Of a stretch of DNA of 64,000 nt, positions 1 to 64,000 are shown in pieces. The DNA comes from an uncultured Gammaproteobacteria bacterium (GTDB taxonomy: Bacteria; Patescibacteriota; Patescibacteriia; Magasanikbacterales; GWA2-37-8). Under the pieces are notes generated by a model, which saw nothing but the letters and a program-made list of their open reading frames with translations, was not told the DNA's origin and ran no database searches. A program made the position numbers and the translations under genes. How positions within the stretch are numbered: position 1 is the first letter of the stretch; each line of letters opens with the position of its first letter. The stretch lies in contig CAZBWU010000001.1 of the NCBI GenBank assembly GCA_964496095.1, positions 48,617 to 112,616 on the forward strand, read 5' to 3'.

Positions 1-1
1 A

Positions 2-1441
2 CTTGAATTCTTTATCTCTTCTCACGGTACGAGAAAAGGTTTGTCCGATACCGCTCTTCGTACCGCTAATGCTGGTTACCTCACCAGACGTTTGGTAGAT
101 GTGTCTCAAGATGTAATCGTCTTCCAAGATGATTGTGGTGATACTACCGGTGAAATATTCTCTATGGCTCAGTCCAAAGAAATGGGTGAAAAATTATCAG
201 AACGTATTTGGGGACGTTATGCTGTGGAAACAGTTAAGGTTGGAAATAAAATTTTAGTTAAAGAAGGCGATGCGATTGATGATCAAGTTGCTCGCGCCGT
301 AGATGAAAACAAGATTGAATCTGTCCGCGTTCGCAGTATTTTACAATGTAAAATGCAAAAAGGTATTTGTCGTAAATGTTATGGCTTCGATCTTTCCAAG
401 AACAAAGCGGTAGAGTTTGGAGTAGCGGTAGGTATTATCGCGGCTCAATCTATCGGTGAACCTGGTACTCAGCTTACTATGAGAACCTTCCATACTGGTG
501 GTGTGGCGGGTGGTGGCGATATCACTCAAGGTTTGCCTCGTGTAGATGAACTCTTTGAAGCTCGCGCTCCAAAGAAACAAGCAATGCTTGCTGAAGTGTC
601 AGGTGAAATTGAGATTGAAAAAGCTGATGGTAAGATTATTACTTCTCCAAGTGGTAAGAAAGTTTTCGAAGGTCGTCGTGGTCAAGAAATTATCCATATT
701 CATTTTTCAGGTATGGATGAGATGAAAATCAAAACCAAGGCTGAAGATGAAATCATGGTAAAAGATGGTGATTTGGTACAGCAAGATCAAACTGTCTTGG
801 TACGCGGATCATCCGGAGAAGAAATTGTCGCTAAATATCCAAGTACTGTAAAGATTGAAAAGAATACTTTGACATTATCTTATGAAGGACCTCATGTTCG
901 CGAGTATATTGTACCGCTCGGTTATAAGATTTTGGTTAAGACCGGAGATAAGGTAGAAAAAGGTGATATTTTAACAGACGGCAGTATCAATCCGCACCAA
1001 CTCTTTGAACTCAAAGGCAGAGAAGCGGTCCAGAGATATATTTTGCAAGAAGTTCAAAATATTTATTCTTCTCAAGGTCAGAAAGTTAATGACAAACACG
1101 TAGAACTTATCATCCGCCAGATGTTTAGCCGTGTCTATATTGAAGACGCCGGTGAGACAGATTTGTTGCCAGGTGAAGTGGTAGAAAAATCACAACTCGA
1201 TTTCTCTAATCGACAAGCCAAGAAAGATGGTACCAAGCTCGCAGTTGGCCGAGAATTATTCTTGGGTATTTCCAAGGTTGCTCTCTCCACTCAAAGCTTC
1301 TTGTCCGCCGCTTCCTTCCAAGAAACCGCCAAAGTTCTTATCAATACTGCTATTACCGGTAAGATTGACTACTTGGATGGTCTCAAAGAAAACGTTATTA
1401 TTGGTAGACTTATTCCAGCTGGAACTGGGTTTAAACAGTAA
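2..1441 (+). CDS. rpoC: DNA-directed RNA polymerase subunit beta' (C-terminal part; 5' end lies outside the window)
   Basis: The translation contains conserved beta' motifs (SHGTRKGLSDTALRTANAGYLTRRLVDV, GEPGTQLTMRTFHTGG). The reading frame is open from base 2, so the annotated TTG at 41 is internal and the gene is truncated at the window edge. Confidence 0.95.
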   Translation, partial: LEFFISSHGTRKGLSDTALRTANAGYLTRRLVDVSQDVIVFQDDCGDTTGEIFSMAQSKEMGEKLSERIWGRYAVETVKVGNKILVKEGDAIDDQVARAVDENKIESVRVRSILQCKMQKGICRKCYGFDLSKNKAVEFGVAVGIIAAQSIGEPGTQLTMRTFHTGGVAGGGDITQGLPRVDELFEARAPKKQAMLAEVSGEIEIEKADGKIITSPSGKKVFEGRRGQEIIHIHFSGMDEMKIKTKAEDEIMVKDGDLVQQDQTVLVRGSSGEEIVAKYPSTVKIEKNTLTLSYEGPHVREYIVPLGYKILVKTGDKVEKGDILTDGSINPHQLFELKGREAVQRYILQEVQNIYSSQGQKVNDKHVELIIRQMFSRVYIEDAGETDLLPGEVVEKSQLDFSNRQAKKDGTKLAVGRELFLGISKVALSTQSFLSAASFQETAKVLINTAITGKIDYLDGLKENVIIGRLIPAGTGFKQ

Positions 1442-1463
1442 GTTGGCAGTAGTAAATAGAAAT

Positions 1464-1497
1464 AAAAAAGACCTGTGAAATTCACAGGTCTTTTTAG
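1464..1497. terminator. Bidirectional rho-independent terminator between rpoC and the convergent ATP-grasp gene
   Basis: Hairpin GACCTGTGAA-ATTC-ACAGGTC is flanked by an A-run upstream and a T-run downstream. Confidence 0.8.
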
Positions 1498-1503
1498 TTT
1501 TTT

Positions 1504-2526
1504 TTATTTTTCCATCGCTTTCAAAACTTGCAAGTACATATCTTCCACAATCTTTTTTTGCGCCTCGCCAATTTTTAGATAATGGTCTAGGCCTGGCGCA
1601 GAATTGACTTCTAATACCCAATATTTTTTAGGTGGTTGGCTGATATCTCCGGCTATCATCAGATCAACCCCGCATAATCGCAGACCCATATATTTGGTAA
1701 TAACTACGGCCAGTTTTTTGAATTCAGGATGGATTGTATGAGTGACATCAATTCCGTCTCCGCCAGTGGAGAGATTGGCATTGTCTAATAGGTAAATTAT
1801 TTTGTTTTTTGGAGGGACAGATTTGAGGGTTAATTTTTGGTGTTTCAAATTTTGGACGATTCTAGTGTCGGTCATGGGTAAATGAGTGTCGCGTTTGTTG
1901 GTTATATATCCTTTGCCTTTGTTTTGTAGTAGCTGAAAGATAGAAGATTTGCCATCGCCGGTGACATTGAGGGGTATTCGTTGGTAGGCGGAGATAATCT
2001 TATTATCAAGCACAACAATGCGGTAATCTCTGCCTGTTAAAAGTTTTTGCACCAGGGCCACATCATCAAATTGGAAAATAAATTTCATGGCACGATAGAA
2101 TTCTGATTTGGTATAGACTTTGGCTACACCTCGGCCTTGGCTACTACTATTTGGTTTGACGATAACGGGCAGACCTAGTTGATTTGCGTATTTATACGCC
2201 ATTTTTATATTATCTTTTGAGTCTATAGCCTTGGCCCAAGAGTCTGAAAAAAAGGCCTTGCCTGGGACAGTGGGGAAGCCACCACGTGTGAGAAAAAAAT
2301 TGGCGTAGTCCTTGTCTTTGGCGATTTTGGATGCGCCCAAAGTATTAAGATCAAGACTGGTATGTCGCCAATAGCTGGTTTTGCCATTTTTAAAAATAAT
2401 TTGACCAACCTTATTCCATCTTGGCTCCATCACAATTTTTGCTCCGATTTGCGGGGCCACTTTTTGGAAAATTTGAGATAATAGAGTAGGTTTATGTTTG
2501 GGCATATTGCCAGCACACTCTATCAT
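1504..2526 (-). CDS. ATP-grasp family ligase (RimK/GshB-like)
   Basis: ATP-grasp signature segments are present (LPVIVKP...GRGV, YRIVVLDNKII, GGDGIDVT, WVLEVNSAPGLDHY). The substrate cannot be assigned from sequence. Confidence 0.7.
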   Translation of the reverse strand: MIECAGNMPKHKPTLLSQIFQKVAPQIGAKIVMEPRWNKVGQIIFKNGKTSYWRHTSLDLNTLGASKIAKDKDYANFFLTRGGFPTVPGKAFFSDSWAKAIDSKDNIKMAYKYANQLGLPVIVKPNSSSQGRGVAKVYTKSEFYRAMKFIFQFDDVALVQKLLTGRDYRIVVLDNKIISAYQRIPLNVTGDGKSSIFQLLQNKGKGYITNKRDTHLPMTDTRIVQNLKHQKLTLKSVPPKNKIIYLLDNANLSTGGDGIDVTHTIHPEFKKLAVVITKYMGLRLCGVDLMIAGDISQPPKKYWVLEVNSAPGLDHYLKIGEAQKKIVEDMYLQVLKAMEK

Positions 2527-2626
2527 AGATGGTTAAATTAGGCTAGATAGAGGGATAAATTGACTGGTTTGCTACTAGCGTAGTACAATGCCAAGTATAA
2601 ATTAAAGCTTATTTAACCTATAAAAT

Positions 2627-4417
2627 ATGGTCTTCCAAATCCCGGAAACAATAGAGAAAAAGCTATCTGTAAAGCTAAAAATAGCGATGGTAATAGGGTC
2701 GGTGGTTGTACTCGTAGGCGCGACTTTTGCCGGTTATTATTTTGGGCAAAAGAAAAATGCTGTACCGCCACAGGTAGTTCAAAATAATGATAATACTGTA
2801 CCGCCAACAGGTACGGTAGGTGAGATTGTTCCAGATCCTGTTACTGTGCCAGACACAGAAAATAGTACAGAACCTAAGAAGTACGTTTTTCCTACCACTT
2901 CTTTGCCACAGGAGATTGATAAGAAAATTGTCTGGCTTGCACAACCAAAACAGGTTGAGAATTTGAAGTGGTTTGAAGGAAGTGAATATGAGATAAATGC
3001 CTCATATTATGAGGTCGGTAATTTTGAGCACCAAGGAGAAAGCGGTAGAATCATTCTTGTGCAATGGGGTGTTGAAGGTATGGGCCCCCCGCCCTATTTT
3101 CATATATTAAACTTTAAAAAAGAAATAGTTATCTTGGTAAATTATTCTGATATATATCTCCCAAAAGACAGCTCTGATTATAGTGATCTAGGTTATATAG
3201 CACAATCTATAAGTCCAGATTTCAAACAGAAGATTAAATTAAATACGGATTTTCAGATGAGCTCATTAGATTTTCCGAAAGTGATTAAGGGTTCAAATGA
3301 TAGACAGGTTCTGCAGTCGTCAGATGTTTGGTATGGATTATCACAGGAATCTAGTAATTTTACTAGTGCTTCAGATAAAAAAATAACTATATTGTCTGAT
3401 TCAAAATTTGGACAGATTTACACTTCGGTAAATACAGGCGCATTTTATTTGTACGGGGCTCATGGAGTGGAGGTAACCTATGTTCTAGTGCCTGATTTTT
3501 TTAATAGGAGTAATCATTTGGCGCAAATTGTTTGGAATGATGGTTCTTGGAATGGGTATGAATATAGCTATACCGATCGGGGAGGATGTGGTGCAAAAAA
3601 TTATATTTCTGTAATGACTTCTTCCATAAATGTGGCTACAGATTTGGAAGCGGTGGGCAAGACAAGCAAAGGAGATAAAGTCTATGAATTAAAGGATAAA
3701 AACCATTTGTTGTTAGAGAATCTTTATACCGACGGATATTTCCCTAACCAAAATGGCAATAAAGTTTCTTACGAAGAATTTATTACTTTGCGGCCATTAA
3801 TATTTTGGGTAGATCCATTTGGCAGATTGATCAAGTTGCAGAACATGCGTTTTGTGCCACAAGCCGAATGTGGTAAGCCAGTCATTTATTTATACCCAGA
3901 AAAAACATCTATTGTAGATGTAAAAGTTGAGCCCCAAGGTGGAATGACTGTTTCTGATCCGTTTTATAATGGCGGTTGGCAGGTAAAGGCAGGGCCAAAT
4001 GGCCAATTAACAGAAACAAAATCAGGCAAGCAATACCCATATCTTTTCTGGGAAGGAAGGGGCGGATTGTACCAAACACCAGAAAAAGGTTTCTTAATTA
4101 AAAAAGAGAATATAGCCAAAGAGCTTCCAGAAAAACTGACTCAACTTGGATTAAACGCCAACGAAACCAAAGACTTTATGGAGTTTTGGTATCCACGCAT
4201 GCAGGTTAAACCGTATTATTTTGTGACTTTCCTTGGTACTCAACAGATGAACCAATTGGCGCCTCTCACTATCAATCCTCGACCAGACACAGTGGTGAGA
4301 ATCCTTATGGACTTTACTCCGCTTGATAAGCCAATTGATGTTTTGCCACTATCACTTGGTCGTACACCGGAAAGAAAAGGGTTTACAGTCATTGAGTGGG
4401 GCGGTGTGATTCGGTAA
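2627..4417 (+). CDS. Membrane-anchored exported protein, function unknown
   Basis: A long ORF with a single N-terminal TM helix (IAMVIGSVVVLVGATFAGYYF) followed by a large Pro/Thr-rich extracytoplasmic domain. No motif I recognise. The next gene starts 13 nt downstream. Confidence 0.6.
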   Translation: MVFQIPETIEKKLSVKLKIAMVIGSVVVLVGATFAGYYFGQKKNAVPPQVVQNNDNTVPPTGTVGEIVPDPVTVPDTENSTEPKKYVFPTTSLPQEIDKKIVWLAQPKQVENLKWFEGSEYEINASYYEVGNFEHQGESGRIILVQWGVEGMGPPPYFHILNFKKEIVILVNYSDIYLPKDSSDYSDLGYIAQSISPDFKQKIKLNTDFQMSSLDFPKVIKGSNDRQVLQSSDVWYGLSQESSNFTSASDKKITILSDSKFGQIYTSVNTGAFYLYGAHGVEVTYVLVPDFFNRSNHLAQIVWNDGSWNGYEYSYTDRGGCGAKNYISVMTSSINVATDLEAVGKTSKGDKVYELKDKNHLLLENLYTDGYFPNQNGNKVSYEEFITLRPLIFWVDPFGRLIKLQNMRFVPQAECGKPVIYLYPEKTSIVDVKVEPQGGMTVSDPFYNGGWQVKAGPNGQLTETKSGKQYPYLFWEGRGGLYQTPEKGFLIKKENIAKELPEKLTQLGLNANETKDFMEFWYPRMQVKPYYFVTFLGTQQMNQLAPLTINPRPDTVVRILMDFTPLDKPIDVLPLSLGRTPERKGFTVIEWGGVIR

Positions 4418-4429
4418 TAATTATAATCT

Positions 4430-6241
4430 ATGTCAGTGAAAGCAAAGATTCTCCTGTATATTTTTGGACTCGCTATTTTGGCAGGGGTGTTTGCTGTCTT
4501 TGGTTTTTGGTATCAAGCGCAAAACTCAAAGCAAAGCTTGTTTGATTTTAGTAGAGAAGTAAAAGAACAAAAATTTCATCGCGCCTATTCTATGGACGTT
4601 GGTTTTTATGATTCTTTTTTTACCAATAATAATCCAAAAGAAAAAATTGAGGATAGAGTTTTTTCAGCGGTTGTGCCACACCATTTGGTCGCAGGTAGGT
4701 ATCTGGGGTCTTTTTTTAGAAGGTTAGATTATCAATCTCCGCAGACAGTTGTGATTATAGGTCCAAATCATAAACAGATTGGTAATGACTCTATTATTTC
4801 TAGCCCACTCGCTTGGCAGACTCCATATGGAGTATTGGCGACGGATAAAAAATTGGTGGCCAGTATCACAGAGAAAAAGTTAGCAACCAACAATGAAGGA
4901 GTAATGGGTGATGAACACAGTATTTCGACCCTTGTACCATTTGTAAAAAAGACTTGGCCAAATGCAAAAATAGTACCAATAGTTCTCAAAAATAATACAA
5001 CCGAAAATCGCATAGATGAGTTGGTAAAATTACTGGCTGATTCTAAAGAAAAAATATTGGTGTTAGTAAGTGTAGATTTTTCTCATTATTTACCAAAATT
5101 AGTGGCGGATTTTCACGATGAATTATCTCTTAATGTTTTGGAAAGCGGTAGTCAAACAAATTTACAAGAATTAGAAGTAGATAGTAAACCTAGTTTGTCT
5201 GCTTTATTAAAATACAATAAATTGAAAGAAGCAGAAAACTTTACAGTTTTTTCTAATACTAACAGCGGGGAGATTATTTATAAAGATTTAGCAGAAACAA
5301 CCAGTCATATTATTGGCGCCTATACGAGTGGATTACCTAGTAAAAAACCGGTCGCATCTTTGCAATTCTTTGGAGATATTATGCTTGATAGAAGTGTGGC
5401 TAAAGTTATGAGTAGTGATGGCCTAGATTATTTGTTTGCCAATTTACACGGTCAGGAGAATAGGTTTTTTGAAGGTCAGCATATTTTGATGGCCAACTTA
5501 GAAGGGCCGTTCGCGCCAACACGTGTACCGACGACCAAGTCAATTGCTTTTCGTTTTGATCCAAAACTGGCCAAAGATTTAAAGTCCTATGGATTTGATG
5601 GATTTACTTTGGCCAATAATCACATAGTAGATATGGGATGGAAGAATGTTGATTTTACTAAGCAGGTTTTAAAAGATTCTGGTTTGGGTAGTTTTGGTAA
5701 CCAGTATGATGAAGGTGTGGATGATATCTATATAGCGGGAGAGGAACAGAATTTGCCATTTAAAATTGCTTTTATTGGTCTCAATACCGTTGGTCACGAA
5801 TTGGATATGTCAGTAGTAAAGCAGATGATAATTAAGGCCAAACAGCAAGCCAAATTTTTGATTATAAATATTCATTGGGGGCAGGAATACAGTCTAAAAT
5901 CAAATAAATTTCAGCAAGACCTTGGGCATCAGCTGATTGATATGGGGACTGACGCCATTATTGGTCACCATCCGCATGTGGTAGAGGAGATGGAAGTCTA
6001 TAATGGTCATCCAATTTTTTATTCTTTAGGTAATTTTATTTTTGATCAGTATTTTTCCAAAGAAACACAGGAAGGTATAAGCGTTGGATTAATTATAAAT
6101 GATGATGGTAGAATAAATTGGCATGTGTTTCCTTTTTTTTCCAAAAAATCTCAGGTGCAGTTGATGCTGGGCAAGCAACGAGAAGAGTTTATGGAGTGGT
6201 TTGAGAAGGATAGTCGGATAACTCATAATTTTTTACATTAA
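4430..6241 (+). CDS. Fusion protein: MEMO1-like (AmmeMemoRadiSam B-like) N-terminal domain plus CapA-like metallophosphoesterase C-terminal domain, with an N-terminal TM segment
   Basis: N-terminal half: VVPHHLVAGRYLG...VIIGPNHKQ...HSISTLVPFV, as in MEMO1/UPF0103. C-terminal half: FFGDIMLDR...MANLEGPF...TLANNHIVDMG...INIHWGQEY...IIGHHPHVV...YSLGNFIFDQ, as in CapA/PgsA-like metallophosphatases. Confidence 0.65.
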   Translation: MSVKAKILLYIFGLAILAGVFAVFGFWYQAQNSKQSLFDFSREVKEQKFHRAYSMDVGFYDSFFTNNNPKEKIEDRVFSAVVPHHLVAGRYLGSFFRRLDYQSPQTVVIIGPNHKQIGNDSIISSPLAWQTPYGVLATDKKLVASITEKKLATNNEGVMGDEHSISTLVPFVKKTWPNAKIVPIVLKNNTTENRIDELVKLLADSKEKILVLVSVDFSHYLPKLVADFHDELSLNVLESGSQTNLQELEVDSKPSLSALLKYNKLKEAENFTVFSNTNSGEIIYKDLAETTSHIIGAYTSGLPSKKPVASLQFFGDIMLDRSVAKVMSSDGLDYLFANLHGQENRFFEGQHILMANLEGPFAPTRVPTTKSIAFRFDPKLAKDLKSYGFDGFTLANNHIVDMGWKNVDFTKQVLKDSGLGSFGNQYDEGVDDIYIAGEEQNLPFKIAFIGLNTVGHELDMSVVKQMIIKAKQQAKFLIINIHWGQEYSLKSNKFQQDLGHQLIDMGTDAIIGHHPHVVEEMEVYNGHPIFYSLGNFIFDQYFSKETQEGISVGLIINDDGRINWHVFPFFSKKSQVQLMLGKQREEFMEWFEKDSRITHNFLH

Positions 6242-6247
6242 TTTTTT

Positions 6248-6970
6248 ATGTCAGGTCATAGTAAATGGCACAACATACAAGGTAGAAAGGGGAAGCAGGA
6301 TGCTTTGCGTAGTGGGCAATTTACCAAAGTTTCCAAACTTATTACTATCGCTGCCAAAAGCGGAGGTGATCCGTCGTCTAATTTTTCTTTGCGTATTGCG
6401 GTAGATAAGGCTAGGGCGGTTGGCATGCCAAAAGACAATATTGAGCGCGCTATTAAGCGTGGCACAGGCGAGCTAGAAGGCGCGCAGATCGAAGAAGTGC
6501 TCTATGAGTGTTATGGTCCGGGTGGAGTAGCGGTACTGGTCAAATGTTTGACTGATAATAAGAATAGAGCGGTATCTGATATAAAACATATTTTTTCAGA
6601 TCATGGTGGCTCTATGGCTGGCGCTGGGAGCGTGCTGTGGATGTTTGCACAGATGGGAGTAGTGACAGTCCTCGGTTCACAGTTTTCAGTTCATAGAGAA
6701 GAAAATGAGTTGGCTTTGATTGAGGCTGGAGCTGAAGAGATAAAAGATAGCGAAGAAAATGAATTAGAGATATATACAAAAATGGAAAATTTTCAAAAAG
6801 TTTTGGGAGTTCTAAAAGAAATAGGAGTAGAAACAAAAGAATCAGGATTACAGTGGATAGCAAAGGATAAAGTTGAAGTAAATGAAGAAACCACAGAAAA
6901 ATTAGGGGCCTTGTTTTCTGAGTTAGAGGAGAATGATGATGTGGACGATTATTTTACCAACGCCGAATAA
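6248..6970 (+). CDS. yebC: YebC/PmpR family DNA-binding transcriptional regulator
   Basis: The N-terminus (MSGHSKWHNIQGRKGKQDALR...IAVDKARAVGMPKDNIERAIKRG) is the diagnostic YebC/TACO1 start. Its position immediately upstream of ruvC is the conserved arrangement. Confidence 0.9.
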   Translation: MSGHSKWHNIQGRKGKQDALRSGQFTKVSKLITIAAKSGGDPSSNFSLRIAVDKARAVGMPKDNIERAIKRGTGELEGAQIEEVLYECYGPGGVAVLVKCLTDNKNRAVSDIKHIFSDHGGSMAGAGSVLWMFAQMGVVTVLGSQFSVHREENELALIEAGAEEIKDSEENELEIYTKMENFQKVLGVLKEIGVETKESGLQWIAKDKVEVNEETTEKLGALFSELEENDDVDDYFTNAE

Positions 6971-7085
6971 TACATCTATACTTTTTGTCACCAAAAAGTA
7001 TCAAAAAGTGTTGGGGTGGCAGAACTTTCGCCCAAGCGGACAGGTGCTTTTTTCCTAAAACCCTTTGTGCAAGTAGCAAATATTT

Positions 7086-7592
7086 ATGAAAAATATACAC
7101 AGTGAAACTATTTTGGGAATCGATCCTGGTTTTGGCAGAGTCGGTTATGGAATAGTAAAAAAAGATGCCAAAGGCGAATGGAGAATGGTTGTTTTTGGTT
7201 GTATAGAAACTTCAGCCAAGAAAAGTTTTGTGGAGCGAATTGCCGAAATCCATGAAGAACTTGAGAAAATTATAAAAGAATATAAACCAACACGCATGGC
7301 TGTGGAGGAATTATTCTTCTTCAAGAATGTCAAAACCGCCATTGAGGTGGGGCAGGCGAGAGGGGTCATACTTCTCACCGGCGTAGAGAATCATTTGCCA
7401 ATAGACGAGTTTACACCTTTGCAGGTCAAGCAAGCGATTACCGGTTATGGACGAGCCGAAAAAGTCCAGATGCAAAAGGTAGTGAAGATGATTCTTGGAA
7501 TGAAAGAAGATATAAAATCAGATGATGCGGCTGATGCCTTGGCTGTGGCGCTCTGCGCTGGGCAGAGTTTGTGGATGAAAAATATTAAGTAG
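7086..7592 (+). CDS. ruvC: Crossover junction endodeoxyribonuclease RuvC
   Basis: ILGIDPGFGRVGYGIV is the RNase H-fold catalytic start. The 168-aa length is right and it follows yebC. Confidence 0.9.
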   Translation: MKNIHSETILGIDPGFGRVGYGIVKKDAKGEWRMVVFGCIETSAKKSFVERIAEIHEELEKIIKEYKPTRMAVEELFFFKNVKTAIEVGQARGVILLTGVENHLPIDEFTPLQVKQAITGYGRAEKVQMQKVVKMILGMKEDIKSDDAADALAVALCAGQSLWMKNIK

Positions 7593-7684
7593 GCTTATTA
7601 ATTATTTTAAATTTCTTAACTCCAAAAATTTGGGGTTAATTTTTATATTTTGTTTAAGATTAGCCAAAATAATTCAACTAACTA

Positions 7685-7713
7685 TTGACAAAACAGGTAA
7701 ATTGTGATATATT
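7685..7713 (+). promoter_or_regulatory. Near-consensus sigma70 promoter (TTGACA-N17-TATATT)
   Basis: TTGACA at 7685-7690, a 17-nt spacer and TATATT at 7708-7713. It sits directly upstream of the GC-rich island and its ORF. Confidence 0.55.
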
Positions 7714-7796
7714 TATCGGTCGTGCGAAGTGCAAAAGCGTACCCGAATGGGTTGCTAGCCTATCGTATTACACAACCTTTGTCGTAGGAGTTTCCA

Positions 7797-8111
7797 GTGA
7801 ACATTCGTCAGATTCTCGTTACGGTCGGGATGTTCTTTATTCTCGCTCTCGGCCTGGCCAGTCGCGTGGTGCTGGTCATCATCGTCGAAGGAAAACCGAT
7901 GATGACCAATCTGCAACAATCCCCGAGGGTCATCGAGCTGAGTTGGCCGTACCGCGTGGCGGTGACGTCCGTGGTGAACGCCAGTATCAGGTGCTGGGAT
8001 GTGGACGGTCATGTTGATTTGTTCCCCCCAGATGACTCGCTATGGGTAGTGCAGTGTTATTACTCATATGGGACGTCACGTTGTTGCCAGCGACGGAGAG
8101 ATGGGTTGTAG
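7797..8111 (+). CDS. Small Cys-rich protein with an N-terminal membrane/signal segment, encoded in a GC-rich island (putative horizontally acquired gene)
   Basis: GTG start is preceded by AGGAG at -12 to -8. A 104-codon ORF has strongly GC-biased third positions (ctg, gtg, atc, ccg, gcc) unlike the rest of the window. The N-terminus is hydrophobic (ILVTVGMFFILALGLASRVVLVIIV) and the C-terminal part carries 5 Cys. The same DNA could alternatively be a structured RNA. Confidence 0.4.
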   Translation: MNIRQILVTVGMFFILALGLASRVVLVIIVEGKPMMTNLQQSPRVIELSWPYRVAVTSVVNASIRCWDVDGHVDLFPPDDSLWVVQCYYSYGTSRCCQRRRDGL

Positions 8112-8195
8112 TTGTGCGGGGCTTTCGCGTCCCGCCCCCGTTCTATATACGTCATGAATTGGTGTTTAGAGAACGGGTTTTTAGTTTATATTTTT

Positions 8196-8795
8196 TTAAT
8201 TTTGAGGGCTCCCTTCAGTAGTTTGTTTCAATTTTTTAAACGGAATTTTCATAGCGCTCTTAAGTTGGAAATAAAACATTAATGCAAAAAACTTTTTGAT
8301 GAGTAGGTATGATATATATGCGCTTCTGGTAATAATAAATTGTAATAATCGTAGTACAATATTAGCCGCATATTCTACATTTTCATGTTTCAAACATACT
8401 TTGGAATCAAGACGTAGTCTTGTCCCTCCCTCAATAGGTGAAAGTGTATAAAGATCATAAGTAATAGTTTGAAACCAGGTATTTTTGCCAGCACCTGATT
8501 CAAGTTCTAATAAAAAGGGTGGATTATATTGGGTGATAATCCCGTTTATTATAACGGTTATTGACTCTGTGTTTGTGTCTTGAGTCGGACCAATTTTTGT
8601 ATACTTAGTAAACTCGGCGCCAACCCCCGGTTTTCCCTTGTATTCTATTGTAGCTTTAGAGGAGGTCTGTCCCAAGTATTCAAAACTACCCCAAATTGTA
8701 ATCTTGTCTGGATCAACAAGATAAGGAAAAATTACTTCTGGTGAAGCGTGTATATCAATTTCAAAAGAGAGTTTTATAAATGGTTTTGATTCCAT
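8196..8795 (-). CDS. SRPBCC-fold (AHSA1/polyketide cyclase-like) domain protein with a C-terminal hydrophobic tail
   Basis: The ORF shows weak resemblance to the SRPBCC ligand-binding fold and no catalytic motifs. Confidence 0.35.
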   Translation of the reverse strand: MESKPFIKLSFEIDIHASPEVIFPYLVDPDKITIWGSFEYLGQTSSKATIEYKGKPGVGAEFTKYTKIGPTQDTNTESITVIINGIITQYNPPFLLELESGAGKNTWFQTITYDLYTLSPIEGGTRLRLDSKVCLKHENVEYAANIVLRLLQFIITRSAYISYLLIKKFFALMFYFQLKSAMKIPFKKLKQTTEGSPQN

Positions 8796-8801
8796 GCTGT
8801 T

Positions 8802-9233
8802 TTATTTAGAAATTTGTAATTTTCTAAAATCTTTTCTTCCGAGAATAAGTAAAAGCAAAATTGCTATTGGTAAAACTTCTTTATTCAGAGATATTTCTGC
8901 GCCCGGAGTTAGATTAAAGGCGATTTCTTTTAAATCGCTAAAGGCCAATACTGGCAAAATTAGTAAAATTAAAATAAAGCTTAAAAAATAAGCCCATCGT
9001 TTTTGCTTCCATAAGAAAAATGAGCTGATAAATAATATGAGACTTCCTCCGCCAATAAATACGGCATATATCAGCATAGCAAAATTATGTAGGGCTGCAA
9101 ATTCTCCGCCTTCTGACGGTTCGCCCAGAGAAAATGAGACGAGTATGATGTTTATGACTATGAAAACGTATAATAGGCCGACGGCGATTTTGGTTGGCAA
9201 GGAAATGTTTTGCATATTAATAATAATGATCAA
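8802..9233 (-). CDS. Small integral membrane protein, hypothetical
   Basis: About 4 predicted TM helices. It overlaps its neighbours by a few nt, which suggests an operon. Confidence 0.45.
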   Translation of the reverse strand: MIIIINMQNISLPTKIAVGLLYVFIVINIILVSFSLGEPSEGGEFAALHNFAMLIYAVFIGGGSLILFISSFFLWKQKRWAYFLSFILILLILPVLAFSDLKEIAFNLTPGAEISLNKEVLPIAILLLLILGRKDFRKLQISK

Positions 9234-9546
9234 TTAGTGGAAATGTTAGAATGATTGTTATTAAGCTTAGAATGTAGATAAGCAACCATATTGGCCAGCG
9301 TTGCGTGTATCGGACGCAGATTTTTAGAAGAATAGTTGAATTGATACTTAGGATAATAAAACAGATCCACAAAATTCGAATCATATCCAAACGAAGATCC
9401 CCATATCCGTAACCCAAGGTCGGATGAAACCAAATTAGTAAACTTAGTGAGATGAGAATTGCTACTAAAGTTAAAAGAATGTATTTTTGTATTTTCCAGA
9501 TTGATCTCATAATTTTTTTAATTTTTTCAAATTTATCTTCCGCCAA
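9217..9546 (-). CDS. Small integral membrane protein, hypothetical
   Basis: About 3 TM helices. It overlaps the flanking ORFs. Confidence 0.4.
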   Translation of the reverse strand: MAEDKFEKIKKIMRSIWKIQKYILLTLVAILISLSLLIWFHPTLGYGYGDLRLDMIRILWICFIILSINSTILLKICVRYTQRWPIWLLIYILSLITIILTFPLIDHYY

Positions 9547-9919
9547 TAAAGTTTTTCTTGGGAATAAAAATTTTTGTATTTAAGTAAGCCTCTATCTCAA
9601 TACCTTCATTTGTCCAATTAGTTTTTGTATCAAGCAGATCTTGTTCGCTCGTAATAGAAGCAAAGGGGTAATTAAGAGCAAAGCCATAAGTCGGTTCGAC
9701 TTGTTTTGATATCCAGATAAAATATTTTGTATCAAGCGTTTGTTGTTGTTTAATTATGGAGATGCAATATTGGTTAGATGATCCGTAGTTTATTTCTTGT
9801 GGCTGGCAAGATAATGCAAACTTTTGTTCACTCCAAGATACGCCAAATAATTGGCAAATAATTACAATTCCGAATAAAAATAAAAGTAGGGTTTCTATTA
9901 AAAAAATAATTTTTTTCAT
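9533..9919 (-). CDS. Secreted/membrane-anchored hypothetical protein
   Basis: The N-terminal signal/TM segment is MKKIIFLIETLLLFLFGIVIICQLFG. Confidence 0.45.
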   Translation of the reverse strand: MKKIIFLIETLLLFLFGIVIICQLFGVSWSEQKFALSCQPQEINYGSSNQYCISIIKQQQTLDTKYFIWISKQVEPTYGFALNYPFASITSEQDLLDTKTNWTNEGIEIEAYLNTKIFIPKKNFIGGR

Positions 9920-10010
9920 ATTATTGTACTCTCAATTTACTTGTGTTAGTATTGTAAGACTAATAAAATTATACCGTTTTACTTTATATAACGCAATGTT
10001 TTAGCCGAGT

Positions 10011-10484
10011 ATGACAACTAGTAATATGCTTCCAAAATTTATTCTCATCCTCCCTAATATCCGTAGTGGTCACAATGTGGGGGCTATTTTTCGGACTGCT
10101 GATGGTGCGGGTGTAGACAAGTTATACCTCACCGGCTATACGCCTTGCCCGCCACATGTGCAGATTGACAAGGTGTCGCTGGGCGCGGAAAAGTGGATGC
10201 CTTGGGAGTATCGCAAACAAACTGGCAGACTGCTTAAAGAATTAAAACAAATAGGGTATAATATAGTGGCTCTAGAACAAACCAAAACGAGCCAAGACAT
10301 ATTTGGTTTTCAGCCGCAATTTCCGCTAGCCTTGGTTTTGGGAAATGAAAAAACCGGTGTTTCCAAAGCCTTGCTCAAGTATTGCGACCAGGCGATTGAG
10401 ATTCCAATGCACGGCAAGAAAAACAGTCTCAATGTCAGTGTGGCGGCGGGTGTGGCGATGTACGTTATAAAAAATAAAATTTAA
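10011..10484 (+). CDS. SpoU/TrmH family RNA 2'-O-methyltransferase
   Basis: SPOUT motifs are present (GHNVGAIFRTADGAGVD, LVLGNEKTGVS, EIPMHGKKNSLNVSVAAGV). Confidence 0.8.
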   Translation: MTTSNMLPKFILILPNIRSGHNVGAIFRTADGAGVDKLYLTGYTPCPPHVQIDKVSLGAEKWMPWEYRKQTGRLLKELKQIGYNIVALEQTKTSQDIFGFQPQFPLALVLGNEKTGVSKALLKYCDQAIEIPMHGKKNSLNVSVAAGVAMYVIKNKI

Positions 10485-10486
10485 AA

Positions 10487-10648
10487 CTGTCATCCCGAGG
10501 GTTACGCCCGAGGGATCTCTGTCCCAACTGTCATTCCCGCCACAGCGGGAATCCAGACAATTTAATTGGACGCTGGATACCCGATCAGGTCGGGGATTAC
10601 AACGACGAACGAACTGGACAGAGATTCCTCCTTTGTCGTCGGAATGAC
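10487..10648. repeat. Cluster of short palindromic interspersed repeats (GTCATyC...GAATGAC family), at least 3 units in both orientations
   Basis: Units ctgtcatcccgagggttacgcccgagggatctctgtcc, ctgtcattcccgccacagcgggaatccagaca and an inverted unit ending ggaatgacaa. Related units recur at 33832, 37916, 59113 and 63484. Confidence 0.75.
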
Positions 10649-10659
10649 AATAAAAAATT

Positions 10660-11382
10660 ATGCAATCAACCATTCAATTATTTCATTACTTCTACAACAA
10701 TCTACCGCCACTTGTGCCGGAAGATGTGGTTTTGTCTATGAAAAAAGAATTGGATGATTTGGAAAAAGACCCAAATGTCACTTTGGCCGAAGTCGAAGAC
10801 AGGATGGTCAGATTTGGCTATGAAGTTTGGCCTTGGAATCAAGCCTTCAAATATTTTTTAAATAATGTTGAAGAAAAAATGGGTGACCATTTTTTGTTGC
10901 CTAGAATGAGTGAAGGATTGCGCGAAAAATACCTTAATTTCCAAGCATTAAATGGCACGCTCAAAGATCTGCAAACCGGCCGACCCGCTTCGTTTTTTAC
11001 TTCAGAAGAAAGGGCTGAATTGTGCGAAAAATTAGTAGATATGCGTTTGCACTTGAAAGAATATGTAAAGAGAGATCTGCTCGGAGTAAACCGAGAGGCC
11101 TATTTAGAAAAAGTAGATGAGTATAAAAACTTAGTAGAAAAAATAAAGTTTAATTTGGAATCTTTGCGTAATTTTGTAGAAAAGGAAGAAGACGGATCCG
11201 TTTTGATTGCGGAAATAAATACAAAGATTCGAGATTTTGAACATGGCCTGTGTCTACTTGGTACGGAGTTGGATTTTGAAGCAGTTTGCCAAGTGCATGA
11301 TTTTTTTGTAGGACGCAAAAAAGATTTGAATAGAATGAGAGGAATCAATACGCCAATAGAGGTTAATTTTTATAATGATTAA
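10660..11382 (+). CDS. Hypothetical protein
   Basis: A 240-aa ORF with a charged, helical composition. No recognisable motif. Confidence 0.45.
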   Translation: MQSTIQLFHYFYNNLPPLVPEDVVLSMKKELDDLEKDPNVTLAEVEDRMVRFGYEVWPWNQAFKYFLNNVEEKMGDHFLLPRMSEGLREKYLNFQALNGTLKDLQTGRPASFFTSEERAELCEKLVDMRLHLKEYVKRDLLGVNREAYLEKVDEYKNLVEKIKFNLESLRNFVEKEEDGSVLIAEINTKIRDFEHGLCLLGTELDFEAVCQVHDFFVGRKKDLNRMRGINTPIEVNFYND

Positions 11383-12362
11383 CCAATCAGAACTGGTTTG
11401 ATAGAAGAGAATTTAGAAATGGCTTTGGCCATTTCTTTTTGTGTAAGGAGGTTTTTTTCTGGTCCATGAGTTGATATAACGCTGCTACTATTGGCAATAC
11501 CCCAACTTAAAGCAATATCAAGAGGTTTTTTATAAAATTTGGCAGCTAGATATCCTGCTGAAAAAGCATCACCCGCGCCATTTTTGGCTACCACCTCTAC
11601 CGGAAAGCTTTCAGAGTGCCAAATCTGGGTGGCGTTTCCAGTCCAAGCGCCACGTTCACCGTCGGTAATAACTACTTCTTTGGCGCCCAGATTTTGTAAA
11701 TTCTTAATAAGAAGTGAAGTGTCAGTTGGTTGGTCTGCGGGAGTACCAAGGACCATTCTTGCTTCTTCTAGATTTAAGATTAAAAGATCGGTGCGAGGAA
11801 GAATGTCTTTAACCAGTTCTAAATTTTGTAATTGGAGGGAACCGGGATTGTAAGCCAATAAAATATCTCGGTGTTTATTTAAAAATTGTAATAACTTTTT
11901 TTGTAGAGGCTCATAACCTTCACTGAGACTAGTGTAGTAAACCCAATCTGTTTCTGGAAGGTTAGTTGGGAATTTATAGTTTCTTTTTTGATGAGCGGAC
12001 AGGATTGTTCTTTCTTTTTTGAAGTTTAAAACAACCGAATATCTAGTTTTGGCATTTTTATCAATAACCAAAAACTTAGTATTTATTTTATATTTTTTTA
12101 ATAATTTTTGGATTATTTCACCATTGGCATCCTTGCCTAGTGAGGTGAGAACGGAAGTTTTTAAGCCAAGTTTAACAGCTGCTAGGACCATGTTGGCAGC
12201 ATTACCGCCCAAAGCCTGGAAACTGTCGGTAATAGGGATCTTGGCGGCGTAGTTGAGACATAATTGGCAGTTCTGTTTATTGATATCACATTCCAAAGTC
12301 GCATTATCAATCATGATATGCGTATCAATGAGCATGTCGCCGATGGTGAGAAGATTGAACAT
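11379..12362 (-). CDS. PfkB family carbohydrate/nucleoside kinase (ribokinase-like)
   Basis: GGNAANMVLAAVKLGL near the N-terminus and the NGAGDAF anion-hole/catalytic motif near the C-terminus. Confidence 0.8.
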   Translation of the reverse strand: MFNLLTIGDMLIDTHIMIDNATLECDINKQNCQLCLNYAAKIPITDSFQALGGNAANMVLAAVKLGLKTSVLTSLGKDANGEIIQKLLKKYKINTKFLVIDKNAKTRYSVVLNFKKERTILSAHQKRNYKFPTNLPETDWVYYTSLSEGYEPLQKKLLQFLNKHRDILLAYNPGSLQLQNLELVKDILPRTDLLILNLEEARMVLGTPADQPTDTSLLIKNLQNLGAKEVVITDGERGAWTGNATQIWHSESFPVEVVAKNGAGDAFSAGYLAAKFYKKPLDIALSWGIANSSSVISTHGPEKNLLTQKEMAKAISKFSSIKPVLIG

Positions 12363-12365
12363 ATT

Positions 12366-12680
12366 TTATTTTGCGGGAGTGTCTTTGTGAACATCGGGTA
12401 TACAAACATGGTGATGGTGGCCGGTAAGAATTTCTATAAGCTCTATCCAGCTTCCGATAAATAAACCAGTCATCGCGATAGAAAATATTTTATTGCCAAC
12501 CCAGAGAGAGTAAACTAGAAGACAAGCTGAAGCAATAATAAAAACTGCGTCCTGTCGGCGTTCAGCTTCCAAGAAAACTCCATAAGTGAGAAGAATTGCG
12601 CCTAGGGCTGCTACCACGTTCATTACAACGTCTATCAGTGGCCAAGGCATAGTAGGAAAAAGATTGAGAAATTGTTCCAT
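12366..12680 (-). CDS. Small membrane protein, hypothetical
   Basis: Three hydrophobic segments and an HHHH run. It sits between the PfkB kinase and trxB in the same orientation. Confidence 0.4.
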   Translation of the reverse strand: MEQFLNLFPTMPWPLIDVVMNVVAALGAILLTYGVFLEAERRQDAVFIIASACLLVYSLWVGNKIFSIAMTGLFIGSWIELIEILTGHHHHVCIPDVHKDTPAK

Positions 12681-12698
12681 AGATTTTTGTTTAGTGAC

Positions 12699-13664
12699 TT
12701 ACTCCTCCCATCTATTAATATACTCTATTGCTGCCAAAGCCGCAATAATTCCTTGACCGGCAGCGATACCAATTTGTTTGTAAGCAACAGTAGTTACGTC
12801 GCCAGCGGCAAAAACACCCGGCAAATTGGTTCGGCATTTTTCATCCACAATAATTTCACCAACTTTATTTTTATTTACTCCGTCGACAAATTGAGAATTT
12901 GGTATTTGGCCAATATGCACCATTACACCATCGCCTGGAATTTCTTTTTCTGCTCCAGATGTATCTGTATATTTTACAGCTGTCACTTTATTTTCTCCGA
13001 CAATGGCCGTGGTGTTGGCTTCATAGATAACTTCAACATTATCTAAAGTTTTTAATTTTTCAATCAAGATATTTTCGCCTTTAGGAAAACCATAATTTTG
13101 TTCCGGGGTATTGGCAAATTTGCTCAGTAAATATACCTTTTTGGCAATGCCAGCCATCATTAGGGCTGATTCTAGAGCAGCATTTCCCGAGCCAACAGTG
13201 ACGGTAGTTTTGTTTTTGAATAATGGGCCATCACAAACTGTACAGTAGGTAATGCCTTTTTGGTACAACTCTATTTCCCCAGGTATATCCAAATGACGAG
13301 GGTGGATGCCGGTAGCAATTATCACTGTTTTGGTTTCGTACTCCTGTTCCTCATCATTGCCGTTTACTGCTGTGATTTTATAATAATTTTTGACGGGTGT
13401 AATTTTTTTGACTTTCAATCCCTCGTCTATTTGGACACCATAAGAACGAACGTGTTCGGTAAATTTTTGCGCTAATTCAAAACCCTGAATATTTATAATA
13501 CCGGGCCAGTTGGCTACTTCTCCCGAGAGGGCCACTTCTCCACCAGTATCGAGAGTGACAACTTTGAAATTGAGATTACGGCGAGCGGCGTAGATAGCAG
13601 CACTAGATCCGGCGGCAGCCGCGCCAACGATAATAAGGTCGTACATATTAAATAGTAGTTTCAC
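12699..13664 (-). CDS. trxB: Thioredoxin-disulfide reductase
   Basis: FAD motif YDLIIVGAAAAGSSAAIYAAR, redox-active CTVCDG, and the NADPH GxGxxA motif VGSGNAALESA. Confidence 0.9.
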   Translation of the reverse strand: MKLLFNMYDLIIVGAAAAGSSAAIYAARRNLNFKVVTLDTGGEVALSGEVANWPGIINIQGFELAQKFTEHVRSYGVQIDEGLKVKKITPVKNYYKITAVNGNDEEQEYETKTVIIATGIHPRHLDIPGEIELYQKGITYCTVCDGPLFKNKTTVTVGSGNAALESALMMAGIAKKVYLLSKFANTPEQNYGFPKGENILIEKLKTLDNVEVIYEANTTAIVGENKVTAVKYTDTSGAEKEIPGDGVMVHIGQIPNSQFVDGVNKNKVGEIIVDEKCRTNLPGVFAAGDVTTVAYKQIGIAAGQGIIAALAAIEYINRWEE

Positions 13665-14301
13665 CTAAGGCTTTAATTAAATTTTCATGAGCTACCTCTG
13701 TGTCAGACGCAGACATAATAGCGCTACCAACATATAATTTTTCAGCGCCAGCGTCAACTACTGATTTGATTGTATTTTCGTTTACACCACCATCAACTGA
13801 GCAAACTATATCTAGGTTTAATTTTTTGAATTCTTTTATTTTTTCTAACACCTCTTCTACAAAGACAGAACCTTGATGTCCTGGGTGTACTGTCATAAAC
13901 AATATTTCGTCTACCAACTTGAGGTAAGGAAGAACCTGTGATAATGGGGTTTCAGGATTGAGGGCAATACCAGCTTTCCAACCATGTTTGCGGATATGAC
14001 GAACACATTCTTCCGGGTCAACATCTGATTCTATATGAAAGACGGCGCTAGTCACATTGGCCACATCGGTCCAAAGTGCCATTTCTGACATTGGGTCTTT
14101 GACCATCAGATGCAGTTCAAAATAGGCTTCGGAGTTGAGTTCGTTGACCTGCTCACGTTCGGTAAAAGATGTGTTGTTAACAAAAAGTCCATCCATGACA
14201 TCTATTTGGATAGAAGAAAAATCTTTTTCTACTTTTTTCAGTTGTTCGCTAAATGTGGTAAGACTGTTTGTGAGGATGGCGGGGACAATTAAGGGGATCA
14301 T
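13648..14301 (-). CDS. rpe: Ribulose-phosphate 3-epimerase
   Basis: IVPAILTNS, DVMDGLFV, MTVHPGHQGS and SVDGGVN motifs of the Rpe TIM barrel. Confidence 0.85.
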   Translation of the reverse strand: MIPLIVPAILTNSLTTFSEQLKKVEKDFSSIQIDVMDGLFVNNTSFTEREQVNELNSEAYFELHLMVKDPMSEMALWTDVANVTSAVFHIESDVDPEECVRHIRKHGWKAGIALNPETPLSQVLPYLKLVDEILFMTVHPGHQGSVFVEEVLEKIKEFKKLNLDIVCSVDGGVNENTIKSVVDAGAEKLYVGSAIMSASDTEVAHENLIKALGETTI

Positions 14302-14302
14302 A

Positions 14303-14641
14303 TTAGTTTACAGCTGTTGAAGAAAAAATAAGCAAAAGCATGTTTATCATAAAGCTAAAAAATAGTTGGTATAAAAATACTTTTATACCTTCTTGTGTAT
14401 TTTTGTATTTATTTACAATATAATAGGGCAGTGTAAAAGTTATTGTTAATATAAACAATAAAATAAAAGCAAAACTGCTAAAAACAAAGTAGATATCGTT
14501 TGTTGACCTTACTCCATTCTCCATGAAGCTAAGTCCTAAATAAGAAATTGTTAAGCTTCCTATAATTAAAATAGTTCCTAGTAGTCCATATAGAGGTTTT
14601 TGCCAAGTCTTTAGAATATTTTTTTCTTGTTCCATATTCAT
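14303..14641 (-). CDS. Small membrane protein, hypothetical
   Basis: Three TM helices. It lies between rpiB and rpe. Confidence 0.4.
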   Translation of the reverse strand: MNMEQEKNILKTWQKPLYGLLGTILIIGSLTISYLGLSFMENGVRSTNDIYFVFSSFAFILLFILTITFTLPYYIVNKYKNTQEGIKVFLYQLFFSFMINMLLLIFSSTAVN

Positions 14642-14651
14642 TATTAATTAA

Positions 14652-15095
14652 TTATTTTTCTAAATCCTGTATTTTTTTATTTCTTCGTACCAGTCTTTCA
14701 TCACCATCAAATTTGGTAGTTAGGAATTTTTTGACTATGGCTTTGGTAAAATCAAGAGAGGGTGGATTGCTAGGAAGGCAGAGAATGTTAGCATTATTAT
14801 GTTTTCGTCCCATTTCCGTAGATTGGATATTGTAACCAATAATTGCGTAGGCGCCTTTGATTTTATTGGCGGTAATACACATGCCATGGCCGGTGCCACA
14901 AATCAAAATACCCAAATTTTCTCTATCTTCAGCCACTTTTTTGGCCAAAGGCACAGCATAATCTGGAAAATCATCAGTTTGGATAAAAACTTCCGGACCT
15001 AAATCTTCTAGGTCTTTATCTAGTTCGGTTTTTAGATAGCGGACAAGCTCCTTTTTGAGCTGGAAACCGTTGTGGTCAGAGGCAATGTAGAGCAT
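14652..15095 (-). CDS. rpiB: Ribose-5-phosphate isomerase B
   Basis: MLYIASDHNGFQLK start and the GILICGTGHGMCITANK active-site region typical of RpiB/LacAB. Confidence 0.85.
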   Translation of the reverse strand: MLYIASDHNGFQLKKELVRYLKTELDKDLEDLGPEVFIQTDDFPDYAVPLAKKVAEDRENLGILICGTGHGMCITANKIKGAYAIIGYNIQSTEMGRKHNNANILCLPSNPPSLDFTKAIVKKFLTTKFDGDERLVRRNKKIQDLEK

Positions 15096-15145
15096 AAAAA
15101 GCAGAGTAGGTTTATAAGCAGATTAGGCAGAATTAGTAGACGGTA

Positions 15146-15586
15146 TTGTACAATTTTATTGTTTTTTTGACAACCCTGTATTTTTTGACTAAATGCAACA
15201 TTTTTGGTAATGTTAGAGGCACTATGAAGCTAGGAGAACGTCAAGTTGCTTTTGAGATCATTAAGGCGGAAGTGCACAAAGAATGCGCATCAATGTTTAA
15301 AGCTTTGGAAAAAATAAAAAATAGCAAAGATAATGCTGAACGAGTTTTAGTAATTGTTAAAGAAATTAATACTGAGATGCAAAGGATTGCCTTTTTTAAT
15401 CAACAAGGGGGTTCTAATGTCGAGCAAAGGGTAATTATAGAAGCTTTGTTAGATAGTTTAGTAACTACTATAGATAGTTTTGTGGGAGAGAAAAAAACTG
15501 GGGATGATGTCTATTTTCATAATATAAAAAAATTAGCACAGGGTTCATTACGAAAATATATACATCGTTTAGCAGTGCGTCCTTAA
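15146..15586 (+). CDS. Hypothetical protein (the true start is possibly the internal MKLGERQ near 15221)
   Basis: An ORF with helical composition immediately upstream of ileS. No motif. Confidence 0.35.
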   Translation: MYNFIVFLTTLYFLTKCNIFGNVRGTMKLGERQVAFEIIKAEVHKECASMFKALEKIKNSKDNAERVLVIVKEINTEMQRIAFFNQQGGSNVEQRVIIEALLDSLVTTIDSFVGEKKTGDDVYFHNIKKLAQGSLRKYIHRLAVRP

Positions 15587-15595
15587 TTATAAAAT

Positions 15596-18547
15596 ATGTA
15601 CAACGCCAATCAAGAAGAACAAGAAATACTGAAATACTGGAAAGATAACCACTCTTTTGAAAAGTCTATTTCCAGCAGAGCAGAGAATAAGCCCTACCAT
15701 TTTTATGATGGGCCTCCTTTTGCTACCGGATTGCCTCATTATGGGCATATTGTCGCTTCGACAATGAAAGACGCTGTACCGCGTTATTTTACGATGCGTG
15801 GGTACCGTGTGGAGCGCAAGTGGGGTTGGGATAGCCATGGTCTACCAGTAGAAAATATTATTGAAAAAGAGCTTGATTTGGCATCAAAAAAAGATATTGA
15901 AGATTATGGGGTAGCAAAATTTAACGAAGCTTGCCGAGCGACTGTGCTCAAATATGCTACTGAATGGCAGAAAACCATTACCCGTATGGGTCGCTGGGTA
16001 GACATGAAAAACGACTACAAAACCATGGACCCAAATTTTATGGAAAGTGTCTGGTGGGTCTTCAAACAGCTTTGGAATAAAGGATTGATTTATAAAGATT
16101 ATAAGGCGATGCATATCTGTCCTCGTTGTTCTACTACCCTTTCAAATTTTGAAGTAACACAGGGGTATAAAGATATTAAGGATATTTCAGCGATTGCCAA
16201 GTTCAAAGTAGATAGATTTAGAGGATCAAAATTACCTGACAATACTTATATTCTTGCTTGGACAACTACTCCTTGGACTTTGCCTGGGAATGTAGTGTTG
16301 GCTGTAAATCCTGAAATTGATTATGTTGTTTTAGAAATAGAAGGGGAAGAAGGAAGTTTTGTTTTGGCTAAGGAAATGGCTGAAAAAGTAATGAAAGATA
16401 AAAAGTATAAAGAAATTAGTAGTTTAAAAGGTTCTGATTTAGTTGGTTTAGAATATGAACCACTATTTTCATATTATAAAGACACTTCTAATGCTTTTAG
16501 AGTAGTGGGGGCTGAGTTTGTTTCTGTTGAAGAAGGTACGGGCATAGTGCATATTGCCCCTGGATTTGGTGAGGATGACTTCCAGGTTGGAAAGCGTGAA
16601 AATATTCCGATGGTACAGCACGTATCTATGGAAGGTAAGTTTAAGCCCGAGGTGACAGATTTTGCGGGGATGGATGTAAAACCAAAAGATGATAATAGTA
16701 AGGCTGATATTGAAATTATCAAATGGCTAGCTCATAACGGAAAATTATTTAGTAAAGAAAAAATAGAACACAGCTATCCGCATTGTTGGCGTTGTGATAC
16801 TCCGCTTCTCAATTATGCCACTACTAGTTGGTTTGTGCGCGTCACTCAAATCAAAGATCAGCTCATCAAAAATAATCAAAAAATAAATTGGGTGCCGGAA
16901 CATATCAAAGACGGCCGTTTTGGTTTGTGGTTGGAAGGTGCCAGAGATTGGGCAATTTCTCGCAGTCGTTATTGGGGCACACCATTGCCAGTTTGGCAGT
17001 GTGTTGGAGAAAAATGTGAAAATACGATTGTTATTGGATCAGTAGAAGAATTTGAAAAATTATCAGGACAAAAAATTACAGATTTACATAAACATATTAT
17101 TGATGGTATAGAGTTGCCTTGTGATAAATGTGGAGCGCAGATGAAGAGAATTCCAGAAGTGTTGGATTGCTGGTTTGAATCCGGCAGTATGCCGTATGGG
17201 CAGATGCATTATCCTTTTGAAAATAAAGCCAAGTTTGAAGCCAGTTTTCCGGCTGAATTTATTGCCGAAGGTCAGGATCAAACTCGTGGTTGGTTTTACA
17301 CATTGCATGTTTTGGCAACGGCTCTTACTATGGGAGAAAGTCCCTCTATTCCAGTACAAAAATCTGAGCCTGGATTTAAGAATGTGATTGTAAATGGTAT
17401 CGTGCTGGCTGAAGATGGTAAGAAAATGAGTAAGAGATTAAAAAATTATCCAGAGCCGGAAATAGTTTTGGAGAAATATGGCGCTGATGCTTTGCGTTAT
17501 TATTTGTTAACTTCACCAGTGATGCAAGCCGAGAGTCTGAACTTCTCCGAAGTGGGTGTGCGTGAAGTTTTTAATAAATTGATCAATACTGTCTATAATG
17601 TTTTGGAGTTTTATAAAATGTTTGCTAGCGAAAGTTCGCAGTTGGAAGCTGGCGGTTCGCAGCCAGAAAATGTTTTGGAAAAATGGATTTTGGCAAAGTT
17701 GCAAATCCTGATTAAAGATGTGACAACAGGAATGGAAACCTACAAACTCGTAGAAGCCAGTAGGCCAATTGTAGAATTTGTGACCGAGTTATCGCAGTGG
17801 TATGTGCGTCGTTCTCGTGATAGATTCAAAGGCGATGATGAGCAAGACAAACAATCTGCTTTAGCGACTTTGCATGAAGTATTATTAACCCTGTCTAAAT
17901 TAATGGCGCCATTTACACCTTTTATTGCCGAGAAAATATATCAAGAGGTACAAAGTATGGTAGAAGGAATGCAGGGAAGCGTGCATTTAGAAGAGTGGCC
18001 TCTTGTTGATGAAAAGCTGATGGATGATAAAGTGATGAAAATGATGGAAATGGCACGTAAGGTGGTGGAGATGGGGTTGGCGCTTCGCGCAGAGCAGGGA
18101 TTGAAAGTTAGACAGCCCTTAAATACTTTAACAATAAATAATAAAGAATTGGACAGTGAATTTTTTGGCATTATTCAAGATGAATTAAATATCAAGAAGG
18201 TTGAGTTGGTTGAAAATAATACAGATGATAAGTCTTTGGTCTGGAAAGAAGATGGAACAATAAAAATTGGTTTGGATGTAATCATTACCGACGATCTCAA
18301 AAAAGAAGGCTTGCTTCGTGAGATTGTGCGTACTATCAATCAGATCCGCAAAGATCAAAAGCTAACTATCTCTGATAGGGTTTCGGTTAAGTATAATGTT
18401 AAGGACGAGCTTTTGAAATCAGTGTTTGTTGAATATGTAGATGAAATCAAAAAGTCTGTGTTGGCAGATATGTTGGTAGAAGCAGACGGGGGAGAAGAAA
18501 AGGAAATCGGGGGAGTTATGGTGGGGGTTTTGGTGGAGAAGTTATAA
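15596..18547 (+). CDS. ileS: Isoleucine--tRNA ligase
   Basis: HIGH-type motif PFATGLPHYGHIV, the KMSKR motif (KMSKRLKNYPEP), the class I editing insertion and a 983-aa length. Confidence 0.95.
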   Translation: MYNANQEEQEILKYWKDNHSFEKSISSRAENKPYHFYDGPPFATGLPHYGHIVASTMKDAVPRYFTMRGYRVERKWGWDSHGLPVENIIEKELDLASKKDIEDYGVAKFNEACRATVLKYATEWQKTITRMGRWVDMKNDYKTMDPNFMESVWWVFKQLWNKGLIYKDYKAMHICPRCSTTLSNFEVTQGYKDIKDISAIAKFKVDRFRGSKLPDNTYILAWTTTPWTLPGNVVLAVNPEIDYVVLEIEGEEGSFVLAKEMAEKVMKDKKYKEISSLKGSDLVGLEYEPLFSYYKDTSNAFRVVGAEFVSVEEGTGIVHIAPGFGEDDFQVGKRENIPMVQHVSMEGKFKPEVTDFAGMDVKPKDDNSKADIEIIKWLAHNGKLFSKEKIEHSYPHCWRCDTPLLNYATTSWFVRVTQIKDQLIKNNQKINWVPEHIKDGRFGLWLEGARDWAISRSRYWGTPLPVWQCVGEKCENTIVIGSVEEFEKLSGQKITDLHKHIIDGIELPCDKCGAQMKRIPEVLDCWFESGSMPYGQMHYPFENKAKFEASFPAEFIAEGQDQTRGWFYTLHVLATALTMGESPSIPVQKSEPGFKNVIVNGIVLAEDGKKMSKRLKNYPEPEIVLEKYGADALRYYLLTSPVMQAESLNFSEVGVREVFNKLINTVYNVLEFYKMFASESSQLEAGGSQPENVLEKWILAKLQILIKDVTTGMETYKLVEASRPIVEFVTELSQWYVRRSRDRFKGDDEQDKQSALATLHEVLLTLSKLMAPFTPFIAEKIYQEVQSMVEGMQGSVHLEEWPLVDEKLMDDKVMKMMEMARKVVEMGLALRAEQGLKVRQPLNTLTINNKELDSEFFGIIQDELNIKKVELVENNTDDKSLVWKEDGTIKIGLDVIITDDLKKEGLLREIVRTINQIRKDQKLTISDRVSVKYNVKDELLKSVFVEYVDEIKKSVLADMLVEADGGEEKEIGGVMVGVLVEKL

Positions 18548-18666
18548 GCGCTGTTATAGCGCTTGAAATTCCGTCGCTCGCCCCAGATGAAAGCAAAATT
18601 TCGTCTGTGGCTCACTAGGAATTATAAATCATTTATTAATTTAAAAGATCCTGTAATAAATTCAGG

Positions 18667-19647
18667 ATGACAAATTATATGTTAACCTTCAAAGAAATGT
18701 ACGACCTGGGTGTGAAGCTCGGAGGGGCAGCTGATCCTCGTGGAGCAAAGGGAGTAAAAAAGTATTTAGAAAGAGTTGCAAAAGAGTTCGCAGGTTTGAA
18801 GCCTGAGGATAAAAAATATTTTGAAACAGATAGATTAGTAAACCCATATTTTTTTGATACTCGCATGCATGTTGGTAATCATAAAGATTCAGTAAAAAGA
18901 ATTTTGGCCGGTATTGATGTGGGAGCGGGTGAAATTTTGCTTGCTACTCAACTAAATGAACGTGGGCAAAAAATAGATGCCGTAGTCGCTCATCATCCAA
19001 TGGGAGGAAGTTTGGCCACTCTGCACGGTATTATGGATATGGTGGTAGAAGTTTATGAAGAGTTGGGTGTACCGGTGCATTTGGCAGAAAAATATATGGA
19101 AGAAAGAATTAACGAAGTGGGTCGCAGTGTCCATCCCATCAATCATTATCAAATCATAGATATGGCTAGATTGTTAGGAGTTAATTTTATGAACATGCAT
19201 ACTCCTACCGATAATTTGGTGCATGTATTTTTGGAAGAATTTTTAGCTAAAAAGAAACCGGAAACTGTGGGTGATGTTATGGATGCTTTAATGGAAATTC
19301 CTGAATATCAAGAAGCCAAGAGAAGAGGCAATGGCCCAGTTATTTTTAGCGGTAGCCCTAGAAATAAAGTTGGTAAATATATTTTAGAAATGACTGGCGG
19401 TACTGAACCCGCTAGTAAAATTTATACCGAACTTTCTCGTGTTGGTATAAGTACGGTGGTGGGGATGCATATGCAAAAAGATCAAAGAGATAAAGCTAGT
19501 GAATCCAGTATGAATGTCGTAGTGGCTGGTCATATGTCTTCTGACTCTTTGGGTATGAATTTGTATTTGGATGAGCTCGAGAAAAAAGGTGTGGAAGTTA
19601 TACCGTGTGGTGGATTAATTCGCGTGAGTAGAGTCAAGAAAAAATAA
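18667..19647 (+). CDS. Nif3-like dinuclear metal-centre protein (with an N-terminal extension)
   Basis: DAVVAHHP and NMHTPTDN segments resemble the conserved HHP and HTNLD motifs of the NIF3/YqfO family. The assignment is tentative. Confidence 0.45.
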   Translation: MTNYMLTFKEMYDLGVKLGGAADPRGAKGVKKYLERVAKEFAGLKPEDKKYFETDRLVNPYFFDTRMHVGNHKDSVKRILAGIDVGAGEILLATQLNERGQKIDAVVAHHPMGGSLATLHGIMDMVVEVYEELGVPVHLAEKYMEERINEVGRSVHPINHYQIIDMARLLGVNFMNMHTPTDNLVHVFLEEFLAKKKPETVGDVMDALMEIPEYQEAKRRGNGPVIFSGSPRNKVGKYILEMTGGTEPASKIYTELSRVGISTVVGMHMQKDQRDKASESSMNVVVAGHMSSDSLGMNLYLDELEKKGVEVIPCGGLIRVSRVKKK

Positions 19648-19777
19648 ATCAGGCAGTTCAATTATTGATATTTTTTTGTGGCAAGACGGCTCCCGCTGGG
19701 AGCTCGCCCGCTGTGGCGGGTTGGTGATTGCCACTTTAAAAATATAAATAATTTCTCGTTTCAATAATGTAGGGTCT

Positions 19778-20347
19778 ATGATATCTGTGGTTGCTGGAAA
19801 AATTTTAACCAAAAATGAAAACAAAGTCACGGTACTTACCTCTGGCGGCGTTGGTTATGAAGTTATGGTCAATTTTCGTTCTTCCGAGAATTGGGCAGTG
19901 GGAATGGAAGTAAGTATTTTAACCTATTTAGCTGTGCGAGAAAGTGCCTTGGATTTATATGGCTTTGCAAATTCACAAGAGAAAGATCTGTTTGAGAAGT
20001 TTTTGTTAGTAAGCGGTGTTGGTCCTAAGACTGCTTTGCATTTGTTATCTCTTGGTACAGTGTCAGAAATCTCGACCGCTATCGCTCAAGAAGATTTGGC
20101 CTATCTCACCAATGTAAGTGGTATTGGCAAGAAAACCGCGGAAAGAATTTTGGTGGAACTGAAAAATAAAATGGGTACGGGAATTATGGGCGAAGCAGGT
20201 ATCGATAGTTCGTTGGGAGATGTGATAGAAGGTTTGATGGCTTTGGGCTATTCGCTTCTTGAAGCAAGAAATGCGGTGAAGAATTTAGATGTAAAGGGTA
20301 AAAATAGTGAACAGCTTTTGAAAGAGGCTTTGCAAAGAGTAAAATAA
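19778..20347 (+). CDS. ruvA: Holliday junction branch migration complex subunit RuvA
   Basis: N-terminal OB-fold start (MISVVAGKI...VLTSGGVGYEV) and tandem HhH motifs (LLVSGVGPKTALHLL, LTNVSGIGKKTAERI). Confidence 0.9.
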   Translation: MISVVAGKILTKNENKVTVLTSGGVGYEVMVNFRSSENWAVGMEVSILTYLAVRESALDLYGFANSQEKDLFEKFLLVSGVGPKTALHLLSLGTVSEISTAIAQEDLAYLTNVSGIGKKTAERILVELKNKMGTGIMGEAGIDSSLGDVIEGLMALGYSLLEARNAVKNLDVKGKNSEQLLKEALQRVK

Positions 20348-20375
20348 ATTAGTTAATTTATTTAATATAAAACAT

Positions 20376-21137
20376 ATGGGAACTATAGGATTTTTATTAC
20401 CATGGGTAGTCGGTTTGGTATTTTTAGGTTTAAGAACAGTCCAACAATATCAAAAAGGAGTTATTTTCCGTTTTGGTAAAATTGTGGGTATTAAAGAGCC
20501 TGGTCTAAATTGGATTATTCCATTTATTGATCAAGTGCGTAAAGTTGATTTCCGCACGGTCACATTGCCTGTGCCAACTCAAAAAATTATTACTCGCGAT
20601 AATGTGTCAGTCGATGTTTCGGCTGTAGCCTATTACAAGATAGTTGATCCAATCAAGAGTATTGTGGCGATTGAAAATGTGATGAGTGCGATAAACCAAA
20701 TCGCCCAAACTTCAATTCGCAACATTGTTGGTAAATTTCAACTCGATGAAATACTTAGCGAACGTGAACAGATTAACAAAAGTATTGCTGGCGTTTTGGA
20801 TGCTCATACAGAAGCTTGGGGAGTGGTGGTGTCTGTGGTAGAAATAAAAGATATTGAATTGCCAGAAGGTATGCAGAGAGCGATGGCCAAACAGGCGGAA
20901 GCGGAAAGAGAAAAGCGCGCCAAGATTATTGCTGCTGAGGGTGAATTTTTGGCTTCCCAAAGGCTCGCAGATACAGCCGATGTTATGCAAGCTCATCCAA
21001 TTGCTTTACAACTTCGCAATTTGCAAACTATGGCTGAAATTAGTGTGGAAAAAAACTCAACTATTATCTTCCCTGCTCAGTTTATGAGCACAATCGGTGA
21101 AATCAAGAAATTCATGAGCCAAGAAACAGCTAAGTAG
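20376..21137 (+). CDS. SPFH/band-7 (stomatin/HflK-like) domain membrane protein
   Basis: N-terminal TM segment, then the SPFH core (RTVTLPVPTQKIITRDNVSVDVSAVAYYKIVDP) and a coiled-coil (AMAKQAEAEREKRAKIIAAEGE). Confidence 0.85.
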   Translation: MGTIGFLLPWVVGLVFLGLRTVQQYQKGVIFRFGKIVGIKEPGLNWIIPFIDQVRKVDFRTVTLPVPTQKIITRDNVSVDVSAVAYYKIVDPIKSIVAIENVMSAINQIAQTSIRNIVGKFQLDEILSEREQINKSIAGVLDAHTEAWGVVVSVVEIKDIELPEGMQRAMAKQAEAEREKRAKIIAAEGEFLASQRLADTADVMQAHPIALQLRNLQTMAEISVEKNSTIIFPAQFMSTIGEIKKFMSQETAK

Positions 21138-21160
21138 TTTATAAAATATTATCGTTATTT

Positions 21161-21598
21161 ATGATCTGGCTTTTTTATTCTTTGGCGACCATAATTTTAT
21201 ATGGTGTCCATGATATTTTGGTTAAACATTTAGCTGGGAATGTTAATGAAATTACAGCCAGCACCATTATTAATGGTAGCGCAAGCTTGATTTTACTTTT
21301 TATAGCAATTTTATTTTACATATTTAATCCGGAAACTAAATTTTTATCTGGTATAAATAATGAAAATTTTATTTGGTTGTGCTTAGCTGGAATTTGCTTA
21401 GGTATAGCAACTGTTACCTTAATGTCTTCTTTTAATAAGGGCGGCTCTTTTTCTATTGTTATACCAATTGTTTATGTAGGGATTATTTTAGTTAGTGCTT
21501 TAGTTGGGTTTTTTTATTTTAAAGAACCTTTAAATTTTAAGCAGATACTAGGTGTAGTTTTAAGCGTAGTTGGAATGGTTTTTTTATTGCAAAAATAA
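21161..21598 (+). CDS. Small 4-TM membrane protein (SMR/EamA-like small transporter)
   Basis: 145 aa with four hydrophobic helices. It starts 7 nt upstream of the decarboxylase gene. Confidence 0.45.
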   Translation: MIWLFYSLATIILYGVHDILVKHLAGNVNEITASTIINGSASLILLFIAILFYIFNPETKFLSGINNENFIWLCLAGICLGIATVTLMSSFNKGGSFSIVIPIVYVGIILVSALVGFFYFKEPLNFKQILGVVLSVVGMVFLLQK

Positions 21599-21604
21599 TC
21601 TTTT

Positions 21605-22846
21605 ATGAATTCGATAAAAAGTTTAGTTAAAAAACACGGAAGCCCAATTGTTTTATTTTCCAAAAAAGAATTTAAAAAGTCGTATTCATCGCTACAGAAA
21701 TTTTTACCTCAGGTTAAGCATTTTTATTCTTTGAAGCCCCTGCCATTTGAAGAATGTGTAAAAATTGTGTCGAGTTGCAAAGGCTACGTAGATGTTGCTT
21801 CTTTAGGTGAATTAGAAATGGTAAAAAAAGTAGACCCAACCATGCTTTCTCGTTGTATATACACACATCCTATAAAAAAAGATGCTGAAATTAAATCGGC
21901 ATTTGAAAATGGTGTAGACGTAATGGTGGTGGATAATATGGAGGAAATTAAAAAATTTTTACCCTATAAAGATAAAGTAAAAATTTTAATTCGCCTTGGT
22001 TTTCCAAACGATGAAGCAAAGTGCAATCTGTCTGAAAGATATGGGGCTGATGAAGCAACATTTAAAGAACTTGTAAATTTTGCTTTTGATAACCAATTAA
22101 ATATAATTGGGGCCTCGTTTCATGTTGGAAGTCAAATGCAGAAACCAACCGAGCATATTAATGCTATTAAAAAGTGCAAGGTGTTTTATGATTGGGTATT
22201 TAAAAATCATGGCACAAGGTTTGGTACTTTAGATATTGGAGGTGGCTTTCCCGCAAAGTACAATAACTCTGATATGGATTTAGAAAAATTTTGTAAACCA
22301 ATCGGAGAGGCATTAGAAAATTTTTTCCCAAATACTGAAATTTGGTCTGAACCAGGAAGATCTGTTGCTGCCAATTGCATGATAGCCGTAAGCAGGGTAG
22401 TAGGGAAGACATTTAAAAATGGTAAAATGTGGTATTATTTGGACGATGGAGTTTATGGAACATATTCGGGTATGATGTATGAAGATATAACCTACGAGCT
22501 CTATTCTGTTAAAAAATCTAATGAAAAACCAATTGCTTCTATTTTTGCTGGCCCAACTTGCGATAGTGTGGATATTATAGTGCCAAATGTAATGTTCCAA
22601 CCCTTGGATATAGGAGATATTCTTTTTTCTAAAAGAATAGGGGCCTATAGCGTAACTAACAGAACACGTTTTAACTTGCTTGAATTAGCAAAGGTAATAC
22701 CGTATGATTTTGATTTAGAAGATTTTGAAAATATTTCGAGCTCTACGTCGGTCAGTGAGGAAAAAAATCTAATTCAAAAAATTTTTGGTACAGTATTTAA
22801 TCATACGGTCGCTCCATATAGGTATTTTAATAAAAAGAAAATTTAA
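21605..22846 (+). CDS. PLP-dependent Orn/Lys/Arg decarboxylase (alanine racemase-fold, group IV; ODC/DapDC-like)
   Basis: FYSLKPLP (Lys-PLP region), FHVGSQ, GGGFP and EPGRS motifs. The 413-aa length fits. Confidence 0.8.
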   Translation: MNSIKSLVKKHGSPIVLFSKKEFKKSYSSLQKFLPQVKHFYSLKPLPFEECVKIVSSCKGYVDVASLGELEMVKKVDPTMLSRCIYTHPIKKDAEIKSAFENGVDVMVVDNMEEIKKFLPYKDKVKILIRLGFPNDEAKCNLSERYGADEATFKELVNFAFDNQLNIIGASFHVGSQMQKPTEHINAIKKCKVFYDWVFKNHGTRFGTLDIGGGFPAKYNNSDMDLEKFCKPIGEALENFFPNTEIWSEPGRSVAANCMIAVSRVVGKTFKNGKMWYYLDDGVYGTYSGMMYEDITYELYSVKKSNEKPIASIFAGPTCDSVDIIVPNVMFQPLDIGDILFSKRIGAYSVTNRTRFNLLELAKVIPYDFDLEDFENISSSTSVSEEKNLIQKIFGTVFNHTVAPYRYFNKKKI

Positions 22847-22851
22847 TAAGT

Positions 22852-22962
22852 ATGGCTGAAATTAGTGTGGAGAAAAACTCAACCATCATTTTCCCAGCTC
22901 AGTTTATGAGTACAATCGGTGAGATTAGGAAATTCATGAGTCAAGAAACGGTAAATAATTAG
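22852..22962 (+). pseudogene. Orphan duplicate of the SPFH gene 3' end (gene remnant)
   Basis: About 110 nt that are roughly 85% identical to 21031-21137. It would encode MAEISVEKNSTIIFPAQFMSTIGEIRKFMSQETVNN against the SPFH C-terminus MAEISVEKNSTIIFPAQFMSTIGEIKKFMSQETAK. The differences are almost all synonymous. Confidence 0.75.
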
Positions 22963-22967
22963 CTTCT

Positions 22968-23888
22968 TTAAATCTTACCTAATACTAGTGCCAATAATGC
23001 TTGGCGTATGTATAAGCCATTGGCTGCCTGCTGAAAGTAATAAGCATATGGTGTTGCGTCCACGTCTGTATGAATTTCATTAATACGTGGGAGAGGGTTT
23101 AGGATCCGCATAGTTTTTTTGGCTCCTCGTAGCATATCGGCTCGGAGGACGTATACATTTTTTAGTCGTTCAAATTCAGCCTTATCTGAAAATCGTTCTT
23201 CTTGGACGCGATTTGTATAGAGAATATCCACTTTTTTTAGGACATCATCCATATTTTCGTGCAATGAAAACTTTATTCCAGCTTGTTTCAGTTCATTTGT
23301 AATTGAGTCTGGCATTTGCAGGCTTGGAGGAGCAATAAAGTACAATTGGACTTTGAAATGTGTAAGCGCTTGTGCCAATGAATGCATGGTACGGCTATGT
23401 TTAGGGTCGCCCATCATTGCAATGTGAAGCCCATCAATTTTCTTCTGACATTCCAATATAGTAAATAAATCTATCAGAGTTTGCGTTGGGTGTTGATTTG
23501 CCCCATCTCCGCAATTGATGACTGGTTTATCTGTAGCTTCTCCGGCTATCTGAGCGGCGCCTTCAAGAAAATGCCTGATAGCAATTATGTCAACATATTG
23601 GCCGATAATTTTCATGGAGTCATGGAGAGTTTCGCCTTTTTTGGAAGAGGTTACATCTGGATCTGCAAAACCAATAACACTACCCCCGAGTCTTTGCATG
23701 GCGGCTTCAGTGGAAAGACGAGTGCGAGTTGAGGGTTCAAAAAAACAACTTGCTAGGATTTTTCCTTTAAGCAAGTTGTTTTTAGGGGAAACTTTTAATT
23801 GTTTGGCTACTTTTATTATATCCAGAATCTCTTTTTTACTGAGTTCGTTTATAGAGATAATATCTCTGCCGACGAGACTACTTTTCAT
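22968..23888 (-). CDS. pyrB: Aspartate carbamoyltransferase catalytic subunit
   Basis: STRTR carbamoyl-phosphate binding motif, HPTQ (aspartate-specific; OTCases have HPCQ) and the 306-aa length. Confidence 0.85.
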   Translation of the reverse strand: MKSSLVGRDIISINELSKKEILDIIKVAKQLKVSPKNNLLKGKILASCFFEPSTRTRLSTEAAMQRLGGSVIGFADPDVTSSKKGETLHDSMKIIGQYVDIIAIRHFLEGAAQIAGEATDKPVINCGDGANQHPTQTLIDLFTILECQKKIDGLHIAMMGDPKHSRTMHSLAQALTHFKVQLYFIAPPSLQMPDSITNELKQAGIKFSLHENMDDVLKKVDILYTNRVQEERFSDKAEFERLKNVYVLRADMLRGAKKTMRILNPLPRINEIHTDVDATPYAYYFQQAANGLYIRQALLALVLGKI

Positions 23889-24063
23889 ATAGAAAAAGTT
23901 AAAAATTAACTAGCTAAATTTAATCAAGAAAATAGATGTCTGTCAAATGGGTAAATACTGTTGATGGTTGACAATGGGGCTTAAGAGTTATATTATTTAT
24001 CCAAATCTCTATGATAGAGATTTGGATAATATATGTATTTAACTTGTTTATTTTGATTATTTT

Positions 24064-25062
24064 ATGGTTGAAGATAATTTGATTTTTTACGAAAAGAAAA
24101 AGCTGGTTGGAAATATTTCTGTCTTAGGAGTTCCTTTAGATTTGGGTAAAGATGCTTCGGGTACTGAACTAGCTCCTGCGTATATAAGAAATTCGGGGTT
24201 GAAAATAATGTGTGAAGAGATCGGCCTTTCTTATAAAGATCTAGGTGATATAGAGTGCGCAGATAAAATCGTGTCACCAATTGGCGATATTAAAGTAAAG
24301 TATTTGGATGAAATTGTGAGGGTGGTTGAAGAGTCTGCCAAAATTGTCAAAAATGAAGTAGAAGTAGGTAATAAAATGTTGGTTTTGGGTGGAGACCATT
24401 CTATTTCCATTGGTAATATCTCTGGGGCTTCTGTGGCCTGTGAAGGGGATTTGGGAGTGGTTTGGATTGATGCTCATGGCGATATGATGACTCATGAAAA
24501 TACTTTGTCTGGAAATATCCACGGCATGCCATCTTCGGCTGTAATGGGGTTGGGGCATAAAAAATTGACCGATGTTTTAAAGCCAGGCGCCAAAATAAAA
24601 ACTGAAAATATTATTTATATTGGTCTAAAAGATTTGGATCAGGCTGAGGTTGATCTGATTAGAGAAAAGAAACTAAACGCTTTTACAATCATGGATATAG
24701 CTCGCTATGGTCTTGATCCAGTCATGAAAAGTTTGTCTGATCTCAAAAAACGAGTTGGTAATATTTGGGTAAGTTTGGATGTTGACGCTATTGATTCGCT
24801 TTATAGTTCAGCGACGCCTATGGCCACACCCGATGGTCTAAGCGGAAGAGAGATATTTTGTTTGACAAAATATATCGGTAAAATGGACAATTTAGTCGGC
24901 ATGGATATTGTGGAGGTCGCTCCGGAAATGGATGAAAATGGAAAAACCGGCAAGTTGCTTATGGAGCTCACAGCCAATTTATTGGGAAGCGAGTATGGCT
25001 GGTATAGTCAGTATATGAAAAAAGAATTGACCAAACAAGAAGAAAGAAGCCATAAAATTTAA
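24064..25062 (+). CDS. Arginase/agmatinase family ureohydrolase
   Basis: Binuclear Mn motifs GGDHSIS, DAHGD and SLDVDAID. Confidence 0.8.
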   Translation: MVEDNLIFYEKKKLVGNISVLGVPLDLGKDASGTELAPAYIRNSGLKIMCEEIGLSYKDLGDIECADKIVSPIGDIKVKYLDEIVRVVEESAKIVKNEVEVGNKMLVLGGDHSISIGNISGASVACEGDLGVVWIDAHGDMMTHENTLSGNIHGMPSSAVMGLGHKKLTDVLKPGAKIKTENIIYIGLKDLDQAEVDLIREKKLNAFTIMDIARYGLDPVMKSLSDLKKRVGNIWVSLDVDAIDSLYSSATPMATPDGLSGREIFCLTKYIGKMDNLVGMDIVEVAPEMDENGKTGKLLMELTANLLGSEYGWYSQYMKKELTKQEERSHKI

Positions 25063-25067
25063 ATAAA

Positions 25068-25103
25068 TAAAAAAGTCCTAGAAATTTACTAGGGCTTTTT
25101 TAT
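25068..25103. terminator. Bidirectional rho-independent terminator
   Basis: Hairpin AGTCCTAG-aaatttac-TAGGGCT with flanking A and T runs, between the convergent ureohydrolase and gatB genes. Confidence 0.75.
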
Positions 25104-25108
25104 TTATA

Positions 25109-26659
25109 TTATTTCATTTTTTCTCGTAATAATTTTTCCGCTACTACCGGATCGGCTGAGCCTTCGGTGGCTTTCATGACCATGCCTTTGAGAAATTGGA
25201 GAATTGATTCTTTGCCACTTTTGAATTGTTCGACTTGTTGCGGATAGTTCTTTATGATTTCATCTACAACTTCGGATAGCTTGCCTTCATCGCTGATTTG
25301 TCCGTAGCCTTTTTCTTCCATGACGTGCGTTGGGTCAAGGTCAACGCCGGAATCAAGCATTTCATTCAGGATTTTTTGGGCATTGGTGGAGTTAACCCGG
25401 TTGCTATATATCAAAGCAATAAGTTCGGCAAAATTTTCTGGTTTTAATTTGAGAATTTTTATATCAATTTTGCGTTCGGCCATGGCGCCGACAAGCTTAC
25501 TAGTAATCCAACCACCCGCGAGGCGGGCGATTTGTTGTTGTTTGTTTCGTTTGATTTCGTCTGTGTCGGTTTTGGATTCGCTCAAGTTATGAAGCCATTC
25601 TACTAGTTCGGTCATGACATTTTCGGTGTAATCTGCCCAGGTAGAATCATTGGCGAGCAGTTCGGCGTCGGCGTAAGAGAAACCATATTCTTCTCGGAAG
25701 CGTAAGCGTTTAGCTTGAGGGAGTTCTGGTAATAATACTTCACCTGCTACTTTGAGCGGATGAAATGGAGGAATGTCTGGCTCGGGGAAATAGCGGTAAT
25801 CAGCTGAACTTTCTTTTTCTCTTTGCATGACTGTCTCGCCTTTGTTGTCGTCCCAACCCCGAGTTTGTTGTTTCCATGTTTCGCCAATGGCTAACATTTC
25901 AGTCTGTCTTTTTATTTCAAAATCAATCGCTTTTTCGACAGCGCGGAAGGAGTTAATATTTTTGACTTCTACTTTTGGATTGAGGGTATAACCATCTACT
26001 GGTTTGATAATCCCGTGGTCGTTGACGAACTTACCTTCTTCTTGGATAGAAATATTGGCCTCACAGCGCATGTTGCCTTTTTCCATGTCAGCATCGCTGA
26101 TTTCTAGGTAACGAAAAATATTTTGTAATTCTTGGCAATACATTTTGGCTTCAGCAGAGCTAGTGACATCAGGCTCGGAGACAATCTCGACCAGAGGCAC
26201 GCCAGCACGGTTAAAATTGACCAAGGTGTTGCCGGAAGCGTCATGGGATAGTTTGGCCGTGTCTTCTTCCATATGCACTCTGGTGACCCCAATTTGGGCT
26301 TTATCGCGATGATTCTTGCCAGGAAGGAATTCTAGGTCAATGTAGCCGTGTTCGCCAATTGGTTGGTCAAACTGGGATATCTGGTAGCCTTTAGGAAGAT
26401 CTGGGTAAAAGTAATGTTTACGGTCAAATTTGCTTTCAGGATTGATCTCACAATTGAGGGCTTTGGCGATTTTGACTGCCCAGGCCAGGGCGGTTTGGTT
26501 GGGGACTGGCAGGGTGCCAGGGTGAGCGAGGCAGATTTCGCAGATATTTGCATTAGGCTCAGAAACAAAAGGATCATTTTTGCAACTGCAAAACATTTTG
26601 CTTTTGGTTTTGAGTTCAACGTGGATTTCCATGCCGATTATGGGGATGTATTTGGGCAT
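25109..26659 (-). CDS. gatB: Asp-tRNA(Asn)/Glu-tRNA(Gln) amidotransferase subunit B
   Basis: N-terminus MPKYIPIIGMEIHVELKTKSKMFCSC and the C-terminal YqeY-like tail. 516 aa. Confidence 0.95.
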   Translation of the reverse strand: MPKYIPIIGMEIHVELKTKSKMFCSCKNDPFVSEPNANICEICLAHPGTLPVPNQTALAWAVKIAKALNCEINPESKFDRKHYFYPDLPKGYQISQFDQPIGEHGYIDLEFLPGKNHRDKAQIGVTRVHMEEDTAKLSHDASGNTLVNFNRAGVPLVEIVSEPDVTSSAEAKMYCQELQNIFRYLEISDADMEKGNMRCEANISIQEEGKFVNDHGIIKPVDGYTLNPKVEVKNINSFRAVEKAIDFEIKRQTEMLAIGETWKQQTRGWDDNKGETVMQREKESSADYRYFPEPDIPPFHPLKVAGEVLLPELPQAKRLRFREEYGFSYADAELLANDSTWADYTENVMTELVEWLHNLSESKTDTDEIKRNKQQQIARLAGGWITSKLVGAMAERKIDIKILKLKPENFAELIALIYSNRVNSTNAQKILNEMLDSGVDLDPTHVMEEKGYGQISDEGKLSEVVDEIIKNYPQQVEQFKSGKESILQFLKGMVMKATEGSADPVVAEKLLREKMK

Positions 26660-26715
26660 AAATTTAACTTAAATTATGTTATAAGGTTATCATTTTTAAG
26701 TATTCTTTGCAATTA

Positions 26716-26984
26716 AATTTAATCCACCTTTTGTAACCAAAAGCATATTAGTTAGACCCTTTCTTTAGAAGAAAGGGCAAAAAGAAGCGCGAGCTAGTAA
26801 AATTACTCGGAGCCAGACAGGACTTCTCCTCACTTCCGCCCTGAACTCGCCTGCGGTCTCAAACAGCAGGGCGGATTCTTTTGAAGAACCGCTCAGGTTC
26901 GTCTCTGTCTGCTACCTCCTAATTTCAAGGCTCGCACGGACAGTTCGGATAGACGAAAGTCGTCGTTGTCTGTGCGAGCCTTGG
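26716..26984 (-). ncRNA. Structured intergenic element, copy A (candidate 5' leader of gatB). It is listed on the strand of gatB.
   Basis: A palindromic hairpin cttttg-taac-caaaag is followed by a roughly 220-nt core. Copy B (51267-51487) has the same core. Stem regions differ by compensatory changes. Both copies sit about 70 nt upstream of gatB or proS and in the same sense as the gene. Confidence 0.4.
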
Positions 26985-27307
26985 AAAAACGAAGTTTAAA
27001 TTTAGAGATGAGTTTTAGTGTTCGCCCAGCCCGCTCTTGCGGGGCTGGGGAAATTTTCAATTGTTTGAGACAGCTTTTTATAGAAAAGCTGTTGAGTTTT
27101 GAAAATTAACTAAAATGAGGTCTAAATTTTCTGAGTTTTTCCATTGTGAGCGCTTCTTTCTTTTGCTTTCTTCTAAAGAAAGCAAAAAGTAATTTGATTT
27201 TTGTTTACAAAAGGTGAAATTTAGATTTCTTCTAAAGAAGTAGAAAAAAAGTTTATTTAAAAAAACCTCGATCAATGTCGAAGTTTTTTTGTGAAAGATT
27301 TAGAAAA

Positions 27308-28066
27308 TTAGATTTTTGGAGGAGTGAGAGGAATTTCTGATCCGACTGGGTTGGCTTTAGCACTGTAATATAAAATTAAACTTGTTGCAGTAGAGAAAGG
27401 TATTATTGTTGTGTTAATGAGCGAGCTTAATAAAGCTGTCAGAGTTTCTTGTAAGAACTTTGCCATAGGGATTTTTTCAACCACAATTGTCAGTAATAAA
27501 TCTGGGAGAAGGCTTATTAGAAATAAAACAAAGCCAATTCCGATAAGCCTAAAAGTTATTTGCCACCATCGCCCAACTACCAAAGATTTGCTAATGCGTA
27601 AAGCTTCCATACCTCTGGCATTTTCAAGTATAGCTGGGTATGTAACAAAACCATACCAGACAGAGAAAATTATTCCAGGAATAACAAAGAGGATGCTTCC
27701 CCCTAAAATTATTAGGCCTGCTATAAAAGAAACCCAAATAACAGGTAGGATTAAATGATTTGATATTTTGAAATTTTCTTTCCAGTCTAAAGTTTGGTCG
27801 GTTAAATTGGCGTTTAAAGCTCTGATTAAAGCGATTGAGGCTAGTAGGGTAGTTACCAAGCTAGCCGCAAAAATCATTATAATTATTATGTTACTTGCCA
27901 AGCTAGAAGCGGGTAGGAGGATTGAAAGGTATAGTGATATGGTGCCAATGATAGACAGTATCAGGGTTGGTAAAAATATAGCTAGCATGTAAGGCAAATA
28001 ATTACGCCAGTTTTTTTTGTATAATTGGAAGCTTTCTGAAACGAGCTCAGGAACTGTTTTTAACAT
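27308..28066 (-). CDS. Polytopic membrane protein, hypothetical
   Basis: 252 aa with about 6 TM helices. Confidence 0.5.
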   Translation of the reverse strand: MLKTVPELVSESFQLYKKNWRNYLPYMLAIFLPTLILSIIGTISLYLSILLPASSLASNIIIIMIFAASLVTTLLASIALIRALNANLTDQTLDWKENFKISNHLILPVIWVSFIAGLIILGGSILFVIPGIIFSVWYGFVTYPAILENARGMEALRISKSLVVGRWWQITFRLIGIGFVLFLISLLPDLLLTIVVEKIPMAKFLQETLTALLSSLINTTIIPFSTATSLILYYSAKANPVGSEIPLTPPKI

Positions 28067-28135
28067 ATAATTTTCTTAAATAAATTTAATGATTCTTGTT
28101 TCATTGTATCAATTTCTGCCTCTTAATTCAAGCAG

Positions 28136-28801
28136 TTAAAGACTTTTAGAAATTTCGGCCCAGATTTTTTGATGAATAATCTCAGGAGATTGTATTATTT
28201 TATTTTCTTCACATTCTATAAGTTTAAATTCGGGAAAGGTAGTAGCAATATTAATATAAGCTTCCTCGGCATTTTTTAAATGTAGTAGATCGTCTTCGTG
28301 GATGTCTCTTTTTTTACCGTGTAGATATTCTCGTGCTTCTTTTTTGTCTATTAAGGACTGAGATGTTTCAGGGGAGACATGCAGAATGATATTGACATTT
28401 GGTTTGGGAATTTGAAAAATATTGTATTCTAAATCATACACCCAATCAAAAAATTTTTTTCTTTCAGTTAAGTCCTGGATCTTTCCGCCTTGGTGGCCCA
28501 TGTTGGAACCAACGTAACGATTGGCAATAACAATATAGCCTTCACTAAGCCAGGTCTTTATTTGTTGGCTGGCTGCGTATCTGTCTACAGCATAAAAAAT
28601 TGAGGCACGGTATGGGCCAACTTCTTCAGATGATCCAAATTTGCCATTTAGATAGTCTTCTATGACCGCAGCGCTTCTCTCTCCGTATCTAGGGAAGCTA
28701 ATCTGTTGGACAGGTTTTTTTTCATCAGTAAGATGTTTGACTAGCATTTCTGTTTGTAGGCTTTTACCAGAGCCGTCTGTGCCTTCAATCATGATGAACA
28801 T
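28136..28801 (-). CDS. tmk: Thymidylate kinase
   Basis: P-loop MIEGTDGSGKS at the N-terminus and the DRY motif. Adjacent to the thyX-like gene. Confidence 0.65.
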   Translation of the reverse strand: MFIMIEGTDGSGKSLQTEMLVKHLTDEKKPVQQISFPRYGERSAAVIEDYLNGKFGSSEEVGPYRASIFYAVDRYAASQQIKTWLSEGYIVIANRYVGSNMGHQGGKIQDLTERKKFFDWVYDLEYNIFQIPKPNVNIILHVSPETSQSLIDKKEAREYLHGKKRDIHEDDLLHLKNAEEAYINIATTFPEFKLIECEENKIIQSPEIIHQKIWAEISKSL

Positions 28802-28810
28802 AACGAGAAG

Positions 28811-30439
28811 TTAGGATTGTTTTGAATATTTTTCTTCGAGAAGTTTTTCTTTGACTCGTTGTCTGGCTTCACTATCACCACGAGCGCTATCGTAGGCATT
28901 ATGATCTACAAAATTCATTATCTCGGCGCGCCAAGGGTCGATTTTTTTGATTTCATTGTGGATTTGTTGGCACAACTTTCTATACTGAGGGTGTCCTTGT
29001 TTGGTCGTGCGTAGCTCAAGCATATGCATCGCTTCACGATCATTGAAGCCCATTACCCAGCGTACACGAGTGCCGTGTAGAGATACATAGGATGCTACCT
29101 CTCCCAAATCCTCATAAATTTCATTATACAATTCTAAAACTTTTTCATGGCATTGCATAATACGGTCGGCATGACCAGCGTCTTGTAGATCTTGAGGAAC
29201 CACCATACCCATGCGAGGACTAAAAGTTTGGCGCATTTGGGTATTCATCCGGTGGCGCATCAAATCTTTGTAAGTGCCAAAATCAGCACACAAGTCTACT
29301 GTATAAGCATAACCGCTTTCTAGAGCTCTGCCAGGACGATCGCGACGAGTCTGTCTGTCGCCAACGTACATTTTCTTGATGAGTTGTTGGGTATCTTTAT
29401 CCATTTCTTTTACAATTTCGTAAAGTTGCATTAGAGGTAAGTTGCTATAGGCATAAAGCATATTTGCAATCAGGTATTCTTCGGTATGGATTAATTCCCA
29501 AGGCACAATAGCGACGGATAAATTTTCTTTAGCAATAATACCTGATAATAATTTGTTGGCCAAATCCTTCATGCTTTTTTCAATTGCAATGTTGTAATCT
29601 TTTTTCTTTGCTCTATGTACGTACTCGGGCATTATTTTTGAAAGTTCAGTAAACAAATTTTTACCGATTTGTTCTACTTCAGGGTAAGGGGTGCTTAAGA
29701 GGTGAGAGATGAGCATTTGGAAATAACGGCCATTACCGAACATGCCCACATTTGTTTTTGTGCTTAAAGGTAGTAGGCACCGCAAAGTATCACAAGCCTT
29801 AGTTTTTTGATCAATTTTGTGGGTAGTCCTAAAAGCTTTTTGGTCTTTTTCTTCAGTTAAATCTGCAAGTTTTTGTTTATTGCCAGTGCCCAGAATGTCG
29901 TATTCGGCTTTTTCTAAAGGGAATAATTCTTGATAAAAATTTTGCATTGGTTCTATTAATTCTTTGTAGGTATCAAAAACATAATCCATAGTTTGGATAT
30001 ATTTCTCAGCGTGTTTGGAAGCCATTATTTTTGGTTCACGGACATATTTATATAGACCGTCTTGATCTTTTTCGTCAAAAAATACATAGCGAGTCGATTT
30101 TTCAATAGGGGAGCCGCCAATGCGTCTGTCTTCGATTTCTTTGGTAGATAGTACGGAGATGTTTTCAAAAGAAACGTGGGAACCTTCAAGTTCTCCAACA
30201 GAATCATCGCCATAAGCCACGAGCACGCGTTCGATAAGTTCGTGAACATGTTCTAAATCAACCACACCATCTTTAACAAATTCTTTTAGTAGTATTTCTT
30301 GAAAACCAGTTTTAATACGACTGTATCTGGCGTAAATAGCGCCAGCAATGCCGGTTAAGTTTTTAACGGCAAAAACATTGCCACCAACGTTGGTTACATA
30401 TGATTCTAAAATCTTTTTTTCTTCATCATTAAATGCCAT
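28811..30439 (-). CDS. thyX: Flavin-dependent thymidylate synthase ThyX-like (long form)
   Basis: RHR-type segment (LMRHRMNTQMRQTFSPR) and context between tmk and dut/dCMP deaminase. The 542-aa length is unusual and suggests a duplicated or extended ThyX fold. Confidence 0.5.
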   Translation of the reverse strand: MAFNDEEKKILESYVTNVGGNVFAVKNLTGIAGAIYARYSRIKTGFQEILLKEFVKDGVVDLEHVHELIERVLVAYGDDSVGELEGSHVSFENISVLSTKEIEDRRIGGSPIEKSTRYVFFDEKDQDGLYKYVREPKIMASKHAEKYIQTMDYVFDTYKELIEPMQNFYQELFPLEKAEYDILGTGNKQKLADLTEEKDQKAFRTTHKIDQKTKACDTLRCLLPLSTKTNVGMFGNGRYFQMLISHLLSTPYPEVEQIGKNLFTELSKIMPEYVHRAKKKDYNIAIEKSMKDLANKLLSGIIAKENLSVAIVPWELIHTEEYLIANMLYAYSNLPLMQLYEIVKEMDKDTQQLIKKMYVGDRQTRRDRPGRALESGYAYTVDLCADFGTYKDLMRHRMNTQMRQTFSPRMGMVVPQDLQDAGHADRIMQCHEKVLELYNEIYEDLGEVASYVSLHGTRVRWVMGFNDREAMHMLELRTTKQGHPQYRKLCQQIHNEIKKIDPWRAEIMNFVDHNAYDSARGDSEARQRVKEKLLEEKYSKQS

Positions 30440-30502
30440 AGTTTATATTATTTATGTCCAAGTATGCACGCGAAAATTAATGATCCTATTTAAACTCGCG
30501 CT

Positions 30503-30841
30503 CTATTTTTGTAAAATTTTGCCGAATCTTTTCCTAAACCAACTTAACAAACCAGGTGTTTCTATGTTAAGGTTTTGAGCCTGACTCTGATCTGCACTAT
30601 TTAAACTATGGCCATTTTGTATAGTGGAAAGGGTATCCATTTTTTTTCTCAGGAATTCTAAAGTTTTCTCTGCGTTAAGCGGGGGTGCCTTATTAATAGG
30701 TGCTTGTCCTGATTCTTCTTGTATTCCAGGAAGTCTAGGTTCTTGAGCAAGTCCAGTTGTGACTCTTTTTTCATACATATCTCTCAATTGTTGAGGGCCT
30801 ACTTTAAGTGCCTCTGGTCCACTAACGCGTATATTGGCCAT
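30503..30841 (-). CDS. Hypothetical protein
   Basis: An ORF with a Gln/Pro-rich low-complexity composition. Confidence 0.3.
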   Translation of the reverse strand: MANIRVSGPEALKVGPQQLRDMYEKRVTTGLAQEPRLPGIQEESGQAPINKAPPLNAEKTLEFLRKKMDTLSTIQNGHSLNSADQSQAQNLNIETPGLLSWFRKRFGKILQK

Positions 30842-30854
30842 ACTAAAAAATAGC

Positions 30855-31055
30855 TTAATCTTCTCTGACTTCTTCTAAATCAGCATCATCTAATTCTTGA
30901 GTTTCTTCAGCTTGGTTTCCTGTTAAGCTTTCGCCACCTTGATTTTGTGAATCCGCCGGTTGTGTTTCTGAACCGGCGTTGCCTTCTTGTTTAGCCCTGA
31001 GCCAATTCTTGGCTTGGTCTATATCTCCGATGAGTGGATGAGGTCTTTCTCCCAT
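30855..31055 (-). CDS. Small acidic hypothetical protein
   Basis: 66 aa with a highly acidic C-terminus. Confidence 0.3.
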   Translation of the reverse strand: MGERPHPLIGDIDQAKNWLRAKQEGNAGSETQPADSQNQGGESLTGNQAEETQELDDADLEEVRED

Positions 31056-31087
31056 ACATTTAAATTTAAAAATTAAATAAATTATAT

Positions 31088-31519
31088 TTAAGCCCCCGTA
31101 CTTCCAAATCCGCCGCGACTGTCGGCGTTCATCTCACTTACTTCTTCCCATTCACTTTTGTCTATGCGGACAAAGACAGCTTGGCCGATGCGTTCGCCTT
31201 TGGCAACACTTACTTCTTGATCGGTAAAATTGTAAAATTGCATCATTACCTCATCTTTTTCTCCACAATAATCTCTATCAACTATACCAATTCCATGTGG
31301 TATGAGCAAGCCTTTTTTTTTGGGTGTGCTAGAGCGACTAGATACCATAAGCATATAACCTGGAGGTGTTTCGATAACGACGTTAGCAGGTATTAACCCC
31401 AGTGTTTTTGGCGCTATTGTCATATCTATGCGACTAGTAAGATCAAAAGCAACCGCCCCGGAAGTTTGATATTCGGGCAAGGGGAGAGAGGTATCTATTC
31501 TTTTGATTTTTACTTTCAT
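31088..31519 (-). CDS. dut: dUTP diphosphatase
   Basis: GAVAFDL, PKKKGLLIPHGIGIVDRDY (trimeric dUTPase motif 3) and a C-terminal Gly-rich motif 5 (RGGFGSTG). Confidence 0.85.
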   Translation of the reverse strand: MKVKIKRIDTSLPLPEYQTSGAVAFDLTSRIDMTIAPKTLGLIPANVVIETPPGYMLMVSSRSSTPKKKGLLIPHGIGIVDRDYCGEKDEVMMQFYNFTDQEVSVAKGERIGQAVFVRIDKSEWEEVSEMNADSRGGFGSTGA

Positions 31520-31567
31520 GGTATGTAGATTACACTGATTTACAGTAAGGATTGCGCAGATTGCCAG

Positions 31568-32131
31568 TTATTTATTTTTAATTTGTTCCAAAATATTTTC
31601 CATATTCAAATAAAATTCTTCCCTGGTGCCATTATTTGTCAGGGTATATTCAGCTTTTTGTCCGAGTTCTTTGATAAGCATATCTGCCTCGGCTTGTTCG
31701 TCTTTCAAAAACTGTTCAAAAGTTTTGTCTGCTTCATCTGGGTTTTCTTTGCGCAAAACCATTCTTTCCCAGCGTGTTTTTGGATCAGCGGTTATGTAAA
31801 TCAGATGAAAACCTTCTAATTCTTTTAAATAAGTAATATCGGTTGGACGGCGGATGCCCTCTACTGCCACGATATCATTTTTGTCAGCCAAAACATCTTT
31901 AACAATGACTTTGCTCATTATATCTTGACCATAGCGACTACGTAAAAAAGTAGAAAGATCTTGTAAATTTTCTCGAGTTTTTTCGGCGTAGATTCGGTCA
32001 AGAATATCTCGTAACATGGTTGAGAATCTGTAAGATGTGACGCCGTATTTTTCTTTGAGGTATTGGCAGATGGTGCCTTTACCACCAGCTAAATCTCCGA
32101 CAAAACCCAGGATAATTTTATTGGTTTGCAT
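31568..32131 (-). CDS. P-loop nucleoside/nucleotide kinase (dNK/dephospho-CoA kinase-like)
   Basis: Walker A GDLAGGKGT. 187 aa. Embedded in the dNTP cluster. Specificity unknown. Confidence 0.5.
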   Translation of the reverse strand: MQTNKIILGFVGDLAGGKGTICQYLKEKYGVTSYRFSTMLRDILDRIYAEKTRENLQDLSTFLRSRYGQDIMSKVIVKDVLADKNDIVAVEGIRRPTDITYLKELEGFHLIYITADPKTRWERMVLRKENPDEADKTFEQFLKDEQAEADMLIKELGQKAEYTLTNNGTREEFYLNMENILEQIKNK

Positions 32132-32621
32132 ATTTTTCTACTTCTGGAGAAAGTATAACTACTTCTACTCCTCCGGCGCGCAAGGTTTCTTCATCACCTG
32201 CGTGGTATTTTTTTGTACATACCACACGTTTGATTCCAACACTAACAATTGCTTTTGCGCAATTTGAACAAGGGGTATACTGAACGTAAACAGTACCGCC
32301 ATCAAGCGCAATACCTCGTTTTGCCGCTTGGCAGATGGCATTTATTTCCATATGAATAGTACGCATGCAATGTTGGCTTTGATGTCCATCTTCATGTATA
32401 ACGGTTTTCATTAGATGACCCACATCATCACAATGAGGTTGTCCTGGTGGGGAGCCGACATAACCGGTAGCTAGAATGTTTTTATCTTTTACAATTACAC
32501 AACCATGATGTTCTCGGCCCCGGTCACAGGTAGAGCGTTTGGCCACAGAGTGACAGATTTCCATAAAATATTCATCCCAAGTTGGCCTGACATATGGCTG
32601 TGTAGAAGTATTATCGGACAT
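32118..32621 (-). CDS. dCMP deaminase (cytidine/deoxycytidylate deaminase family)
   Basis: Zinc motifs HMEINAI (H-x-E) and PCSNC (PCxxC). Confidence 0.8.
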   Translation of the reverse strand: MSDNTSTQPYVRPTWDEYFMEICHSVAKRSTCDRGREHHGCVIVKDKNILATGYVGSPPGQPHCDDVGHLMKTVIHEDGHQSQHCMRTIHMEINAICQAAKRGIALDGGTVYVQYTPCSNCAKAIVSVGIKRVVCTKKYHAGDEETLRAGGVEVVILSPEVEKYANQ

Positions 32622-32701
32622 ATTTTTAATTAAGAATTACTTTTAAAGTGTAACAAAAAACAAATGCCTTGGCAAATGTTTTTTAGGGTCTGAAAAGCCT
32701 G

Positions 32702-33775
32702 TTAATCCTGGGTCTGTTTACTGGTCGAGAGGTATTTTTCCGCTTCCAGAATAATTTTTTTGGCGACTGATAGCGTGTAGGCAGGGCGAGAACTGAGGGC
32801 GGTCTCATTGCACAACATAATACCGTCGGCGCCATCAAGAACAATATTGGTCAAATCCAAAATATCCGAACGCAAGGGGATATAGTTGTGAATTGTACCT
32901 TCTAGAATCTGAGAAGAAATAATTACTTGTTTTTTATATTTTTTAACTATTTTAATTGCTTCTTTTTGAAAAATACCCAAACGTTCAAATGGCATGTCTA
33001 GCCCCAACTTACCTCTATTGAGGATTATTAAATCATAGAAATCATCTTGGCAGATTTGTTCGAGGTTTTCCATAGCCACCCGACTTTCAATACGAGCAAT
33101 TATTTTTGGACGCCAACTAAACTCAGAGAGAGTTTTAATTTTATTGTTTATTGTTGGATTTATAAAAGGTATGGCCAAATATTCAGGAGAAATTTCTTCT
33201 AGTTTGGCTAAAACTTCCTTAAGATGATTAAGATATGTTTCGTTCTCAGTATTTTGGTGAATATGAATTGCAAGGGTAGATTGAACGATGCCTTCGTTGA
33301 GGAATCTAACTTTGACAGTTTCCTTGTTGATAATCTCAGTAATCTGTAAGGCGATTTTGCCTTGGTCTATAGTAGCGATTTGGTTTATATAGACATGGTT
33401 GCCTAGTTCGGGAAGGTGAACATAAATATATTCATCAGTTATAGGAGAAGTATTTTGATTGACGGTGTTATTATCTCGTGATGGTAAGAGGCAGGCTGGA
33501 TAGGCAGACTTTAATATAGCTTCTTCGTTTTCCAAAACGGTTCGCGGAATGTGCGGGCCTGCAAGACGGATTTGATCAGAAGGTAAATTGACGATTATTT
33601 TGGCCGAAGAGTTAAGTTCGTCTATGACACGCATGCTATCTTTTATACGTTCAATGGTATTTTCTAATGGTCCATAAGATAGGCTGTAGCGTAAAGCGTC
33701 AGCTCCGGCGAGGATAATTTTGCGAATTTTATTTTCGGAGAAATTATTCAGACCGACTGAGGCGATGATGAACAT
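32702..33775 (-). CDS. Pyruvate kinase-like protein (short, lacking the C-terminal regulatory domain)
   Basis: IIASVG...RYSLSYG resembles the PK TKIVCTIGP...NFSHG start. IIARIESRVAMENLEQI matches the KIEN region and MLCNETA matches MLSGETA. Only 357 aa. Confidence 0.5.
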   Translation of the reverse strand: MFIIASVGLNNFSENKIRKIILAGADALRYSLSYGPLENTIERIKDSMRVIDELNSSAKIIVNLPSDQIRLAGPHIPRTVLENEEAILKSAYPACLLPSRDNNTVNQNTSPITDEYIYVHLPELGNHVYINQIATIDQGKIALQITEIINKETVKVRFLNEGIVQSTLAIHIHQNTENETYLNHLKEVLAKLEEISPEYLAIPFINPTINNKIKTLSEFSWRPKIIARIESRVAMENLEQICQDDFYDLIILNRGKLGLDMPFERLGIFQKEAIKIVKKYKKQVIISSQILEGTIHNYIPLRSDILDLTNIVLDGADGIMLCNETALSSRPAYTLSVAKKIILEAEKYLSTSKQTQD

Positions 33776-33831
33776 AGGTTAGCTTTTTAGTTTGTAGCTG
33801 GTTAGCTTATTAGTATTTAATTTTTTTTCAT

Positions 33832-33917
33832 TGCCATCCTGAAGGGTTAACACCCTGAAGGATCTCTGCCTTAATCACCGTCGGACAGAGATTCTTCGCT
33901 TTGCTCAGAATGACAGG
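33832..33917. repeat. Short palindromic interspersed repeat units (same family as 10487-10648)
   Basis: gccatcctgaagggttaacaccctgaaggatctctgcc followed by an inverted unit gacagagattcttcgctttgctcagaatgacagg. Confidence 0.7.
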
Positions 33918-33954
33918 TAGTAATAAGTGTAGTGTACCTATATTTACCTGAAAA

Positions 33955-33986
33955 GCAAATCCCCCCGCGATTGCGGGGGGATTTGA
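33955..33986 (-). terminator. Rho-independent terminator of rplA
   Basis: Hairpin ATCCCCCCGC-gatt-GCGGGGGGAT followed by a T-run on the minus strand. Confidence 0.75.
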
Positions 33987-33999
33987 GAGTGAAGTTTGA

Positions 34000-34674
34000 T
34001 TAGGCTGAGATTTTGATAGATGGACTCATGGTAGAGCAGAGAACCACGTTTTTGAGGAAGGTACCTTTAGCTGTGGCAGGCTTGGCTTTGCGCAAGACTT
34101 CCAAGAAGGCATTGATATTTTCTTTTAGTTTCTCTTCGCCGAAGCTGATTTTGCCTACAGCTTGGTGAACATTTCCATTATCATCATTTTTGAAAGTCAC
34201 TTTACCAGTTTTGAGATCTTCAATCATCTTTTTTAGGTTGGTGCCTACAGTATCAGATTTTGGGTTAGGCATTAAACCTTTTGGACCCAAGACTCTCGCG
34301 ACAGAAGCCATTTTAGGCATCATATCTGGAGTGGTGATAGCGATCTCGAAGGCAATCTTACCTGTGTCTTTAATTTTTTTAATATCTTCTTCACCGTAAA
34401 CAAAGTCTGCGCCGGCATCCTTGGCTTCTTTTTCTCTTTCCGGAGCGACGAAAGCGGCAACAGTTTTGGTTTTACCGGTTCCGTGTGGCAAAACTACGGT
34501 CGCGCGAACTTGTTGTTCGGTTTTTTTGGTGTTAATACCCAAGTTGGCATGCACCTCTACGGTGGCGTCAAATTTAACACTAGAAACTTCTTTGAGAAGT
34601 TTTAAGGCTTCGTCCAAAGAGTATGATTTGTTTTTCTCCACCTTGGCCATGTTGGCCTTCATTTTTTTTGACAT
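34000..34674 (-). CDS. rplA: 50S ribosomal protein L1
   Basis: Typical bL1 sequence (VVLPHGTGKTKTVAAF, GPKGLMPNPK) and a 224-aa length. rplK is not adjacent. Confidence 0.9.
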   Translation of the reverse strand: MSKKMKANMAKVEKNKSYSLDEALKLLKEVSSVKFDATVEVHANLGINTKKTEQQVRATVVLPHGTGKTKTVAAFVAPEREKEAKDAGADFVYGEEDIKKIKDTGKIAFEIAITTPDMMPKMASVARVLGPKGLMPNPKSDTVGTNLKKMIEDLKTGKVTFKNDDNGNVHQAVGKISFGEEKLKENINAFLEVLRKAKPATAKGTFLKNVVLCSTMSPSIKISA

Positions 34675-34997
34675 AAAATATATGTTTAAAGTGGTGCAAA
34701 CCCCCGAGTGTTCGGGGTCCCACTAATGCTGAGCATCTTACATTATTAGACTGTTTTTGTCAATATCTATAGGTTTTAATGAGCAAAAAATTATTTTTTA
34801 CCTATACGGGGTCCTTTTAAAAAAGCTATTTACGGAACGATCTTCTTCGGAAAGGTGTTTTGTTTTTTTGCAAACTCTTGCCAACTATTACAGAGTGTAG
34901 TAGTATATAGGAATTAATTTTGTATTATATGGGTTGAAGCTCATAAATACTTGCGGGGTTAAATTAAGAACATTTAATTTAATTCTTTTATTTCATA

Positions 34998-35471
34998 TTG
35001 TGTATGAAAAATAAGTTAGGAGTATTGCTTACTTTAGGCGCTTTGGTAATTCTCGTTGGTGCTGGTTGCGCCAAAACCAATAGTCCGGCTGTGGAAGTAA
35101 AAGATGACAAGCAAGTAGAATCAAATGAAGTTCAGCCAACGACTAAAACAGAAGATGAAGCAAAACCAGCTACAGATAACACTGGTGCAATGGTAAAACC
35201 AGGGCAAGATACAACTGTGGTAGACACAGGTAGGTCAATGTTGACAGTAGCAGAAGTGGCAAAGCATAATGTGCCAGAAGATTGTTATATTATGGTTCGC
35301 ACATCTGTTTATGATGTGACCAAATTTACGGATAAGCACCCAGGAGGATCTGAAGCTATTATTCCTCTTTGTGGTAAAGATGCTACCACCGCATTTACAA
35401 AACAGCATGGTGGTCAAGATAAACCAGAAGGTGTTTTAACCGGCTTGAAGATTGGAGAATTGGCAAAATAA
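34998..35471 (+). CDS. Lipoprotein with a cytochrome b5-like heme-binding domain
   Basis: Lipobox LVGAGC after a signal peptide, then VAKHNVPEDCYIMVRTSVYDVTKFTDKHPGG, which matches the cyt-b5 heme-binding HPGG motif. Confidence 0.7.
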   Translation: MCMKNKLGVLLTLGALVILVGAGCAKTNSPAVEVKDDKQVESNEVQPTTKTEDEAKPATDNTGAMVKPGQDTTVVDTGRSMLTVAEVAKHNVPEDCYIMVRTSVYDVTKFTDKHPGGSEAIIPLCGKDATTAFTKQHGGQDKPEGVLTGLKIGELAK

Positions 35472-35485
35472 AAATTATATAATTA

Positions 35486-35518
35486 AAAACCCCACCCTTA
35501 CGAAGGGTGGGGTTTTTG
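35486..35518. terminator. Bidirectional rho-independent terminator
   Basis: CCCCACCC-ttacgaa-GGGTGGGG with flanking A and T runs, between convergent genes. Confidence 0.85.
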
Positions 35519-35520
35519 TT

Positions 35521-36084
35521 TTAAGTTTTAAGTAGGTGGGCAAAGGTTTTTTTGAGTTTAATTATTTTTGGGTCTATCACTATTTGGCAGTAGGGCTGGG
35601 TTTGATTGTTAGTATAATAATCTTGGTGATAGGCTTCGGCAGGATAAAATTTTTCTATAGGTAATACTTGAGTGACGATTGGTTTGGTAAAAGTTTGCTC
35701 AGCTGTTAGTTTTTGAATGTAGTTTTCAACTATTTGTTTTTGTTCGGGATTGGTAAAGAAAATTACAGAGCGGTATTGTGGGCCGCGGTCGTTGCCTTGC
35801 TGGTTGAGAGTGGTGGGGTCGTGGGAAGTAAAAAATACAGCCAGCAGTGTTTCAAGATCAATAATATCAGGGTTGTATTCAATTTTTACCACTTCGGCAT
35901 GGCCAGTTTTGCCAGTACAAATATCTTCATAAGTTGGATTTGGGAAATTGCCCCCAGTATATCCGGAAGTAACACCCTCTACGCCCTTGAGCATTTTAAA
36001 AACCGCTTCTATACACCAGAAACAACCTCCGCCGAAGATGATTGAGTGGGACATATATTTAAAGTTATTTTTGTAGTTTAGCAT
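35521..36084 (-). CDS. msrA: Peptide methionine sulfoxide reductase MsrA
   Basis: Active-site motif GGGCFWC. 187 aa. Confidence 0.9.
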   Translation of the reverse strand: MLNYKNNFKYMSHSIIFGGGCFWCIEAVFKMLKGVEGVTSGYTGGNFPNPTYEDICTGKTGHAEVVKIEYNPDIIDLETLLAVFFTSHDPTTLNQQGNDRGPQYRSVIFFTNPEQKQIVENYIQKLTAEQTFTKPIVTQVLPIEKFYPAEAYHQDYYTNNQTQPYCQIVIDPKIIKLKKTFAHLLKT

Positions 36085-36150
36085 AGCCGGGTAGGTTGCG
36101 CCATATGGAGTGTTGTAGTAGGATAAAGAAAGTTTAGCTTAATCTAAAGT

Positions 36151-37005
36151 ATGTTTTTGAGAAATTTAACGCAACAGAAATTAACTAAAATAGCGGTGGT
36201 ATGCGGGAGCACATTCGGCTCTCTGTTCGCTATGGGTTTGTTAGCGGGGGAAATCTTTAGTCTATTTCACAACCTCGATGCGCTTAATGATCCTTTTTTC
36301 CCTATTATATTTGTAGTTTTCCCTATTATGGGCATGCTCAGATTTATGGTCAGTTTCGCGTTTGCGTGGAGTCTGACTATTTTATTGGGCAAAGTTTTTT
36401 ATAAATCACATGATGATACTAAAATAAAACATATCATACTAGCACTGGTTGGTTTGGTGATGAGTGCCGTTATATTATATGTATATCTGGGTATAAAAAT
36501 ATTATCGGTTAGAATTAAACATGTCCGCAGCAATAGTCAGTTGGAACAGATAGCGAAAAGCCCGTTAGTTAAAATTAATGCGAAGTTTTATTTTTTTAAC
36601 AGTGGCGATTTGGCTAAATCAATTACTGAGCATCCGTATGTTTCTCCGGTTGCGCTTGAGAGGTTATGGCATATACACGATGAGTATGTAGATATATTGG
36701 TAGCTGGGAATACCAGCACGCCCCAGTATATATTAGAGAACCTTGGTGCGGCAGACGATATAAATACTAAGGAGCAATTAGCTAAAAATCCAAATACACC
36801 ACCCGCGGTCTTAGAGAGACTATATGTATACGCAGACCCTATTTTGATAGGCAGAGATAAAAGTAAGGATGGCAGGTTTGATTATGGAGTTAGTGTTGCC
36901 CGAGGAATTATACAAAATTTACTCAAAAACCCTTCTACTCCGAAATATATTTTGGAGAATATTAATAAGTCGTACGAACTATATTTTAAAGTCATACACT
37001 ATTAG
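36151..37005 (+). CDS. Membrane protein with C-terminal leucine-rich-repeat-variant-like repeats
   Basis: N-terminal TM helices, then repeated NP(N/S)TP..(I/V)LE.L units (NTSTPQYILENL, NPNTPPAVLERL, NPSTPKYILENI). Confidence 0.5.
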   Translation: MFLRNLTQQKLTKIAVVCGSTFGSLFAMGLLAGEIFSLFHNLDALNDPFFPIIFVVFPIMGMLRFMVSFAFAWSLTILLGKVFYKSHDDTKIKHIILALVGLVMSAVILYVYLGIKILSVRIKHVRSNSQLEQIAKSPLVKINAKFYFFNSGDLAKSITEHPYVSPVALERLWHIHDEYVDILVAGNTSTPQYILENLGAADDINTKEQLAKNPNTPPAVLERLYVYADPILIGRDKSKDGRFDYGVSVARGIIQNLLKNPSTPKYILENINKSYELYFKVIHY

Positions 37006-37029
37006 TTAGTTATCTTCTGAAGAAGAAAT

Positions 37030-37611
37030 TTATCTCGCATTTTTTAGCGCTCGCGCCCACCAAGAAAGCTGAGCAATCATTTTACTTGCTTGGTCTGTGG
37101 CTTTGGCAAACATATCGCTTGCTTCGGCTTTACCAAATAGAACAGGGAAAAATTCATTTCCAACAAAGTGTACCGCTTCACGCATTGGAGCCATTTGGAG
37201 CTCTACAGCCACGAGTCGTAATTGTTCTACGGCTCTAGCGCCACCGACACTGCCGTAGCTAACAAAAGCGACGGGTTTGTTGTTCCATTCTTGGTAGACC
37301 CAATCCATGGCGTTTTTGAGAACACCAGAGGTGCTGTGGTTGTATTCTGGGGTAACAATAACAAAGGCGTCGCCTTCGGCAATTTTGGCAGTAAATCTAG
37401 CTACAGCTTCATTCTTGTATGGTTCTGATTTGTAAGAAGGGCTTACTGGTTCGTTGAAGAAGGGCATTTCATAGTCTTGGAGGTCAACTATTTCTACTGA
37501 TAAGCCTTCGTGTTTTTTTAGTTCTTCAGCAATCCAAGTAGCTGGCTTATCACTAAAACGGCCAACGCGAGTACTGCCAACGATTACTTTGACGGAGATA
37601 CTTTCACTCAT
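37030..37611 (-). CDS. NAD(P)H-dependent FMN reductase (flavodoxin-like fold)
   Basis: KVIVGSTRVGRFS...DAFVIVTPEYNHSTSGVLKNAMDW is typical of the NADPH-dependent FMN reductase family. Confidence 0.8.
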   Translation of the reverse strand: MSESISVKVIVGSTRVGRFSDKPATWIAEELKKHEGLSVEIVDLQDYEMPFFNEPVSPSYKSEPYKNEAVARFTAKIAEGDAFVIVTPEYNHSTSGVLKNAMDWVYQEWNNKPVAFVSYGSVGGARAVEQLRLVAVELQMAPMREAVHFVGNEFFPVLFGKAEASDMFAKATDQASKMIAQLSWWARALKNAR

Positions 37612-37685
37612 ACATTTCTATGTTTAAGAATTAAATACTACGGAGTGTAGTATAGCAGGAAATAAAAAAAGCGCAAGTAAAACAA

Positions 37686-37716
37686 AAACCCCGGGCCGCA
37701 GTTGCGGCTCGGGGTT
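37686..37716 (-). terminator. Rho-independent terminator downstream of the small basic protein gene
   Basis: CCCCGAGCCGC-aac-TGCGGCCCGGGG followed by a T-run on the minus strand. Confidence 0.7.
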
Positions 37717-37734
37717 AGTCGTTTGAAGTCCCGT

Positions 37735-37857
37735 TTATCTTCTTTTTTTAGCAACTTTTTTTGCAAGCATTACTCGCTTGGCCGCCAATCTCTTTTTGGT
37801 TTTTGGAGAGTGTCGTGATTTAGTTCTTTTCTTTAGTCCTGTAGGTCTTTTGGCCAT
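37735..37857 (-). CDS. 41-aa highly basic protein (possible small ribosomal protein). Not in the supplied ORF track.
   Basis: ATG at 37857 to TAA at 37735 gives MAKRPTGLKKRTKSRHSPKTKKRLAAKRVMLAKKVAKKRR. It is followed by its own strong terminator and looks like a standalone small gene. Confidence 0.45.
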   Translation of the reverse strand: MAKRPTGLKKRTKSRHSPKTKKRLAAKRVMLAKKVAKKRR

Positions 37858-37915
37858 ATGTAAATTATTATTAAATAAGTAATAGTATTATAGAAGTAAA
37901 AAACTATTTAGTCAA

Positions 37916-38016
37916 TTGTCATTCTGAGTGAAACGAGGAATCTCTGTCGGGATAATTTAAAATTGACAGGGATCCTTAACGGAGTTTATCCCCTTTAGGG
38001 GGTTCAGGATGACAGT
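37916..38016. repeat. Short palindromic interspersed repeat units (GTCATTC family)
   Basis: ttgtcattctgagtgaaacgaggaatctctgtc followed by an inverted unit ending caggatgacag. Confidence 0.7.
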
Positions 38017-38020
38017 AAAA

Positions 38021-38602
38021 TTATTTTACTCCCAGAAGTTTTTGAAGAGCCTTCATTTTTTTTGGGTCTAATTTGGCTTCCAAAAGTTTTACTTTTAAAT
38101 TAGTGGTTTCTTTTTTTGCTAGTATAGTATTTATAAATTTTTCAAAATTAACATACATTAATTTTATTTTTTCTCCACCATCAAGATTTTGTTCAGCTAT
38201 CTTTTTGCAATCTTTAGCAATAAAATAATAAACAACCCAATCAATTTTGCCTACTGGTTGCAAAGCTTCCAATAGAACCCATTCTTTGGCTTGGTAGCCG
38301 GTTTCTTCAAACAGTTCTCGTTTAGCGCCTGCTAAAGCAGTTTCTCCTTCTTCTATTCTGCCAGTAATTAAATCAATGCTAGCCTTTGTGCCGGGTTGAG
38401 ATTCGTTGGCGATAATTATTTTTCCTTCAGGAGTAATCGGTATTACGGTAGCTGTATCTGCTCGTTTTAATCTTTCAAAGGTTTTGGTGCTCCCATCAAA
38501 CATTTTTTGTGGCCATTGATAAACATCAAACATTTCGCCAGTAAAAATTTTTTTGGCATGAGAGGGGGTTGGTTGTTTGGGTTTTGGTCTGGTTATGCGC
38601 AT
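38021..38602 (-). CDS. NUDIX hydrolase
   Basis: Nudix box GRIEEGETALAGAKRELFEETGY. Confidence 0.85.
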   Translation of the reverse strand: MRITRPKPKQPTPSHAKKIFTGEMFDVYQWPQKMFDGSTKTFERLKRADTATVIPITPEGKIIIANESQPGTKASIDLITGRIEEGETALAGAKRELFEETGYQAKEWVLLEALQPVGKIDWVVYYFIAKDCKKIAEQNLDGGEKIKLMYVNFEKFINTILAKKETTNLKVKLLEAKLDPKKMKALQKLLGVK

Positions 38603-38605
38603 ATA

Positions 38606-39151
38606 TTACTTTAATTTTTCAGTGAGCCATTGGCGAATAAGTGTTTGATGGTGTGGTCTGCAATGGTTGCACCACATATCAGGATGTTTTTCCTGTTCTG
38701 ACCAATATTCGTCTATATTCATCCAGCGCACTTCAGTAACTTCACCGTCAGTACCAGCTAGACTAACGCTTGATTCGTTAAATAACAGTGCAAATCGTTC
38801 TGCAAATACTTTTTCTTCTGGTTTTTTAATATCCTCTATTAAAAATAAATCTTCTGCTTGCGCAGTTATGCCAGCCTCCTCTTTGAGTTCATTTATCGCC
38901 GTTTGTATGAATGTGTGATTTTCTTTTACATGACCACCAAAATAACTTTCCCATTTTCCTGGGTTAGCAATATGTAACGCCCGTTTTGAACACAAGATTT
39001 GTCCGGCATTATTTACTACCCAAATACAAGTAATACCATACCAATATTGATTTGGTTTAGCTTTCACGATTGACCGTGGTCTGCCCTCGGTCGGGTTTTT
39101 ATTTTCATCAAAACATTGGAGGATTTCTTCGGTTGGTTGTGGGCTATGCAT
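38606..39151 (-). CDS. NUDIX hydrolase
   Basis: Nudix box GGHVKENHTFIQTAINELKEEAGI. Confidence 0.85.
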   Translation of the reverse strand: MHSPQPTEEILQCFDENKNPTEGRPRSIVKAKPNQYWYGITCIWVVNNAGQILCSKRALHIANPGKWESYFGGHVKENHTFIQTAINELKEEAGITAQAEDLFLIEDIKKPEEKVFAERFALLFNESSVSLAGTDGEVTEVRWMNIDEYWSEQEKHPDMWCNHCRPHHQTLIRQWLTEKLK

Positions 39152-39161
39152 AGTCGCTCAA

Positions 39162-39794
39162 TTATAAATCTATTCCAAAACCCTGTAAATCCCTTTTTAG
39201 CTGTTCGTTATCTCTAAATAGTATAGGGTGGTAGCCGATTTCTTCGGCTTTTTCTAGGCTCTTACTCGCATCATCTATAAATATTGTTTCTTCTGGTAAA
39301 ACACCGAGTCGTTCAAATAAAACCGCGAAGGCTTCGGCGTCGGGTTTTTGGAAACCAATTTCTGATGACACGACTACTGTATCTAGTAGATTATAAATGC
39401 CTTCTTTTTTTAATTTTTCACTTAGGTCGGTAGTGTAGTTGCTAAGGATTCCAACTTTAAAACCTTTTTGTTTGAGAACTGAGAACCAAGAAATGAGTTC
39501 GGTGTTCAGTCGGGATTTATTTTGCCTTTCTTTTATTATATTTTTAATTTTTTCTTCTGTCTGTTCGTCTTTACTAAACGCAGAAGCGACCCTGATCACC
39601 ACATCTGCAAAATTTTGATTTTGTACATGGGTGAGGTGGTTTTGTTTGAAGTATTCGGTTTGGAATTTTTTTAGAGGAATGTGAAACAATTCGGCAATGG
39701 TAGTAAGAAGCCTTCCAGGCGGGTATAGCTCTATCACGCCGCTAAAATCAAAACCGACAGCCTTTATACGTTTGTTTTTATTAGTATTGTTCAT
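39162..39794 (-). CDS. HAD superfamily hydrolase
   Basis: Motif I VGFDFSGVI (DxD variant) and motif IV FIDDASKSLEKAEEIG. The start is probably the internal MNNTNKN, which removes the apparent overlap with the upstream gene. Confidence 0.75.
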   Translation of the reverse strand: MNNTNKNKRIKAVGFDFSGVIELYPPGRLLTTIAELFHIPLKKFQTEYFKQNHLTHVQNQNFADVVIRVASAFSKDEQTEEKIKNIIKERQNKSRLNTELISWFSVLKQKGFKVGILSNYTTDLSEKLKKEGIYNLLDTVVVSSEIGFQKPDAEAFAVLFERLGVLPEETIFIDDASKSLEKAEEIGYHPILFRDNEQLKRDLQGFGIDL

Positions 39795-40404
39795 TTTGCA
39801 GAATATTAGCGAAGAGGGAAGTTTTAAAATTATATGCACTTGGGTTTATGGTTGGTAAATCTGAAGCTATTAAGTCTGCTAAAAAAAGAAGTATAAGTTC
39901 GAGCGCAATTGAAGGGTGTTGTATAAGTACGCTTTGTACATTTTTAGTAGCGCTGTCTGCATTATTTGAAGCCTCGTGTAGCAGGCCATGATGAGTGATG
40001 ATGTCTGCAATATGTGCTTGTTCAGCAGGAGTAATATCAATTTTTTGGAGTGTTTGATTTTTTACTAATTCGGCACCAGCTTTTTCATGTCCGATGAAAG
40101 CTCCTTCTGCTGTTGGTGTGATGGCCTGTTTGCCAATATCATGCAATAAAGCTGCTATATATACAAGTTCGGCCCTAGAATAGTTGCCTATTTTATTTGC
40201 TAGCTGGCTTTTCGTTTTTGGCCGAACAGTATTAAGTAGTTCTGATATCTTTTGTGCTGTACGGATACAATGATTAAATACGGGGTCGTTTATATGGCCT
40301 GCATTATTTTCAATAATATTTTTAAGCGCATAAAATTCAGGCAACTGATTTGCCAGTTTTCCTGATTGAAGATTTTCTGGGCTACAGTCACTGATTCTGA
40401 GCAT
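39781..40404 (-). CDS. HD domain phosphohydrolase
   Basis: H...HD motif (HCIRTAQKI ... LLHDIGK). Confidence 0.75.
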   Translation of the reverse strand: MLRISDCSPENLQSGKLANQLPEFYALKNIIENNAGHINDPVFNHCIRTAQKISELLNTVRPKTKSQLANKIGNYSRAELVYIAALLHDIGKQAITPTAEGAFIGHEKAGAELVKNQTLQKIDITPAEQAHIADIITHHGLLHEASNNADSATKNVQSVLIQHPSIALELILLFLADLIASDLPTINPSAYNFKTSLFANILQNEQY

Positions 40405-40410
40405 AGGCTA

Positions 40411-40650
40411 TTATTTTTTCACCACCACAATTGTGCATTTGGTGACTAGCGCGGTAATAGCACCTACAGCCGCAAGGACTGGAAGTAAAATAGCGCCGAC
40501 GGCTCCCCAAGTAAGAGGGATTTCCAAGACGTTTTCGCCTTTTTCATTTTTGATAATTATTTTGCGAGCATTGCCTGCTTCGATAATTTCTTTAACTTTG
40601 GCTTTGATTTCACTGCCGGAAACTTTGAATTCCTCTTGTTCTTCGGTCAT
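40411..40650 (-). CDS. Small hypothetical protein with a C-terminal TM segment
   Basis: 79 aa. An acidic N-terminus, then GAVGAILLPVLAAVGAITALV. Confidence 0.4.
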   Translation of the reverse strand: MTEEQEEFKVSGSEIKAKVKEIIEAGNARKIIIKNEKGENVLEIPLTWGAVGAILLPVLAAVGAITALVTKCTIVVVKK

Positions 40651-40684
40651 ATGTTTTGGGTTATGTGAATTAATTTAGGATAAA

Positions 40685-41104
40685 TTATTTAGTATGGCTA
40701 TCTAGCGCGTCTGAGTTCTGACTAGGACTTTTATTTGGTAAGAGGGTAATTGCAAAACAAAGCATGAAGAAGACTAGCAGTGGAGTATGTATAAATTCTG
40801 GGACAATTCGATTGAATGAGTTAGCAGCCGTTCCACTCTCATCTTGTTTTACATAAGTAAGCATACCAACCATCATGCCACTTAACACCTGGGCGATGTG
40901 ACGAATAGTCGGTTTTTGTAAAAACCTTGACTCAAGAATAAATTTGCGTAAACCGAGCCAAGTTAATAAAAAAAAGATAAGCGCTAGTATGAAGATTGTG
41001 ACCAATCCAAAGGTAGAATCAAAAGAGTTCAATAATATAGATTTGATCATACTGATAGGCTTAATTTGTAAAATAACCATACCATAGGGCTGGTATTCAA
41101 ACAA
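40685..41104 (-). CDS. Membrane protein, hypothetical
   Basis: 139 aa with 3-4 TM helices, upstream of the ABC pair in the same orientation. Confidence 0.4.
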   Translation of the reverse strand: MFEYQPYGMVILQIKPISMIKSILLNSFDSTFGLVTIFILALIFFLLTWLGLRKFILESRFLQKPTIRHIAQVLSGMMVGMLTYVKQDESGTAANSFNRIVPEFIHTPLLVFFMLCFAITLLPNKSPSQNSDALDSHTK

Positions 41105-41122
41105 GAGTATTCTAGGTTAGAA

Positions 41123-41794
41123 TTATTTTTTAGAAGGTATTATTTGGCCGTCGGATAAGTATATTGTTCTTTCTGTCATTTTGCCGTATTCAGGTTCGTG
41201 GGTCACCATTACGATAGTTTGCCCTTGCTTGTGCAAGTCTAAGAATATATTCATTACTGATAAGCCTATTTCACTATCTAGGTTTGCGGTTGGTTCATCT
41301 GCAAAAATAATTTTTGGCTTGTGAGCGATGGCGCGAGCGATAGAGACTCTTTGTTGTTCACCACCCGACAGTTGTCCTGGGGTATTATCTTTTTTGTTTG
41401 CTAAACCCATTTTTTCTAGAGCTTCCATAGCTATTTTTTTAGCCTGCTTATGTGAATATCCTTGCATAAGCAAAGGGACCATCGTATTTTCGATAGCAGT
41501 TAGTTCTGGTAATATGGCATAATCTTGAAAAACATAGCCCAGCTCCATCAGTCTAAAATGCACTCTCTGTTTTGAAGTAAGGCGAGTGGTATTAACTCCG
41601 TCAATAATTATTTCACCTTCATCTGGATGGTCTAGGAGGCCCAACTGATAAAGCAAGGTACTTTTACCCGCCCCGGATCTTCCCATAATAGAAACAAATT
41701 CACCGTTGGCTACGTTTAGATCTATTCCTTTTAGAATATTAGTTTCAGTGGTTTTGGTTTTAATTTTTTTGACAATATTTTTTGCTTCAATCAT
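41123..41794 (-). CDS. ABC transporter ATP-binding protein (MacB/LolD-like)
   Basis: Walker A GRSGAGKST, signature LSGGEQQRVSIARA and Walker B IIFADEPT. Confidence 0.9.
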   Translation of the reverse strand: MIEAKNIVKKIKTKTTETNILKGIDLNVANGEFVSIMGRSGAGKSTLLYQLGLLDHPDEGEIIIDGVNTTRLTSKQRVHFRLMELGYVFQDYAILPELTAIENTMVPLLMQGYSHKQAKKIAMEALEKMGLANKKDNTPGQLSGGEQQRVSIARAIAHKPKIIFADEPTANLDSEIGLSVMNIFLDLHKQGQTIVMVTHEPEYGKMTERTIYLSDGQIIPSKK

Positions 41795-41798
41795 ATAT

Positions 41799-43070
41799 TT
41801 AATTTCTACCTAAAATAGAATCTAGGGTATTTTTTCTAATAACAAGCCAAGCAGGAAGAAAGCCTGCAATCAGAGCTGTAAACATTATTATACTGACGCG
41901 GACGGCCGTGCCAAAATATGGAGCAACGAGAATACCGTCAGAGAAAGGGAAGTTTATAGGATGGACATCAACGTATGGTTTTAAAAATCCGTAGAGTAAT
42001 ATCAAGCCAATAATAATGCCTAGAGCCGCATATAAAACCGAGAGCATGATGTAAGAAATAATGATGGCTTTGCCATCAACTCCCACACCTTTGAGGATGC
42101 CGATAAACTTTCGGCGAGTAATGGCGTTGATAAAAATAACAATAAATAAAGTGATGGTAGCGACAACAAGTCCGATACTGCCGATAATATTACCAAGTAG
42201 TTCGAAGGTAAAAGAAATATCTTTAAAAAATTTACCTTGAGACTCTTCGGATGTTTGGATGGTAGCTAGTTTATCAATTGAAAGCGCGAGTAATTTGTTT
42301 TTAAGCTCAATTTCGGATGTTCCGTTAGTGGTTTTGATAGCAATTTCATCTACATTATAGTCGGGTCGACCGGCAAGTTGACGCAATTCTCTGTTAATAA
42401 AGTAGATACGACGATTTGTTTGGTCTATTTTACTTTTAACAATTCCTTTAACAGTAAATTCTTTTTGAACATCGCCGATGTTTATTTTTATTTTGGTGCC
42501 TGGTTCTACCCCTTTTATTGTCTGTTCTCCATTAATATTTCCATTTAAAAATTCTTCCAACAAACCGCTTCCAATTATGATTTGTCCGTTATCTCCAGGT
42601 TCAAAATATTTTCCCTTGATAACAAATTTGGATAGACTGCTCAAGGAGTCTTCGGAAATAGGATCTACGCCAGCCAAGATAGCGCCAGCTTGATCGGGAA
42701 GCTCGGCAAAGTTTGTTCTATTTTTGTAATTAGCTTCTACTATTGCCGCTTCTAAGATGCGACCCGAAAAAGCTTTAACTCCGTCGGTATTTTCTATAAG
42801 GTTTAAAATTTGAGTAGAGTTCTGGATAAAAGCTTTGTTTGGTAAGTTGGTAATCAAAACATCTCCAGAGTATTGCGACACATAGGCATTAGATGATCCG
42901 GTAATAAGCCCAACAAGAATTCCATTTACCACCACTACGTTAAGGAATGTAAATGTCATGACTAGGATCGTTAGAGGTGTGGTCCAACGACTACCTCTTT
43001 TTAGGTTGCGCCAAGCTAAAAAATGACCAACCCGGATAGAAATAAAAAATTTGTTTAGCCAAAAGCTCAT
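41799..43070 (-). CDS. ABC transporter permease, FtsX/MacB-like
   Basis: N-terminal TM, a large periplasmic domain, and a C-terminal 3-TM FtsX-like region. Directly upstream of the ATPase. Confidence 0.8.
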   Translation of the reverse strand: MSFWLNKFFISIRVGHFLAWRNLKRGSRWTTPLTILVMTFTFLNVVVVNGILVGLITGSSNAYVSQYSGDVLITNLPNKAFIQNSTQILNLIENTDGVKAFSGRILEAAIVEANYKNRTNFAELPDQAGAILAGVDPISEDSLSSLSKFVIKGKYFEPGDNGQIIIGSGLLEEFLNGNINGEQTIKGVEPGTKIKINIGDVQKEFTVKGIVKSKIDQTNRRIYFINRELRQLAGRPDYNVDEIAIKTTNGTSEIELKNKLLALSIDKLATIQTSEESQGKFFKDISFTFELLGNIIGSIGLVVATITLFIVIFINAITRRKFIGILKGVGVDGKAIIISYIMLSVLYAALGIIIGLILLYGFLKPYVDVHPINFPFSDGILVAPYFGTAVRVSIIMFTALIAGFLPAWLVIRKNTLDSILGRN

Positions 43071-43248
43071 AATAGGGTATTTAACGATTTTATAAAGGGA
43101 CTTTCCTTAAGTTTAAGTAAGATTATACTAGCATCTTTTAGGAATTTATTATAGTGAGTAGGCTTTTTATTAGAGTGCGGATGTAGGGAGAGAATTGTTT
43201 GCTATTGTGTTCTAATAGGACTACAGTAGGATAAGTGTAATTACTTAT

Positions 43249-43926
43249 ATGAAAATAATATTTTTTTCTGCTGACAAAGTGTTAATCTGGTTGCATGCTA
43301 AAACCAAACTATTTAGTGATTTGGTGGCAATGCTTTTTGTTTCCGCTTCGTTGCTTTTGTGGTTGCTTCCAGCCAGACTAATCCCTGATTTTTATGATCG
43401 GTATTATATGAGTGTGGCCTCTATACTTGGAGTGGCGATAATTTATGTATTACCAAGATTATTTCGAGTGGCTAGCGATATGCCTGGAGCAATAGAAAAA
43501 AACAAAGCGGTAGATTATTTTCAACTACTTTTGACAGGTGTTATTTTTGCCAATGCTTTGGGTGAGTTTGGTCTTTATCAGCTATATAAAATTGGTTTTG
43601 AGTTTGATAAATTTTTGCACTTGGGAATTTCTTTTTTGAGTGTGCTTATCTTGCCTAGGCTAGTAGAGCCGCATTATGGCATACCTCGGATGAGGGCAAT
43701 GTGGTTGGTTTTTTTGTTTATTTTTTGTGGAGGGTTTGTTTGGGAGTTATATGAATTTTTGACTGACCTTATTCTTGGTACTCATCTGTTTGGGGTGTAT
43801 CAGGGCAATATAACGCAGGATACAAAAATGGATGTCCTGTGTAATATAATAGGAGCAACATTGGGATTGATGCTGGGGTGGGTAAGAATGAGGAAAGAGA
43901 AAATTGTTAGAAGATCTTTATTGTAG
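43249..43926 (+). CDS. Polytopic membrane protein, hypothetical
   Basis: 225 aa with about 6 TM helices. Confidence 0.45.
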   Translation: MKIIFFSADKVLIWLHAKTKLFSDLVAMLFVSASLLLWLLPARLIPDFYDRYYMSVASILGVAIIYVLPRLFRVASDMPGAIEKNKAVDYFQLLLTGVIFANALGEFGLYQLYKIGFEFDKFLHLGISFLSVLILPRLVEPHYGIPRMRAMWLVFLFIFCGGFVWELYEFLTDLILGTHLFGVYQGNITQDTKMDVLCNIIGATLGLMLGWVRMRKEKIVRRSLL

Positions 43927-44289
43927 GGGAGTGTTTGCTTTTTTTCTCAATCCAAAAATTAATGGAATAGTGAAGGTTAGTATATAGTACAAGTAAACAT
44001 CCAATTTATAATATCCATCTGCCGGTTTTAACATTTTGACTATAAAAATATAGTCCAGAATTATGGCCATGAGTGCCCAAACTACGGCTAAAAGTAAGAA
44101 CTCTTTCGGTGTTTGAATTTTGATTTTTTTAAACAAGACCCAAAGGGTAAAAGCGATACCAAAAGGCATTATGGCCCAGCCAAGCAAAGCAGGAGGGACA
44201 AATGCAAAAAATAAAAAGCCGAGAATATAGCCAAATAGCCAAAGAATAAACCCCCAACCAAACGCACCTTTGTAGAATTGTTGGTTCAT
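43918..44289 (-). CDS. Small membrane protein, hypothetical
   Basis: 123 aa with 4 TM helices. Confidence 0.4.
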   Translation of the reverse strand: MNQQFYKGAFGWGFILWLFGYILGFLFFAFVPPALLGWAIMPFGIAFTLWVLFKKIKIQTPKEFLLLAVVWALMAIILDYIFIVKMLKPADGYYKLDVYLYYILTFTIPLIFGLRKKANTPLQ

Positions 44290-44338
44290 ATTTTTAAATT
44301 AAAAATTAGCTATTATTATAATATCACTTTTGTTGTTT

Positions 44339-45532
44339 TTATTTAAGTTCAGCCAACGCCTTTTTTATCCGACCAAGTGCTTCTGTGAGTTTGTCTTGAG
44401 ATATAGCGTATGACAAACGAACATAATTATCATCACCAAAAGCAGAACCCGGGACCAGAGCCACATGAGCCTGGTCAAGAAGATATGAACACAAATCAGT
44501 ACTACTGTTTATCATATTTGTGCCATCTGATTTGCCAAAGTAATAACTGATATCTGGGAAAATATAAAATGCGCCTTGTGGGGTGTTTGTTTTTAATCCT
44601 GGAATTTGTCGCAGTATGTATAGTGCTAAGTCCCGACGTTTTTTGAATTCATTGCGCATTGGCTGGATTGTCTGGGGGTCCATTTCCATAGCAGTACGAG
44701 TTGCCTTTTGGGAGATGGAAGATGTGTTTGAAGTAATTTGTCCTTGCAGTTTGTCGCAGGCTTTGGCAATCCACACTGGCGCTCCCATAAAACCGACACG
44801 CCAACCTGTCATCGCGAAACTTTTGGAAACGCCATTGATAGTAATGACTCGGTCTTTGATAAAATCAAACTGAGCAATACTTTCATGTCCGCCAGCAAAA
44901 TTTATGTGTTCATATATTTCGTCAGACAAAATATATAGTTCGGGAAATTCTGCAACGACTTCGGCAATGGCTTTTAATTCATCTCTCGAATACACGCTTC
45001 CGGTCGGGTTGCATGGTGTGCTAAGTATTAGCATTTTTGTTTTTGGGGTAATGGCAGATCGCAGTTGTGCGGGAGTGATTTTGAAATCTTGACTAATGTC
45101 ACTTTTAATAATTACCGGTACACCTTCGGCCAACTTTATTAATTCAATATAGCTTACCCAATATGGAGAAGGCACAATTACTTCGTCGCCAGGATTAATC
45201 ATAGTGAGTATGACATTGGCGATACTTTGTTTGGCGCCGGTAGAAACTACGATTTGGTCAGCCGTGTAATCAAGATTATTATCGCGTTTGAATTTTTTGC
45301 TTATGGATTCACGTAGCTCAAGATATCCAGAGACATCGGTGTAGTGGCTAAAATTTTGGTCAATGGCTTTTTTGCCAGAGTCTTTGATAATTTGGGGAGT
45401 ATCAAAATCAGGCTCACCCAGACTGAGGTTGATAATATCTATGCCTTGGCTTTTTAGTTCACGGCTTTTGCGTGCCATGGCGATAGTCTGAGATTCGGAG
45501 AGGTTGTTGATTCGGTTGGCTAGGGAGGGCAT
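44339..45532 (-). CDS. Class I/II pyridoxal-phosphate-dependent aminotransferase (aspartate aminotransferase-like)
   Basis: NLSLGEPDF, the PLP-lysine region GVSKSFAMTGWRVG and a 397-aa length. Confidence 0.85.
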   Translation of the reverse strand: MPSLANRINNLSESQTIAMARKSRELKSQGIDIINLSLGEPDFDTPQIIKDSGKKAIDQNFSHYTDVSGYLELRESISKKFKRDNNLDYTADQIVVSTGAKQSIANVILTMINPGDEVIVPSPYWVSYIELIKLAEGVPVIIKSDISQDFKITPAQLRSAITPKTKMLILSTPCNPTGSVYSRDELKAIAEVVAEFPELYILSDEIYEHINFAGGHESIAQFDFIKDRVITINGVSKSFAMTGWRVGFMGAPVWIAKACDKLQGQITSNTSSISQKATRTAMEMDPQTIQPMRNEFKKRRDLALYILRQIPGLKTNTPQGAFYIFPDISYYFGKSDGTNMINSSTDLCSYLLDQAHVALVPGSAFGDDNYVRLSYAISQDKLTEALGRIKKALAELK

Positions 45533-45569
45533 ATCAAATAGACAATAGGAAGATTAATTGAAATAATTA

Positions 45570-46082
45570 TTAAACTTTTTTGCCCAGTATTTTTCCTAAC
45601 TTTCTACTACTTTTTTCTCTGATTTTTAAGATTACTCGTTTTGAAATAGTCTTAACGCCGGCTTTTTCCCACTGATTTTTATTTTCATTATATCTTGCTA
45701 GCACAGTTATGTTAGAAAAATCATCCGGATTTAATTCGTCTGATTCAGACCTGGTAATGGCGGTAAACTCCATCTCCCCAATATCTTCGCCATAGTCTCC
45801 TTTAGCTGTATACGTATACATAATTTTTTTAGTACCCCTTGCTTCAGCTATTTCTTTTTTTACTAGTATATTAAGGTAGGTTAAATTTTCCTGATCATCA
45901 GTTTCGCCTTCTACGTGCTCTAAGTCAAAATCGTCAACAGATAAATCATCGTCTTTGGCTAGTAATTCAATTTCTCTCAAAACTTCTTCGACGGTAAAAT
46001 CTCGTGTTTCTTTAGGTCCTTTTGACTCTATTAAGATTGATTCTCCTATTATTGGAACCGGTTTAAATTTATTATCCAACAT
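45570..46082 (-). CDS. Acidic hypothetical protein
   Basis: 170-aa ORF, no motif. Confidence 0.35.
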   Translation of the reverse strand: MLDNKFKPVPIIGESILIESKGPKETRDFTVEEVLREIELLAKDDDLSVDDFDLEHVEGETDDQENLTYLNILVKKEIAEARGTKKIMYTYTAKGDYGEDIGEMEFTAITRSESDELNPDDFSNITVLARYNENKNQWEKAGVKTISKRVILKIREKSSRKLGKILGKKV

Positions 46083-46180
46083 ATTTTTTTGTATTAAAAA
46101 TGATTATTTTTATAGATAAGGATTGGGTAAATATTGGTCATAAATTTTTTATGAAGATGAGATTAATAAAACAATAAAAT

Positions 46181-47500
46181 CTATTCTTTCTCATTAGTAA
46201 AGACCCTTTTCTCTAGTCTATCAAAACCATAGTTTGGCGAGAAGTGTTCTTTAAAAAGTTGCATTGCCGGTTCGCCGGCATATTCTTTTCCACGTGACGC
46301 ATAATGCATAGCCAGGATCATTTCTTCAGGCTCGCCGACACAATCAAGCGGTTTGAATCCTTCGATACCGAGGATACGCCTAAAGGATGGAAGCAGGCGC
46401 TTTCTAGTATAGAGGTCAGCGCCAAAGATACTCACCAATTCTTTTTTTGGTAGAAACGCCGAGAAGCAGGCAAAGAGGAATACACACTTGGGGCACCTCT
46501 TGCACCAGTAGTTCGTAGGCGATAGGAGCTGGACGAAGCGCGGTTCCCAAAAATAGGCATTGCAACTGGTGACATTGTAGAGATATTTAGGATAACGAAC
46601 AAAGCGCTTTACGATTTCAAGCTCGCTGTACTGGCGCAAGAGCGAGTGGGTGGAGATACCGGGTGTGATGAAGGACTGAATATAATCGTTGATCATCTTT
46701 TCTGCTTCGGAAGATTTGCACCATTGATGATTTACCGGTAAGCCGAGGTAGGTGAGATTGCCAAAATCAGAACTGCGTTCGTTGGAAAAAATAATTGAGT
46801 TATATCCGAGAAGTTCGGCAAGCAAGGTGGCGATAAATGTGAACGTGGAGACAGATGGATATGCACTCGACATGAGCCAGCCTATGAGCGGATCATGGCG
46901 ACGGGTGACGCTGATAGTGTTGGCGCCGACAAGTTTGGCAATGCGTTTGTGCGCAGGTGTTGGGGCAAAAGCGAAATAATCAAATGGCGTACCTGAGGCT
47001 TTTAATATTTCAGCGGAGAGAATAGAGTCTTTGCCTGCCCCATTTAACAGTAATGCTCGCGAAGGAAGCTCAATTCGCGTAGGTGTAGGGGCGGTAGTAG
47101 TATCATTATAGGGAAAGGCAATAAGGTTGCGGAAATCGATTTTCCTGGTAAAGAAAAATTCCCCGAGGCCATTCAAATAGAGCGAGTCCCAGAATTGTGC
47201 CTGTTCACGGGTGAGGGTAAATCCTTCGATGCGGATGTTGCTGGTGCGAAAAACAGACCAGTAGTTGATGCCAAGCATGAGAAGGATCGCTTGTAGGTTT
47301 GGCTCCAGTACGGCCTTGGGTATCTTCTCCCACAGTTCCGGTTTCACGTCTTTGAAAAATAGTCGGTCAGTAAAAGTCTTAGCTATACCGAATTTAAATT
47401 CAACACGATAGGTAAAAGTGACGATTGAACGTTTGGCATCAACTTTGTATGTGCCAAAAGTGAAGGACGATACGCCTAGTAATTTTGTGAGGCTGAGCAT
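46181..47500 (-). CDS. Hypothetical protein with a PP-loop-like motif and a Cys cluster (possible QueC/PP-loop ATPase superfamily member)
   Basis: LLLNGAGKDSILSAE resembles the SGGxDS PP-loop. A downstream CKRCPKC cluster resembles the zinc ribbon of QueC-like enzymes. Tentative. Confidence 0.4.
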   Translation of the reverse strand: MLSLTKLLGVSSFTFGTYKVDAKRSIVTFTYRVEFKFGIAKTFTDRLFFKDVKPELWEKIPKAVLEPNLQAILLMLGINYWSVFRTSNIRIEGFTLTREQAQFWDSLYLNGLGEFFFTRKIDFRNLIAFPYNDTTTAPTPTRIELPSRALLLNGAGKDSILSAEILKASGTPFDYFAFAPTPAHKRIAKLVGANTISVTRRHDPLIGWLMSSAYPSVSTFTFIATLLAELLGYNSIIFSNERSSDFGNLTYLGLPVNHQWCKSSEAEKMINDYIQSFITPGISTHSLLRQYSELEIVKRFVRYPKYLYNVTSCNAYFWEPRFVQLLSPTNYWCKRCPKCVFLFACFSAFLPKKELVSIFGADLYTRKRLLPSFRRILGIEGFKPLDCVGEPEEMILAMHYASRGKEYAGEPAMQLFKEHFSPNYGFDRLEKRVFTNEKE

Positions 47501-47518
47501 TTTGGTTGTTTTATTTTT

Positions 47519-47872
47519 TTAAAAACGAAGCCAAGTTCCAAGATTTCTTTTTTTCATCTTCCAATATGTGGTAGGCGAACAATTTTCAAGCTGAAGATGG
47601 AGTTCGGTATTGACAGAAGGATCTGTTCTATCTACCATCCCTTCCCAGACCGTTTCAATTTTGTGGCCGTTCTTGTCGTAATAATCATTAGCGCACTCAT
47701 CCATGCCACACCCGCGTTCAACTATAATTAGCTGTTTACTGACAATTTCCTGGCACGTTTCATAATTTGAATTTTTTAATCTAAAATAGAAGTGGGAACC
47801 TTGTGAAAAAAGTACCAACAATATTAGTACCACACAAAGAATAAGGGCAGCTTTTTTTATAATTTTAATCAT
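47519..47872 (-). CDS. Small secreted hypothetical protein
   Basis: Signal peptide MIKIIKKAALILCVVLILLVLF. 117 aa with several Cys. Confidence 0.4.
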   Translation of the reverse strand: MIKIIKKAALILCVVLILLVLFSQGSHFYFRLKNSNYETCQEIVSKQLIIVERGCGMDECANDYYDKNGHKIETVWEGMVDRTDPSVNTELHLQLENCSPTTYWKMKKRNLGTWLRF

Positions 47873-47994
47873 GTTGATTTATATAAAAGTATCTTAAATT
47901 ATATCATTTAAAAATATTTAGTGAAATAAGTAGCAAAATTTAGCAGGAGAGTATAAGTGTAAAAACATTCATTAAGTTAGAGTGTTTTTATTTG

Positions 47995-48066
47995 CTCTGG
48001 GGGCTGGGATCGAACCAGCGAAATCCACGTTAACAGCGTGGCGTTGTACCACTCAACTACCCCAGA
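47995..48066 (-). tRNA. tRNA-Asn (anticodon GUU)
   Basis: Reverse complement gives TCTGGGGTAGTTGAGTGGTACAACGCCACGCTGTTAACGTGGATTTCGCTGGTTCGATCCCAGCCCCCAGAG. It has a 7-bp acceptor stem, a D arm, an anticodon stem with loop CUGUUAA, and a T arm GCTGG-TTCGATC-CCAGC. CCA is not encoded. Confidence 0.85.
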
Positions 48067-48232
48067 AAGTATTTAAAAAGCCCGCTTGTGGCGGGCATAG
48101 TTTGTTATACAAAACTACACCTGCCTCAGGAATTATTATTATTCAAATTGTTGTTTAGATTTTTCATAAGAGTTATCATAAATCTTTTACAAACTCCTGT
48201 CAATGAGATTGGAGATTTTTTGCAATTATATT

Positions 48233-49033
48233 TTAAACTAGCAGAGAAGATAAGTTTTGAAGTATAATTCTGCCACGACCATGCTTGCCAAAATTTCCTA
48301 GCATATCTTCAGTTATATTTTGTTGGAAAAAAGGCTCAGTTTTGCCTTCGCGTATGGCCTGAATTAGACCTTGCCAATTTTCAACTTGCTGAAAAATTTT
48401 AGTACGAACAATACCAACCTGTCCATGTAAATGAAAATCTGAGCCACCGATTTTTGGTATGCCGTGTTTATCTGCAATTTCTGAGGCTATCTCATTTTTT
48501 CCATGCTGGATATTATGAGTTTGAATGGCGTCAAAAAGTTTGGAAAAATGGGTTTTATCTTTGTCTGAAAGTTCATCCACTCTATCGTAGGTCATATTTG
48601 AGCGAAGTTTGCCTCCAAATTGGCTAGGGTGGGTGGCCACGGCAATAGCGCCATGGTCATGTATCCATTTGATAACAGTTTCTGGATTTTTGAATCTTGG
48701 AATTTTATTATCTTCGCCTTTCATCAGATCTGGATCAAGCCCAAGACATAAAATATGGGGGAAGTTTAGGTTTTTATCATGGGCTGTTATTTCAACGCCT
48801 GGAACTACAATAACGCCTTCTTTGGCGGCGGCATTTAGAGCTCGGTCTAATCCACGAACAGTATCATGGTCTGTGATGGCGACGCCGTCTAGTCCAGCAT
48901 TTTTTGCATCAATAACCATTTGTTCGGGACTCATGTTCACGATATCAACTCTTCTCCAAAATTCTTTTTTATCCGTGCTAGTGCTAGCTGTATGGCCGTG
49001 AAGATCAAATCCTCCTTCTCTTGTTGGTTTCAT
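48233..49033 (-). CDS. PHP domain metal-dependent phosphoesterase
   Basis: FDLHGHTASTSTD start, then the His/Asp metal ligands of the PHP fold (ITDHD, VATHP, GGSDFH). Confidence 0.75.
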   Translation of the reverse strand: MKPTREGGFDLHGHTASTSTDKKEFWRRVDIVNMSPEQMVIDAKNAGLDGVAITDHDTVRGLDRALNAAAKEGVIVVPGVEITAHDKNLNFPHILCLGLDPDLMKGEDNKIPRFKNPETVIKWIHDHGAIAVATHPSQFGGKLRSNMTYDRVDELSDKDKTHFSKLFDAIQTHNIQHGKNEIASEIADKHGIPKIGGSDFHLHGQVGIVRTKIFQQVENWQGLIQAIREGKTEPFFQQNITEDMLGNFGKHGRGRIILQNLSSLLV

Positions 49034-49165
49034 AATTTTATGAATTTTGTTTACTTAATCTGACTTTATGATATGTTATCATGTATAAGACGTCAAATGT
49101 TATGTAACATTTTTCCCACATCCGTATTATCCTTATATATATAAATATATATACTCACTCGTTCG

Positions 49166-49192
49166 GAAAGAATTAAAATGTTTAATTCTTTC
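49166..49192. promoter_or_regulatory. Perfect 12-bp inverted repeat (GAAAGAATTAAA-atg-TTTAATTCTTTC) upstream of the ECF sigma operon. Candidate operator.
   Basis: Exact palindrome about 30 nt upstream of the sigma factor start codon. It is flanked by an alternating TA tract and by a repeated CTCACT(C)GTT motif. Confidence 0.4.
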
Positions 49193-49224
49193 TCTCACTT
49201 CGTTTGTATATAACTAATTAGTTT

Positions 49225-49740
49225 ATGGAAATTCAGGAAGAACTTCGTTTGGTGCGCCGAGCCAAATCGGGCGAGCGGGAAGCTCTAGCTTTGCTTTGGG
49301 ACGATATCACCCCAAAGCTGTATGGCTATCTAATCAATCAAATGCGTCACAAAGATTTGGCTGAAGATATATGCCAGGAAACTTGGCTCAAGGCAGTGCA
49401 GGCCTTGGGAAATTTCAAAGACAGAGGTGTGAGGTTTAGCGCTTGGGTATTTGCTATCGCTCGTAATGAATGTCGTCAGCATTGGCGCGGAGGCAATAAG
49501 GAAGTTGAACTTGATGTGGATGATATTGATAAAAATAACCAACAATCACATAGCGATGACTACCTGATGATTGAAACTGCTTTTGCCCAAATGTCGGAAG
49601 AAGAAAAAGAAATTGTCAGACTGCGATATTTGGCAGAACTTTCGTTTAAAGAAATTGCCGGTGTGCTTGATATTTCGATGGTGGCGGCTCGGGTGCGTTT
49701 GCATAGAGCCTTGGCTCACGCTCGCGTTATTCTAAAATAA
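49225..49740 (+). CDS. RNA polymerase sigma-70 factor, ECF subfamily
   Basis: Region 2 (EDICQETWLKAVQAL, FSAWVFAIARNE) and region 4 HTH (EKEIVRLRYLAELSFKEIAGVLDIS). Confidence 0.85.
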   Translation: MEIQEELRLVRRAKSGEREALALLWDDITPKLYGYLINQMRHKDLAEDICQETWLKAVQALGNFKDRGVRFSAWVFAIARNECRQHWRGGNKEVELDVDDIDKNNQQSHSDDYLMIETAFAQMSEEEKEIVRLRYLAELSFKEIAGVLDISMVAARVRLHRALAHARVILK

Positions 49741-49745
49741 ATAAT

Positions 49746-51047
49746 ATGTTTTTCAAAAATCCTTTGGATAAAAAATTTGCGCAGTGGGCGAGAGGTAAAA
49801 AAGTTTTGCCACTCAATGCTAGTGTGATGAAAGAAAAGTTTTTGAGTTCTGTAAAGAATAGTGATTTTGTAGAAGTAAAAAAAATACGTCCAGTAATGTT
49901 TAAAAAATTAGTTTTATCTTTTGGGCTTGCGGTGTTAGTTTTGCTCGTGGCTGGGGATATGACGAGAGTAATACTATTTCGTGGAAAAATGGCTGAAGAG
50001 TATGGAATTACACAAATTGGTGGGGTATCTAGGGGAGGTGGGTATGGCGTGACCATGAGTGCGCCTATTGCCGCAAATCGAGATGGGTATAATGAATCTT
50101 TTGATGCCTTGGGGCTTCAGCCGGGTAAAGCTACAGGTTTAGGGTCGAAGGATATAAGAGCACAGAGTCTTATTGGTATGGCTGCAGATAAAGCAACTTC
50201 GTTTGTGAAAGAATTTGTTCAACCGGAGTATCAACAAAATCGTTATTTTGCAACTTCAAATTCAATTAACGACACCCGTGAGTTTTCTAAGTTTACTTAT
50301 AATTCCGCGCTTAAAACTAGAGATGTTGAAGATGTAAGTACTAGAATTTTAACAACCATTCGTGGATACGGTGGGCGCGTGGATGACGCCTCTATTCAAG
50401 AAAAATATAGTTATATAAATTTTGTTGTTCCTAAAGATAATTTACTTCAATTTAAAACAGAGATCAAAGGCATGGTGGGTAAAAGGTTTTATGTAGAGAG
50501 TTTGCATATTCAAAATTTGCTTCCAGAGAAAGTTGCGATAGAGGAATCAACAGAAGTGGTAAATAAAAATTTAATTGACCTTCAAGATAAGCTGAAAGAA
50601 TTTACTGAGAAACATGGTAAAACTATCGCTGGTTTACAGCGGGATTTAGGCAGTGTAAATGGCAGGATTGCAAAATTAAACGCAGAAGTAACGTCTGACC
50701 CAGAGCGTCAAAAACAAATTAAAGTTGAAATTGCAGCCCTTGCTGCTCGTCAAGGAGTTTTGCAGCGGCAAATTATAAGTGAAAATAATAGATATAATTT
50801 TGATAAAGCAAGCATGGAACAATATATTAAAAGCACCCAGGCTAAGTTGGATAACTTAGATACACAAGAAAAAAATTTGTTGGATAATGTAGAGACCGTG
50901 CAAGGTTATGTGGCAGTACAATGGATAAGTGTTTGGCAAATGATAAATATTTATATTCCGCATTTGTGGGCTTGGGTGGTTGGGGCTATTGTTTTACTTC
51001 TTATATTTAATTACTTCAGTAAGCGGAGGACGATACAGGCTTGGTAG
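49746..51047 (+). CDS. Putative anti-sigma factor or membrane protein. It has an N-terminal TM, a long coiled-coil and a C-terminal TM, and is DUF4349-like.
   Basis: It starts 6 nt after the sigma factor stop. Hydrophobic helices are near residues 50-70 and at the extreme C-terminus, with a long heptad-rich region between. Confidence 0.5.
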   Translation: MFFKNPLDKKFAQWARGKKVLPLNASVMKEKFLSSVKNSDFVEVKKIRPVMFKKLVLSFGLAVLVLLVAGDMTRVILFRGKMAEEYGITQIGGVSRGGGYGVTMSAPIAANRDGYNESFDALGLQPGKATGLGSKDIRAQSLIGMAADKATSFVKEFVQPEYQQNRYFATSNSINDTREFSKFTYNSALKTRDVEDVSTRILTTIRGYGGRVDDASIQEKYSYINFVVPKDNLLQFKTEIKGMVGKRFYVESLHIQNLLPEKVAIEESTEVVNKNLIDLQDKLKEFTEKHGKTIAGLQRDLGSVNGRIAKLNAEVTSDPERQKQIKVEIAALAARQGVLQRQIISENNRYNFDKASMEQYIKSTQAKLDNLDTQEKNLLDNVETVQGYVAVQWISVWQMINIYIPHLWAWVVGAIVLLLIFNYFSKRRTIQAW

Positions 51048-51490
51048 TTTAATCCACCTTTTGTAACCAAAAGCTGGAGGGAAAAGTTTCCGAGACAGAT
51101 GAAACAGATAAGATAGTTTGGGATTCGCCGTCACTCTGGTTGTGAACTCAACCACCTTTCTATAAAAGGTGGTCTCAAACAGCACAACCAGTCCCAGTAA
51201 GCCGTAAAAGCGGCTTACTGGCGACCGTTCCGTCTCATCTCCAAATTATAAACTTACTGTTTCATACGCTCGGACAGACAACCGCCGTTGTCCGTGCGAG
51301 CCTTGAAATTACGAGGCAAGCAGACAGAGACGAGCTGGAGCGGTTCTTCAAAAGAATCCGCCCTGCTGTTTGAGTCCGCCCGAGGCGGATGAGTTCAGGG
51401 CGGAAGTGAGGGTGAGGCCTGTCTGGCTCCGAGTAATTTCACTAGCTCGCGCTTCTTGTTTACTTCTTGTAAAGAAGTAAAGTAAGATGT
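51048..51490 (+). ncRNA. Structured intergenic element, copy B (candidate 5' leader of proS)
   Basis: Hairpin taatccacc-CTTTTG-taac-CAAAAG at 51050-51074. The core at 51267-51487 is homologous to the reverse complement of 26759-26984, with compensatory substitutions in stems. It ends about 65 nt before the proS start codon. Confidence 0.4.
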
Positions 51491-51551
51491 TTGCCAAGAA
51501 TAAAAACAAATGCTAGAATTGGTAAAGATTTTACTAATATATTAGGTTTAT

Positions 51552-52787
51552 ATGCGTTATTCTCAGATGTTTGGAAAAACGACCAAGAGTGCCCAGGCTG
51601 ATGCCGACAGTGCCAATGCCAAGTTTCTTACTCAGGGCGGTTTTGTTGATCAAGAAATGGCTGGTGTCTACACCTGGTTACCTTTGGGTTTGCATGTACT
51701 TCGTAAAGTAGAGCAGATCGTGCGTGAAGAGATGAATGCGCTGGGAGCATTGGAAATCTTTATGCCAAGCTTGCAGCCAAAAGAATATTGGGAGAAAACC
51801 AAACGCTGGGAAGGTGTAGATATACTTTTTAAATTGAAGTCACAAACTGACAAGGATTATGCGCTGGGTTGTACTCATGAAGAAGTGGTGACACCACTTG
51901 TGCAGAAGTTTATTCAATCATACAAAGAACTACCTTTGGCTGTTTATCAGATTAATACCAAATTTCGCGATGAGTTGCGAGCCAAGTCCGGTGTTTTGCG
52001 CGGGCGTGAATTTCGTATGAAAGACATGTATAGTTTTCATACTTCTCAAGAAGATTTAGAAAAATTTTATCATCGCGCTTTGCAAGCCTATGTAAAAGTT
52101 TTTTCTCGCTGTGGAATGAATGTCAAAGTGGTGCAGGCAAGTGGTGGTATTTTTACTTCCAATATCAGTCATGAATTTCAAGCTATCACACCAGCCGGTG
52201 AAGATAATTTGATTGCCTGTGAAGTTTGTTCTTTTGGACAAAATGTTGAGATTGCAACTGTCAAAGAAGGTGAAGCCTGCCCAGAGTGTAGTGGCAAACT
52301 TATTAAAACCAAAGGTATTGAGGTGGGAAATATTTTTGATTTAGGAACTAAATATACAGACGCTTTTGAGTTTGATGTAAATAATGCTGAAGGAAAAGTA
52401 CAGCGTGTTTTAATGGGTTGTTATGGTATTGGTACTTCGAGACTGGTGGGAGCGATTGTAGAAACTTTCCATGATGACAAGGGTATTATTTGGCCAGAGT
52501 CTGTAGCTCCATACAAAGTCCATTTAGTTTCTTTAGGTAATGATGAAGCTGTAAAACAAGAAGCCGAAAAATTATATAATGAATTATTATCTAAAGGCAT
52601 TGAAGTTTTATTTGATGACCGCGATGCTTCGGCTGGCGCCAAGTTGGCTGATGCAGATTTGATTGGCGTGCCTTGGAGAGTAGTTGTTTCCAAAAAAACT
52701 TTGGCTGAAGGTAGTGTGGAATTAAAAGAGAGAAATAAAAGCGAAGCGGAGATGGTGAAGTTGAGTGAAATTTTAAACAAGATTTAA
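51552..52787 (+). CDS. proS: Proline--tRNA ligase (short form without INS editing domain)
   Basis: Class II motifs. The N-terminus MRYSQMFGKTTK...FLTQGGFVDQEMAGVYTWLPLG matches ProS. 411 aa with a C-terminal anticodon-binding domain. Confidence 0.9.
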   Translation: MRYSQMFGKTTKSAQADADSANAKFLTQGGFVDQEMAGVYTWLPLGLHVLRKVEQIVREEMNALGALEIFMPSLQPKEYWEKTKRWEGVDILFKLKSQTDKDYALGCTHEEVVTPLVQKFIQSYKELPLAVYQINTKFRDELRAKSGVLRGREFRMKDMYSFHTSQEDLEKFYHRALQAYVKVFSRCGMNVKVVQASGGIFTSNISHEFQAITPAGEDNLIACEVCSFGQNVEIATVKEGEACPECSGKLIKTKGIEVGNIFDLGTKYTDAFEFDVNNAEGKVQRVLMGCYGIGTSRLVGAIVETFHDDKGIIWPESVAPYKVHLVSLGNDEAVKQEAEKLYNELLSKGIEVLFDDRDASAGAKLADADLIGVPWRVVVSKKTLAEGSVELKERNKSEAEMVKLSEILNKI

Positions 52788-52792
52788 ACAAT

Positions 52793-52822
52793 TAAAAAAC
52801 CTCCCAATAGGGAGGTTTTTTA
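52793..52822. terminator. Bidirectional rho-independent terminator
   Basis: CCTCCC-aata-GGGAGG flanked by AAAAAA and TTTTTT. Confidence 0.85.
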
Positions 52823-52841
52823 ATTTAGTTAAGTGTGATTT

Positions 52842-53249
52842 TTATAAATCCTCATCTTTTCTGCGAACGATTCTCCAGTGAATAAAGAAGAGAGGGATAG
52901 CTACAACCATCATAGAAATATCACGCACGATATTCATTTGTCTTTGGGCTATTCTATTTTGTTCCTCATTTTTTTGGTTCATTGTTTCTTGCGCTTCGCA
53001 ATCCTTGACTCTCTGAGCTTTTATTTCTGGATCAGAAATTTCTACTCCTTTTTCATTATAATATGGCATTGTAGGACAAGGAGCTCGGTAAGTGTAAGTG
53101 TCTGCTTTGGTAAATACCCAAGTTTTGAGAGCGATGTTTATCATATCCGCTCCGGACCAGACCACCATCATGAGTGCGACAAACGAAACTAGGTAGAAGT
53201 AGATACTTTTGATAGTTTTACCTTTTGAGTTTGCGGGTTGGTTGTCCAT
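52842..53249 (-). CDS. Small membrane protein, hypothetical
   Basis: 135 aa with two TM helices. Confidence 0.4.
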   Translation of the reverse strand: MDNQPANSKGKTIKSIYFYLVSFVALMMVVWSGADMINIALKTWVFTKADTYTYRAPCPTMPYYNEKGVEISDPEIKAQRVKDCEAQETMNQKNEEQNRIAQRQMNIVRDISMMVVAIPLFFIHWRIVRRKDEDL

Positions 53250-53264
53250 ACTTTTTTATAATTA

Positions 53265-54392
53265 TTAAATTAATCCCATTTTCTTTTTTACTTCTTCTAT
53301 TTTTTGTTTAGCTACCGCCTTGGCTTTTTCGGCGCCATTTTCCAAAATATTTCTTACCTTATCATCATCGAGCGCATTGAATTTATTTTGGAAGTCAGTG
53401 GTAAAATCTGTGACAACTTTGGTTAATCCTTTTTTGAAATCAGCGTAACCTTTGCCTGAATATTCTTTTTCTATTGTTTTGATAGGTTGGTTTGAGAGGA
53501 GAGAATAGATAGTAAGTAGGTTGGTCAGGGCTGGTCTATCAGCGCCAGATTCTATGGTGATACCGGAGTCTGTCACCGCACGACTGATTTTTTTGGCTAT
53601 TACTTCTGGAGGGTCAAGTAGGGCGATATAGCTGTTGGCGCTGGTAGCGCTCTTGCTCATTTTTTTGGTTGGGTCGTCTAGTCCCATAATGCGTGCGCCT
53701 TCTTTTTGGATGAGTGGTTCTGGCTCGATAAATGTTTTGCCGTAGAGCGAATTAAATCTTGCGGCCAAATCACGAGTCAGTTCTACATGTTGTTTTTGGT
53801 CGTCGCCGACAGGGACAACTTGAGTACTATATAGTAGGATGTCTGCGGCCATTAGAACTGGGTAAGTAAATAAGCCGACGCTAGCACTTTCACGATTTTG
53901 TTTATGTTTTAAATCTACTTTTTTTATTAAAAAGTTTAACTTCTCGTCTTCATTGTCGATTTTCTTTAATGTTTCTAATTCTTCCTGACTAAATTCTTTT
54001 GGACTATTTATAAGCAAAAAAGTTAATTTTAATCTGTCATCATAAGATATTCCTGCCTTATCTTTGAACTGTGTCATGCGTTCCAGTTCACCCATTTTAG
54101 CAATAGTATTGAGTAGCCATCCCAGCTCTACGTGTTCCTTAACATGTGATTGAACAAAAATAGTAGACTTGTCTGGGTCAATGCCGAGTGCCAAATACGT
54201 TTTGGCAACATTTAATACATTTTGGCGGAGTTCTTTTGGGTCTTGTTTGACAGTAATAGCGTGAAGATCGACAACGCAATAAAAAGTCTCGTGGGAATTT
54301 TGTAGTTCTACCCAGTTTTTCATAGCTCCTAGGTAGTTGCCTAGGTGCAGATTATTAGTTGGTTGTACACCGGAGAAGGCTCGTTTCAACAT
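53265..54392 (-). CDS. trpS: Tryptophan--tRNA ligase
   Basis: HIGH-type motif (GVQPTNNLHLGNYLG), the KMSKS motif and the GDDQKQH region. Confidence 0.9.
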   Translation of the reverse strand: MLKRAFSGVQPTNNLHLGNYLGAMKNWVELQNSHETFYCVVDLHAITVKQDPKELRQNVLNVAKTYLALGIDPDKSTIFVQSHVKEHVELGWLLNTIAKMGELERMTQFKDKAGISYDDRLKLTFLLINSPKEFSQEELETLKKIDNEDEKLNFLIKKVDLKHKQNRESASVGLFTYPVLMAADILLYSTQVVPVGDDQKQHVELTRDLAARFNSLYGKTFIEPEPLIQKEGARIMGLDDPTKKMSKSATSANSYIALLDPPEVIAKKISRAVTDSGITIESGADRPALTNLLTIYSLLSNQPIKTIEKEYSGKGYADFKKGLTKVVTDFTTDFQNKFNALDDDKVRNILENGAEKAKAVAKQKIEEVKKKMGLI

Positions 54393-54403
54393 ATATTACA
54401 AGT

Positions 54404-54901
54404 TTAATCTGGGTAATAACCCCATTTTTTATGCTCAGAATTATAGAAATGAGAGGTGCTTTCTGCACCTACATAGTATAGTACTTTGAAAGCTTGGTCA
54501 GACTCTTTGTGATAGGAAAAATGTTTTTGTAGTTTTGGAAAGGAAAAAGTGTAAGCGGACAAATCATTAGGGAAATTTCCTGTTGCAACCTTCTGTTCAT
54601 ATGCGAATGCGATGATATTTGCCGCTTCTTCTTTTAGGTACAGTAATTTAAATTCTAGGTACAGTTGAGTGGGAATGAGTATGAGGGCAATAAGTAAAAG
54701 TAGGCCTAAGGCAATTTCTTTTTGTTTTTTAACTATCAACAGAGTGAGGGGGATAATGTTAAGCGCGACCAACCATAATAACCCGGCGGAGGCAACTTCC
54801 CCCACTGTTTCAAAGGCCAGTTTTGCGCAAAAAAATTCTAAGACAATTAATAAAAAGACCGATATAAATAAGAAGACCTGGCTGATTATATTTTTGGACA
54901 T
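54404..54901 (-). CDS. Membrane protein, hypothetical
   Basis: 165 aa with three N-terminal TM helices. Confidence 0.4.
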   Translation of the reverse strand: MSKNIISQVFLFISVFLLIVLEFFCAKLAFETVGEVASAGLLWLVALNIIPLTLLIVKKQKEIALGLLLLIALILIPTQLYLEFKLLYLKEEAANIIAFAYEQKVATGNFPNDLSAYTFSFPKLQKHFSYHKESDQAFKVLYYVGAESTSHFYNSEHKKWGYYPD

Positions 54902-54960
54902 ATCTTTACCTTAAGACGTTGATAGTATAAGTGTACCTAATAAAGCCGGGCTTGTAAATA

Positions 54961-55440
54961 TTAATAATGATAATTTCGGCCATTATTTATAGTCATAGCC
55001 CGATAGATTTGTTCCCACAAAAACACCCGCGCCATTTGGTGGGTAAATGTCATTGAAGATAAAGAAAGTTTTAGGTTTGCAAGTTTGAGAACTGATTCGT
55101 CCAGCCCAAGAGGTCCGCCGATAATAAAAGTAAAACTGTTAAATTGTTGATTGGATAATTGGTTAAGTTGCGTGGCGAATTGGGTAGAAGAAAAACTTTT
55201 GCCGTGTTCGTCTAGTACGATGACGAAGTTATCTTTTATTTTATTAAGAGTAGTGATAATTTTTTCTGCCTCTTTTTGCTTTATGCTTTCCGGCTTGTCT
55301 TTGTCAGAAAAAGATTCTTCTCGTAGTTCGTAAATATTAACTTTTGCCCAAGTTTGGAGACGTTTAAGATATTCAGCTTCCGCTTCTTGCCAAAATTTTT
55401 CTTTGAGTTTTCCTAGTACTATTAGGTTTAGGTGTAGCAT
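54961..55440 (-). CDS. rlmH: 23S rRNA (pseudouridine1915-N3)-methyltransferase RlmH
   Basis: SPOUT/RlmH pattern (LIVLGKLKEK...FVIVLDEHGK...FTFIIGGPLGL...LSLSSMTFTHQMARV). 159 aa. Confidence 0.85.
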   Translation of the reverse strand: MLHLNLIVLGKLKEKFWQEAEAEYLKRLQTWAKVNIYELREESFSDKDKPESIKQKEAEKIITTLNKIKDNFVIVLDEHGKSFSSTQFATQLNQLSNQQFNSFTFIIGGPLGLDESVLKLANLKLSLSSMTFTHQMARVFLWEQIYRAMTINNGRNYHY

Positions 55441-55564
55441 GAAAAATAGCTAATTACTTACAAAATATAGCATATTTTTTGAAATTTAGTCAAAAATTTA
55501 CATTGACAAAAGGGCATTTTTATGGTAAACTTTAGTAAGTTATAGTTTAGTCTTAATATAAAAT

Positions 55565-55927
55565 ATGACGGAAAAATCACGAGGAAACGAGCGTAATAGG
55601 GAAAGGTGGAGATTGTACGATCAAGGCTATGCAAATGCTTATGCTGATCCCGAATGTCGTGCAACTTTAGGTTATCTTAAAAGGTTAGCTCCTGACTACA
55701 GCAGTAAAGGTGACAGATTTAGAGTAAAAGGAGCAGAGGGTGATTTGAAGGGAGTATACGTGCAAATTTTATCTATTAATGAGGCTGATAATACTGTAAC
55801 TATTGATGTTGGAAAGTTAGGAGTTGAACGTACGGTGCCGATTTCATATTTACTTGATGATGAAAAGGCTGAGGTGTATATAGAAAAATCTGGCGCATTG
55901 GATGTTCCGTTCGGTGATGAAAAGTAA
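55565..55927 (+). CDS. Hypothetical protein
   Basis: 120-aa ORF, no motif. Confidence 0.35.
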   Translation: MTEKSRGNERNRERWRLYDQGYANAYADPECRATLGYLKRLAPDYSSKGDRFRVKGAEGDLKGVYVQILSINEADNTVTIDVGKLGVERTVPISYLLDDEKAEVYIEKSGALDVPFGDEK

Positions 55928-55951
55928 TTTTAACATTTTAAGTAAAAAAAT

Positions 55952-56131
55952 ATGTCAGAACGAAGTCTCACAGCCCGTTTGTTAGAAGTAGTTCAGGGGT
56001 ACAAAAGTGTATTAAGAAATAATAAGCTGTCAGAACAAGAGCTAGGAGGTAGTAAAGGACCGGATGTGCAGGATACTAATCAAGGAAAACCTAACTCTGA
56101 AGATGAGGTAAATCTGAGAACAGAGAAATGA
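55952..56131 (+). CDS. Small hypothetical ORF (59 aa). Not in the supplied track.
   Basis: ATG-initiated ORF (MSERSLTARLLEVVQGYKSV...) in an otherwise empty 250-nt gap. Weak. Confidence 0.2.
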   Translation: MSERSLTARLLEVVQGYKSVLRNNKLSEQELGGSKGPDVQDTNQGKPNSEDEVNLRTEK

Positions 56132-56176
56132 AGTAATAAAATACATTCATTGAGATTTTTAAGATAATGTATTTTG

Positions 56177-57397
<1,221 letters not shown>

Positions 57398-57466
57398 TCA
57401 ACCCTATGGCCTCAAGAGAAAAGATGTGGTAGTATTTATGTGATAAATTTTAAACTGAATTGTATG

Positions 57467-58003
57467 CCGGGTGATAAAGGGTCTAGGGAAAAGCCACCAG
57501 CAGGAGATATTGTTATTGCGGACGCAGAATATGAACGTAGGGTAGCTGAGGTAAGGAGAAGTGATCCGCGCTTAGGCCTTTCTGGTCTAAGTGGTAAAAA
57601 AAGTCCAGACGCTCCCCAAGACAATCAACAAAAAGGTTTAAGAGTGGGTGATCAATTGCGTCCTAAGGCTTCTCCTGTTACTGAATCTCCTCGACCAGCT
57701 ACAAAACCAGCAAAGCCTAGTTATGGTACTGTAAAAGAGGCGCACATAGATTCTGGCAAACCTACCCAGGACTCCATAAAAGAAACTGAAAGAGGTAGAG
57801 TTAAAGAAGTTATAAGAACTTTTTTAGCTGATTTTATAGTTAGAATTAATTTTAAATTAGATTTTGCTGACAAAGATGGTCAGTATTTGTTAACTTTATA
57901 TCGTCAAGACAACACTGGCAAAGATAATCCAGAACCTTTTGAAGGAACTGAAAATGGTATTATGTATAAACTTCGTGCTTATATGGAAGCTGAAAAATTT
58001 TAG
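57467..58003 (+). CDS. Hypothetical Pro/Lys-rich protein
   Basis: The ORF from the internal ATG (MPGDKGSREKPPAG...) avoids overlap with tgt. Low-complexity N-terminal half. Confidence 0.3.
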   Translation, partial: PGDKGSREKPPAGDIVIADAEYERRVAEVRRSDPRLGLSGLSGKKSPDAPQDNQQKGLRVGDQLRPKASPVTESPRPATKPAKPSYGTVKEAHIDSGKPTQDSIKETERGRVKEVIRTFLADFIVRINFKLDFADKDGQYLLTLYRQDNTGKDNPEPFEGTENGIMYKLRAYMEAEKF

Positions 58004-58042
58004 AAGAAACCAATTGAATAACATTTATTTCCAATTTCATCT

Positions 58043-59101
58043 ATGCCCAAGGCAAAACTCATACTAAAAGACGGTTCGGTTTTTGAGGGGATTTCTTTTG
58101 GTTCAGAGGGGGCAACAAGCGGAGAAGTAGTATTTAATACTGGCATGGTTGGATATCCCGAAACAATGACTGACCCCTCATACAGGGGTCAGATTTTAGT
58201 TTTGACTTATCCATTGGTTGGTAATTACGGTGTGCTTGATGATAGTGCTGAAAATCTTTTCAAAAATTTTGAATCAGATAAAATCCAAATCCAAGGGTTA
58301 GTTGTTAGTCAGCAGTGTGAAGAATTTTCTCATTGGAGCGCTACGCAATCTCTATCTGCTTGGATGAAAAAAAATAATATTCCCGGAATAAGTGGGATTG
58401 ATACCAGAGCCTTAACTAAAAAACTTCGTTCTAGTGGGACGATGTTGGGTAAAATTGTTATCGACGGCCAAGCAGATATTGAGTTTGATGATCCAAACTT
58501 ACGAAACTTATCTGCCGAAGTAAGTGTGAAAGAACCTGTCAGGTACGGAAGTGGAGACAAGACGGTAATTGTTGTTGATTGTGGTGTTAAAAATAATATT
58601 ATTCGTTCGTTTGTCAGTCGTGGTATTTCAGTTTTGCGTGTGCCTTGGGATTATAATTTTTTGGAAACAAAAGCCGATGGGATTCTTATTTCCAATGGTC
58701 CCGGAGATCCCAAGATGTGCCAAGCGACCATTGCTAATGTCAAAAAAGCTCTGGCAGGCACAACTCCTATTTTGGGAATTTGTTTAGGTTCGCAGATTTT
58801 GGCGCTCGCAGCCGGAGCCAATACTTATAAATTAAAATATGGTCATCGCGGGCAGAACCAGCCATGTTTGGAAATGGGCACAAAAAAATGTTTTATCACT
58901 TCGCAAAATCATGGCTTTGCAGTTGATACCAAAACCTTGCCGCAAGATTGGCGTGAGTGGTTTACCAATGATAACGATGGCACTAATGAAGGCATTATTC
59001 ATATTTCCAAGCCATTTTTTGGGGCGCAGTTTCATCCCGAGGGCGCGCCGGGTCCGGATGATAGTGAGTTTATTTTTGATATGTTTATTAGGACGTTGTA
59101 A
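58043..59101 (+). CDS. carA: Carbamoyl-phosphate synthase small (glutamine amidotransferase) subunit
   Basis: N-terminal CarA domain (LILKDGSVFEG...GEVVFNTGMVGYPE) and GATase triad region (GICLGSQ, HGHRG, FHPE). Confidence 0.9.
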   Translation: MPKAKLILKDGSVFEGISFGSEGATSGEVVFNTGMVGYPETMTDPSYRGQILVLTYPLVGNYGVLDDSAENLFKNFESDKIQIQGLVVSQQCEEFSHWSATQSLSAWMKKNNIPGISGIDTRALTKKLRSSGTMLGKIVIDGQADIEFDDPNLRNLSAEVSVKEPVRYGSGDKTVIVVDCGVKNNIIRSFVSRGISVLRVPWDYNFLETKADGILISNGPGDPKMCQATIANVKKALAGTTPILGICLGSQILALAAGANTYKLKYGHRGQNQPCLEMGTKKCFITSQNHGFAVDTKTLPQDWREWFTNDNDGTNEGIIHISKPFFGAQFHPEGAPGPDDSEFIFDMFIRTL

Positions 59102-59112
59102 ATTGTTCGTAA

Positions 59113-59298
59113 CTGTCATTCTGAGTAAAGCGAAGAATCCCTGTCTGTACAATTGTCATTCCGACCGAAGTGGAGGAATCCCTTAAACAAGGTATTTGCA
59201 TGTACATAGTATAAGGGATCCCTCGACGGAGTTTATACCCTTTAGGGTGCTCGGGATGACAAACGGACAGAGATCCTTCATTTCATTCAGGATGACAA
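59113..59298. repeat. Cluster of short palindromic interspersed repeats filling the carA-carB spacer
   Basis: ctgtcattctgagtaaagcgaagaatccctgtctg, ttgtcattccgaccgaagtggaggaatccc, and inverted units (ggtgctcgggatgacaaacggacagagatcc, cattcaggatgacaac). Confidence 0.75.
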
Positions 59299-59311
59299 CA
59301 AGTGAATTTAT

Positions 59312-62300
59312 ATGATCAGAAACATCAAACCAAAAAAAGTATTGTTGCTCGGCTCGGGCGCTTTGCAAATTGGTCAAGCCGGTGAGTTTGATTATTCCGG
59401 CAGTCAGGCTATCAAAGCTCTCAAAGAAGATGGAATTTATACAGTTCTCATAAATCCAAATATTGCCACGATTCAAACCTCCGAACATTTGGCAGACAAA
59501 GTGTATTTTTTACCGCTCACGGTATATTTTGTCGAACAAATTATTGCCAAAGAAAATCCGGATGCGATTTTGCTTGGTTTTGGTGGGCAGACGGCGCTCA
59601 ACGTGGGTGTGCAGTTGCACGATTTGGGAATTTTAAAAAAATATAATATAGAAGTATTGGGTACACAGGTGGAGACAATCAAAGATACCGAAGACAGACA
59701 ATTGTTTGCCAATCGGGTCCATGAAGTCGGTCTCAAAACGGCTCGCAGTATTACGGCTGGTACGACCGAGGAAGCCTTGCAAGCGGGAAATAAAATCGGC
59801 TATCCGGTTATGTGTCGCGTGGCGTATGCGCTGGGAGGTCTGGGTTCGGGAGTAGTACAAAATGCCGAAGAGCTCAAAGAAAAAACTGATCGAGCCTTTG
59901 CTTTTACCAGCCAAGTGCTGATTGAAGAATGTTTGTATGGTTGGAAAGAAGTGGAATATGAAATCGTGCGCGACAAAAATGATAATTGTATTACTATTTG
60001 TTCCATGGAAAACTTTGACCCCATGGGTATTCATACGGGAGATAGTATTGTGGTCGCGCCAGTGCAAACACTTACCGCCAAAGAAAATTTTAATTTACGT
60101 GCTATTGGTATCAAGCTTATTCGGCATCTGGGAATAGTAGGTGAATGTAATATTCAATATGCCCTCGATCCGCAATCTGGTGATTATCGTATTATTGAAG
60201 TCAACGCTCGTCTTAGTCGTAGTTCGGCTTTGGCATCAAAAGCCACTGGCTATCCGCTCGCATTTGTCGCCACCAAATTGGCCTTGGGTTATGGTCTAAA
60301 TGAAGTGCAAAATATTATTACCAAAGAAACCTCGGCGTGTTTTGAGCCAGCGCTTGATTATATTACGCTCAAATTTCCTCGCTGGGACTTACAAAAATTT
60401 GAACATGTCAATAAAGTGTTGGGCACAGAGATGAAGTCTGTCGGTGAGGTAATGGCAATTGGTCGTAGTTTTGAAGAAGTTCTGCAAAAAGCAATTCGTA
60501 TGTTGGATATTGGGATGAAAGGGCTAGTGGGAAATAAAATTGAATTTGCTGATTTAGATAAAAGTATTTCCCAACCAACCGATAAAAGAATTTTTGCAAT
60601 TGTACAGGCAATGCAAGTGGGATATTCGGTAGACAGAGTTCATGATTTATCAAAAGTTGATCGCTGGTTTTTACATAAGTTAAAAAACATTATTGATCTT
60701 GAAATTGAGTTAAAAAAATTCACTTTAGAAAATTTATCAGTTGAAATTTTAAGAGAATCCAAGCAAGCCGGTTTTTCTGATTTACAAATTTCCAAAGCTA
60801 TTGGCACTAATCCGATAGAGGTAAGAAACAAGAGAAAATCTTTGGGAGTTGTGCCGGTAGTAAAACAAATTGATACCCTCGCCGCCGAATATCCTGCCAA
60901 AACAAATTATTTATATTTAACCTATAACGGCACAGAAAATGATGTGGTGCCGATAGATGAAAAAAAGGTGATAGTGCTCGGCAGTGGGCCGTACCGTATT
61001 GGATCATCAGTCGAGTTTGATTGGTGCTGTGTAAATTCACTCATGAGTTTGCAAAAAAATGGTTATAAGACAATTATGATAAATTGTAATCCTGAGACAG
61101 TCAGTACCGATTATGATGTGTCGGATCAATTATATTTTGAAGAGTTAAGTTTGGAAAAGATTTTGGATATTTATGAATTTCAAAAACCATTGGGAGTGGT
61201 CGTGTCTATGGGGGGCCAAGTGCCAAATAATTTAGCTTTGAAATTATATAATGAAGGCGTAAATATTTTGGGAACTTCGCCAACGCAGATTGATAATGCC
61301 GAGAGCAGGCAGAAATTCTCGCAAATTCTAGATGGTTTGGGAGTAGATCAGCCGGAGTGGAAAGAGTTAACCGATATGGCTTCGGCCAAAGAGTTTGCCG
61401 AGCGAGTTGGTTATCCGGTGCTTGTGCGTCCTAGCTATGTGCTTAGTGGGGCGGCGATGAGCGTGGTCTATAGTCCGGATGATTTGGAATTATTTTTACA
61501 AAAAGCGGTTGATATCAATCAAGAATATCCAGTAGTTATTAGTAAATTTATATCCAAAGCTAGAGAGATAGAACTCGATGCGGTGGCAAGTGGTGGCGAA
61601 TTATTTTGTTACGCTATCTCGGAACATTTAGAAAACGCGGGTGTACATTCGGGTGATGCCACTCTGGTTTTTCCAGCGCAAAAAACTTATTTAGAGACAT
61701 CTAGGCGCATCAAAAAAATTGCCAAAGAAGTAGCCAAGGCTTTGCAAATTACGGGGCCATTTAATATGCAACTGATTGCCAAAGATAATGATATTAAAGT
61801 CATTGAATGTAATCTGCGCGCGTCTCGCAGTTTTCCATTTGTTTCGAAAGTTTTGAAAATAAATTTTATAGATATTGCGACCAAGTTGATGATGGGTGAT
61901 GTGGTGCCAAAACTGGGTCATTCGGCTTTCGATTTGGATTATGTAGGTGTGAAGGTTTCGCAGTTTTCTTTTACCAGGTTAAAAGGTTCTGATCCGGTGA
62001 CAGGAGTAGAGATGGCATCTACTGGAGAAGTTGCATGCCTGGGCGATGATCTCAATGAAGCATTTTTGAAAAGTATAATTTCAGTTGGTTTTAGAATAGA
62101 ACCAAAATCAGTTTTATTGTCTATTGGATCTAATGATAAAAAAATCGCTTTCTTGGAAGAGGCTAGAGTCTTGCAGGAGATGGGAATAAAAATTTATGCT
62201 ACTCAAGGTACCGGTGTATTTTTGCAAGAAAATAAAATTGAGGCCGAAGTTTTGGAATGGACGGCGCAGGATGGTGTGCCTAGTGTGATGGCATATTTAT

Positions 62301-62506
62301 CAAGTAAAAAAATAGACTTAATGATAACTATTCCGAGTAATACAGAAAAAACTAGTTCCAGTAATGGCTATTTGGCCAGAAGAAAAGCGATTGACCAAAA
62401 TATTTCTTTGATTACAAACTTAGAGTTTGCTAGGCGGTATGTGAAGGCTATTTATAAGTATAAAATTAGTGATTTGAAGATTAAAAGTTGGGATGAGTAT
62501 TTATAG
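59312..62506 (+). CDS. carB: Carbamoyl-phosphate synthase large subunit
   Basis: 1064 aa with two ATP-grasp halves (KVLLLGSGALQIGQAGEFDYSG and KVIVLGSGPYRIGSSVEFDW) and a C-terminal MGS-like domain. Confidence 0.95.
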   Translation: MIRNIKPKKVLLLGSGALQIGQAGEFDYSGSQAIKALKEDGIYTVLINPNIATIQTSEHLADKVYFLPLTVYFVEQIIAKENPDAILLGFGGQTALNVGVQLHDLGILKKYNIEVLGTQVETIKDTEDRQLFANRVHEVGLKTARSITAGTTEEALQAGNKIGYPVMCRVAYALGGLGSGVVQNAEELKEKTDRAFAFTSQVLIEECLYGWKEVEYEIVRDKNDNCITICSMENFDPMGIHTGDSIVVAPVQTLTAKENFNLRAIGIKLIRHLGIVGECNIQYALDPQSGDYRIIEVNARLSRSSALASKATGYPLAFVATKLALGYGLNEVQNIITKETSACFEPALDYITLKFPRWDLQKFEHVNKVLGTEMKSVGEVMAIGRSFEEVLQKAIRMLDIGMKGLVGNKIEFADLDKSISQPTDKRIFAIVQAMQVGYSVDRVHDLSKVDRWFLHKLKNIIDLEIELKKFTLENLSVEILRESKQAGFSDLQISKAIGTNPIEVRNKRKSLGVVPVVKQIDTLAAEYPAKTNYLYLTYNGTENDVVPIDEKKVIVLGSGPYRIGSSVEFDWCCVNSLMSLQKNGYKTIMINCNPETVSTDYDVSDQLYFEELSLEKILDIYEFQKPLGVVVSMGGQVPNNLALKLYNEGVNILGTSPTQIDNAESRQKFSQILDGLGVDQPEWKELTDMASAKEFAERVGYPVLVRPSYVLSGAAMSVVYSPDDLELFLQKAVDINQEYPVVISKFISKAREIELDAVASGGELFCYAISEHLENAGVHSGDATLVFPAQKTYLETSRRIKKIAKEVAKALQITGPFNMQLIAKDNDIKVIECNLRASRSFPFVSKVLKINFIDIATKLMMGDVVPKLGHSAFDLDYVGVKVSQFSFTRLKGSDPVTGVEMASTGEVACLGDDLNEAFLKSIISVGFRIEPKSVLLSIGSNDKKIAFLEEARVLQEMGIKIYATQGTGVFLQENKIEAEVLEWTAQDGVPSVMAYLSSKKIDLMITIPSNTEKTSSSNGYLARRKAIDQNISLITNLEFARRYVKAIYKYKISDLKIKSWDEYL

Positions 62507-62657
62507 ATTTGACAGGTTTTTATTTTTTCGGTAAAGTAAAAATATTATGAAAAATATGCAAGCACAATCCAGATTTTTCTTTAGCTTTTACCGCTCGGTG
62601 AAGGCTATGTTTGCATCTGTGTAGAATTGAACTAAAAAATGCATTTCAAACAAAAGC

Positions 62658-62690
62658 CTTCGCCAAAAGCGGAGGTTTTTTGATTTTTGA
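62658..62690 (+). terminator. Rho-independent terminator downstream of carB
   Basis: CCTTCGC-caaaa-GCGGAGG (with one G-U pair) followed by TTTTTT. Confidence 0.55.
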
Positions 62691-62699
62691 AAATTAGAA

Positions 62700-63060
62700 A
62701 AAATTGTAAGGTTGTCGAGTGGTGTCCATGACACCTGGTCCCCAGGATATCGCGACGGTCGCGATGTTCGTGGATACCACTGGTAACTTTCTCGGTTGGG
62801 GGATCCCATGTTTATTCGGAATCCAAGGCTTGATATTGAAGAGACGGCAGCTGTACAGGCCACTCAACAGGATGGCGTCGGCCTTCTGTTGCCAAATGTG
62901 GCAAAGCCGCCTCCGGTTGAGGAGAGTATGCCGTCCTCCGAGCCCGGGCGCTGGCACGGGGTCGATCCGTTCGAGCTGAAGAAGTAGCCTTCTGGGTTTG
63001 TTGCCCTGAGGCAAGAATAGTAGTTCTTAGTAGTTGTTCTTTTTTCCGCCAACTCCGGGC
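62700..63060 (+). other. GC-rich, hairpin-dense island of unknown nature (structured RNA or a degraded foreign gene)
   Basis: Local GC is far above the surrounding roughly 35%. It has many perfect short hairpins (GGTGTC/GACACC, ATCGCGAC/GTCGCGAT, TTGCCA/TGGCAA, CTCC/GGAG) and no convincing long ORF. The longest + ORF is 63 aa (62796-62987). It is bounded by terminators at 62658-62690 and 63166-63200. Confidence 0.35.
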
Positions 63061-63165
63061 GGTATAAATATTCGGAGCAAGGAGTAGTCATGAAAATGAT
63101 TCGTGCGCCACACACGTCAAAGTGGCATCTCAATTTGTGTATAAGTTATTTTGTACACAAATAAG

Positions 63166-63200
63166 GCAAAAAACTGTTCGAACAATCGAACGGTTTTTTG
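63166..63200 (+). terminator. Rho-independent terminator closing the island 2 transcription unit
   Basis: AAAAAACTGTTCGAAC-aat-CGAACGG followed by TTTTTTG. Confidence 0.6.
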
Positions 63201-63254
63201 TTTCACTTATTTTTTGTATAAAAAATAATGATGTGATAATATGCTTGTTGCTAT

Positions 63255-64000
63255 ATGATTAATTTTCAATCAGAATTAAACCAAGAACAATTAGAACCAG
63301 TTTTGCACGGCGACGGGCCGTGTTTAGTTTTGGCTGGAGCTGGAAGCGGTAAGACAAGAGTTATTACCTATCGGGTGGCTTATTTGTTAGAGCAGGGAAT
63401 TAATCCGGAAAATATATTGTTAGTCACTTTTACCAACAAAGCTGCGGATGAAATGAAACGCAGAGTTGAGAAGTTGACGACACTGTCTGTCATTCCCGCT
63501 ACAGCGGGAATCCAGACAACCGTACACTGGATTCCCAATCAAGTTGGGAATGACAAAAGTGTAAAACTGCCTTGGGCAGGCACTTTTCATCATATCGCTT
63601 ATCGTATTTTACGAATTTATGCGCCGATTTTGGGCTACAAAAATAACTTTTCAGTACTAGATAGCGATGATAGTGAGACTATTTTGAAACTCTGTGCCAA
63701 GCCATTCAAATCAGATACTGGTCGGGTCAAGTTTCCTTCGGCGCGGGTTTTACAATCAATTATTAGTTTTGCGCGTAATTCAGAAACCACAATTGATAGC
63801 GTACTAGATCTCAAACATCCGCAATGGCAAATTTTTAGCGACAATATAAAAACGATTGCTCGTGAGTATGAACAAAAAAAGAAGGAAGCCAATGTGATGG
63901 ATTTTGATGATTTGTTGGTAAATTTTTTGTTGCTACTTAATCATGAACCAGCATTAAAAAAATATGCCGAGCAGTTCAAATATATTTTGGTAGACGAGTA
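63255..64000 (+). CDS. ATP-dependent DNA helicase, UvrD/PcrA/Rep family (N-terminal part; continues beyond the window)
   Basis: Helicase motifs: Walker A LVLAGAGSGKTRVITYRVAYL, Ia LLVTFTNKAADEM, then GTFH, and motif II ILVDEYQ at the window edge. The frame is open to position 64000. Confidence 0.9.
   Translation, partial: MINFQSELNQEQLEPVLHGDGPCLVLAGAGSGKTRVITYRVAYLLEQGINPENILLVTFTNKAADEMKRRVEKLTTLSVIPATAGIQTTVHWIPNQVGNDKSVKLPWAGTFHHIAYRILRIYAPILGYKNNFSVLDSDDSETILKLCAKPFKSDTGRVKFPSARVLQSIISFARNSETTIDSVLDLKHPQWQIFSDNIKTIAREYEQKKKEANVMDFDDLLVNFLLLLNHEPALKKYAEQFKYILVDE
63484..63556. repeat. Palindromic interspersed repeat unit inserted in-frame within the helicase CDS
   Basis: tgtctgtcattcccgctacagcgggaatccagacaa...gggaatgacaaa lies inside the open reading frame. 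It adds about 25 aa (SVIPATAGIQTTVHWIPNQVGNDKS) between helicase motif Ia and the GTFH motif without a stop or frameshift. Confidence 0.7.

What the first reader, a model, noticed from the sequence alone, without database searches (positions are those of the whole stretch)
1504..6241. Divergent pair: a RimK-like ATP-grasp ligase facing a membrane-anchored exported protein and a MEMO-like/CapA-like fusion
CapA/PgsA-type metallophosphoesterases are known from poly-gamma-glutamate capsule synthesis. MEMO1-like domains are known from the AmmeMemoRadiSam systems. Their fusion in one membrane-tethered protein (4430-6241) is unusual. It sits next to a large extracytoplasmic protein and opposite an ATP-grasp (RimK/GshB-like) amino-acid ligase. 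Together these could form an uncharacterised system for building or modifying an amino-acid polymer or cell-surface component. The three downstream genes (yebC, ruvC) are tightly spaced with the fusion gene, which suggests co-transcription.
Basis: partly seen in the sequence, partly recalled or inferred. Interest (0 to 1): 0.55.

Follow-up and report, generated by a model that had tools for sequence, protein, structure and literature searches.

The report
Memo–CapA enzyme with unknown surface partner
Across the tiny-celled Patescibacteria, a conserved two-gene unit encodes a membrane-anchored double enzyme (Memo + CapA domains) and a partner protein of unknown fold that probably work on the cell surface, while the ATP-grasp ligase next door is an unrelated, folate-linked gene that sits there only in this genus.

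Summary
ORFs 1504-2526(-), 2627-4417(+) and 4430-6241(+) encode an ATP-grasp ligase, a 596-aa protein with one N-terminal membrane helix and no known domain, and a 603-aa Memo + PGA_cap (CapA) fusion.

The proposed three-part system does not hold. The ATP-grasp gene is absent from all 80 species-level loci that carry the fusion. In other Patescibacteria it sits beside a CofE/FolC2-like ligase, DHFR and ThyA, which is a folate/thymidylate context. No AMMECR1, radical SAM, PgsB or PgsC gene was found near the fusion or in the 64-kb window. The yebC/ruvC adjacency is lineage-specific synteny.

What is conserved is a two-gene operon of the fusion plus the 596-aa protein:
- 50 of 65 informative loci have both on the same strand, in either order.
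- 4 of 4 reciprocal look-ups found the pair, from a 4-bp overlap to a 46-bp gap.
- None of 8 CapA-only loci has the partner.

Both halves of the fusion keep their metal and catalytic residues. The partner has a hypervariable ectodomain and a highly conserved C-terminal domain. That domain is confidently modelled, matches nothing in the PDB, and belongs to a family of about 6,500 clusters.

Most likely this is an extracytoplasmic envelope-modifying module with MslH/PgsA-type chemistry. The substrate is unknown.

The parts
1465..1495 (.). Bidirectional terminator-like hairpin (14-bp stem) between the convergent rpoC and ATP-grasp genes
1504..2526 (-). ATP-grasp ligase, 340 aa. It is NOT part of the conserved module. 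It belongs to a very conserved Patescibacteria family whose usual neighbours are a CofE/FolC2-like ligase, DHFR and ThyA.
2560..2589 (+). Promoter-like site (TTGACT-18-TACAAT) 37 bp upstream of the 596-aa gene. Consensus match only.
2627..4417 (+). Partner protein, 596 aa, with no known domain. It is the conserved neighbour of the fusion.
2675..2743 (+). Single N-terminal transmembrane helix of the partner (about residues 17-39), preceded by four Lys residues
2762..3796 (+). Pro/Thr-rich linker (residues 46-95, low pLDDT) and beta-rich ectodomain (residues 96-390). This stretch is hypervariable: 39-56% amino-acid identity to a congener whose RpoC is 98.9% identical, with dS saturated.
3797..4414 (+). 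Conserved C-terminal domain of the partner (residues 391-596), with motifs ECGKPVIYLYPEK, YPYLFWEG and FTVIEWGG. It is 91.7% identical to the congener. The AF2 model has pLDDT 90.7 and matches no PDB fold. The domain family has about 6,500 clusters.
4430..6241 (+). Memo-CapA fusion protein, 603 aa
4448..4510 (+). Single N-terminal transmembrane helix of the fusion (about residues 7-27)
4619..5248 (+). Memo domain (residues 64-273). Invariant H84, H114, D216 and H219 align with MEMO1 H49, H81, D189 and H192.
5360..6049 (+). PGA_cap/CapA domain (residues 311-540). Invariant D316, E358, N397, H398, D401, H482 and H516 align with MslH D11, E44, N87, H88, D91, H259 and H295.
6248..6970 (+). yebC (TACO1/YebC family). 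A syntenic housekeeping gene, probably co-transcribed here but not functionally linked.
7086..7592 (+). ruvC. A syntenic housekeeping gene.
7616..7639 (+). Terminator-like hairpin (10-bp stem plus T-run) after ruvC. It is the first such site downstream of the 596-aa gene start.

Best explanation
The functional unit is a two-gene operon conserved in Patescibacteria.

Gene 1 (4430-6241) encodes a protein with one N-terminal membrane helix followed by two intact metalloenzyme domains. The first is a Memo (LigB-superfamily) domain. The second is a CapA/PGA_cap (calcineurin-fold) domain. Gene 2 (2627-4417) encodes a second single-pass protein. It has a fast-evolving ectodomain and a highly conserved C-terminal domain whose fold has not been described.

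Inferred: both proteins face the outside of the cytoplasmic membrane and act together on a component of the cell envelope, without ATP. The CapA domain most likely performs the chemistry shown for its only structurally characterised relative, MslH, and proposed for PgsA/CapA. In that chemistry a bound metal holds a free alpha-carboxylate, and two His/Asp pairs remove and return the C-alpha proton, converting an L-residue to a D-residue. Candidate targets are a C-terminal residue or a gamma-linked glutamate. The Memo domain supplies a second metal site that binds or modifies the same peptide. The partner presents or recognises the substrate.

The ATP-grasp ligase, yebC and ruvC are bystanders.

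Sub-confidences:
- The two-gene module is real and independent of the ATP-grasp gene: about 0.9.
- It is extracytoplasmic and acts on the envelope: about 0.6.
- The CapA domain acts by epimerisation: about 0.3.
For: SHOWN

The fusion family:
- It is large. 118 of the best 120 homologs have both domains. 520 genome loci were confirmed.
- The MslH metal and catalytic residues D11, E44, N87, H88, D91, H259 and H295 (PMC10406935) correspond to D316, E358, N397, H398, D401, H482 and H516. All are invariant in 20 sequences that are only 38-63% identical to the window protein.
- The MEMO1 site residues H49, H81, D189 and H192 correspond to invariant H84, H114, D216 and H219.

Partner linkage:
- The partner lies on the same strand and adjacent in 50 of 65 informative full-length loci: 29 upstream and 21 downstream.
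- It is absent from all 8 CapA-only loci. Fisher p = 3.6e-5, not corrected for phylogeny.
- It is the only non-housekeeping neighbour family.
- In 4 of 4 reciprocal look-ups from partner homologs in different lineages, the fusion lies immediately upstream, from a 4-bp overlap to a 46-bp gap, in otherwise unrelated surroundings.

ATP-grasp gene:
- It is present in 0 of 80 fusion loci.
- It has folate/thymidylate neighbours in 11 of 16 of its own loci.

Export signals:
- Each of the two proteins has a single N-terminal hydrophobic helix.
- Other carriers of the partner's C-terminal domain also start with signal-peptide-like sequences (P0361; the 472-aa ORF in L107).

FROM THE LITERATURE
- MslH is a Ca(II)-dependent peptide epimerase.
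- Its discoverers proposed that CapA epimerises L-Glu in poly-gamma-glutamate (PMC8179263).
- Deleting pgsA in B. subtilis shifts the D/L ratio of the polymer from 75/25 to 5/95 (PMC6029982).
Against: - No substrate is identified.
- Topology rests only on hydropathy and analogy.
- The calcineurin fold is primarily a phosphoesterase fold, so hydrolysis cannot be excluded.
- MslH ligand H261 is Gly484 here (motif HWGxEY, with E486 invariant), and an extra invariant His514 is present. The metal site therefore differs from that of MslH.
- The MEMO1 ligand C244 could not be aligned. By motif it may be Ser279.
- 15 of 65 informative loci lack an adjacent partner.
- One locus (L070) has only the 207-aa C-terminal domain, with no export signal.
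- The partner's domain also occurs outside Patescibacteria without a Memo-CapA neighbour (L107), so the two are not obligately tied.
- Loci are phylogenetically non-independent, so the Fisher p-value is optimistic.
Confidence: 0.4

Rival explanations
1. The CapA half is a hydrolase (phosphoesterase or amidase) rather than an epimerase. On this reading the module trims or scavenges an envelope or host-derived polymer outside the cell, such as phosphodiester-linked wall polymers, nucleotides or gamma-glutamyl peptides. The partner would act as a binding subunit.
For: - PGA_cap belongs to the calcineurin-like metallophosphoesterase fold (PMC10406935).
- The protein keeps GDxxDR-like, NNH and GHxPH motifs.
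- MslH ligand H261 is not conserved and an extra invariant His514 is present. This is compatible with a different, possibly two-metal, site.
- Established knowledge, not tested here: Patescibacteria depend on scavenging.
Against: - No canonical DxH motif I lies upstream of the GD motif (read from the sequence).
- The only biochemically and structurally characterised family member is an epimerase.
- The genetic evidence for PgsA points to stereochemistry rather than hydrolysis.
Confidence: 0.2
2. Surface recognition module. The partner's hypervariable ectodomain is a host- or prey-recognition adhesin of an episymbiotic cell. The Memo-CapA enzyme edits the host's wall peptides at the contact site.
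For: - The ectodomain (residues 96-390) is 39-56% identical between congeners whose flanking genes are 96-99% identical, with saturated dS. This suggests allele replacement or diversifying selection.
- A Pro/Thr-rich stalk follows the membrane anchor.
- The module is restricted to Patescibacteria.
Against: - There is no evidence of the lifestyle of this lineage and no adhesin-like domain hits.
- Hypervariability is equally expected for any phage-exposed surface protein.
- The enzyme itself is conserved like a housekeeping gene (omega 0.08).
Confidence: 0.1
3. Classical poly-gamma-glutamate (capsule) synthesis. The CapA half plays the PgsA role in a PgsBCA-type synthetase whose PgsB and PgsC genes lie elsewhere in the genome.
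For: - The PGA_cap match is strong and full-length, and the protein has a PgsA-like N-terminal membrane anchor.
- JGI names some members 'poly-gamma-glutamate synthesis protein'.
Against: - No Mur-ligase-like (PgsB) or CapC-like gene appears among the neighbour families recurring in at least 9 of the 80 loci, and none is in the 64-kb window.
- In known producers pgsB, pgsC and pgsA form one operon (PMC6029982).
- Here the conserved partner is a different protein, and a Memo domain is fused on.
Confidence: 0.07
4. The ATP-grasp ligase builds an amino-acid polymer that the exported protein and the Memo-CapA fusion export or modify.
For: - The genes are divergently arranged with a 100-bp spacer in this genome and in a congener.
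- The ATP-grasp domain is closest to peptide-extending ligases, namely the CphA G domain and GshAB.
Against: - The ATP-grasp gene is absent within 10 kb of the fusion in 80 of 80 other species.
- Relatives with 90% identical RpoC have rpoC followed by the partner gene with no ATP-grasp match between them, about 190 bp apart in L001 and about 1 kb apart in L039.
- The ATP-grasp family has its own conserved context of CofE-like ligase, DHFR and ThyA.
- A bidirectional terminator and the opposite strand separate it from the neighbouring transcription units.
Confidence: 0.03
5. Member of an AmmeMemoRadiSam system, as NCBI's automatic name for these proteins implies.
For: TIGR04336 (AmmeMemoSam_B) scores 107.6 bits against a cut-off of 26 on residues 66-283.
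Against: - No AMMECR1 or radical SAM family appears among the neighbour families recurring in at least 9 of the 80 loci.
- Neither is in the 64-kb window.
- The domain is probably extracytoplasmic, where a radical SAM partner could not act.
- The name covers only the N-terminal third of a 600-aa protein.
Confidence: 0.03

Closest known systems
PgsA/CapA of the PgsBCA(E) poly-gamma-glutamate synthetase (Bacillus)
   Same: - Same Pfam family (PF09587), matched over the full length.
- Same N-terminal membrane anchor with the catalytic domain predicted outside.
- The His/Asp/Asn/Glu site is conserved.
   Different: - No PgsB or PgsC partner genes are nearby.
- A Memo domain is fused in front of the CapA domain.
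- The conserved operon partner is an unrelated 596-aa protein.
- The module is found in Patescibacteria, where no poly-gamma-glutamate is known.
MslH, lasso-peptide C-terminal Trp epimerase (PDB 8gq9)
   Same: - It is the only solved structure of the family (profile E = 1.7e-23).
- 7 of its 8 metal or catalytic residues are invariant in the window's family.
   Different: - MslH is soluble, cytoplasmic and part of a lasso-peptide (RiPP) cluster.
- Its ligand H261 is replaced here by Gly484, and an extra His514 is present.
- The NCBIfam MslH model scores 56.7 bits against a cut-off of 700.
- No lasso-peptide genes were seen nearby.
MEMO1 / AmmeMemoRadiSam system protein B (PF01875, TIGR04336)
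   Same: The domain fold family is the same, and the His/His/Asp/His site residues are conserved.
   Different: - The domain is membrane-tethered and fused to CapA.
- There are no AMMECR1 or radical SAM partners.
- The equivalent of the MEMO1 Cys244 ligand could not be aligned and may be Ser.
Cyanophycin synthetase G domain and the GshAB ATP-grasp module (for the ATP-grasp gene)
   Same: These are the best sequence matches: PDB 3ln7 at 5.7e-31 and 7lg5 at 2.1e-27. They are ligases that extend a peptide carboxylate.
   Different: The window protein is only the 340-aa ATP-grasp module. It has no CphA N or M domains and no GshA domain. It scores 175 bits against the CphA cut-off of 877.
CofE/FolC2 with CofF/MptN-type glutamate ligases (for the usual context of the ATP-grasp gene)
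   Same: - In other Patescibacteria the ATP-grasp gene is adjacent to a PF01996 (CofE/FolC2) gene and DHFR.
- A CofE homolog replaces FolC in Chlamydia (PMC1971073).
- CofF and MptN are ATP-grasp alpha-glutamate ligases acting on cofactor tails.
   Different: - No biochemical data exist for the Patescibacteria pair.
- In this window the CofE-like, DHFR and ThyA genes are absent, and ThyX is present instead.

Membership tests
PGA_cap / CapA family (PF09587) | Profile match above the curated cut-off over the whole domain | tested here: met
   183.4 bits against a cut-off of 27, covering profile positions 2-255 of 255 at residues 311-540
PGA_cap / CapA family (PF09587) | Metal-binding and acid/base residues as defined in MslH (D11, E44, N87, H88, D91, H259, H261, H295) | tested here: met
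   7 of 8 are invariant in alignment A1 (D316, E358, N397, H398, D401, H482, H516). H261 is replaced by G484, with E486 and H514 invariant nearby.
PgsBCA(E) poly-gamma-glutamate synthetase system | Operon or association with the PgsB (Mur-ligase-like amide ligase) and PgsC membrane subunits | tested here: not met
   No such family appears among the neighbour families recurring in at least 9 of the 80 loci. None is in the 64-kb window. Genome-wide absence could not be tested.
MslH-type lasso-peptide epimerase (NF038314) | Equivalog-level score and a lasso-peptide gene cluster context | tested here: not met
   56.7 bits against a cut-off of 700, and only residues 450-537 match. The neighbours are housekeeping genes.
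MslH-type epimerase activity | C-alpha proton exchange or L-to-D conversion of a residue with a free alpha-carboxylate | not testable with these tools
   This requires enzyme assays.
Memo family (PF01875) | Profile match above the cut-off and a conserved His-rich metal site | tested here: met
   101.7 bits against a cut-off of 27. H84, H114, D216 and H219 align to MEMO1 H49, H81, D189 and H192 and are invariant. The C244 equivalent is inconclusive.
AmmeMemoRadiSam system | Co-occurrence or adjacency of Memo (B) with AMMECR1 (A) and a radical SAM activase | tested here: not met
   Neither partner appears among the neighbour families recurring in at least 9 of the 80 loci, and neither is in the window.
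Cyanophycin synthetase (NCBI's name for the ATP-grasp homologs) | Full CphA architecture of about 870 aa (N domain, ATP-grasp G domain, Mur-ligase M domain), scoring above the model cut-off | tested here: not met
   The protein is 340 aa. It scores 175.3 bits against a cut-off of 877 and matches only profile positions 208-454 of 871.
ATP-grasp superfamily (RimK / D-Ala-D-Ala-ligase-like) | ATP-grasp domain match above the cut-off | tested here: met
   RimK 52.4 bits (cut-off 21) and Dala_Dala_lig_C 46.3 bits (cut-off 24). PDB relatives are GshAB and CphA.
Proposed three-gene system (ATP-grasp + exported protein + fusion) | The ATP-grasp gene is conserved next to the fusion across genomes | tested here: not met
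   0 of 80 loci within 10 kb. It is present only in this genus.
Two-gene module (fusion + 596-aa partner) | Conserved adjacency on the same strand, independent of the surrounding genes | tested here: met
   50 of 65 informative loci, with both gene orders seen. 4 of 4 reciprocal look-ups found the pair, from a 4-bp overlap to a 46-bp gap.

The most novel reading that the evidence does not exclude
The pair would be a Patescibacteria-specific machine that edits peptides outside the cell. The partner's hypervariable ectodomain selects a target on the cell's own envelope or on a host cell. Its conserved C-terminal domain would be an undescribed fold with about 6,500 family clusters and no known function. 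That domain would dock onto the Memo-CapA enzyme, which then converts L-residues to D-residues, or otherwise edits residues with a free alpha-carboxylate, without ATP. This would be the first function for the bacterial Memo domain. It would also be the first function for the new domain family, and a new route to D-amino acids in cell envelopes.
Probability: 0.12. Interest if true: 0.8.

Novelty: new variant of a known kind. Interest (0 to 1): 0.45.

Why it matters
Memo is a universally distributed domain with no established biochemical function in bacteria. CapA/PgsA has only recently been linked to peptide epimerisation. Here the two are fused and membrane-tethered, they occur in hundreds of Patescibacteria species, and they are always separated from their textbook partners (PgsBC, AMMECR1/radical SAM). 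That makes the fusion a clean handle for studying what each domain does on its own.

The analysis also gives a first functional association, an operon partnership, to a large and confidently folding domain family that no library describes. It corrects two misleading automatic names: 'AmmeMemoRadiSam system protein B' and 'cyanophycin synthetase'. As a by-product, it flags a candidate alternative route for adding glutamate to folate in Patescibacteria, formed by the ATP-grasp ligase and a CofE-like ligase next to DHFR and ThyA.

Tried and rejected
1. **Naming the 596-aa partner.** None of these gave a usable hit:
   - Pfam and NCBIfam
   - PHROGs and PADLOC
   - a profile of 41 homologs against PDB sequences, best E = 0.19
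   - Foldseek against the PDB with the full-length model and with the C-terminal domain model, no hit with E <= 0.001 and TM below 0.2

   The only structural match is an uncharacterised giant-virus MAG protein.
2. **Cys415 as a catalytic nucleophile.** Rejected. The Cys is replaced by Lys in non-Patescibacteria members of the domain family (P0361, L107), and the domain has no invariant His.
3. **A third component.** The unannotated 330-363-aa ORFs flanking the pair in L085, L104 and L106 are unrelated to each other and absent from the window.
4. **An RNA element in the region.** No Rfam or tRNA hits were found in 1-12000.
5. **Literature.** No paper in the held library describes the fusion, or CapA in Patescibacteria.
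6. **Remote relatives of the partner's domain.** The exhaustive search returned only the top 150 hits, nearly all of them Patescibacteria-type proteins of 550-620 aa. The distant tail of the family remained invisible.
7. **The 'phage' hit for the domain (MT835506).** This is an unverified contig carrying bacterial carboxylase genes, so it gives no evidence of a phage role.


Full report
**1. Observation**

- 1504-2526(-) encodes a 340-aa ATP-grasp protein: Pfam RimK 52.4 bits and Dala_Dala_lig_C 46.3 bits.
- Its best NCBIfam and PDB matches are partial ones, to the ATP-grasp modules of cyanophycin synthetase and GshAB.
- 4430-6241(+) encodes a 603-aa protein. Residues 64-273 are a Memo domain (101.7 bits). 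Residues 311-540 are a full-length PGA_cap domain (183.4 bits).
- 2627-4417(+) encodes a 596-aa protein with no hit in Pfam, NCBIfam, PHROGs or PADLOC.
- Each + strand protein has exactly one hydrophobic segment, at the N-terminus.
- Spacers are 100 bp (divergent), 12 bp, 6 bp and 115 bp.

**2. The fusion is a conserved family and not an oddity of this genome**

A protein search returned 874 homologs. Of the best 120, 118 carry both Pfam domains and nearly all are about 600 aa. Where they are named, they come from Magasanik-, Kaiser-, Komeili-, Falkow-, Buchanan- and other Patescibacteria.

In an alignment of 20 members that are 38-63% identical to the window protein, the residues that matter are invariant.
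- For the CapA half these are D316, E358, N397, H398, D401, H482 and H516.
- The only solved relative is the lasso-peptide epimerase MslH (8gq9, profile E = 1.7e-23).
- These seven residues align to MslH D11, E44, N87, H88, D91, H259 and H295. Crystallography and mutagenesis show these to be the Ca(II) ligands and the two His/Asp acid-base pairs (PMC10406935).
- MslH H261 is Gly484 here (motif IHWGQEY, with E486 invariant). An additional invariant His514 sits where MslH has Gly293. The metal site is therefore related but not identical.
- For the Memo half, H84, H114, D216 and H219 align with MEMO1 H49, H81, D189 and H192. The third MEMO1 ligand, C244, lies beyond the alignable region.

**3. 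Which neighbours are real partners?**

I mapped the window's six proteins onto 80 loci, each with 10 kb of flank.

The ATP-grasp protein was found in none of them. Its family is 50-67% identical across the phylum, so it would have been detected. In L001 and L039, whose RpoC is 90% identical to the window's, rpoC is followed by the 596-aa gene with no ATP-grasp match between them. The gap is about 190 bp in L001 and about 1 kb in L039. Only a congener (L085/L086) and a second assembly of this organism (L087) share the window's layout. The congener's RpoC C-terminal region is 98.9% identical and its ATP-grasp protein 97.6%.

An all-against-all clustering of 1,662 neighbouring ORFs gave one non-housekeeping family that recurs with the fusion: the 596-aa protein, in 50 of 80 loci. 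Every other recurrent family is housekeeping:
- TatD
- MetRS
- RuvC
- YebC
- RpoC
- ATP synthase subunits
- SpoU and RsmI methylases
- NifS/NifU

No AMMECR1, radical SAM, PgsB-like or PgsC-like family appears.

Quantitatively:
- 50 of 65 full-length fusion loci with enough flank carry the partner on the same strand, 29 upstream and 21 downstream.
- None of 8 informative CapA-only loci does.
- Fisher p = 3.6e-5, which is optimistic because the loci are related.

The CapA-only proteins are 345-403 aa and consist of a membrane helix, a short linker and the PGA_cap domain. They occupy the same rpoC...yebC-ruvC slot in relatives such as L052 and L057. Memo and the partner therefore come and go together.

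The reciprocal test was clean. Four partner homologs were chosen only for contig length and lineage diversity. All four have a Memo + PGA_cap gene immediately upstream, from a 4-bp overlap to a 46-bp gap, amid otherwise unrelated genes. The conserved unit is therefore a two-gene operon.

**4. The partner protein**

It has 1,366 detected homologs, all named 'hypothetical' and none with a Pfam domain.

AlphaFold2 with 41 sequences gives a good model, with mean pLDDT 82.7 and pTM 0.74:
- membrane helix at residues 15-43
- disordered Pro/Thr-rich stalk at 47-81
- beta-rich region at about 96-390
- alpha/beta C-terminal domain at 391-596

Modelled alone, the C-terminal domain reaches pLDDT 90.7. 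Neither model has a Foldseek match in the PDB with E <= 0.001, and TM-scores are below 0.2. A sequence profile finds nothing in the PDB either. The single structural match is an uncharacterised 406-aa protein from a Terrestrivirus MAG (E = 4.5e-12, TM 0.67).

An exhaustive phmmer search with the C-terminal domain finds 6,523 clusters at 50% identity with E <= 1e-3, and 2,615 with E <= 1e-30. Most are proteins of 550-620 aa with the domain at the C-terminus.

The domain also occurs outside this architecture:
- three times in a 1,120-aa ankyrin-repeat protein with a signal-peptide-like start (P0361)
- at the C-terminus of a 472-aa protein with a signal-peptide-like start, on a gut bacterial contig mislabelled as phage

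In those proteins the Patescibacteria-invariant Cys415 is Lys, and the domain has no invariant His. A Cys-protease-type mechanism is therefore unlikely.

Between the window and its congener the partner is strikingly mosaic:
- residues 1-45: 95.6% identical
- residues 96-250: 39% identical, dN 0.59, dS 1.45
- residues 251-390: 56% identical, dS saturated
- residues 391-596: 91.7% identical, dN 0.044

The flanking genes have dS of 0.3-0.6 and omega of 0.02-0.08. The ectodomain has therefore been replaced or is evolving extremely fast, as is common for exposed surface proteins. The C-terminal domain is as constrained as the enzyme.

**5. The ATP-grasp gene**

Its family is large (3,140 homologs) and unusually conserved, at 60-67% identity across lineages. 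Omega against the congener is 0.04.

In other Patescibacteria it lies directly beside a PF01996 (CofE/FolC2-type) gene and DHFR, often with ThyA, dCTP deaminase, FolB and SHMT. Of 16 distinct loci, 11 show at least one of these within 3 kb, and four of the five negatives are short contigs. A CofE homolog is known to replace FolC in Chlamydia (PMC1971073). CofF and MptN are ATP-grasp glutamate ligases acting on cofactor tails; both appear as weaker NCBIfam matches. The family's likely role is therefore in folate-type cofactor glutamylation, which is an inference.

The window has no CofE-like, DHFR, ThyA, FolB or SHMT gene anywhere in its 64 kb. It has ThyX with Tmk, dUTPase and dCMP deaminase at 28.1-32.6 kb. 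This may explain why the usual cluster is dissolved here.

Either way, the ATP-grasp gene is a bystander to the fusion. A 14-bp-stem bidirectional terminator (1465-1495) closes both it and rpoC.

**6. Transcription**

A promoter-like site (2560-2589) precedes the partner gene. The scan lists weak hairpins inside the partner gene (2999-3015) and inside yebC (6360-6374), but none at a gene boundary before 7616-7639, after ruvC. Co-transcription of partner, fusion, yebC and ruvC is plausible in this genome.

It is not a conserved feature. yebC or ruvC accompany the fusion only in the Magasanikbacteria-like subset (21-23 of 80 loci). The congener has an unrelated 330-aa ORF between the fusion and yebC.

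**7. Mechanism**

Shown:
- a membrane-anchored protein with two intact metalloenzyme sites
- an operon partner with its own anchor
- no ATP-using or radical partner

Inferred:
- Both proteins face outward. Each has a single N-terminal helix with Lys-rich N-termini. PgsA has the same design. Other carriers of the partner's domain have export signals.
- For chemistry, the best guide is MslH together with the genetics of PgsA. MslH's discoverers proposed that CapA epimerises L-Glu within poly-gamma-glutamate (PMC8179263). A pgsA deletion changes the polymer's D/L ratio from 75/25 to 5/95 (PMC6029982).
- I therefore favour metal-assisted epimerisation of a residue with a free alpha-carboxylate in an envelope peptide or polymer. 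Memo would provide a second binding or modifying site. The partner would provide substrate recognition.
- Hydrolysis by the calcineurin-fold domain is the main rival.

My confidence is high for the module definition (about 0.9), moderate for an envelope role (about 0.6) and low for the specific chemistry (about 0.3).

**8. Comparison with known systems, novelty and verdict**

The fusion is a true member of the PGA_cap and Memo families. It fails the system-level tests for PgsBCA, AmmeMemoRadiSam and MslH lasso-peptide clusters. The sequences are already in public databases under automatic names, and I found no paper describing the fusion or its partner.

I class it as a new variant of known kinds with an uncharacterised partner family. 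The proposed ATP-grasp partnership does not.

Noticed in passing
window 1504-2526 (-); L081 4703-7011; L083 6001-8302; L088-L101: The ATP-grasp family (about 335 aa, 60-67% identical across Patescibacteria) is usually adjacent to a CofE/FolC2-like PF01996 gene and DHFR, often with ThyA, FolB and SHMT. This was seen in 11 of 16 distinct loci. It suggests an uncharacterised pair of ligases that add glutamate to folate-type cofactors. NCBI names these proteins 'cyanophycin synthetase', which the 175-bit partial match (cut-off 877) does not justify.
   Followed up: partly
window 28136-32621: The window contains a thymidylate cluster built on ThyX (28811-30439, 542 aa with two Thy1 stretches), together with Tmk, dUTPase and dCMP deaminase. 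No ThyA, DHFR or CofE-like gene occurs anywhere in the 64 kb. The switch to ThyX may explain why the ATP-grasp gene has left its usual folate cluster in this genus.
   Followed up: partly
window 2762-3796 vs L085 (ENA ERZ27249659 k119_94036): The ectodomain of the 596-aa protein is 39-56% identical to that of a congener whose flanking genes are 96-99% identical. dS is saturated, and blastn finds no alignment for 2973-3491. This looks like allele replacement or very rapid diversification of a surface-exposed region.
   Followed up: partly
L052 9842-10879, L057 9860-10900, L068, L071-L073, L078-L080: In nine related genomes the same rpoC...yebC-ruvC slot holds a 345-403-aa protein with a membrane anchor and a CapA domain but no Memo domain. 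None of these loci has the 596-aa partner. Memo and the partner appear to be gained or lost together.
   Followed up: partly
window 7600-8190: This segment of about 600 bp is richer in G+C and is absent from the congener, which has a HAD hydrolase gene there. It has the best promoter-like site of the region (7685-7713, 11 of 12 matches plus TG). It carries a 104-aa ORF (7797-8111) with an N-terminal hydrophobic helix and a Cys-rich tail. There are no Rfam, tRNA, Pfam-like, PHROGs or PADLOC hits.
   Followed up: partly
P0361 (1120 aa); BFVD A0A3G4ZNZ8; L107 5122-6540 (MT835506.1): The partner's C-terminal domain (motifs KPxIYLYPE ... FTVVEWGG) also occurs outside Patescibacteria. It appears three times in an ankyrin-repeat protein with a signal-peptide-like start, once in a Terrestrivirus MAG protein, and once in a 472-aa protein with a signal-peptide-like start from a gut contig. 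That contig is deposited as 'Bacteriophage sp.' but carries bacterial carboxylase genes. The domain is absent from the Pfam copy used.
   Followed up: partly
L070 11873-12496: In one genome, labelled Saccharibacteria, only the 207-aa C-terminal domain follows the fusion gene, with no membrane anchor or signal peptide. It could be a truncated gene, an assembly problem or a genuinely cytoplasmic variant.
   Followed up: no
L001-L004, L006, L008-L010 and others (accessions CAZ..., CAY...): Many species-representative MAG records titled 'uncultured Gammaproteobacteria bacterium' carry RpoC 72-92% identical to this window's and the same Patescibacteria synteny. Their organism labels look wrong. L046, labelled 'Planctomycetota', is also suspect.
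   Followed up: no
window 21605-25062 and 58043-62506: The window encodes an Orn/DAP/Arg decarboxylase, an ornithine/aspartate carbamoyltransferase and an arginase-family enzyme close together, plus carbamoyl-phosphate synthase small and large subunits. This is a notable set of arginine, polyamine and pyrimidine genes for a reduced genome.
   Followed up: no

Follow-up and report, generated by a model that had tools for sequence, protein, structure and literature searches.

What accounts for a short stretch of GC-rich DNA immediately downstream of ruvC in a genome that is otherwise rich in AT: a gene of foreign origin, the relic of one, a structured RNA, or an error of assembly? The stretch lies within a 64-kb window (by which we mean the whole segment of DNA that was analysed) whose GC content is 0.384, versus 0.55 to 0.58 at positions 7720 to 8150. 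In 200-nt windows, the profile climbs from 0.32 at 7600 to 0.565 to 0.58 over 7801 to 8150 and is back at 0.30 to 0.37 by 8200, which bears out an earlier description of the region, made from its letters alone (hereafter, the sequence-only reading), as a GC-rich island in AT-rich DNA. The same reading called it the compositionally most anomalous part of the window: the island does reach the highest GC of the window, but the segment from 62751 to 63000 nearly ties with it at 0.575. Of the two interpretations then offered, a small protein (secreted or membrane bound) acquired by horizontal transfer and a structured RNA, the former has held up and the latter has not. The protein interpretation agrees with the foreign composition and codon usage, the coding-type distribution of GC over the three codon positions, a Shine-Dalgarno (SD) site with a GTG start, a predicted N-terminal anchor, and the absence of the island from the corresponding slot in close relatives. 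We regard positions 7685 to 8182 as probably, although far from certainly, a self-contained and strain-specific gene cassette of foreign origin situated in a hypervariable slot (Table 1).

Table 1. Features of the ruvC 3′ flank, in order of position within the window
Feature	Position	Strand	Details
ruvC, left border of the slot	7086..7592	+	Pfam RuvC, E = 1.6e-47
Terminator-like hairpin and T-run closing ruvC	7616..7649	+	10-bp stem, 4-nt loop, then TTTTTATATT
Sigma-70-type promoter, extended -10	7685..7713	+	TTGACA (7685-7690), 17-nt spacer, TGaTATATT
Predicted 5′ untranslated leader, ~77 nt	7720..7796	+	GC-rich DNA starts here; GC 0.48
SD-like AGGAG	7786..7790	+	6 nt 5′ of the GTG at 7797
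104-codon ORF, GTG start, TAG stop (8109-8111)	7797..8111	+	GC1/2/3 (GC at codon positions 1, 2, and 3) 0.56/0.41/0.67
Perfect 12-bp hairpin, 12-nt loop	7873..7908	+	Spans codons 26-38 of the ORF
Weak RCC1-like blade resemblance	7974..8057	+	Codons 60-87 (VNASIRCWDVDGHVDLFPPDDSLWVVQC)
GC-rich hairpin GCGGGGC / GCGUCCCGC	8116..8135	+	Directly 3′ of the stop; in MFE and centroid structures
Terminator-like hairpin CCCGTTCTATATAC / GTTTAGAGAACGGG, then TTTTT	8137..8182	+	Local z = -2.2
START/SRPBCC-like gene, 199 aa, convergent, right border of the slot	8196..8795	-	Weak Pfam matches to Polyketide_cyc2 and AHSA1

The island is bordered by conserved genes. Upstream lie yebC and ruvC, the latter recognized in the sequence-only reading and confirmed by its Pfam match, and homology with relatives stops at the ruvC stop codon. 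On the other side, the START-like gene has homologs that are 70 to 82% identical and that keep their synteny with ruvC. Between these borders, close relatives (those whose ruvC DNA is 88 to 91% identical) contain other sequences: L001 has a 249-aa orphan gene; L048, L049, and L050 encode a 180-aa HAD-family hydrolase; and L051 has a spacer of ~657 bp with a 62-codon CxxC ORF (read by eye). The more distant L002/L003 (RuvC 83%) have a gene for a long secreted repeat protein at this position. In sum, the slot running from ruvC to the START-like gene has five different cargos in close relatives, and the island is missing from it in L001, L002/L003, L048 to L050, and L051. Since each relative presents a different cargo, the 3′ flank of ruvC is, within this lineage, a hotspot of gene turnover. 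The orphan gene of L001 and the HAD genes of L048/L049 are host-like in both GC (0.33 to 0.39) and a CAI-like index of codon usage (0.71 to 0.73), and, of the cargos measured, that in our window alone is foreign in composition.

No mobility signature was recognized at the slot: neither an integrase nor another mobility gene adjoins it, no tRNA is nearby, and the repeats at its borders are weak and AT-rich only. A MITE or other insertion element was rejected on account of the absence of terminal inverted repeats and of a target duplication, as was an integron cassette, there being no attC-like core sites (by eye) and the unit having a promoter of its own. The slot in L051 shares with this one an identity of 12 nt (AGGAGTTTCCAG) that goes no further; ~0.03 such identities are expected by chance, and it was treated as fortuitous. 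Measured against what defines a horizontally acquired islet, the island displays the atypical composition and codon usage and the absence from relatives, without the signature of mobility.

The putative cassette carries signals of its own for transcription and translation. The promoter that had been claimed, TTGACA-N17-TATATT, is present and matches the consensus at 11 of 12 positions, with its -10 hexamer at 7708 to 7713 and, in addition, a TG one base upstream. Sites of at least 11/12 occur eight times in the 64 kb, counting both strands, versus 2.75 ± 1.7 times in block shuffles (an enrichment of ~3-fold), and the site at 7685 is alone among them in having the TG of an extended -10. Transcription from it would start at ~7719 to 7722. 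The predicted leader that follows has no codon phase bias and folds in an ordinary manner (z = -0.73), and the AGGAG near its end was found exactly where, and at the distance from the GTG that, the sequence-only reading had placed it. Downstream of the ORF, the hairpin at 8137 to 8182 has the form of a terminator on the plus strand only, and there is no minus-strand promoter-like site within 7685 to 8200. This arrangement, in which a promoter and a plus-strand terminator bracket the ORF exactly and an SD site stands at the ideal spacing from the first start codon, suggests a self-contained cassette.

The 104-aa ORF itself is present as claimed, and so is its bias toward GC at the third codon position (Table 1). 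The difference between GC3 and GC2 in this frame, the only one with a coding signature, is significant by permutation (p = 1e-4), with G prevailing at the first codon position and T at the second. Values of 56/41/67 for GC1/2/3, in combination with these base preferences, are what Muto-Osawa trends lead one to expect of genes whose genome has ~55% GC. An even GC3 across frames had been named beforehand as a sign against coding; it is clearly absent, and the unevenness that is observed favors coding. The codons said to dominate the ORF do so in part: GTG occurs nine times, CTG, ATC, GTC, and GAT four times each, and CCG three times, but GCC is found only twice. The GC3 signal, strong between 7797 and 8010, vanishes across the final 34 codons of the ORF, where GC1/2/3 is flat (0.52/0.47/0.50).

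The length of the ORF is uninformative, given that 27% of the dinucleotide shuffles of the island yield an ORF of at least 104 aa. Two further frames, of 110 and 85 codons, are open in the island, and these resemble what a GC-rich gene yields when translated off frame, one being rich in Arg, Ser, and Gly and the other in His and Asp. Automatic gene callers picked the 110-aa frame, which overlaps the 104-codon ORF and starts inside the promoter; the public gene calls at this locus, which specify that frame, are wrong. The 104-aa frame, whose peptides include VIELSWPYR and CWDVDGHVDLFPPDDSLWVVQCYYSYGTSR, combines several elements of a protein-coding gene: a start codon, a ribosome-binding site, an open frame, and asymmetry among codon positions.

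Set against the genes around it, the ORF is foreign in several respects. The long ORFs of the host (n = 52) have GC1/2/3 of 0.49/0.34/0.34, and an SD-like AGGA, GGAG, or GAGG 4 to 12 nt upstream of the start occurs in none of the 52, such that AGGAG-N6-GTG is alien to this genome, in keeping with an import of the SD site along with its gene. When a CAI-like index is trained on host genes, the ORF scores 0.571, which is under the values of all 52 host genes (0.639 to 0.817). The host genome is AT-rich, apparently makes no use of SD sites, and is probably Patescibacteria-like; because of this apparent lack of SD use and the poor match in codons, efficient translation of the ORF is doubtful.

Translated, the ORF begins with MNIR, right after which comes a hydrophobic block of 25 residues (residues 6 to 30; mean Kyte-Doolittle value of 2.66); among 20,000 residue shuffles, only 6 equal it. 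The hydrophobic N terminus noted from the sequence is therefore real, and a basic N terminus ahead of 15 or more hydrophobic residues is the pattern of proteins that are exported by Sec or anchored in the membrane. A signal-peptidase site may follow GLA21 (G-L-A, then S), as judged by eye. The “Cys-rich C-terminal domain” of the sequence-only reading does contain cysteines, but their number is modest, at four (C66, C87, C96, and C97). Predicted by AF2 from the single sequence, the structure has low confidence (pLDDT 61) and consists of a helix at residues 3 to 21 and seven strands, the C-terminal part, with its four Cys, being β-rich. A Foldseek comparison of this model with the PDB produced no fold match, as expected for a model of such low confidence.

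Searches for relatives of the protein returned very little. The 104-aa translation has no match in a word-index search of 5.8 billion clusters, in which the 110-aa frame retrieves itself alone, as a one-member cluster present on three contigs. Searches of Pfam (E ≤ 1), NCBIfam, PHROGs, and PDB sequences gave no match for the ORF, blastn of the island against plasmids and phages gave none either, and scans of viral contigs and JGI metagenomes with peptides of the ORF detected no relatives; no literature turned up for the accessions of the assembly and the run. Nothing in these results marks the protein as a toxin, bacteriocin, or signal, functions that the sequence-only reading had considered. 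An exhaustive phmmer search of 1.84 billion representatives recovered no relatives beyond a weak RCC1-like motif in two proteins, one of 7013 aa (E = 7.5e-8) and the other of 3132 aa (E = 4e-4). Both are encoded on a single 494-kb metagenomic contig of 60% GC and are made of RCC1_2 / WD40_RLD repeats; there is no nucleotide similarity between this contig and the island.

The phmmer scores need to be read as sums, of 41 and 23 matches, respectively, to the same stretch of the query (residues 59 to 87), with individual matches reaching at most 9.6 bits each (E ≥ 1e5). Residue shuffles never come near the summed score (their maximum is 10.1 bits), so the resemblance depends on the order of the residues. 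With a blade HMM that was built independently of the query, the ORF scores 10.5 bits, a value equalled by 2 of 5000 shuffles, and HHalign against an alignment of 26 blades reports a probability of 33.8% (P = 4.3e-4) over 28 columns. The blade core shared within residues 60 to 87 consists of RCW, DG, PPDD, and V-Q. Of the 11 invariant or near-invariant columns of the blade (the invariants include C13, T16, C23, W24, G25, and P34), 5 are matched (C66, W67, P77, P78, and Q86); the invariant Gly that follows Cys-Trp is replaced by D68, and further invariant positions are absent. The alignment extends over one blade only (residues 46 to 97), rather than over several in tandem. The evidence is one short motif drawn from a huge database by a score summed over repeats, Pfam gives no match, and a propeller takes more than one blade to close. 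The RCC1-like resemblance is best viewed as a lead, which falls short of indicating family membership.

As regards a structured RNA, both pairings claimed for the region exist, but they differ in weight. The arms of the near hairpin (TGGTCATCATCG / CGATGATGACCA, at 7873-7884 / 7897-7908) are 12 nt long, not 11 as first counted, and a hairpin of this length is reached in 0 of 1000 dinucleotide shuffles; it sits between the segments encoding the hydrophobic block and the β-rich part, and no T-run follows it. The distal 9-nt pair (GTGACGTCC / GGACGTCAC, at 7962-7970 / 8071-8079) is not significant, with ~0.35 such pairs expected by chance on simple counting. Scans with the hairpin arms returned 31 matches in metagenomes and 2 in viral sequences, each an unrelated palindrome arisen by chance, and revealed no recurring element.

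Taken as a whole, the 436-nt body has an MFE of -159.7 kcal/mol, versus -152.0 ± 5.6 for shuffles (z = -1.37), on the plus strand, and a z of -0.47 on the reverse strand. In 120-nt sliding windows, z is near -3 only where the 12-bp hairpin falls, and is -2.2 at the terminator. Three other GC-rich intergenic stretches of the same window served as controls, with z = -4.67 at 62700 to 63030, -5.4 and -6.2 on the two strands at 26745 to 27060, and -8.7 and -8.05 on the two strands at 51075 to 51470. The focal island stays near its shuffles while the controls fold far better, which marks it as GC-rich without being structured. Rfam 15 yielded nothing at the gathering score, and at E ≤ 10 the island was assigned to no family, its best score being 17 bits against a cut-off of 102.9; a permissive Rfam scan of the whole window added nothing relevant, and ARAGORN identified no tmRNA or tRNA at the island. 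According to the sequence-only reading, a lack of protein homologs along with an Rfam assignment would favor RNA; homologs are indeed lacking, but so is the assignment. The island has neither of two marks of a structured RNA family, a covariance-model match and a folding energy clearly below that of shuffles. More generally, composition is a poor guide to RNA genes in this window, where structured islands at 26.7 kb, 51.1 kb, and 62.7 kb have no Rfam match.

We propose that the cassette works as follows. Having come from a GC-rich, SD-using source, it would be transcribed from the host-type extended -10 promoter into an RNA of ~460 nt starting near 7720, on which AGGAG-N6-GTG would direct the translation of a 104-residue protein. 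The basic MNIR and the 25-residue hydrophobic stretch would act as a Sec signal or membrane anchor, placing the β-rich, four-Cys C-terminal part of ~70 to 80 residues outside the cell, and the transcript would end at the hairpin and T-run at 8137 to 8177. Any role at the surface or in interactions would likewise be putative. Several observations sit uneasily with a functional gene, namely, the lack of homologs apart from the RCC1-like motif, the fading of GC3 in the last 34 codons, the doubtful efficiency of translation in this host, the low pLDDT of the AF2 model and its lack of a fold match, the uninformative ORF length, the preference of automatic callers for the 110-aa frame, and the 12-bp hairpin inside the ORF, for which coding does not account.

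Some of these same observations would suit a decaying relic, a less probable reading and the main rival, in which the island is coding DNA from a GC-rich donor that retains an ancestral coding signature but has no functional product today and whose transcription, if any, is incidental. Such DNA perhaps represents the 5′ end of a larger gene, e.g., of an RCC1-like repeat protein, inserted into a recombination-prone slot. Its status as a singleton without relatives, the decay of GC3 in the last third of the ORF, the presence of approximately one partial blade where folding of the repeat takes several, the mismatch of codons and SD site with the host, and the fast turnover of the slot are all in keeping with decay. 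A random fragment, however, would rarely amount to a complete unit (SD start, N-terminal anchor, and stop) with a strong promoter of host type and a terminator framing it exactly, and the frame with the coding signature is interrupted by neither a frameshift nor an internal stop.

The noncoding alternative posits that the promoter at 7685 drives a regulatory or dual-function RNA of ~460 nt in which the 12-bp hairpin is functional and the ORF incidental. We consider it unlikely: codon-phase asymmetry in GC and a hydrophobic block are not expected of a noncoding RNA, no Rfam family is found at E ≤ 10, and, with a global z of -1.37 (plus strand) or -0.47 (minus strand) and a single local window at -3, the island is far from the -4.7 to -8.7 of structured GC-rich islands in the same window. 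This is so despite a layout of promoter, GC-rich body, and terminator that RNA genes typically have when the genome is AT-rich, a hairpin that beats 1000 of 1000 shuffles, the lack of protein homologs, and the ease with which shuffles (27%) produce an ORF this long. Still more speculative, and to our minds improbable, is a gene recently captured from a donor rich in GC (which might be the cell on which this probable episymbiont lives) and domesticated under a native promoter in a genome otherwise devoid of SD sites, whose membrane-anchored product, a lone RCC1-like blade, would oligomerise into a surface propeller, with the 12-bp mRNA hairpin adding control at the RNA level. Finally, the abrupt change in composition and the absence of the segment from all relatives are also what a chimeric assembly would produce, by joining in GC-rich reads of another, contaminating organism. 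But the island and its junctions are 100% identical in three contigs (the longest of 457,569 bp) that were assembled separately and differ in source (NCBI GCA_013565595.1, Logan SRR10036081, and a further sample), and the AT-rich promoter and terminator join the GC-rich body seamlessly, leaving very little probability for such an artifact.

The foreign cassette that we favor has counterparts among known systems, the closest being ORFan genes in flexible islets. As in these, the gene is strain specific and has atypical GC and codons, its syntenic flanks are conserved, and relatives contain alternative cargos; unlike these, the cassette is very small (~0.6 kb) and lacks a mobility signature, has its own promoter and terminator, and has no donor that was found. 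The blades of RCC1-like (RLD) propellers (PF13540 RCC1_2 / PF25390 WD40_RLD) have in common with it the blade core at residues 60 to 87, but the cassette matches at most one blade, has no Pfam match at E ≤ 1, and is missing the Gly after CW. Type I toxins (Hok, TisB, and Fst) are likewise small proteins with an N-terminal TM-like segment, their own promoter, a strong mRNA hairpin, and a strain-variable locus; in contrast, the product of the cassette, at 104 residues, is ~2 times their usual size and has a sizeable nonhydrophobic C-terminal part. A type I toxin-antitoxin system was rejected in view of this length (104 aa, versus less than ~60 aa for a toxin), the lack of a promoter-like site on the minus strand, and the lack of similarity to PHROGs or NCBIfam. 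The structured, GC-rich RNAs that AT-rich genomes encode (RNase P RNA, tmRNA, 6S, and large ncRNAs in Rfam) likewise come from intergenic GC-rich islands with a promoter and terminator, but the island beside ruvC has no covariance-model match, is not a tmRNA by ARAGORN, and has a folding energy like that of shuffles.

Most likely, then, the cassette is a fairly ordinary orphan accessory gene, a known kind of thing and possibly a relic. If expressed, it would give a reduced, probably symbiotic bacterium yet another small protein that is exported or at the surface and is specific to the strain; accessory genes of such organisms are thought to shape interactions between cells. Its foreign make-up (SD site, GTG start, and GC-rich codons) within a genome devoid of SD sites would, again if it is expressed, provide a clean marker of recent gene capture. 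By-products of the analysis are a corrected reading frame for the locus, a hotspot at the ruvC 3′ flank, and structured islands elsewhere in the window that are as yet unassigned.

As a candidate for a structured RNA, the GC-rich island at 62.7 kb surpasses the flagged GC-rich segment downstream of ruvC. Its neighbours are a 1064-aa gene on one side and a UvrD/PcrA-like helicase gene on the other, and its plus strand folds to -138.1 kcal/mol, against -114.0 ± 5.2 kcal/mol for shuffled sequences (z = -4.67), with the minus strand giving z = -2.86. A search of this island against Rfam matched no family, and a phage search with it likewise found no match. Downstream of the island, an AAGGAG-N5-ATG motif opens a 24-codon ORF; past this ORF, a terminator-like hairpin was seen by eye.

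Features located in the window, with coordinates in the window
Feature	Coordinates	Strand	Remarks
Publicly annotated 110-aa ORF (protein P0003)	7685-8017	+	Loci L012, L013
GC-rich intergenic element	26718-27060		Folding z = -5.4 and -6.2 on the two strands
GC-rich intergenic element	51048-51470		Folding z = -8.7 and -8.05 on the two strands
Second GC-rich intergenic island	62700-63030, with 63080-63200 downstream	+	GC up to 0.575
Palindromic repeat copy	10528-10560
Palindromic repeat copy	10620-10651
Palindromic repeat copy	33884-33926
Palindromic repeat copy	37913-37957
Palindromic repeat copy	59103-59183
Palindromic repeat copy	63487-63519

At the ruvC-side island, codon-phase statistics favour the 104-aa frame over the overlapping, annotated 110-aa frame, the TTG start of which is formed by the first three bases of the promoter -35 hexamer. 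Across the whole window, none of the 52 ORFs that reach 150 aa or more has a Shine-Dalgarno (SD)-like tetramer 4 to 12 nt before its start; because an estimated four to five would be expected by chance among these ORFs, the motif looks avoided, and initiation of translation in this genome apparently proceeds without SD pairing.

The closest relatives (loci L001 to L003, on contigs CAYIJG010000019.1, CAZHYG010000004.1, and CAZLNR010000003.1) were deposited as "uncultured Gammaproteobacteria," labels that look like mis-assignments: the next relatives by RuvC are MAGs of Paceibacterota and Patescibacteria, and by its style the genome is AT-rich, lacks SD sites and consists of small genes. In a further relative, L051, the variable slot (L051 positions 795-1451) between ruvC and the convergent START-like gene holds an uncalled 62-codon ORF with a CxxC motif (MFGKKEHIWKLL...YRCTKCNQEMW...). 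On the opposite strand of this ORF, a 12-nt stretch, AGGAGTTTCCAG, is identical to one in the SD region of the flagged island, probably by chance.

The two intergenic elements at 26.7 and 51.1 kb, both with extreme z-scores for folding on either strand, have in common a core of ~165 nt (26779-26942 and 51289-51460), which is inverted between them and 91 to 96% complementary, and each is preceded by an identical 27-nt sequence, TTTAATCCACCTTTTGTAACCAAAAGC, in direct orientation despite the inversion of the cores. Neither element found a match in Rfam or in a phage search. Possible readings are that the pair forms a palindromic mobile element, that both are RNA genes, or that they mark sites of inversion at a distance of 24.5 kb.

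Short palindromic repeats that are rich in GC also occur in the window, in families with the sequences CTGTCATTCCCGC.ACAGCGGGAATCCAGACAA and TGTCATTCTGAG...GAATC. The copy at 63487 lies in frame within the helicase ORF, a likeness to the palindromic elements of the Rickettsia type, and the residues that it inserts include SVIPATAGIQ.

Follow-up and report, generated by a model that had tools for sequence, protein, structure and literature searches.

The short palindromic repeats scattered through the 64-kb stretch of DNA analysed here (hereafter, the window) are very probably CGTC/TGTC-tagged REP or SRM-type repeats, a class already described, and not a new kind of element. In the whole window we identified 15 TGTC-tagged hairpin units, of 26-50 nt each, at six loci. 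The best explanation of the data as a whole, which we favour with some confidence, is that they are TGTC-tagged REP/SRM repeats of Candidatus Magasanikbacteria mobilised via an Ssn-type GIY-YIG nuclease.

Ribosomal protein L1 encoded in the window is 92% identical to proteins named Candidatus Magasanikbacteria, and the nearest named homologues of a helicase fragment come from Magasanikbacteria, Parcubacteria and Uhrbacteria. Based on these protein similarities, the window is assigned to a Patescibacteria/CPR genome (Candidatus Magasanikbacteria), that of an ultra-small groundwater-type bacterium. The titles "uncultured Gammaproteobacteria" on the closest MAG contigs (L001-L003) look wrong.

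Identification of the repeat units

The initial annotation had described units of the form TGTCATYC-(hairpin)-GGAATC-YCTGTC. Employing dinucleotide-preserving shuffles of the window as a control, we found the strict pattern TGTCATYC-N(8-30)-GRATYC five times against 0.05 expected, and the 8-mer TGTCATYC 13 times against 3.3 expected, a count attained in 0 of 100 shuffles. Cataloguing every sequence that has the tag, at least 5 bp of basal stem and a 3' C gave 13 units; two degenerate ones, 10574-10602(-) and 37917-37948(+), raise the count to 15. Under a filter that demanded 7 or more perfect pairs, most units were lost owing to the G.A step in their stems (see below). The five clusters reported at the outset proved to be real, with coordinates right to within 1-2 nt; together with a singleton added here, 18647-18672(-), they confirm six loci with units in both orientations, where six or more had been claimed.

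All five clusters are convergent pairs with the TGTC tags outside (head-to-head, HH), and two of them, 10488-10649 and 59114-59297, are nested, with a pair inside a pair. Two types of unit, A and B, are distinguished in the next section. In the first nested cluster, the outer left unit is of type B (10488-10523, +; TGTCATCCCGAGGGTTACGCCCGAGGGATCTCTGTC), in which a tandem G.A/A.G step separates the 5-bp basal stem from a GGG/CCC top. It is followed by an inner left unit of type A (10529-10559, +; TGTCATTCCCGCCACAGCGGGAATCCAGACA) that is NTS/dRS3-like, with an 8-bp stem, a 4-nt loop, a CCA tail and a fold z of -6.9. The inner right partner is a degenerate type A' unit (10574-10602, -; TGTAATCCCCGACCTGATCGGGTATCCAG), the intact form of which is present in L193, and the outer right unit, again of type B (10616-10649, -; TGTCATTCCGACGACAAAGGAGGAATCTCTGTCC), ends 10 nt upstream of the ATG of the next gene. 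The singleton at 18647-18672(-) (TGTCATCCTGAATTTATTACAGGATC) lies in the IleRS-NIF3 spacer, where its GGATGACA end gives the downstream ORF a spurious ATG.

The rplA-pyk spacer carries a type B unit with the variant tag TGCC (33832-33870, +; fold z -2.3) head-to-head with a second type B unit (33884-33915, -; TGTCATTCTGAGCAAAGCGAAGAATCTCTGTC). A further type B unit, with one T.G pair in its basal stem (37917-37948, +; TGTCATTCTGAGTGAAACGAGGAATCTCTGTC), is paired with a long type B variant that has an extra internal CCCCTAAAGGGG hairpin and ends 6 nt past the stop codon of the NUDIX gene (37965-38014, -). The second nested cluster begins 12 nt past the carA stop codon. It consists of type B units on the outer left (59114-59145, +) and inner left (59154-59185, +; TGTCATTCCGACCGAAGTGGAGGAATCCC), a long type B variant on the inner right (59214-59261, -), with an extra internal hairpin and of a subfamily common to 37965-38014, and a type B unit on the outer right (59266-59297, -) that ends 14 nt before the carB ATG. 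The last pair lies within a UvrD/PcrA-type helicase gene, the 5' part of which occupies 63255-63998(+) and which continues past the window end; it is formed by a type A unit (63488-63518, +; in-frame product ..SVIPATAGIQT...) and a type A' unit (63525-63555, -; product ..HWIPNQVGND).

The neighbours of the units are housekeeping genes (SpoU methylase, IleRS, pyruvate kinase, ribosomal protein L1, FMN reductase, NUDIX, carA/carB), and pairs occupy whole spacers between co-directional genes. Spread across 53 kb, the units are inverted, irregularly spaced and variable in sequence, with no constant repeat; a CRISPR array was therefore rejected, as it had been initially.

Two hairpins listed as related in the initial annotation, at 19690-19735 and 48085-48105, are not members of the family. 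Both are without the TGTCAT tag and the GRATC end, and they have in common with type A just a CCCGC-NNNN-GCGGG core. The former did not recur in any fetched sequence, and the latter adjoins tRNA-Asn. In a scan of the window at Rfam gathering thresholds, this tRNA was the single match and no unit was matched, so the units are not a curated RNA family. A literature search with the unit sequences returned chance primer matches only.

Hairpin design and covariation

In its own orientation, each unit reads TGTC, a stem opening with A-T then T-A, a variable top, the closing stem, an invariant C and a tail. The tag is TGTC in 13 of the 15 window units, TGCC in one and TGTA in one degenerate unit, and the AT...AT stem start is present in all. 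Type A units (10529, 63488, 63525-63555 and the decayed 10574) have a perfect 8-bp stem, a 4-5 nt loop and the tail CCAG(ACA); folded as single-stranded DNA, the two forward units gave z of -5.8 to -6.9 and 63525-63555 gave -2.5. The remaining units, type B, are built on a basal stem of 5 bp, ATYCY/RGRAT; above it come the G.A and A.G mismatches and a short top stem-loop, and the tail YCTGTC follows the 3' C. These eleven mostly combine the 5-bp stem and the G.A/A.G step (found in 9 of the 11) with a top of 2-5 bp, and their loops range from 3 to more than 20 nt. The most frequent type B top is GCGNAGC, often a mini-hairpin; d(GCGAAGC) is a very stable DNA mini-hairpin.

To the initial observation of compensatory variation in the hairpins we can add a statistical basis. 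A set of 162 units from the window and metagenome loci was chosen by unpaired anchors alone (TGTCA ... TCYCTGTC) and set against 300 shuffles that exchanged stem partners between units. Watson-Crick pairing was found in 93% of the units at stem pair 3 (57% in the best shuffle), 88% at pair 5 (67%), 86% at pair 8 (54%) and 68% at pair 9 (55%); pair 2 was T-A in 96% of these anchor-selected units. Pair 6 was G.A in 95% and pair 7 A.G in 91% of the set, a step partly imposed by the metagenome search pattern; support for it independent of that pattern comes from the window's own units and co-occurring units only. Both the window units and the 162-unit set have invariant positions on either side of the stem, GTC preceding it and C following. 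Folded whole and compared with shuffles, the pairs gave z of -3.2 to -5.0 in the window and -9.5 for a homodimer in the relative L214. From the covariation of the pairs and these fold values (-3.2 to -9.5), the hairpin structure is under selection and not the sequence alone.

Comparison with known repeat classes

CGTC-tagged REPs were defined by Di Nocera, De Gregorio & Rocco in 2013 (PMC3733652). Their tag is often TGTC (the variant CCTC is also accepted), and the stem, which starts with A-T pairs, is 8-9 bp long with a loop of 4-5 nt and an unpaired CCA tail (PMC3733652). They form mainly HH dimers with the tags outside, frequently heterodimers, sited between co-directional or convergent genes, and intragenic copies occur notably in UvrABCD, RecBCD and polymerases (PMC3733652). 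The superfamily takes in dRS3 of Neisseria and RPE-4 and RPE-6 of Rickettsia (PMC3733652).

The REP-like character suggested initially is borne out by comparison with these defining features. The window units have the unpaired (C/T)GTC tag, the A-T/T-A stem start and, in type A, the CCA tail; they form mostly HH pairs, often heterodimers, the two members of a pair often differing in unit type; they lie in co-directional spacers with no linked transposase; and they include in-frame copies in replication/repair genes such as UvrD/Rep. They depart from the published class in type B: where that class has an 8-9 bp stem, a 4-5 nt loop and a CCA tail, type B has a 5-bp stem followed by the G.A/A.G step and a variable top, and its tail is YCTGTC; the four type A units fit the published stem and loop ranges, whereas the eleven others do not. 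Nested pairs are also frequent in the window, and the CPR host is absent from the phyla given in PMC3733652. In the literature searched, we found no report of the CGTC/TGTC REP/SRM class in Patescibacteria.

The second point of comparison is NTS, the oriented dRS3 with the consensus CGTCATTCCCGCGMAVGCGGGAATCYRG (Chenal et al. 2025, PMC11893778). Type A is identical to this consensus at 25 of 28 positions, the differences being T for C in the first base of the tag and two loop bases; in sequence, type A is essentially the Neisseria NTS/dRS3 design. NTS is bound by SsnA, a 94-aa GIY-YIG protein that cuts a few nt upstream and acts on single-stranded DNA only; the C after the palindrome is the most critical for binding, and the three bases before the palindrome for cutting (PMC11893778). 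Our units conserve the positions reported to matter for SsnA, GTC just ahead of the hairpin and C just behind it. Genes for ssnA are usually flanked by Ssn-related motifs (SRM), across phyla, and the NTS-ssnA-NTS layout has been likened to an insertion sequence (PMC11893778).

The published SRM pattern, HGTCWYN(0-2)YYVSBRHN(0-5)WNVSBRGN(0-2)RNCYNB, matched none of the 15 units exactly; its one match in the window, at 55681 (0.11 expected), was unrelated. Type A is one substitution, in the loop, from the pattern, and type B two. At two substitutions about 41 chance matches are expected per window, so the pattern is no longer specific for type B.

The likeness to RPEs proposed in the initial annotation holds in that an in-frame pair lies in the window UvrD gene and the superfamily includes RPE-4/RPE-6. 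With the RPE-1 type the window repeats have in common a palindrome placed in frame in housekeeping proteins with the reading frame kept; they differ from it in that RPE-1 measures about 100-150 bp and is unrelated in sequence, whereas the insert here is a pair of units of 26-32 nt.

In-frame copies in UvrD and IleRS

The A/A' pair at 63488-63555 lies in frame in the UvrD/PcrA-type helicase and adds 24 codons, which fall in the loop between helicase motifs Ia and Ib; across the insert the protein reads ...RRVEKLTT[LSVIPATAGIQTTVHWIPNQVGND]KSVKLPWAGTFHH. Motifs Ia and Ib could be placed in 97 helicase homologues; in 73 of these the loop is 17 aa long, compared with 41 aa in the window protein. 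Other repeat-type peptides occur in the same loop in several lineages (P0126, LDSRFRGNES; P0132, PCPSPCKGEG; P0168). The Ia-Ib loop is therefore a recurrent landing site or a site where insertions are tolerated. In-frame pairs were found in UvrD in the window and in the relative L002, and in IleRS in the relative L149, where a B/B pair in a loop encodes TVIPTPKEESLSVHGKIPRRFGSLGMT.

Gain and loss of units among relatives

Outside the window, units were found in L002, L149, L193, L132 and L214/L215, the L214 contig belonging to the unit-rich relative GCA_016182085.1. Five orthologous sites, at protein identities of 76-94%, were filled in one relative and empty in another, which indicates turnover of units. 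In the UvrD loop, the window carries the A/A' pair, L001 carries none while being 94% identical outside the insert, and in L002 a type B pair and a partial unit occupy the position of the window insert. The rplA-pyk spacer holds a B/B' pair in the window, only a terminator-like hairpin in the 27-nt spacer of L212, and one B-like unit plus an A/A homodimer in L214/L215. The L212 contig, which belongs to GCA_017991415.1, carries no units over 20 kb. Between SpoU and ORF240 the window has the four-unit composite, and in L149 the two genes abut; at the ORF240/pfkB junction the reverse is seen, the window genes overlapping by 4 nt and L149 carrying an A/A' pair. The A' unit of this L149 pair is identical to the window A' unit 63525-63555, at a different locus. 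The IleRS loop is empty in the window and filled in L149. Decayed copies, such as 10574-10602, are present as well. The initial annotation spoke of recent proliferation; ongoing turnover is supported by the five filled/empty sites, and nothing beyond turnover is.

The nested composite of 10488-10649, B[A-spacer-A']B', is found again beside unrelated genes in L193 and L132, with an inner pair and spacer near-identical to those of the window. Its presence at non-orthologous loci suggests either movement of the whole composite or preferential landing of A pairs in the centres of B pairs.

Such observations could also be read as MITEs, also suggested initially, moved in trans by a DDE transposase, with the pair as the element and its units as the terminal inverted repeats. 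The inverted arrangement of units around a variable centre, the presence or absence of pairs at orthologous sites and the recurrence of the same composite at non-orthologous loci are all as this explanation would have it. However, we looked for target-site duplications and found none, either at the six cluster borders or in three orthologous empty-site comparisons, and no DDE transposase was found in the window. Singletons and mixed-type pairs are common, and the arms, frequently of two different unit types, do not qualify as true terminal inverted repeats. Taken together, we regard a MITE origin as very improbable. A 9-nt direct repeat, ATAAAAAAT, occurs on either side of 10488-10649; it was not counted as a target-site duplication because its left copy does not abut the element and the DNA around it is A-rich.

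Association with small GIY-YIG nucleases

The type B pattern was found in at least 116 stretches of environmental metagenomes, many from the 0.1-0.2 um fractions of Hainich groundwater. Among 2.9 million viral contigs there was a single match, which argues that the element is not phage-borne. The matches listed in the type B pattern retrieval comprised 585 kb of metagenome DNA with 259 units, in which 59 of 99 close neighbour pairs were in the tag-outward (+/-) arrangement.

Three small GIY-YIG ORFs were present in the 585 kb of matches listed, each with type B units within 75 nt. Those of L136 and L191 have type B units on both sides, L136 with a complete pair-gene-pair arrangement; that of L155 is preceded by a full unit and followed at its 3' end by no more than a fragment of one. 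All three encode single-domain proteins of Pfam PF01541 (E about 1e-13), and an NCBIfam search returned no name for the repeat-linked proteins. Among 29 ORFs bracketed by units on both sides in the same 585 kb (matches listed), GIY-YIG was the only recurrent family. The repeat-linked family is very large, with at least 7,998 members of a typical length of 97 aa, many of them on contigs under 2 kb.

In the opposite direction, starting from the protein, four independent GIY-YIG homologues were picked solely on the length of their contigs. Unit pairs lay directly upstream and downstream in all four, one of which is within an array of about 19 units. In total, type-B-like units flank 7 of 7 GIY-YIG genes; six have them on either side, and the L155 gene has a full unit upstream and a fragment downstream. 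The repeat-gene-repeat layout around a small single-domain GIY-YIG gene is that of ssnA and its SRMs, here with units of type B design and in other lineages; Ssn itself is defined by CDD family cd10448, and the associated proteins are placed at the Pfam level. All seven cases come from lineages other than that of the window. The only source names among the homologues were Anaerolineae/Anaerolineales, and of the seven genes P0022 alone is so named.

Neither the 64-kb window nor about 95 kb of related Magasanikbacteria DNA contains a GIY-YIG gene, and a profile built from 120 repeat-linked GIY-YIG proteins had no match in the window. About 1 Mb of helicase-anchored loci yielded two weak GIY-YIG ORFs only, of another subfamily and both in L060 (Bacteroidota); they are without flanking TGTC units and were dropped as a lead.

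The initial annotation had pointed to a REP-associated tyrosine transposase as the partner, and classical GTAG REPs and BIMEs, mobilised by the IS200/IS605-like RAYT (REPtrons), do resemble the window repeats: both are short tagged hairpins, spread through intergenic DNA in tag-outward pairs, with no target-site duplication and a putative recognition as single strands. The tag here is TGTC, however, and not GTAG, and CGTC-type repeats are not associated with RAYT genes in the literature. No transposase, Y1/HUH, IS110 or GIY-YIG domain came up when about 70 window ORFs were scanned with Pfam, and the unit-bracketed ORFs in the 585 kb (matches listed) included no recurring transposase family and no Y1/HUH transposase. 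Mobilisation by a RAYT is thus hardly to be expected.

Proposed mechanism

Most plausibly, the unit is an oriented hairpin read as single-stranded DNA. We propose that the units may be recognised by an Ssn-type enzyme, a small single-domain GIY-YIG endonuclease of single-stranded DNA whose gene would lie elsewhere in the genome. The enzyme would bind the hairpin together with the 3' C and cut a few nt upstream of the tag. A nuclease gene flanked by unit pairs would be an autonomous element, and gene-less pairs its non-autonomous derivatives. Spread would proceed via single-stranded DNA, so that no target-site duplication would be left.

For the window genome we give this mechanism, with single-stranded hairpins recognised by an Ssn-type nuclease encoded elsewhere and a gene-bearing copy acting as the autonomous form, about an even chance. 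The uncertainty is due to three circumstances: no nuclease gene was found in the window or in the roughly 95 kb of related CPR sequence; the seven cases of linkage belong to other lineages, with the nuclease family known at the PF01541 level; and movement of the repeats by Ssn is a hypothesis only in the literature as well (PMC11893778).

The window repeats may alternatively be orphans or relics with no resident nuclease, which recombination, gene conversion between copies and the uptake of foreign DNA would keep in turnover; their hairpins would now act mainly at the RNA level, to stabilise or punctuate mRNA. In favour of this, no GIY-YIG gene was found in the window or related loci; units lie inside operons, as in the carA-carB spacer, and must therefore be transcribed; and the mixed-type heterodimers suggest recombination. 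Di Nocera et al. likewise found no transposase associated with CGTC REPs and favoured RNA-level roles for many REPs (PMC3733652). The absence of a nuclease, however, rests on the equivalent of about 6% of a roughly 1-Mb genome, and in other lineages 7 of 7 nuclease genes have flanking units of the same design. Moreover, whichever way a unit points relative to transcription, its unpaired tag and 3' C are conserved, and a reader acting on DNA fits this better than a role in RNA. We therefore think it unlikely that the window repeats are orphans, and retain the Ssn-type mechanism as the preferred reading. RNA-level effects on the operons that carry repeats are likely to be side effects compatible with a DNA-level mechanism.

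A more speculative extension, which we put forward tentatively, is that type B is a separate recognition class for a very large Ssn-like GIY-YIG branch, and that in Patescibacteria it expands, nests in the centres of pairs and colonises the UvrD and IleRS loops, possibly with no resident nuclease. In that case type B repeats might, for instance, be served by an enzyme acting in trans, or arrive with the DNA that these reduced cells depend on taking up.

Significance of the repeats

The main value of these results is that the repeats can be filed correctly, under CGTC/TGTC REPs and SRM, and neither as a new mobile element nor as CRISPR. In CPR metagenomics, peptides derived from them in UvrD and IleRS, and repeats common to unrelated contigs, are a potential source of error in annotation, assembly, binning and the calling of horizontal transfer. 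As type B lies outside the published search pattern, genome surveys based on that pattern under-count such repeats. The link between type-B-like units and a GIY-YIG family of thousands suggests further pairs of nuclease and hairpin specificity, which may be of use as single-strand DNA tools. The family is an added member of a described class, with a variant hairpin design, and it is found in a small, tightly packed CPR genome, yet its repeats fill intergenic spacers and sit in essential genes.

The helicase motif Ia-Ib loop and palindromic repeats

The UvrD/PcrA-type helicase gene of the window (63255..63998, +) carries an in-frame repeat pair between motifs Ia and Ib and runs off the window end. 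Close homologues of its product (P0121-P0240) were nearly all just 200-430 aa in length, and many, also on contigs of 0.2-1.3 Mb, were named 'partial'. In the lineages of these homologues, the helicase could be encoded by a broken or divided gene; the window ends within the 5' part. In other lineages, the motif Ia-Ib loop contained other repeat-type peptides: LDSRFRGNES in P0126, PCPSPCKGEG in P0132, and PPNLPLERGGGQPFPLSKGERKG among P0168 and P0181. The Ia-Ib loop of the helicase appears to be a place where palindromic repeats generally land or are tolerated.

Hairpins in the rplA and NIF3-ruvA spacers

Immediately 3' of rplA, there is a terminator-like G+C hairpin (33940-33975 in the window; 10680-10700 and 10690-10712 in the relatives L212 and L214, respectively). 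Its position is kept in three relatives, its sequence is different in each, and in every case the repeat pairs are located on its downstream side. The NIF3-ruvA spacer of the window (19648-19777, ~130 nt) contains a double hairpin at 19678-19734 with the closing arms GTGGCAA/TTGCCAC. Because the same spacer in L212 is 9 nt long, the double hairpin is an insertion of a different palindromic structure, which is apparently unique.

Coexisting unit types and GIY-YIG genes

A third unit type, TGTCATTGCGAGG...CGACGAAGCAATC, was found alongside type B units in the closely related contig L002 (847-1199) and in the Anaerolineae-like contig L136 (1845-3109), and these co-occurrences indicate that one genome hosts several unit types together. 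In L206, another contig bearing a GIY-YIG nuclease gene, an array of ~19 units (1640-3187) encloses the gene, with four alternating unit types that recur about every 120 nt. Nothing in the window comes near the density of this array. Separately, a Bacteroidota MAG (L060, 4280-4800) encodes a GIY-YIG protein of a different subfamily, with copies of gtgccgaaggccggactcggaacgt.aaacgttccgagaaccgg on the flanks of the gene, adjoining what looks like a tRNA gene. The gene and its flanking copies may be another nuclease-repeat pairing.

Gene replacement, host labels and predicted horizontal transfer

The window encodes a ThyX-type thymidylate synthase of 542 aa with two Thy1 stretches (28811-30439), whereas ThyA and DHFR are encoded at the syntenic position in L212 (13578-14928) and L214 (14330-15734). 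Close relatives differ at this position by a non-orthologous replacement.

The closest MAG contigs (L001, L002 and L003) carry the record title 'uncultured Gammaproteobacteria bacterium'. These labels look wrong, because ribosomal protein L1 of the window (34000-34674) shows 92% identity to Candidatus Magasanikbacteria proteins and the closest named relatives of the helicase are all Patescibacteria.

In one study of Patescibacteria (PMC12455944), the genes predicted to have been horizontally transferred from this group include those for a 'GIY-YIG catalytic domain protein' and a 'UvrD subfamily helicase'. Speculatively, shared repeat insertions like those described above might contribute to such predictions.
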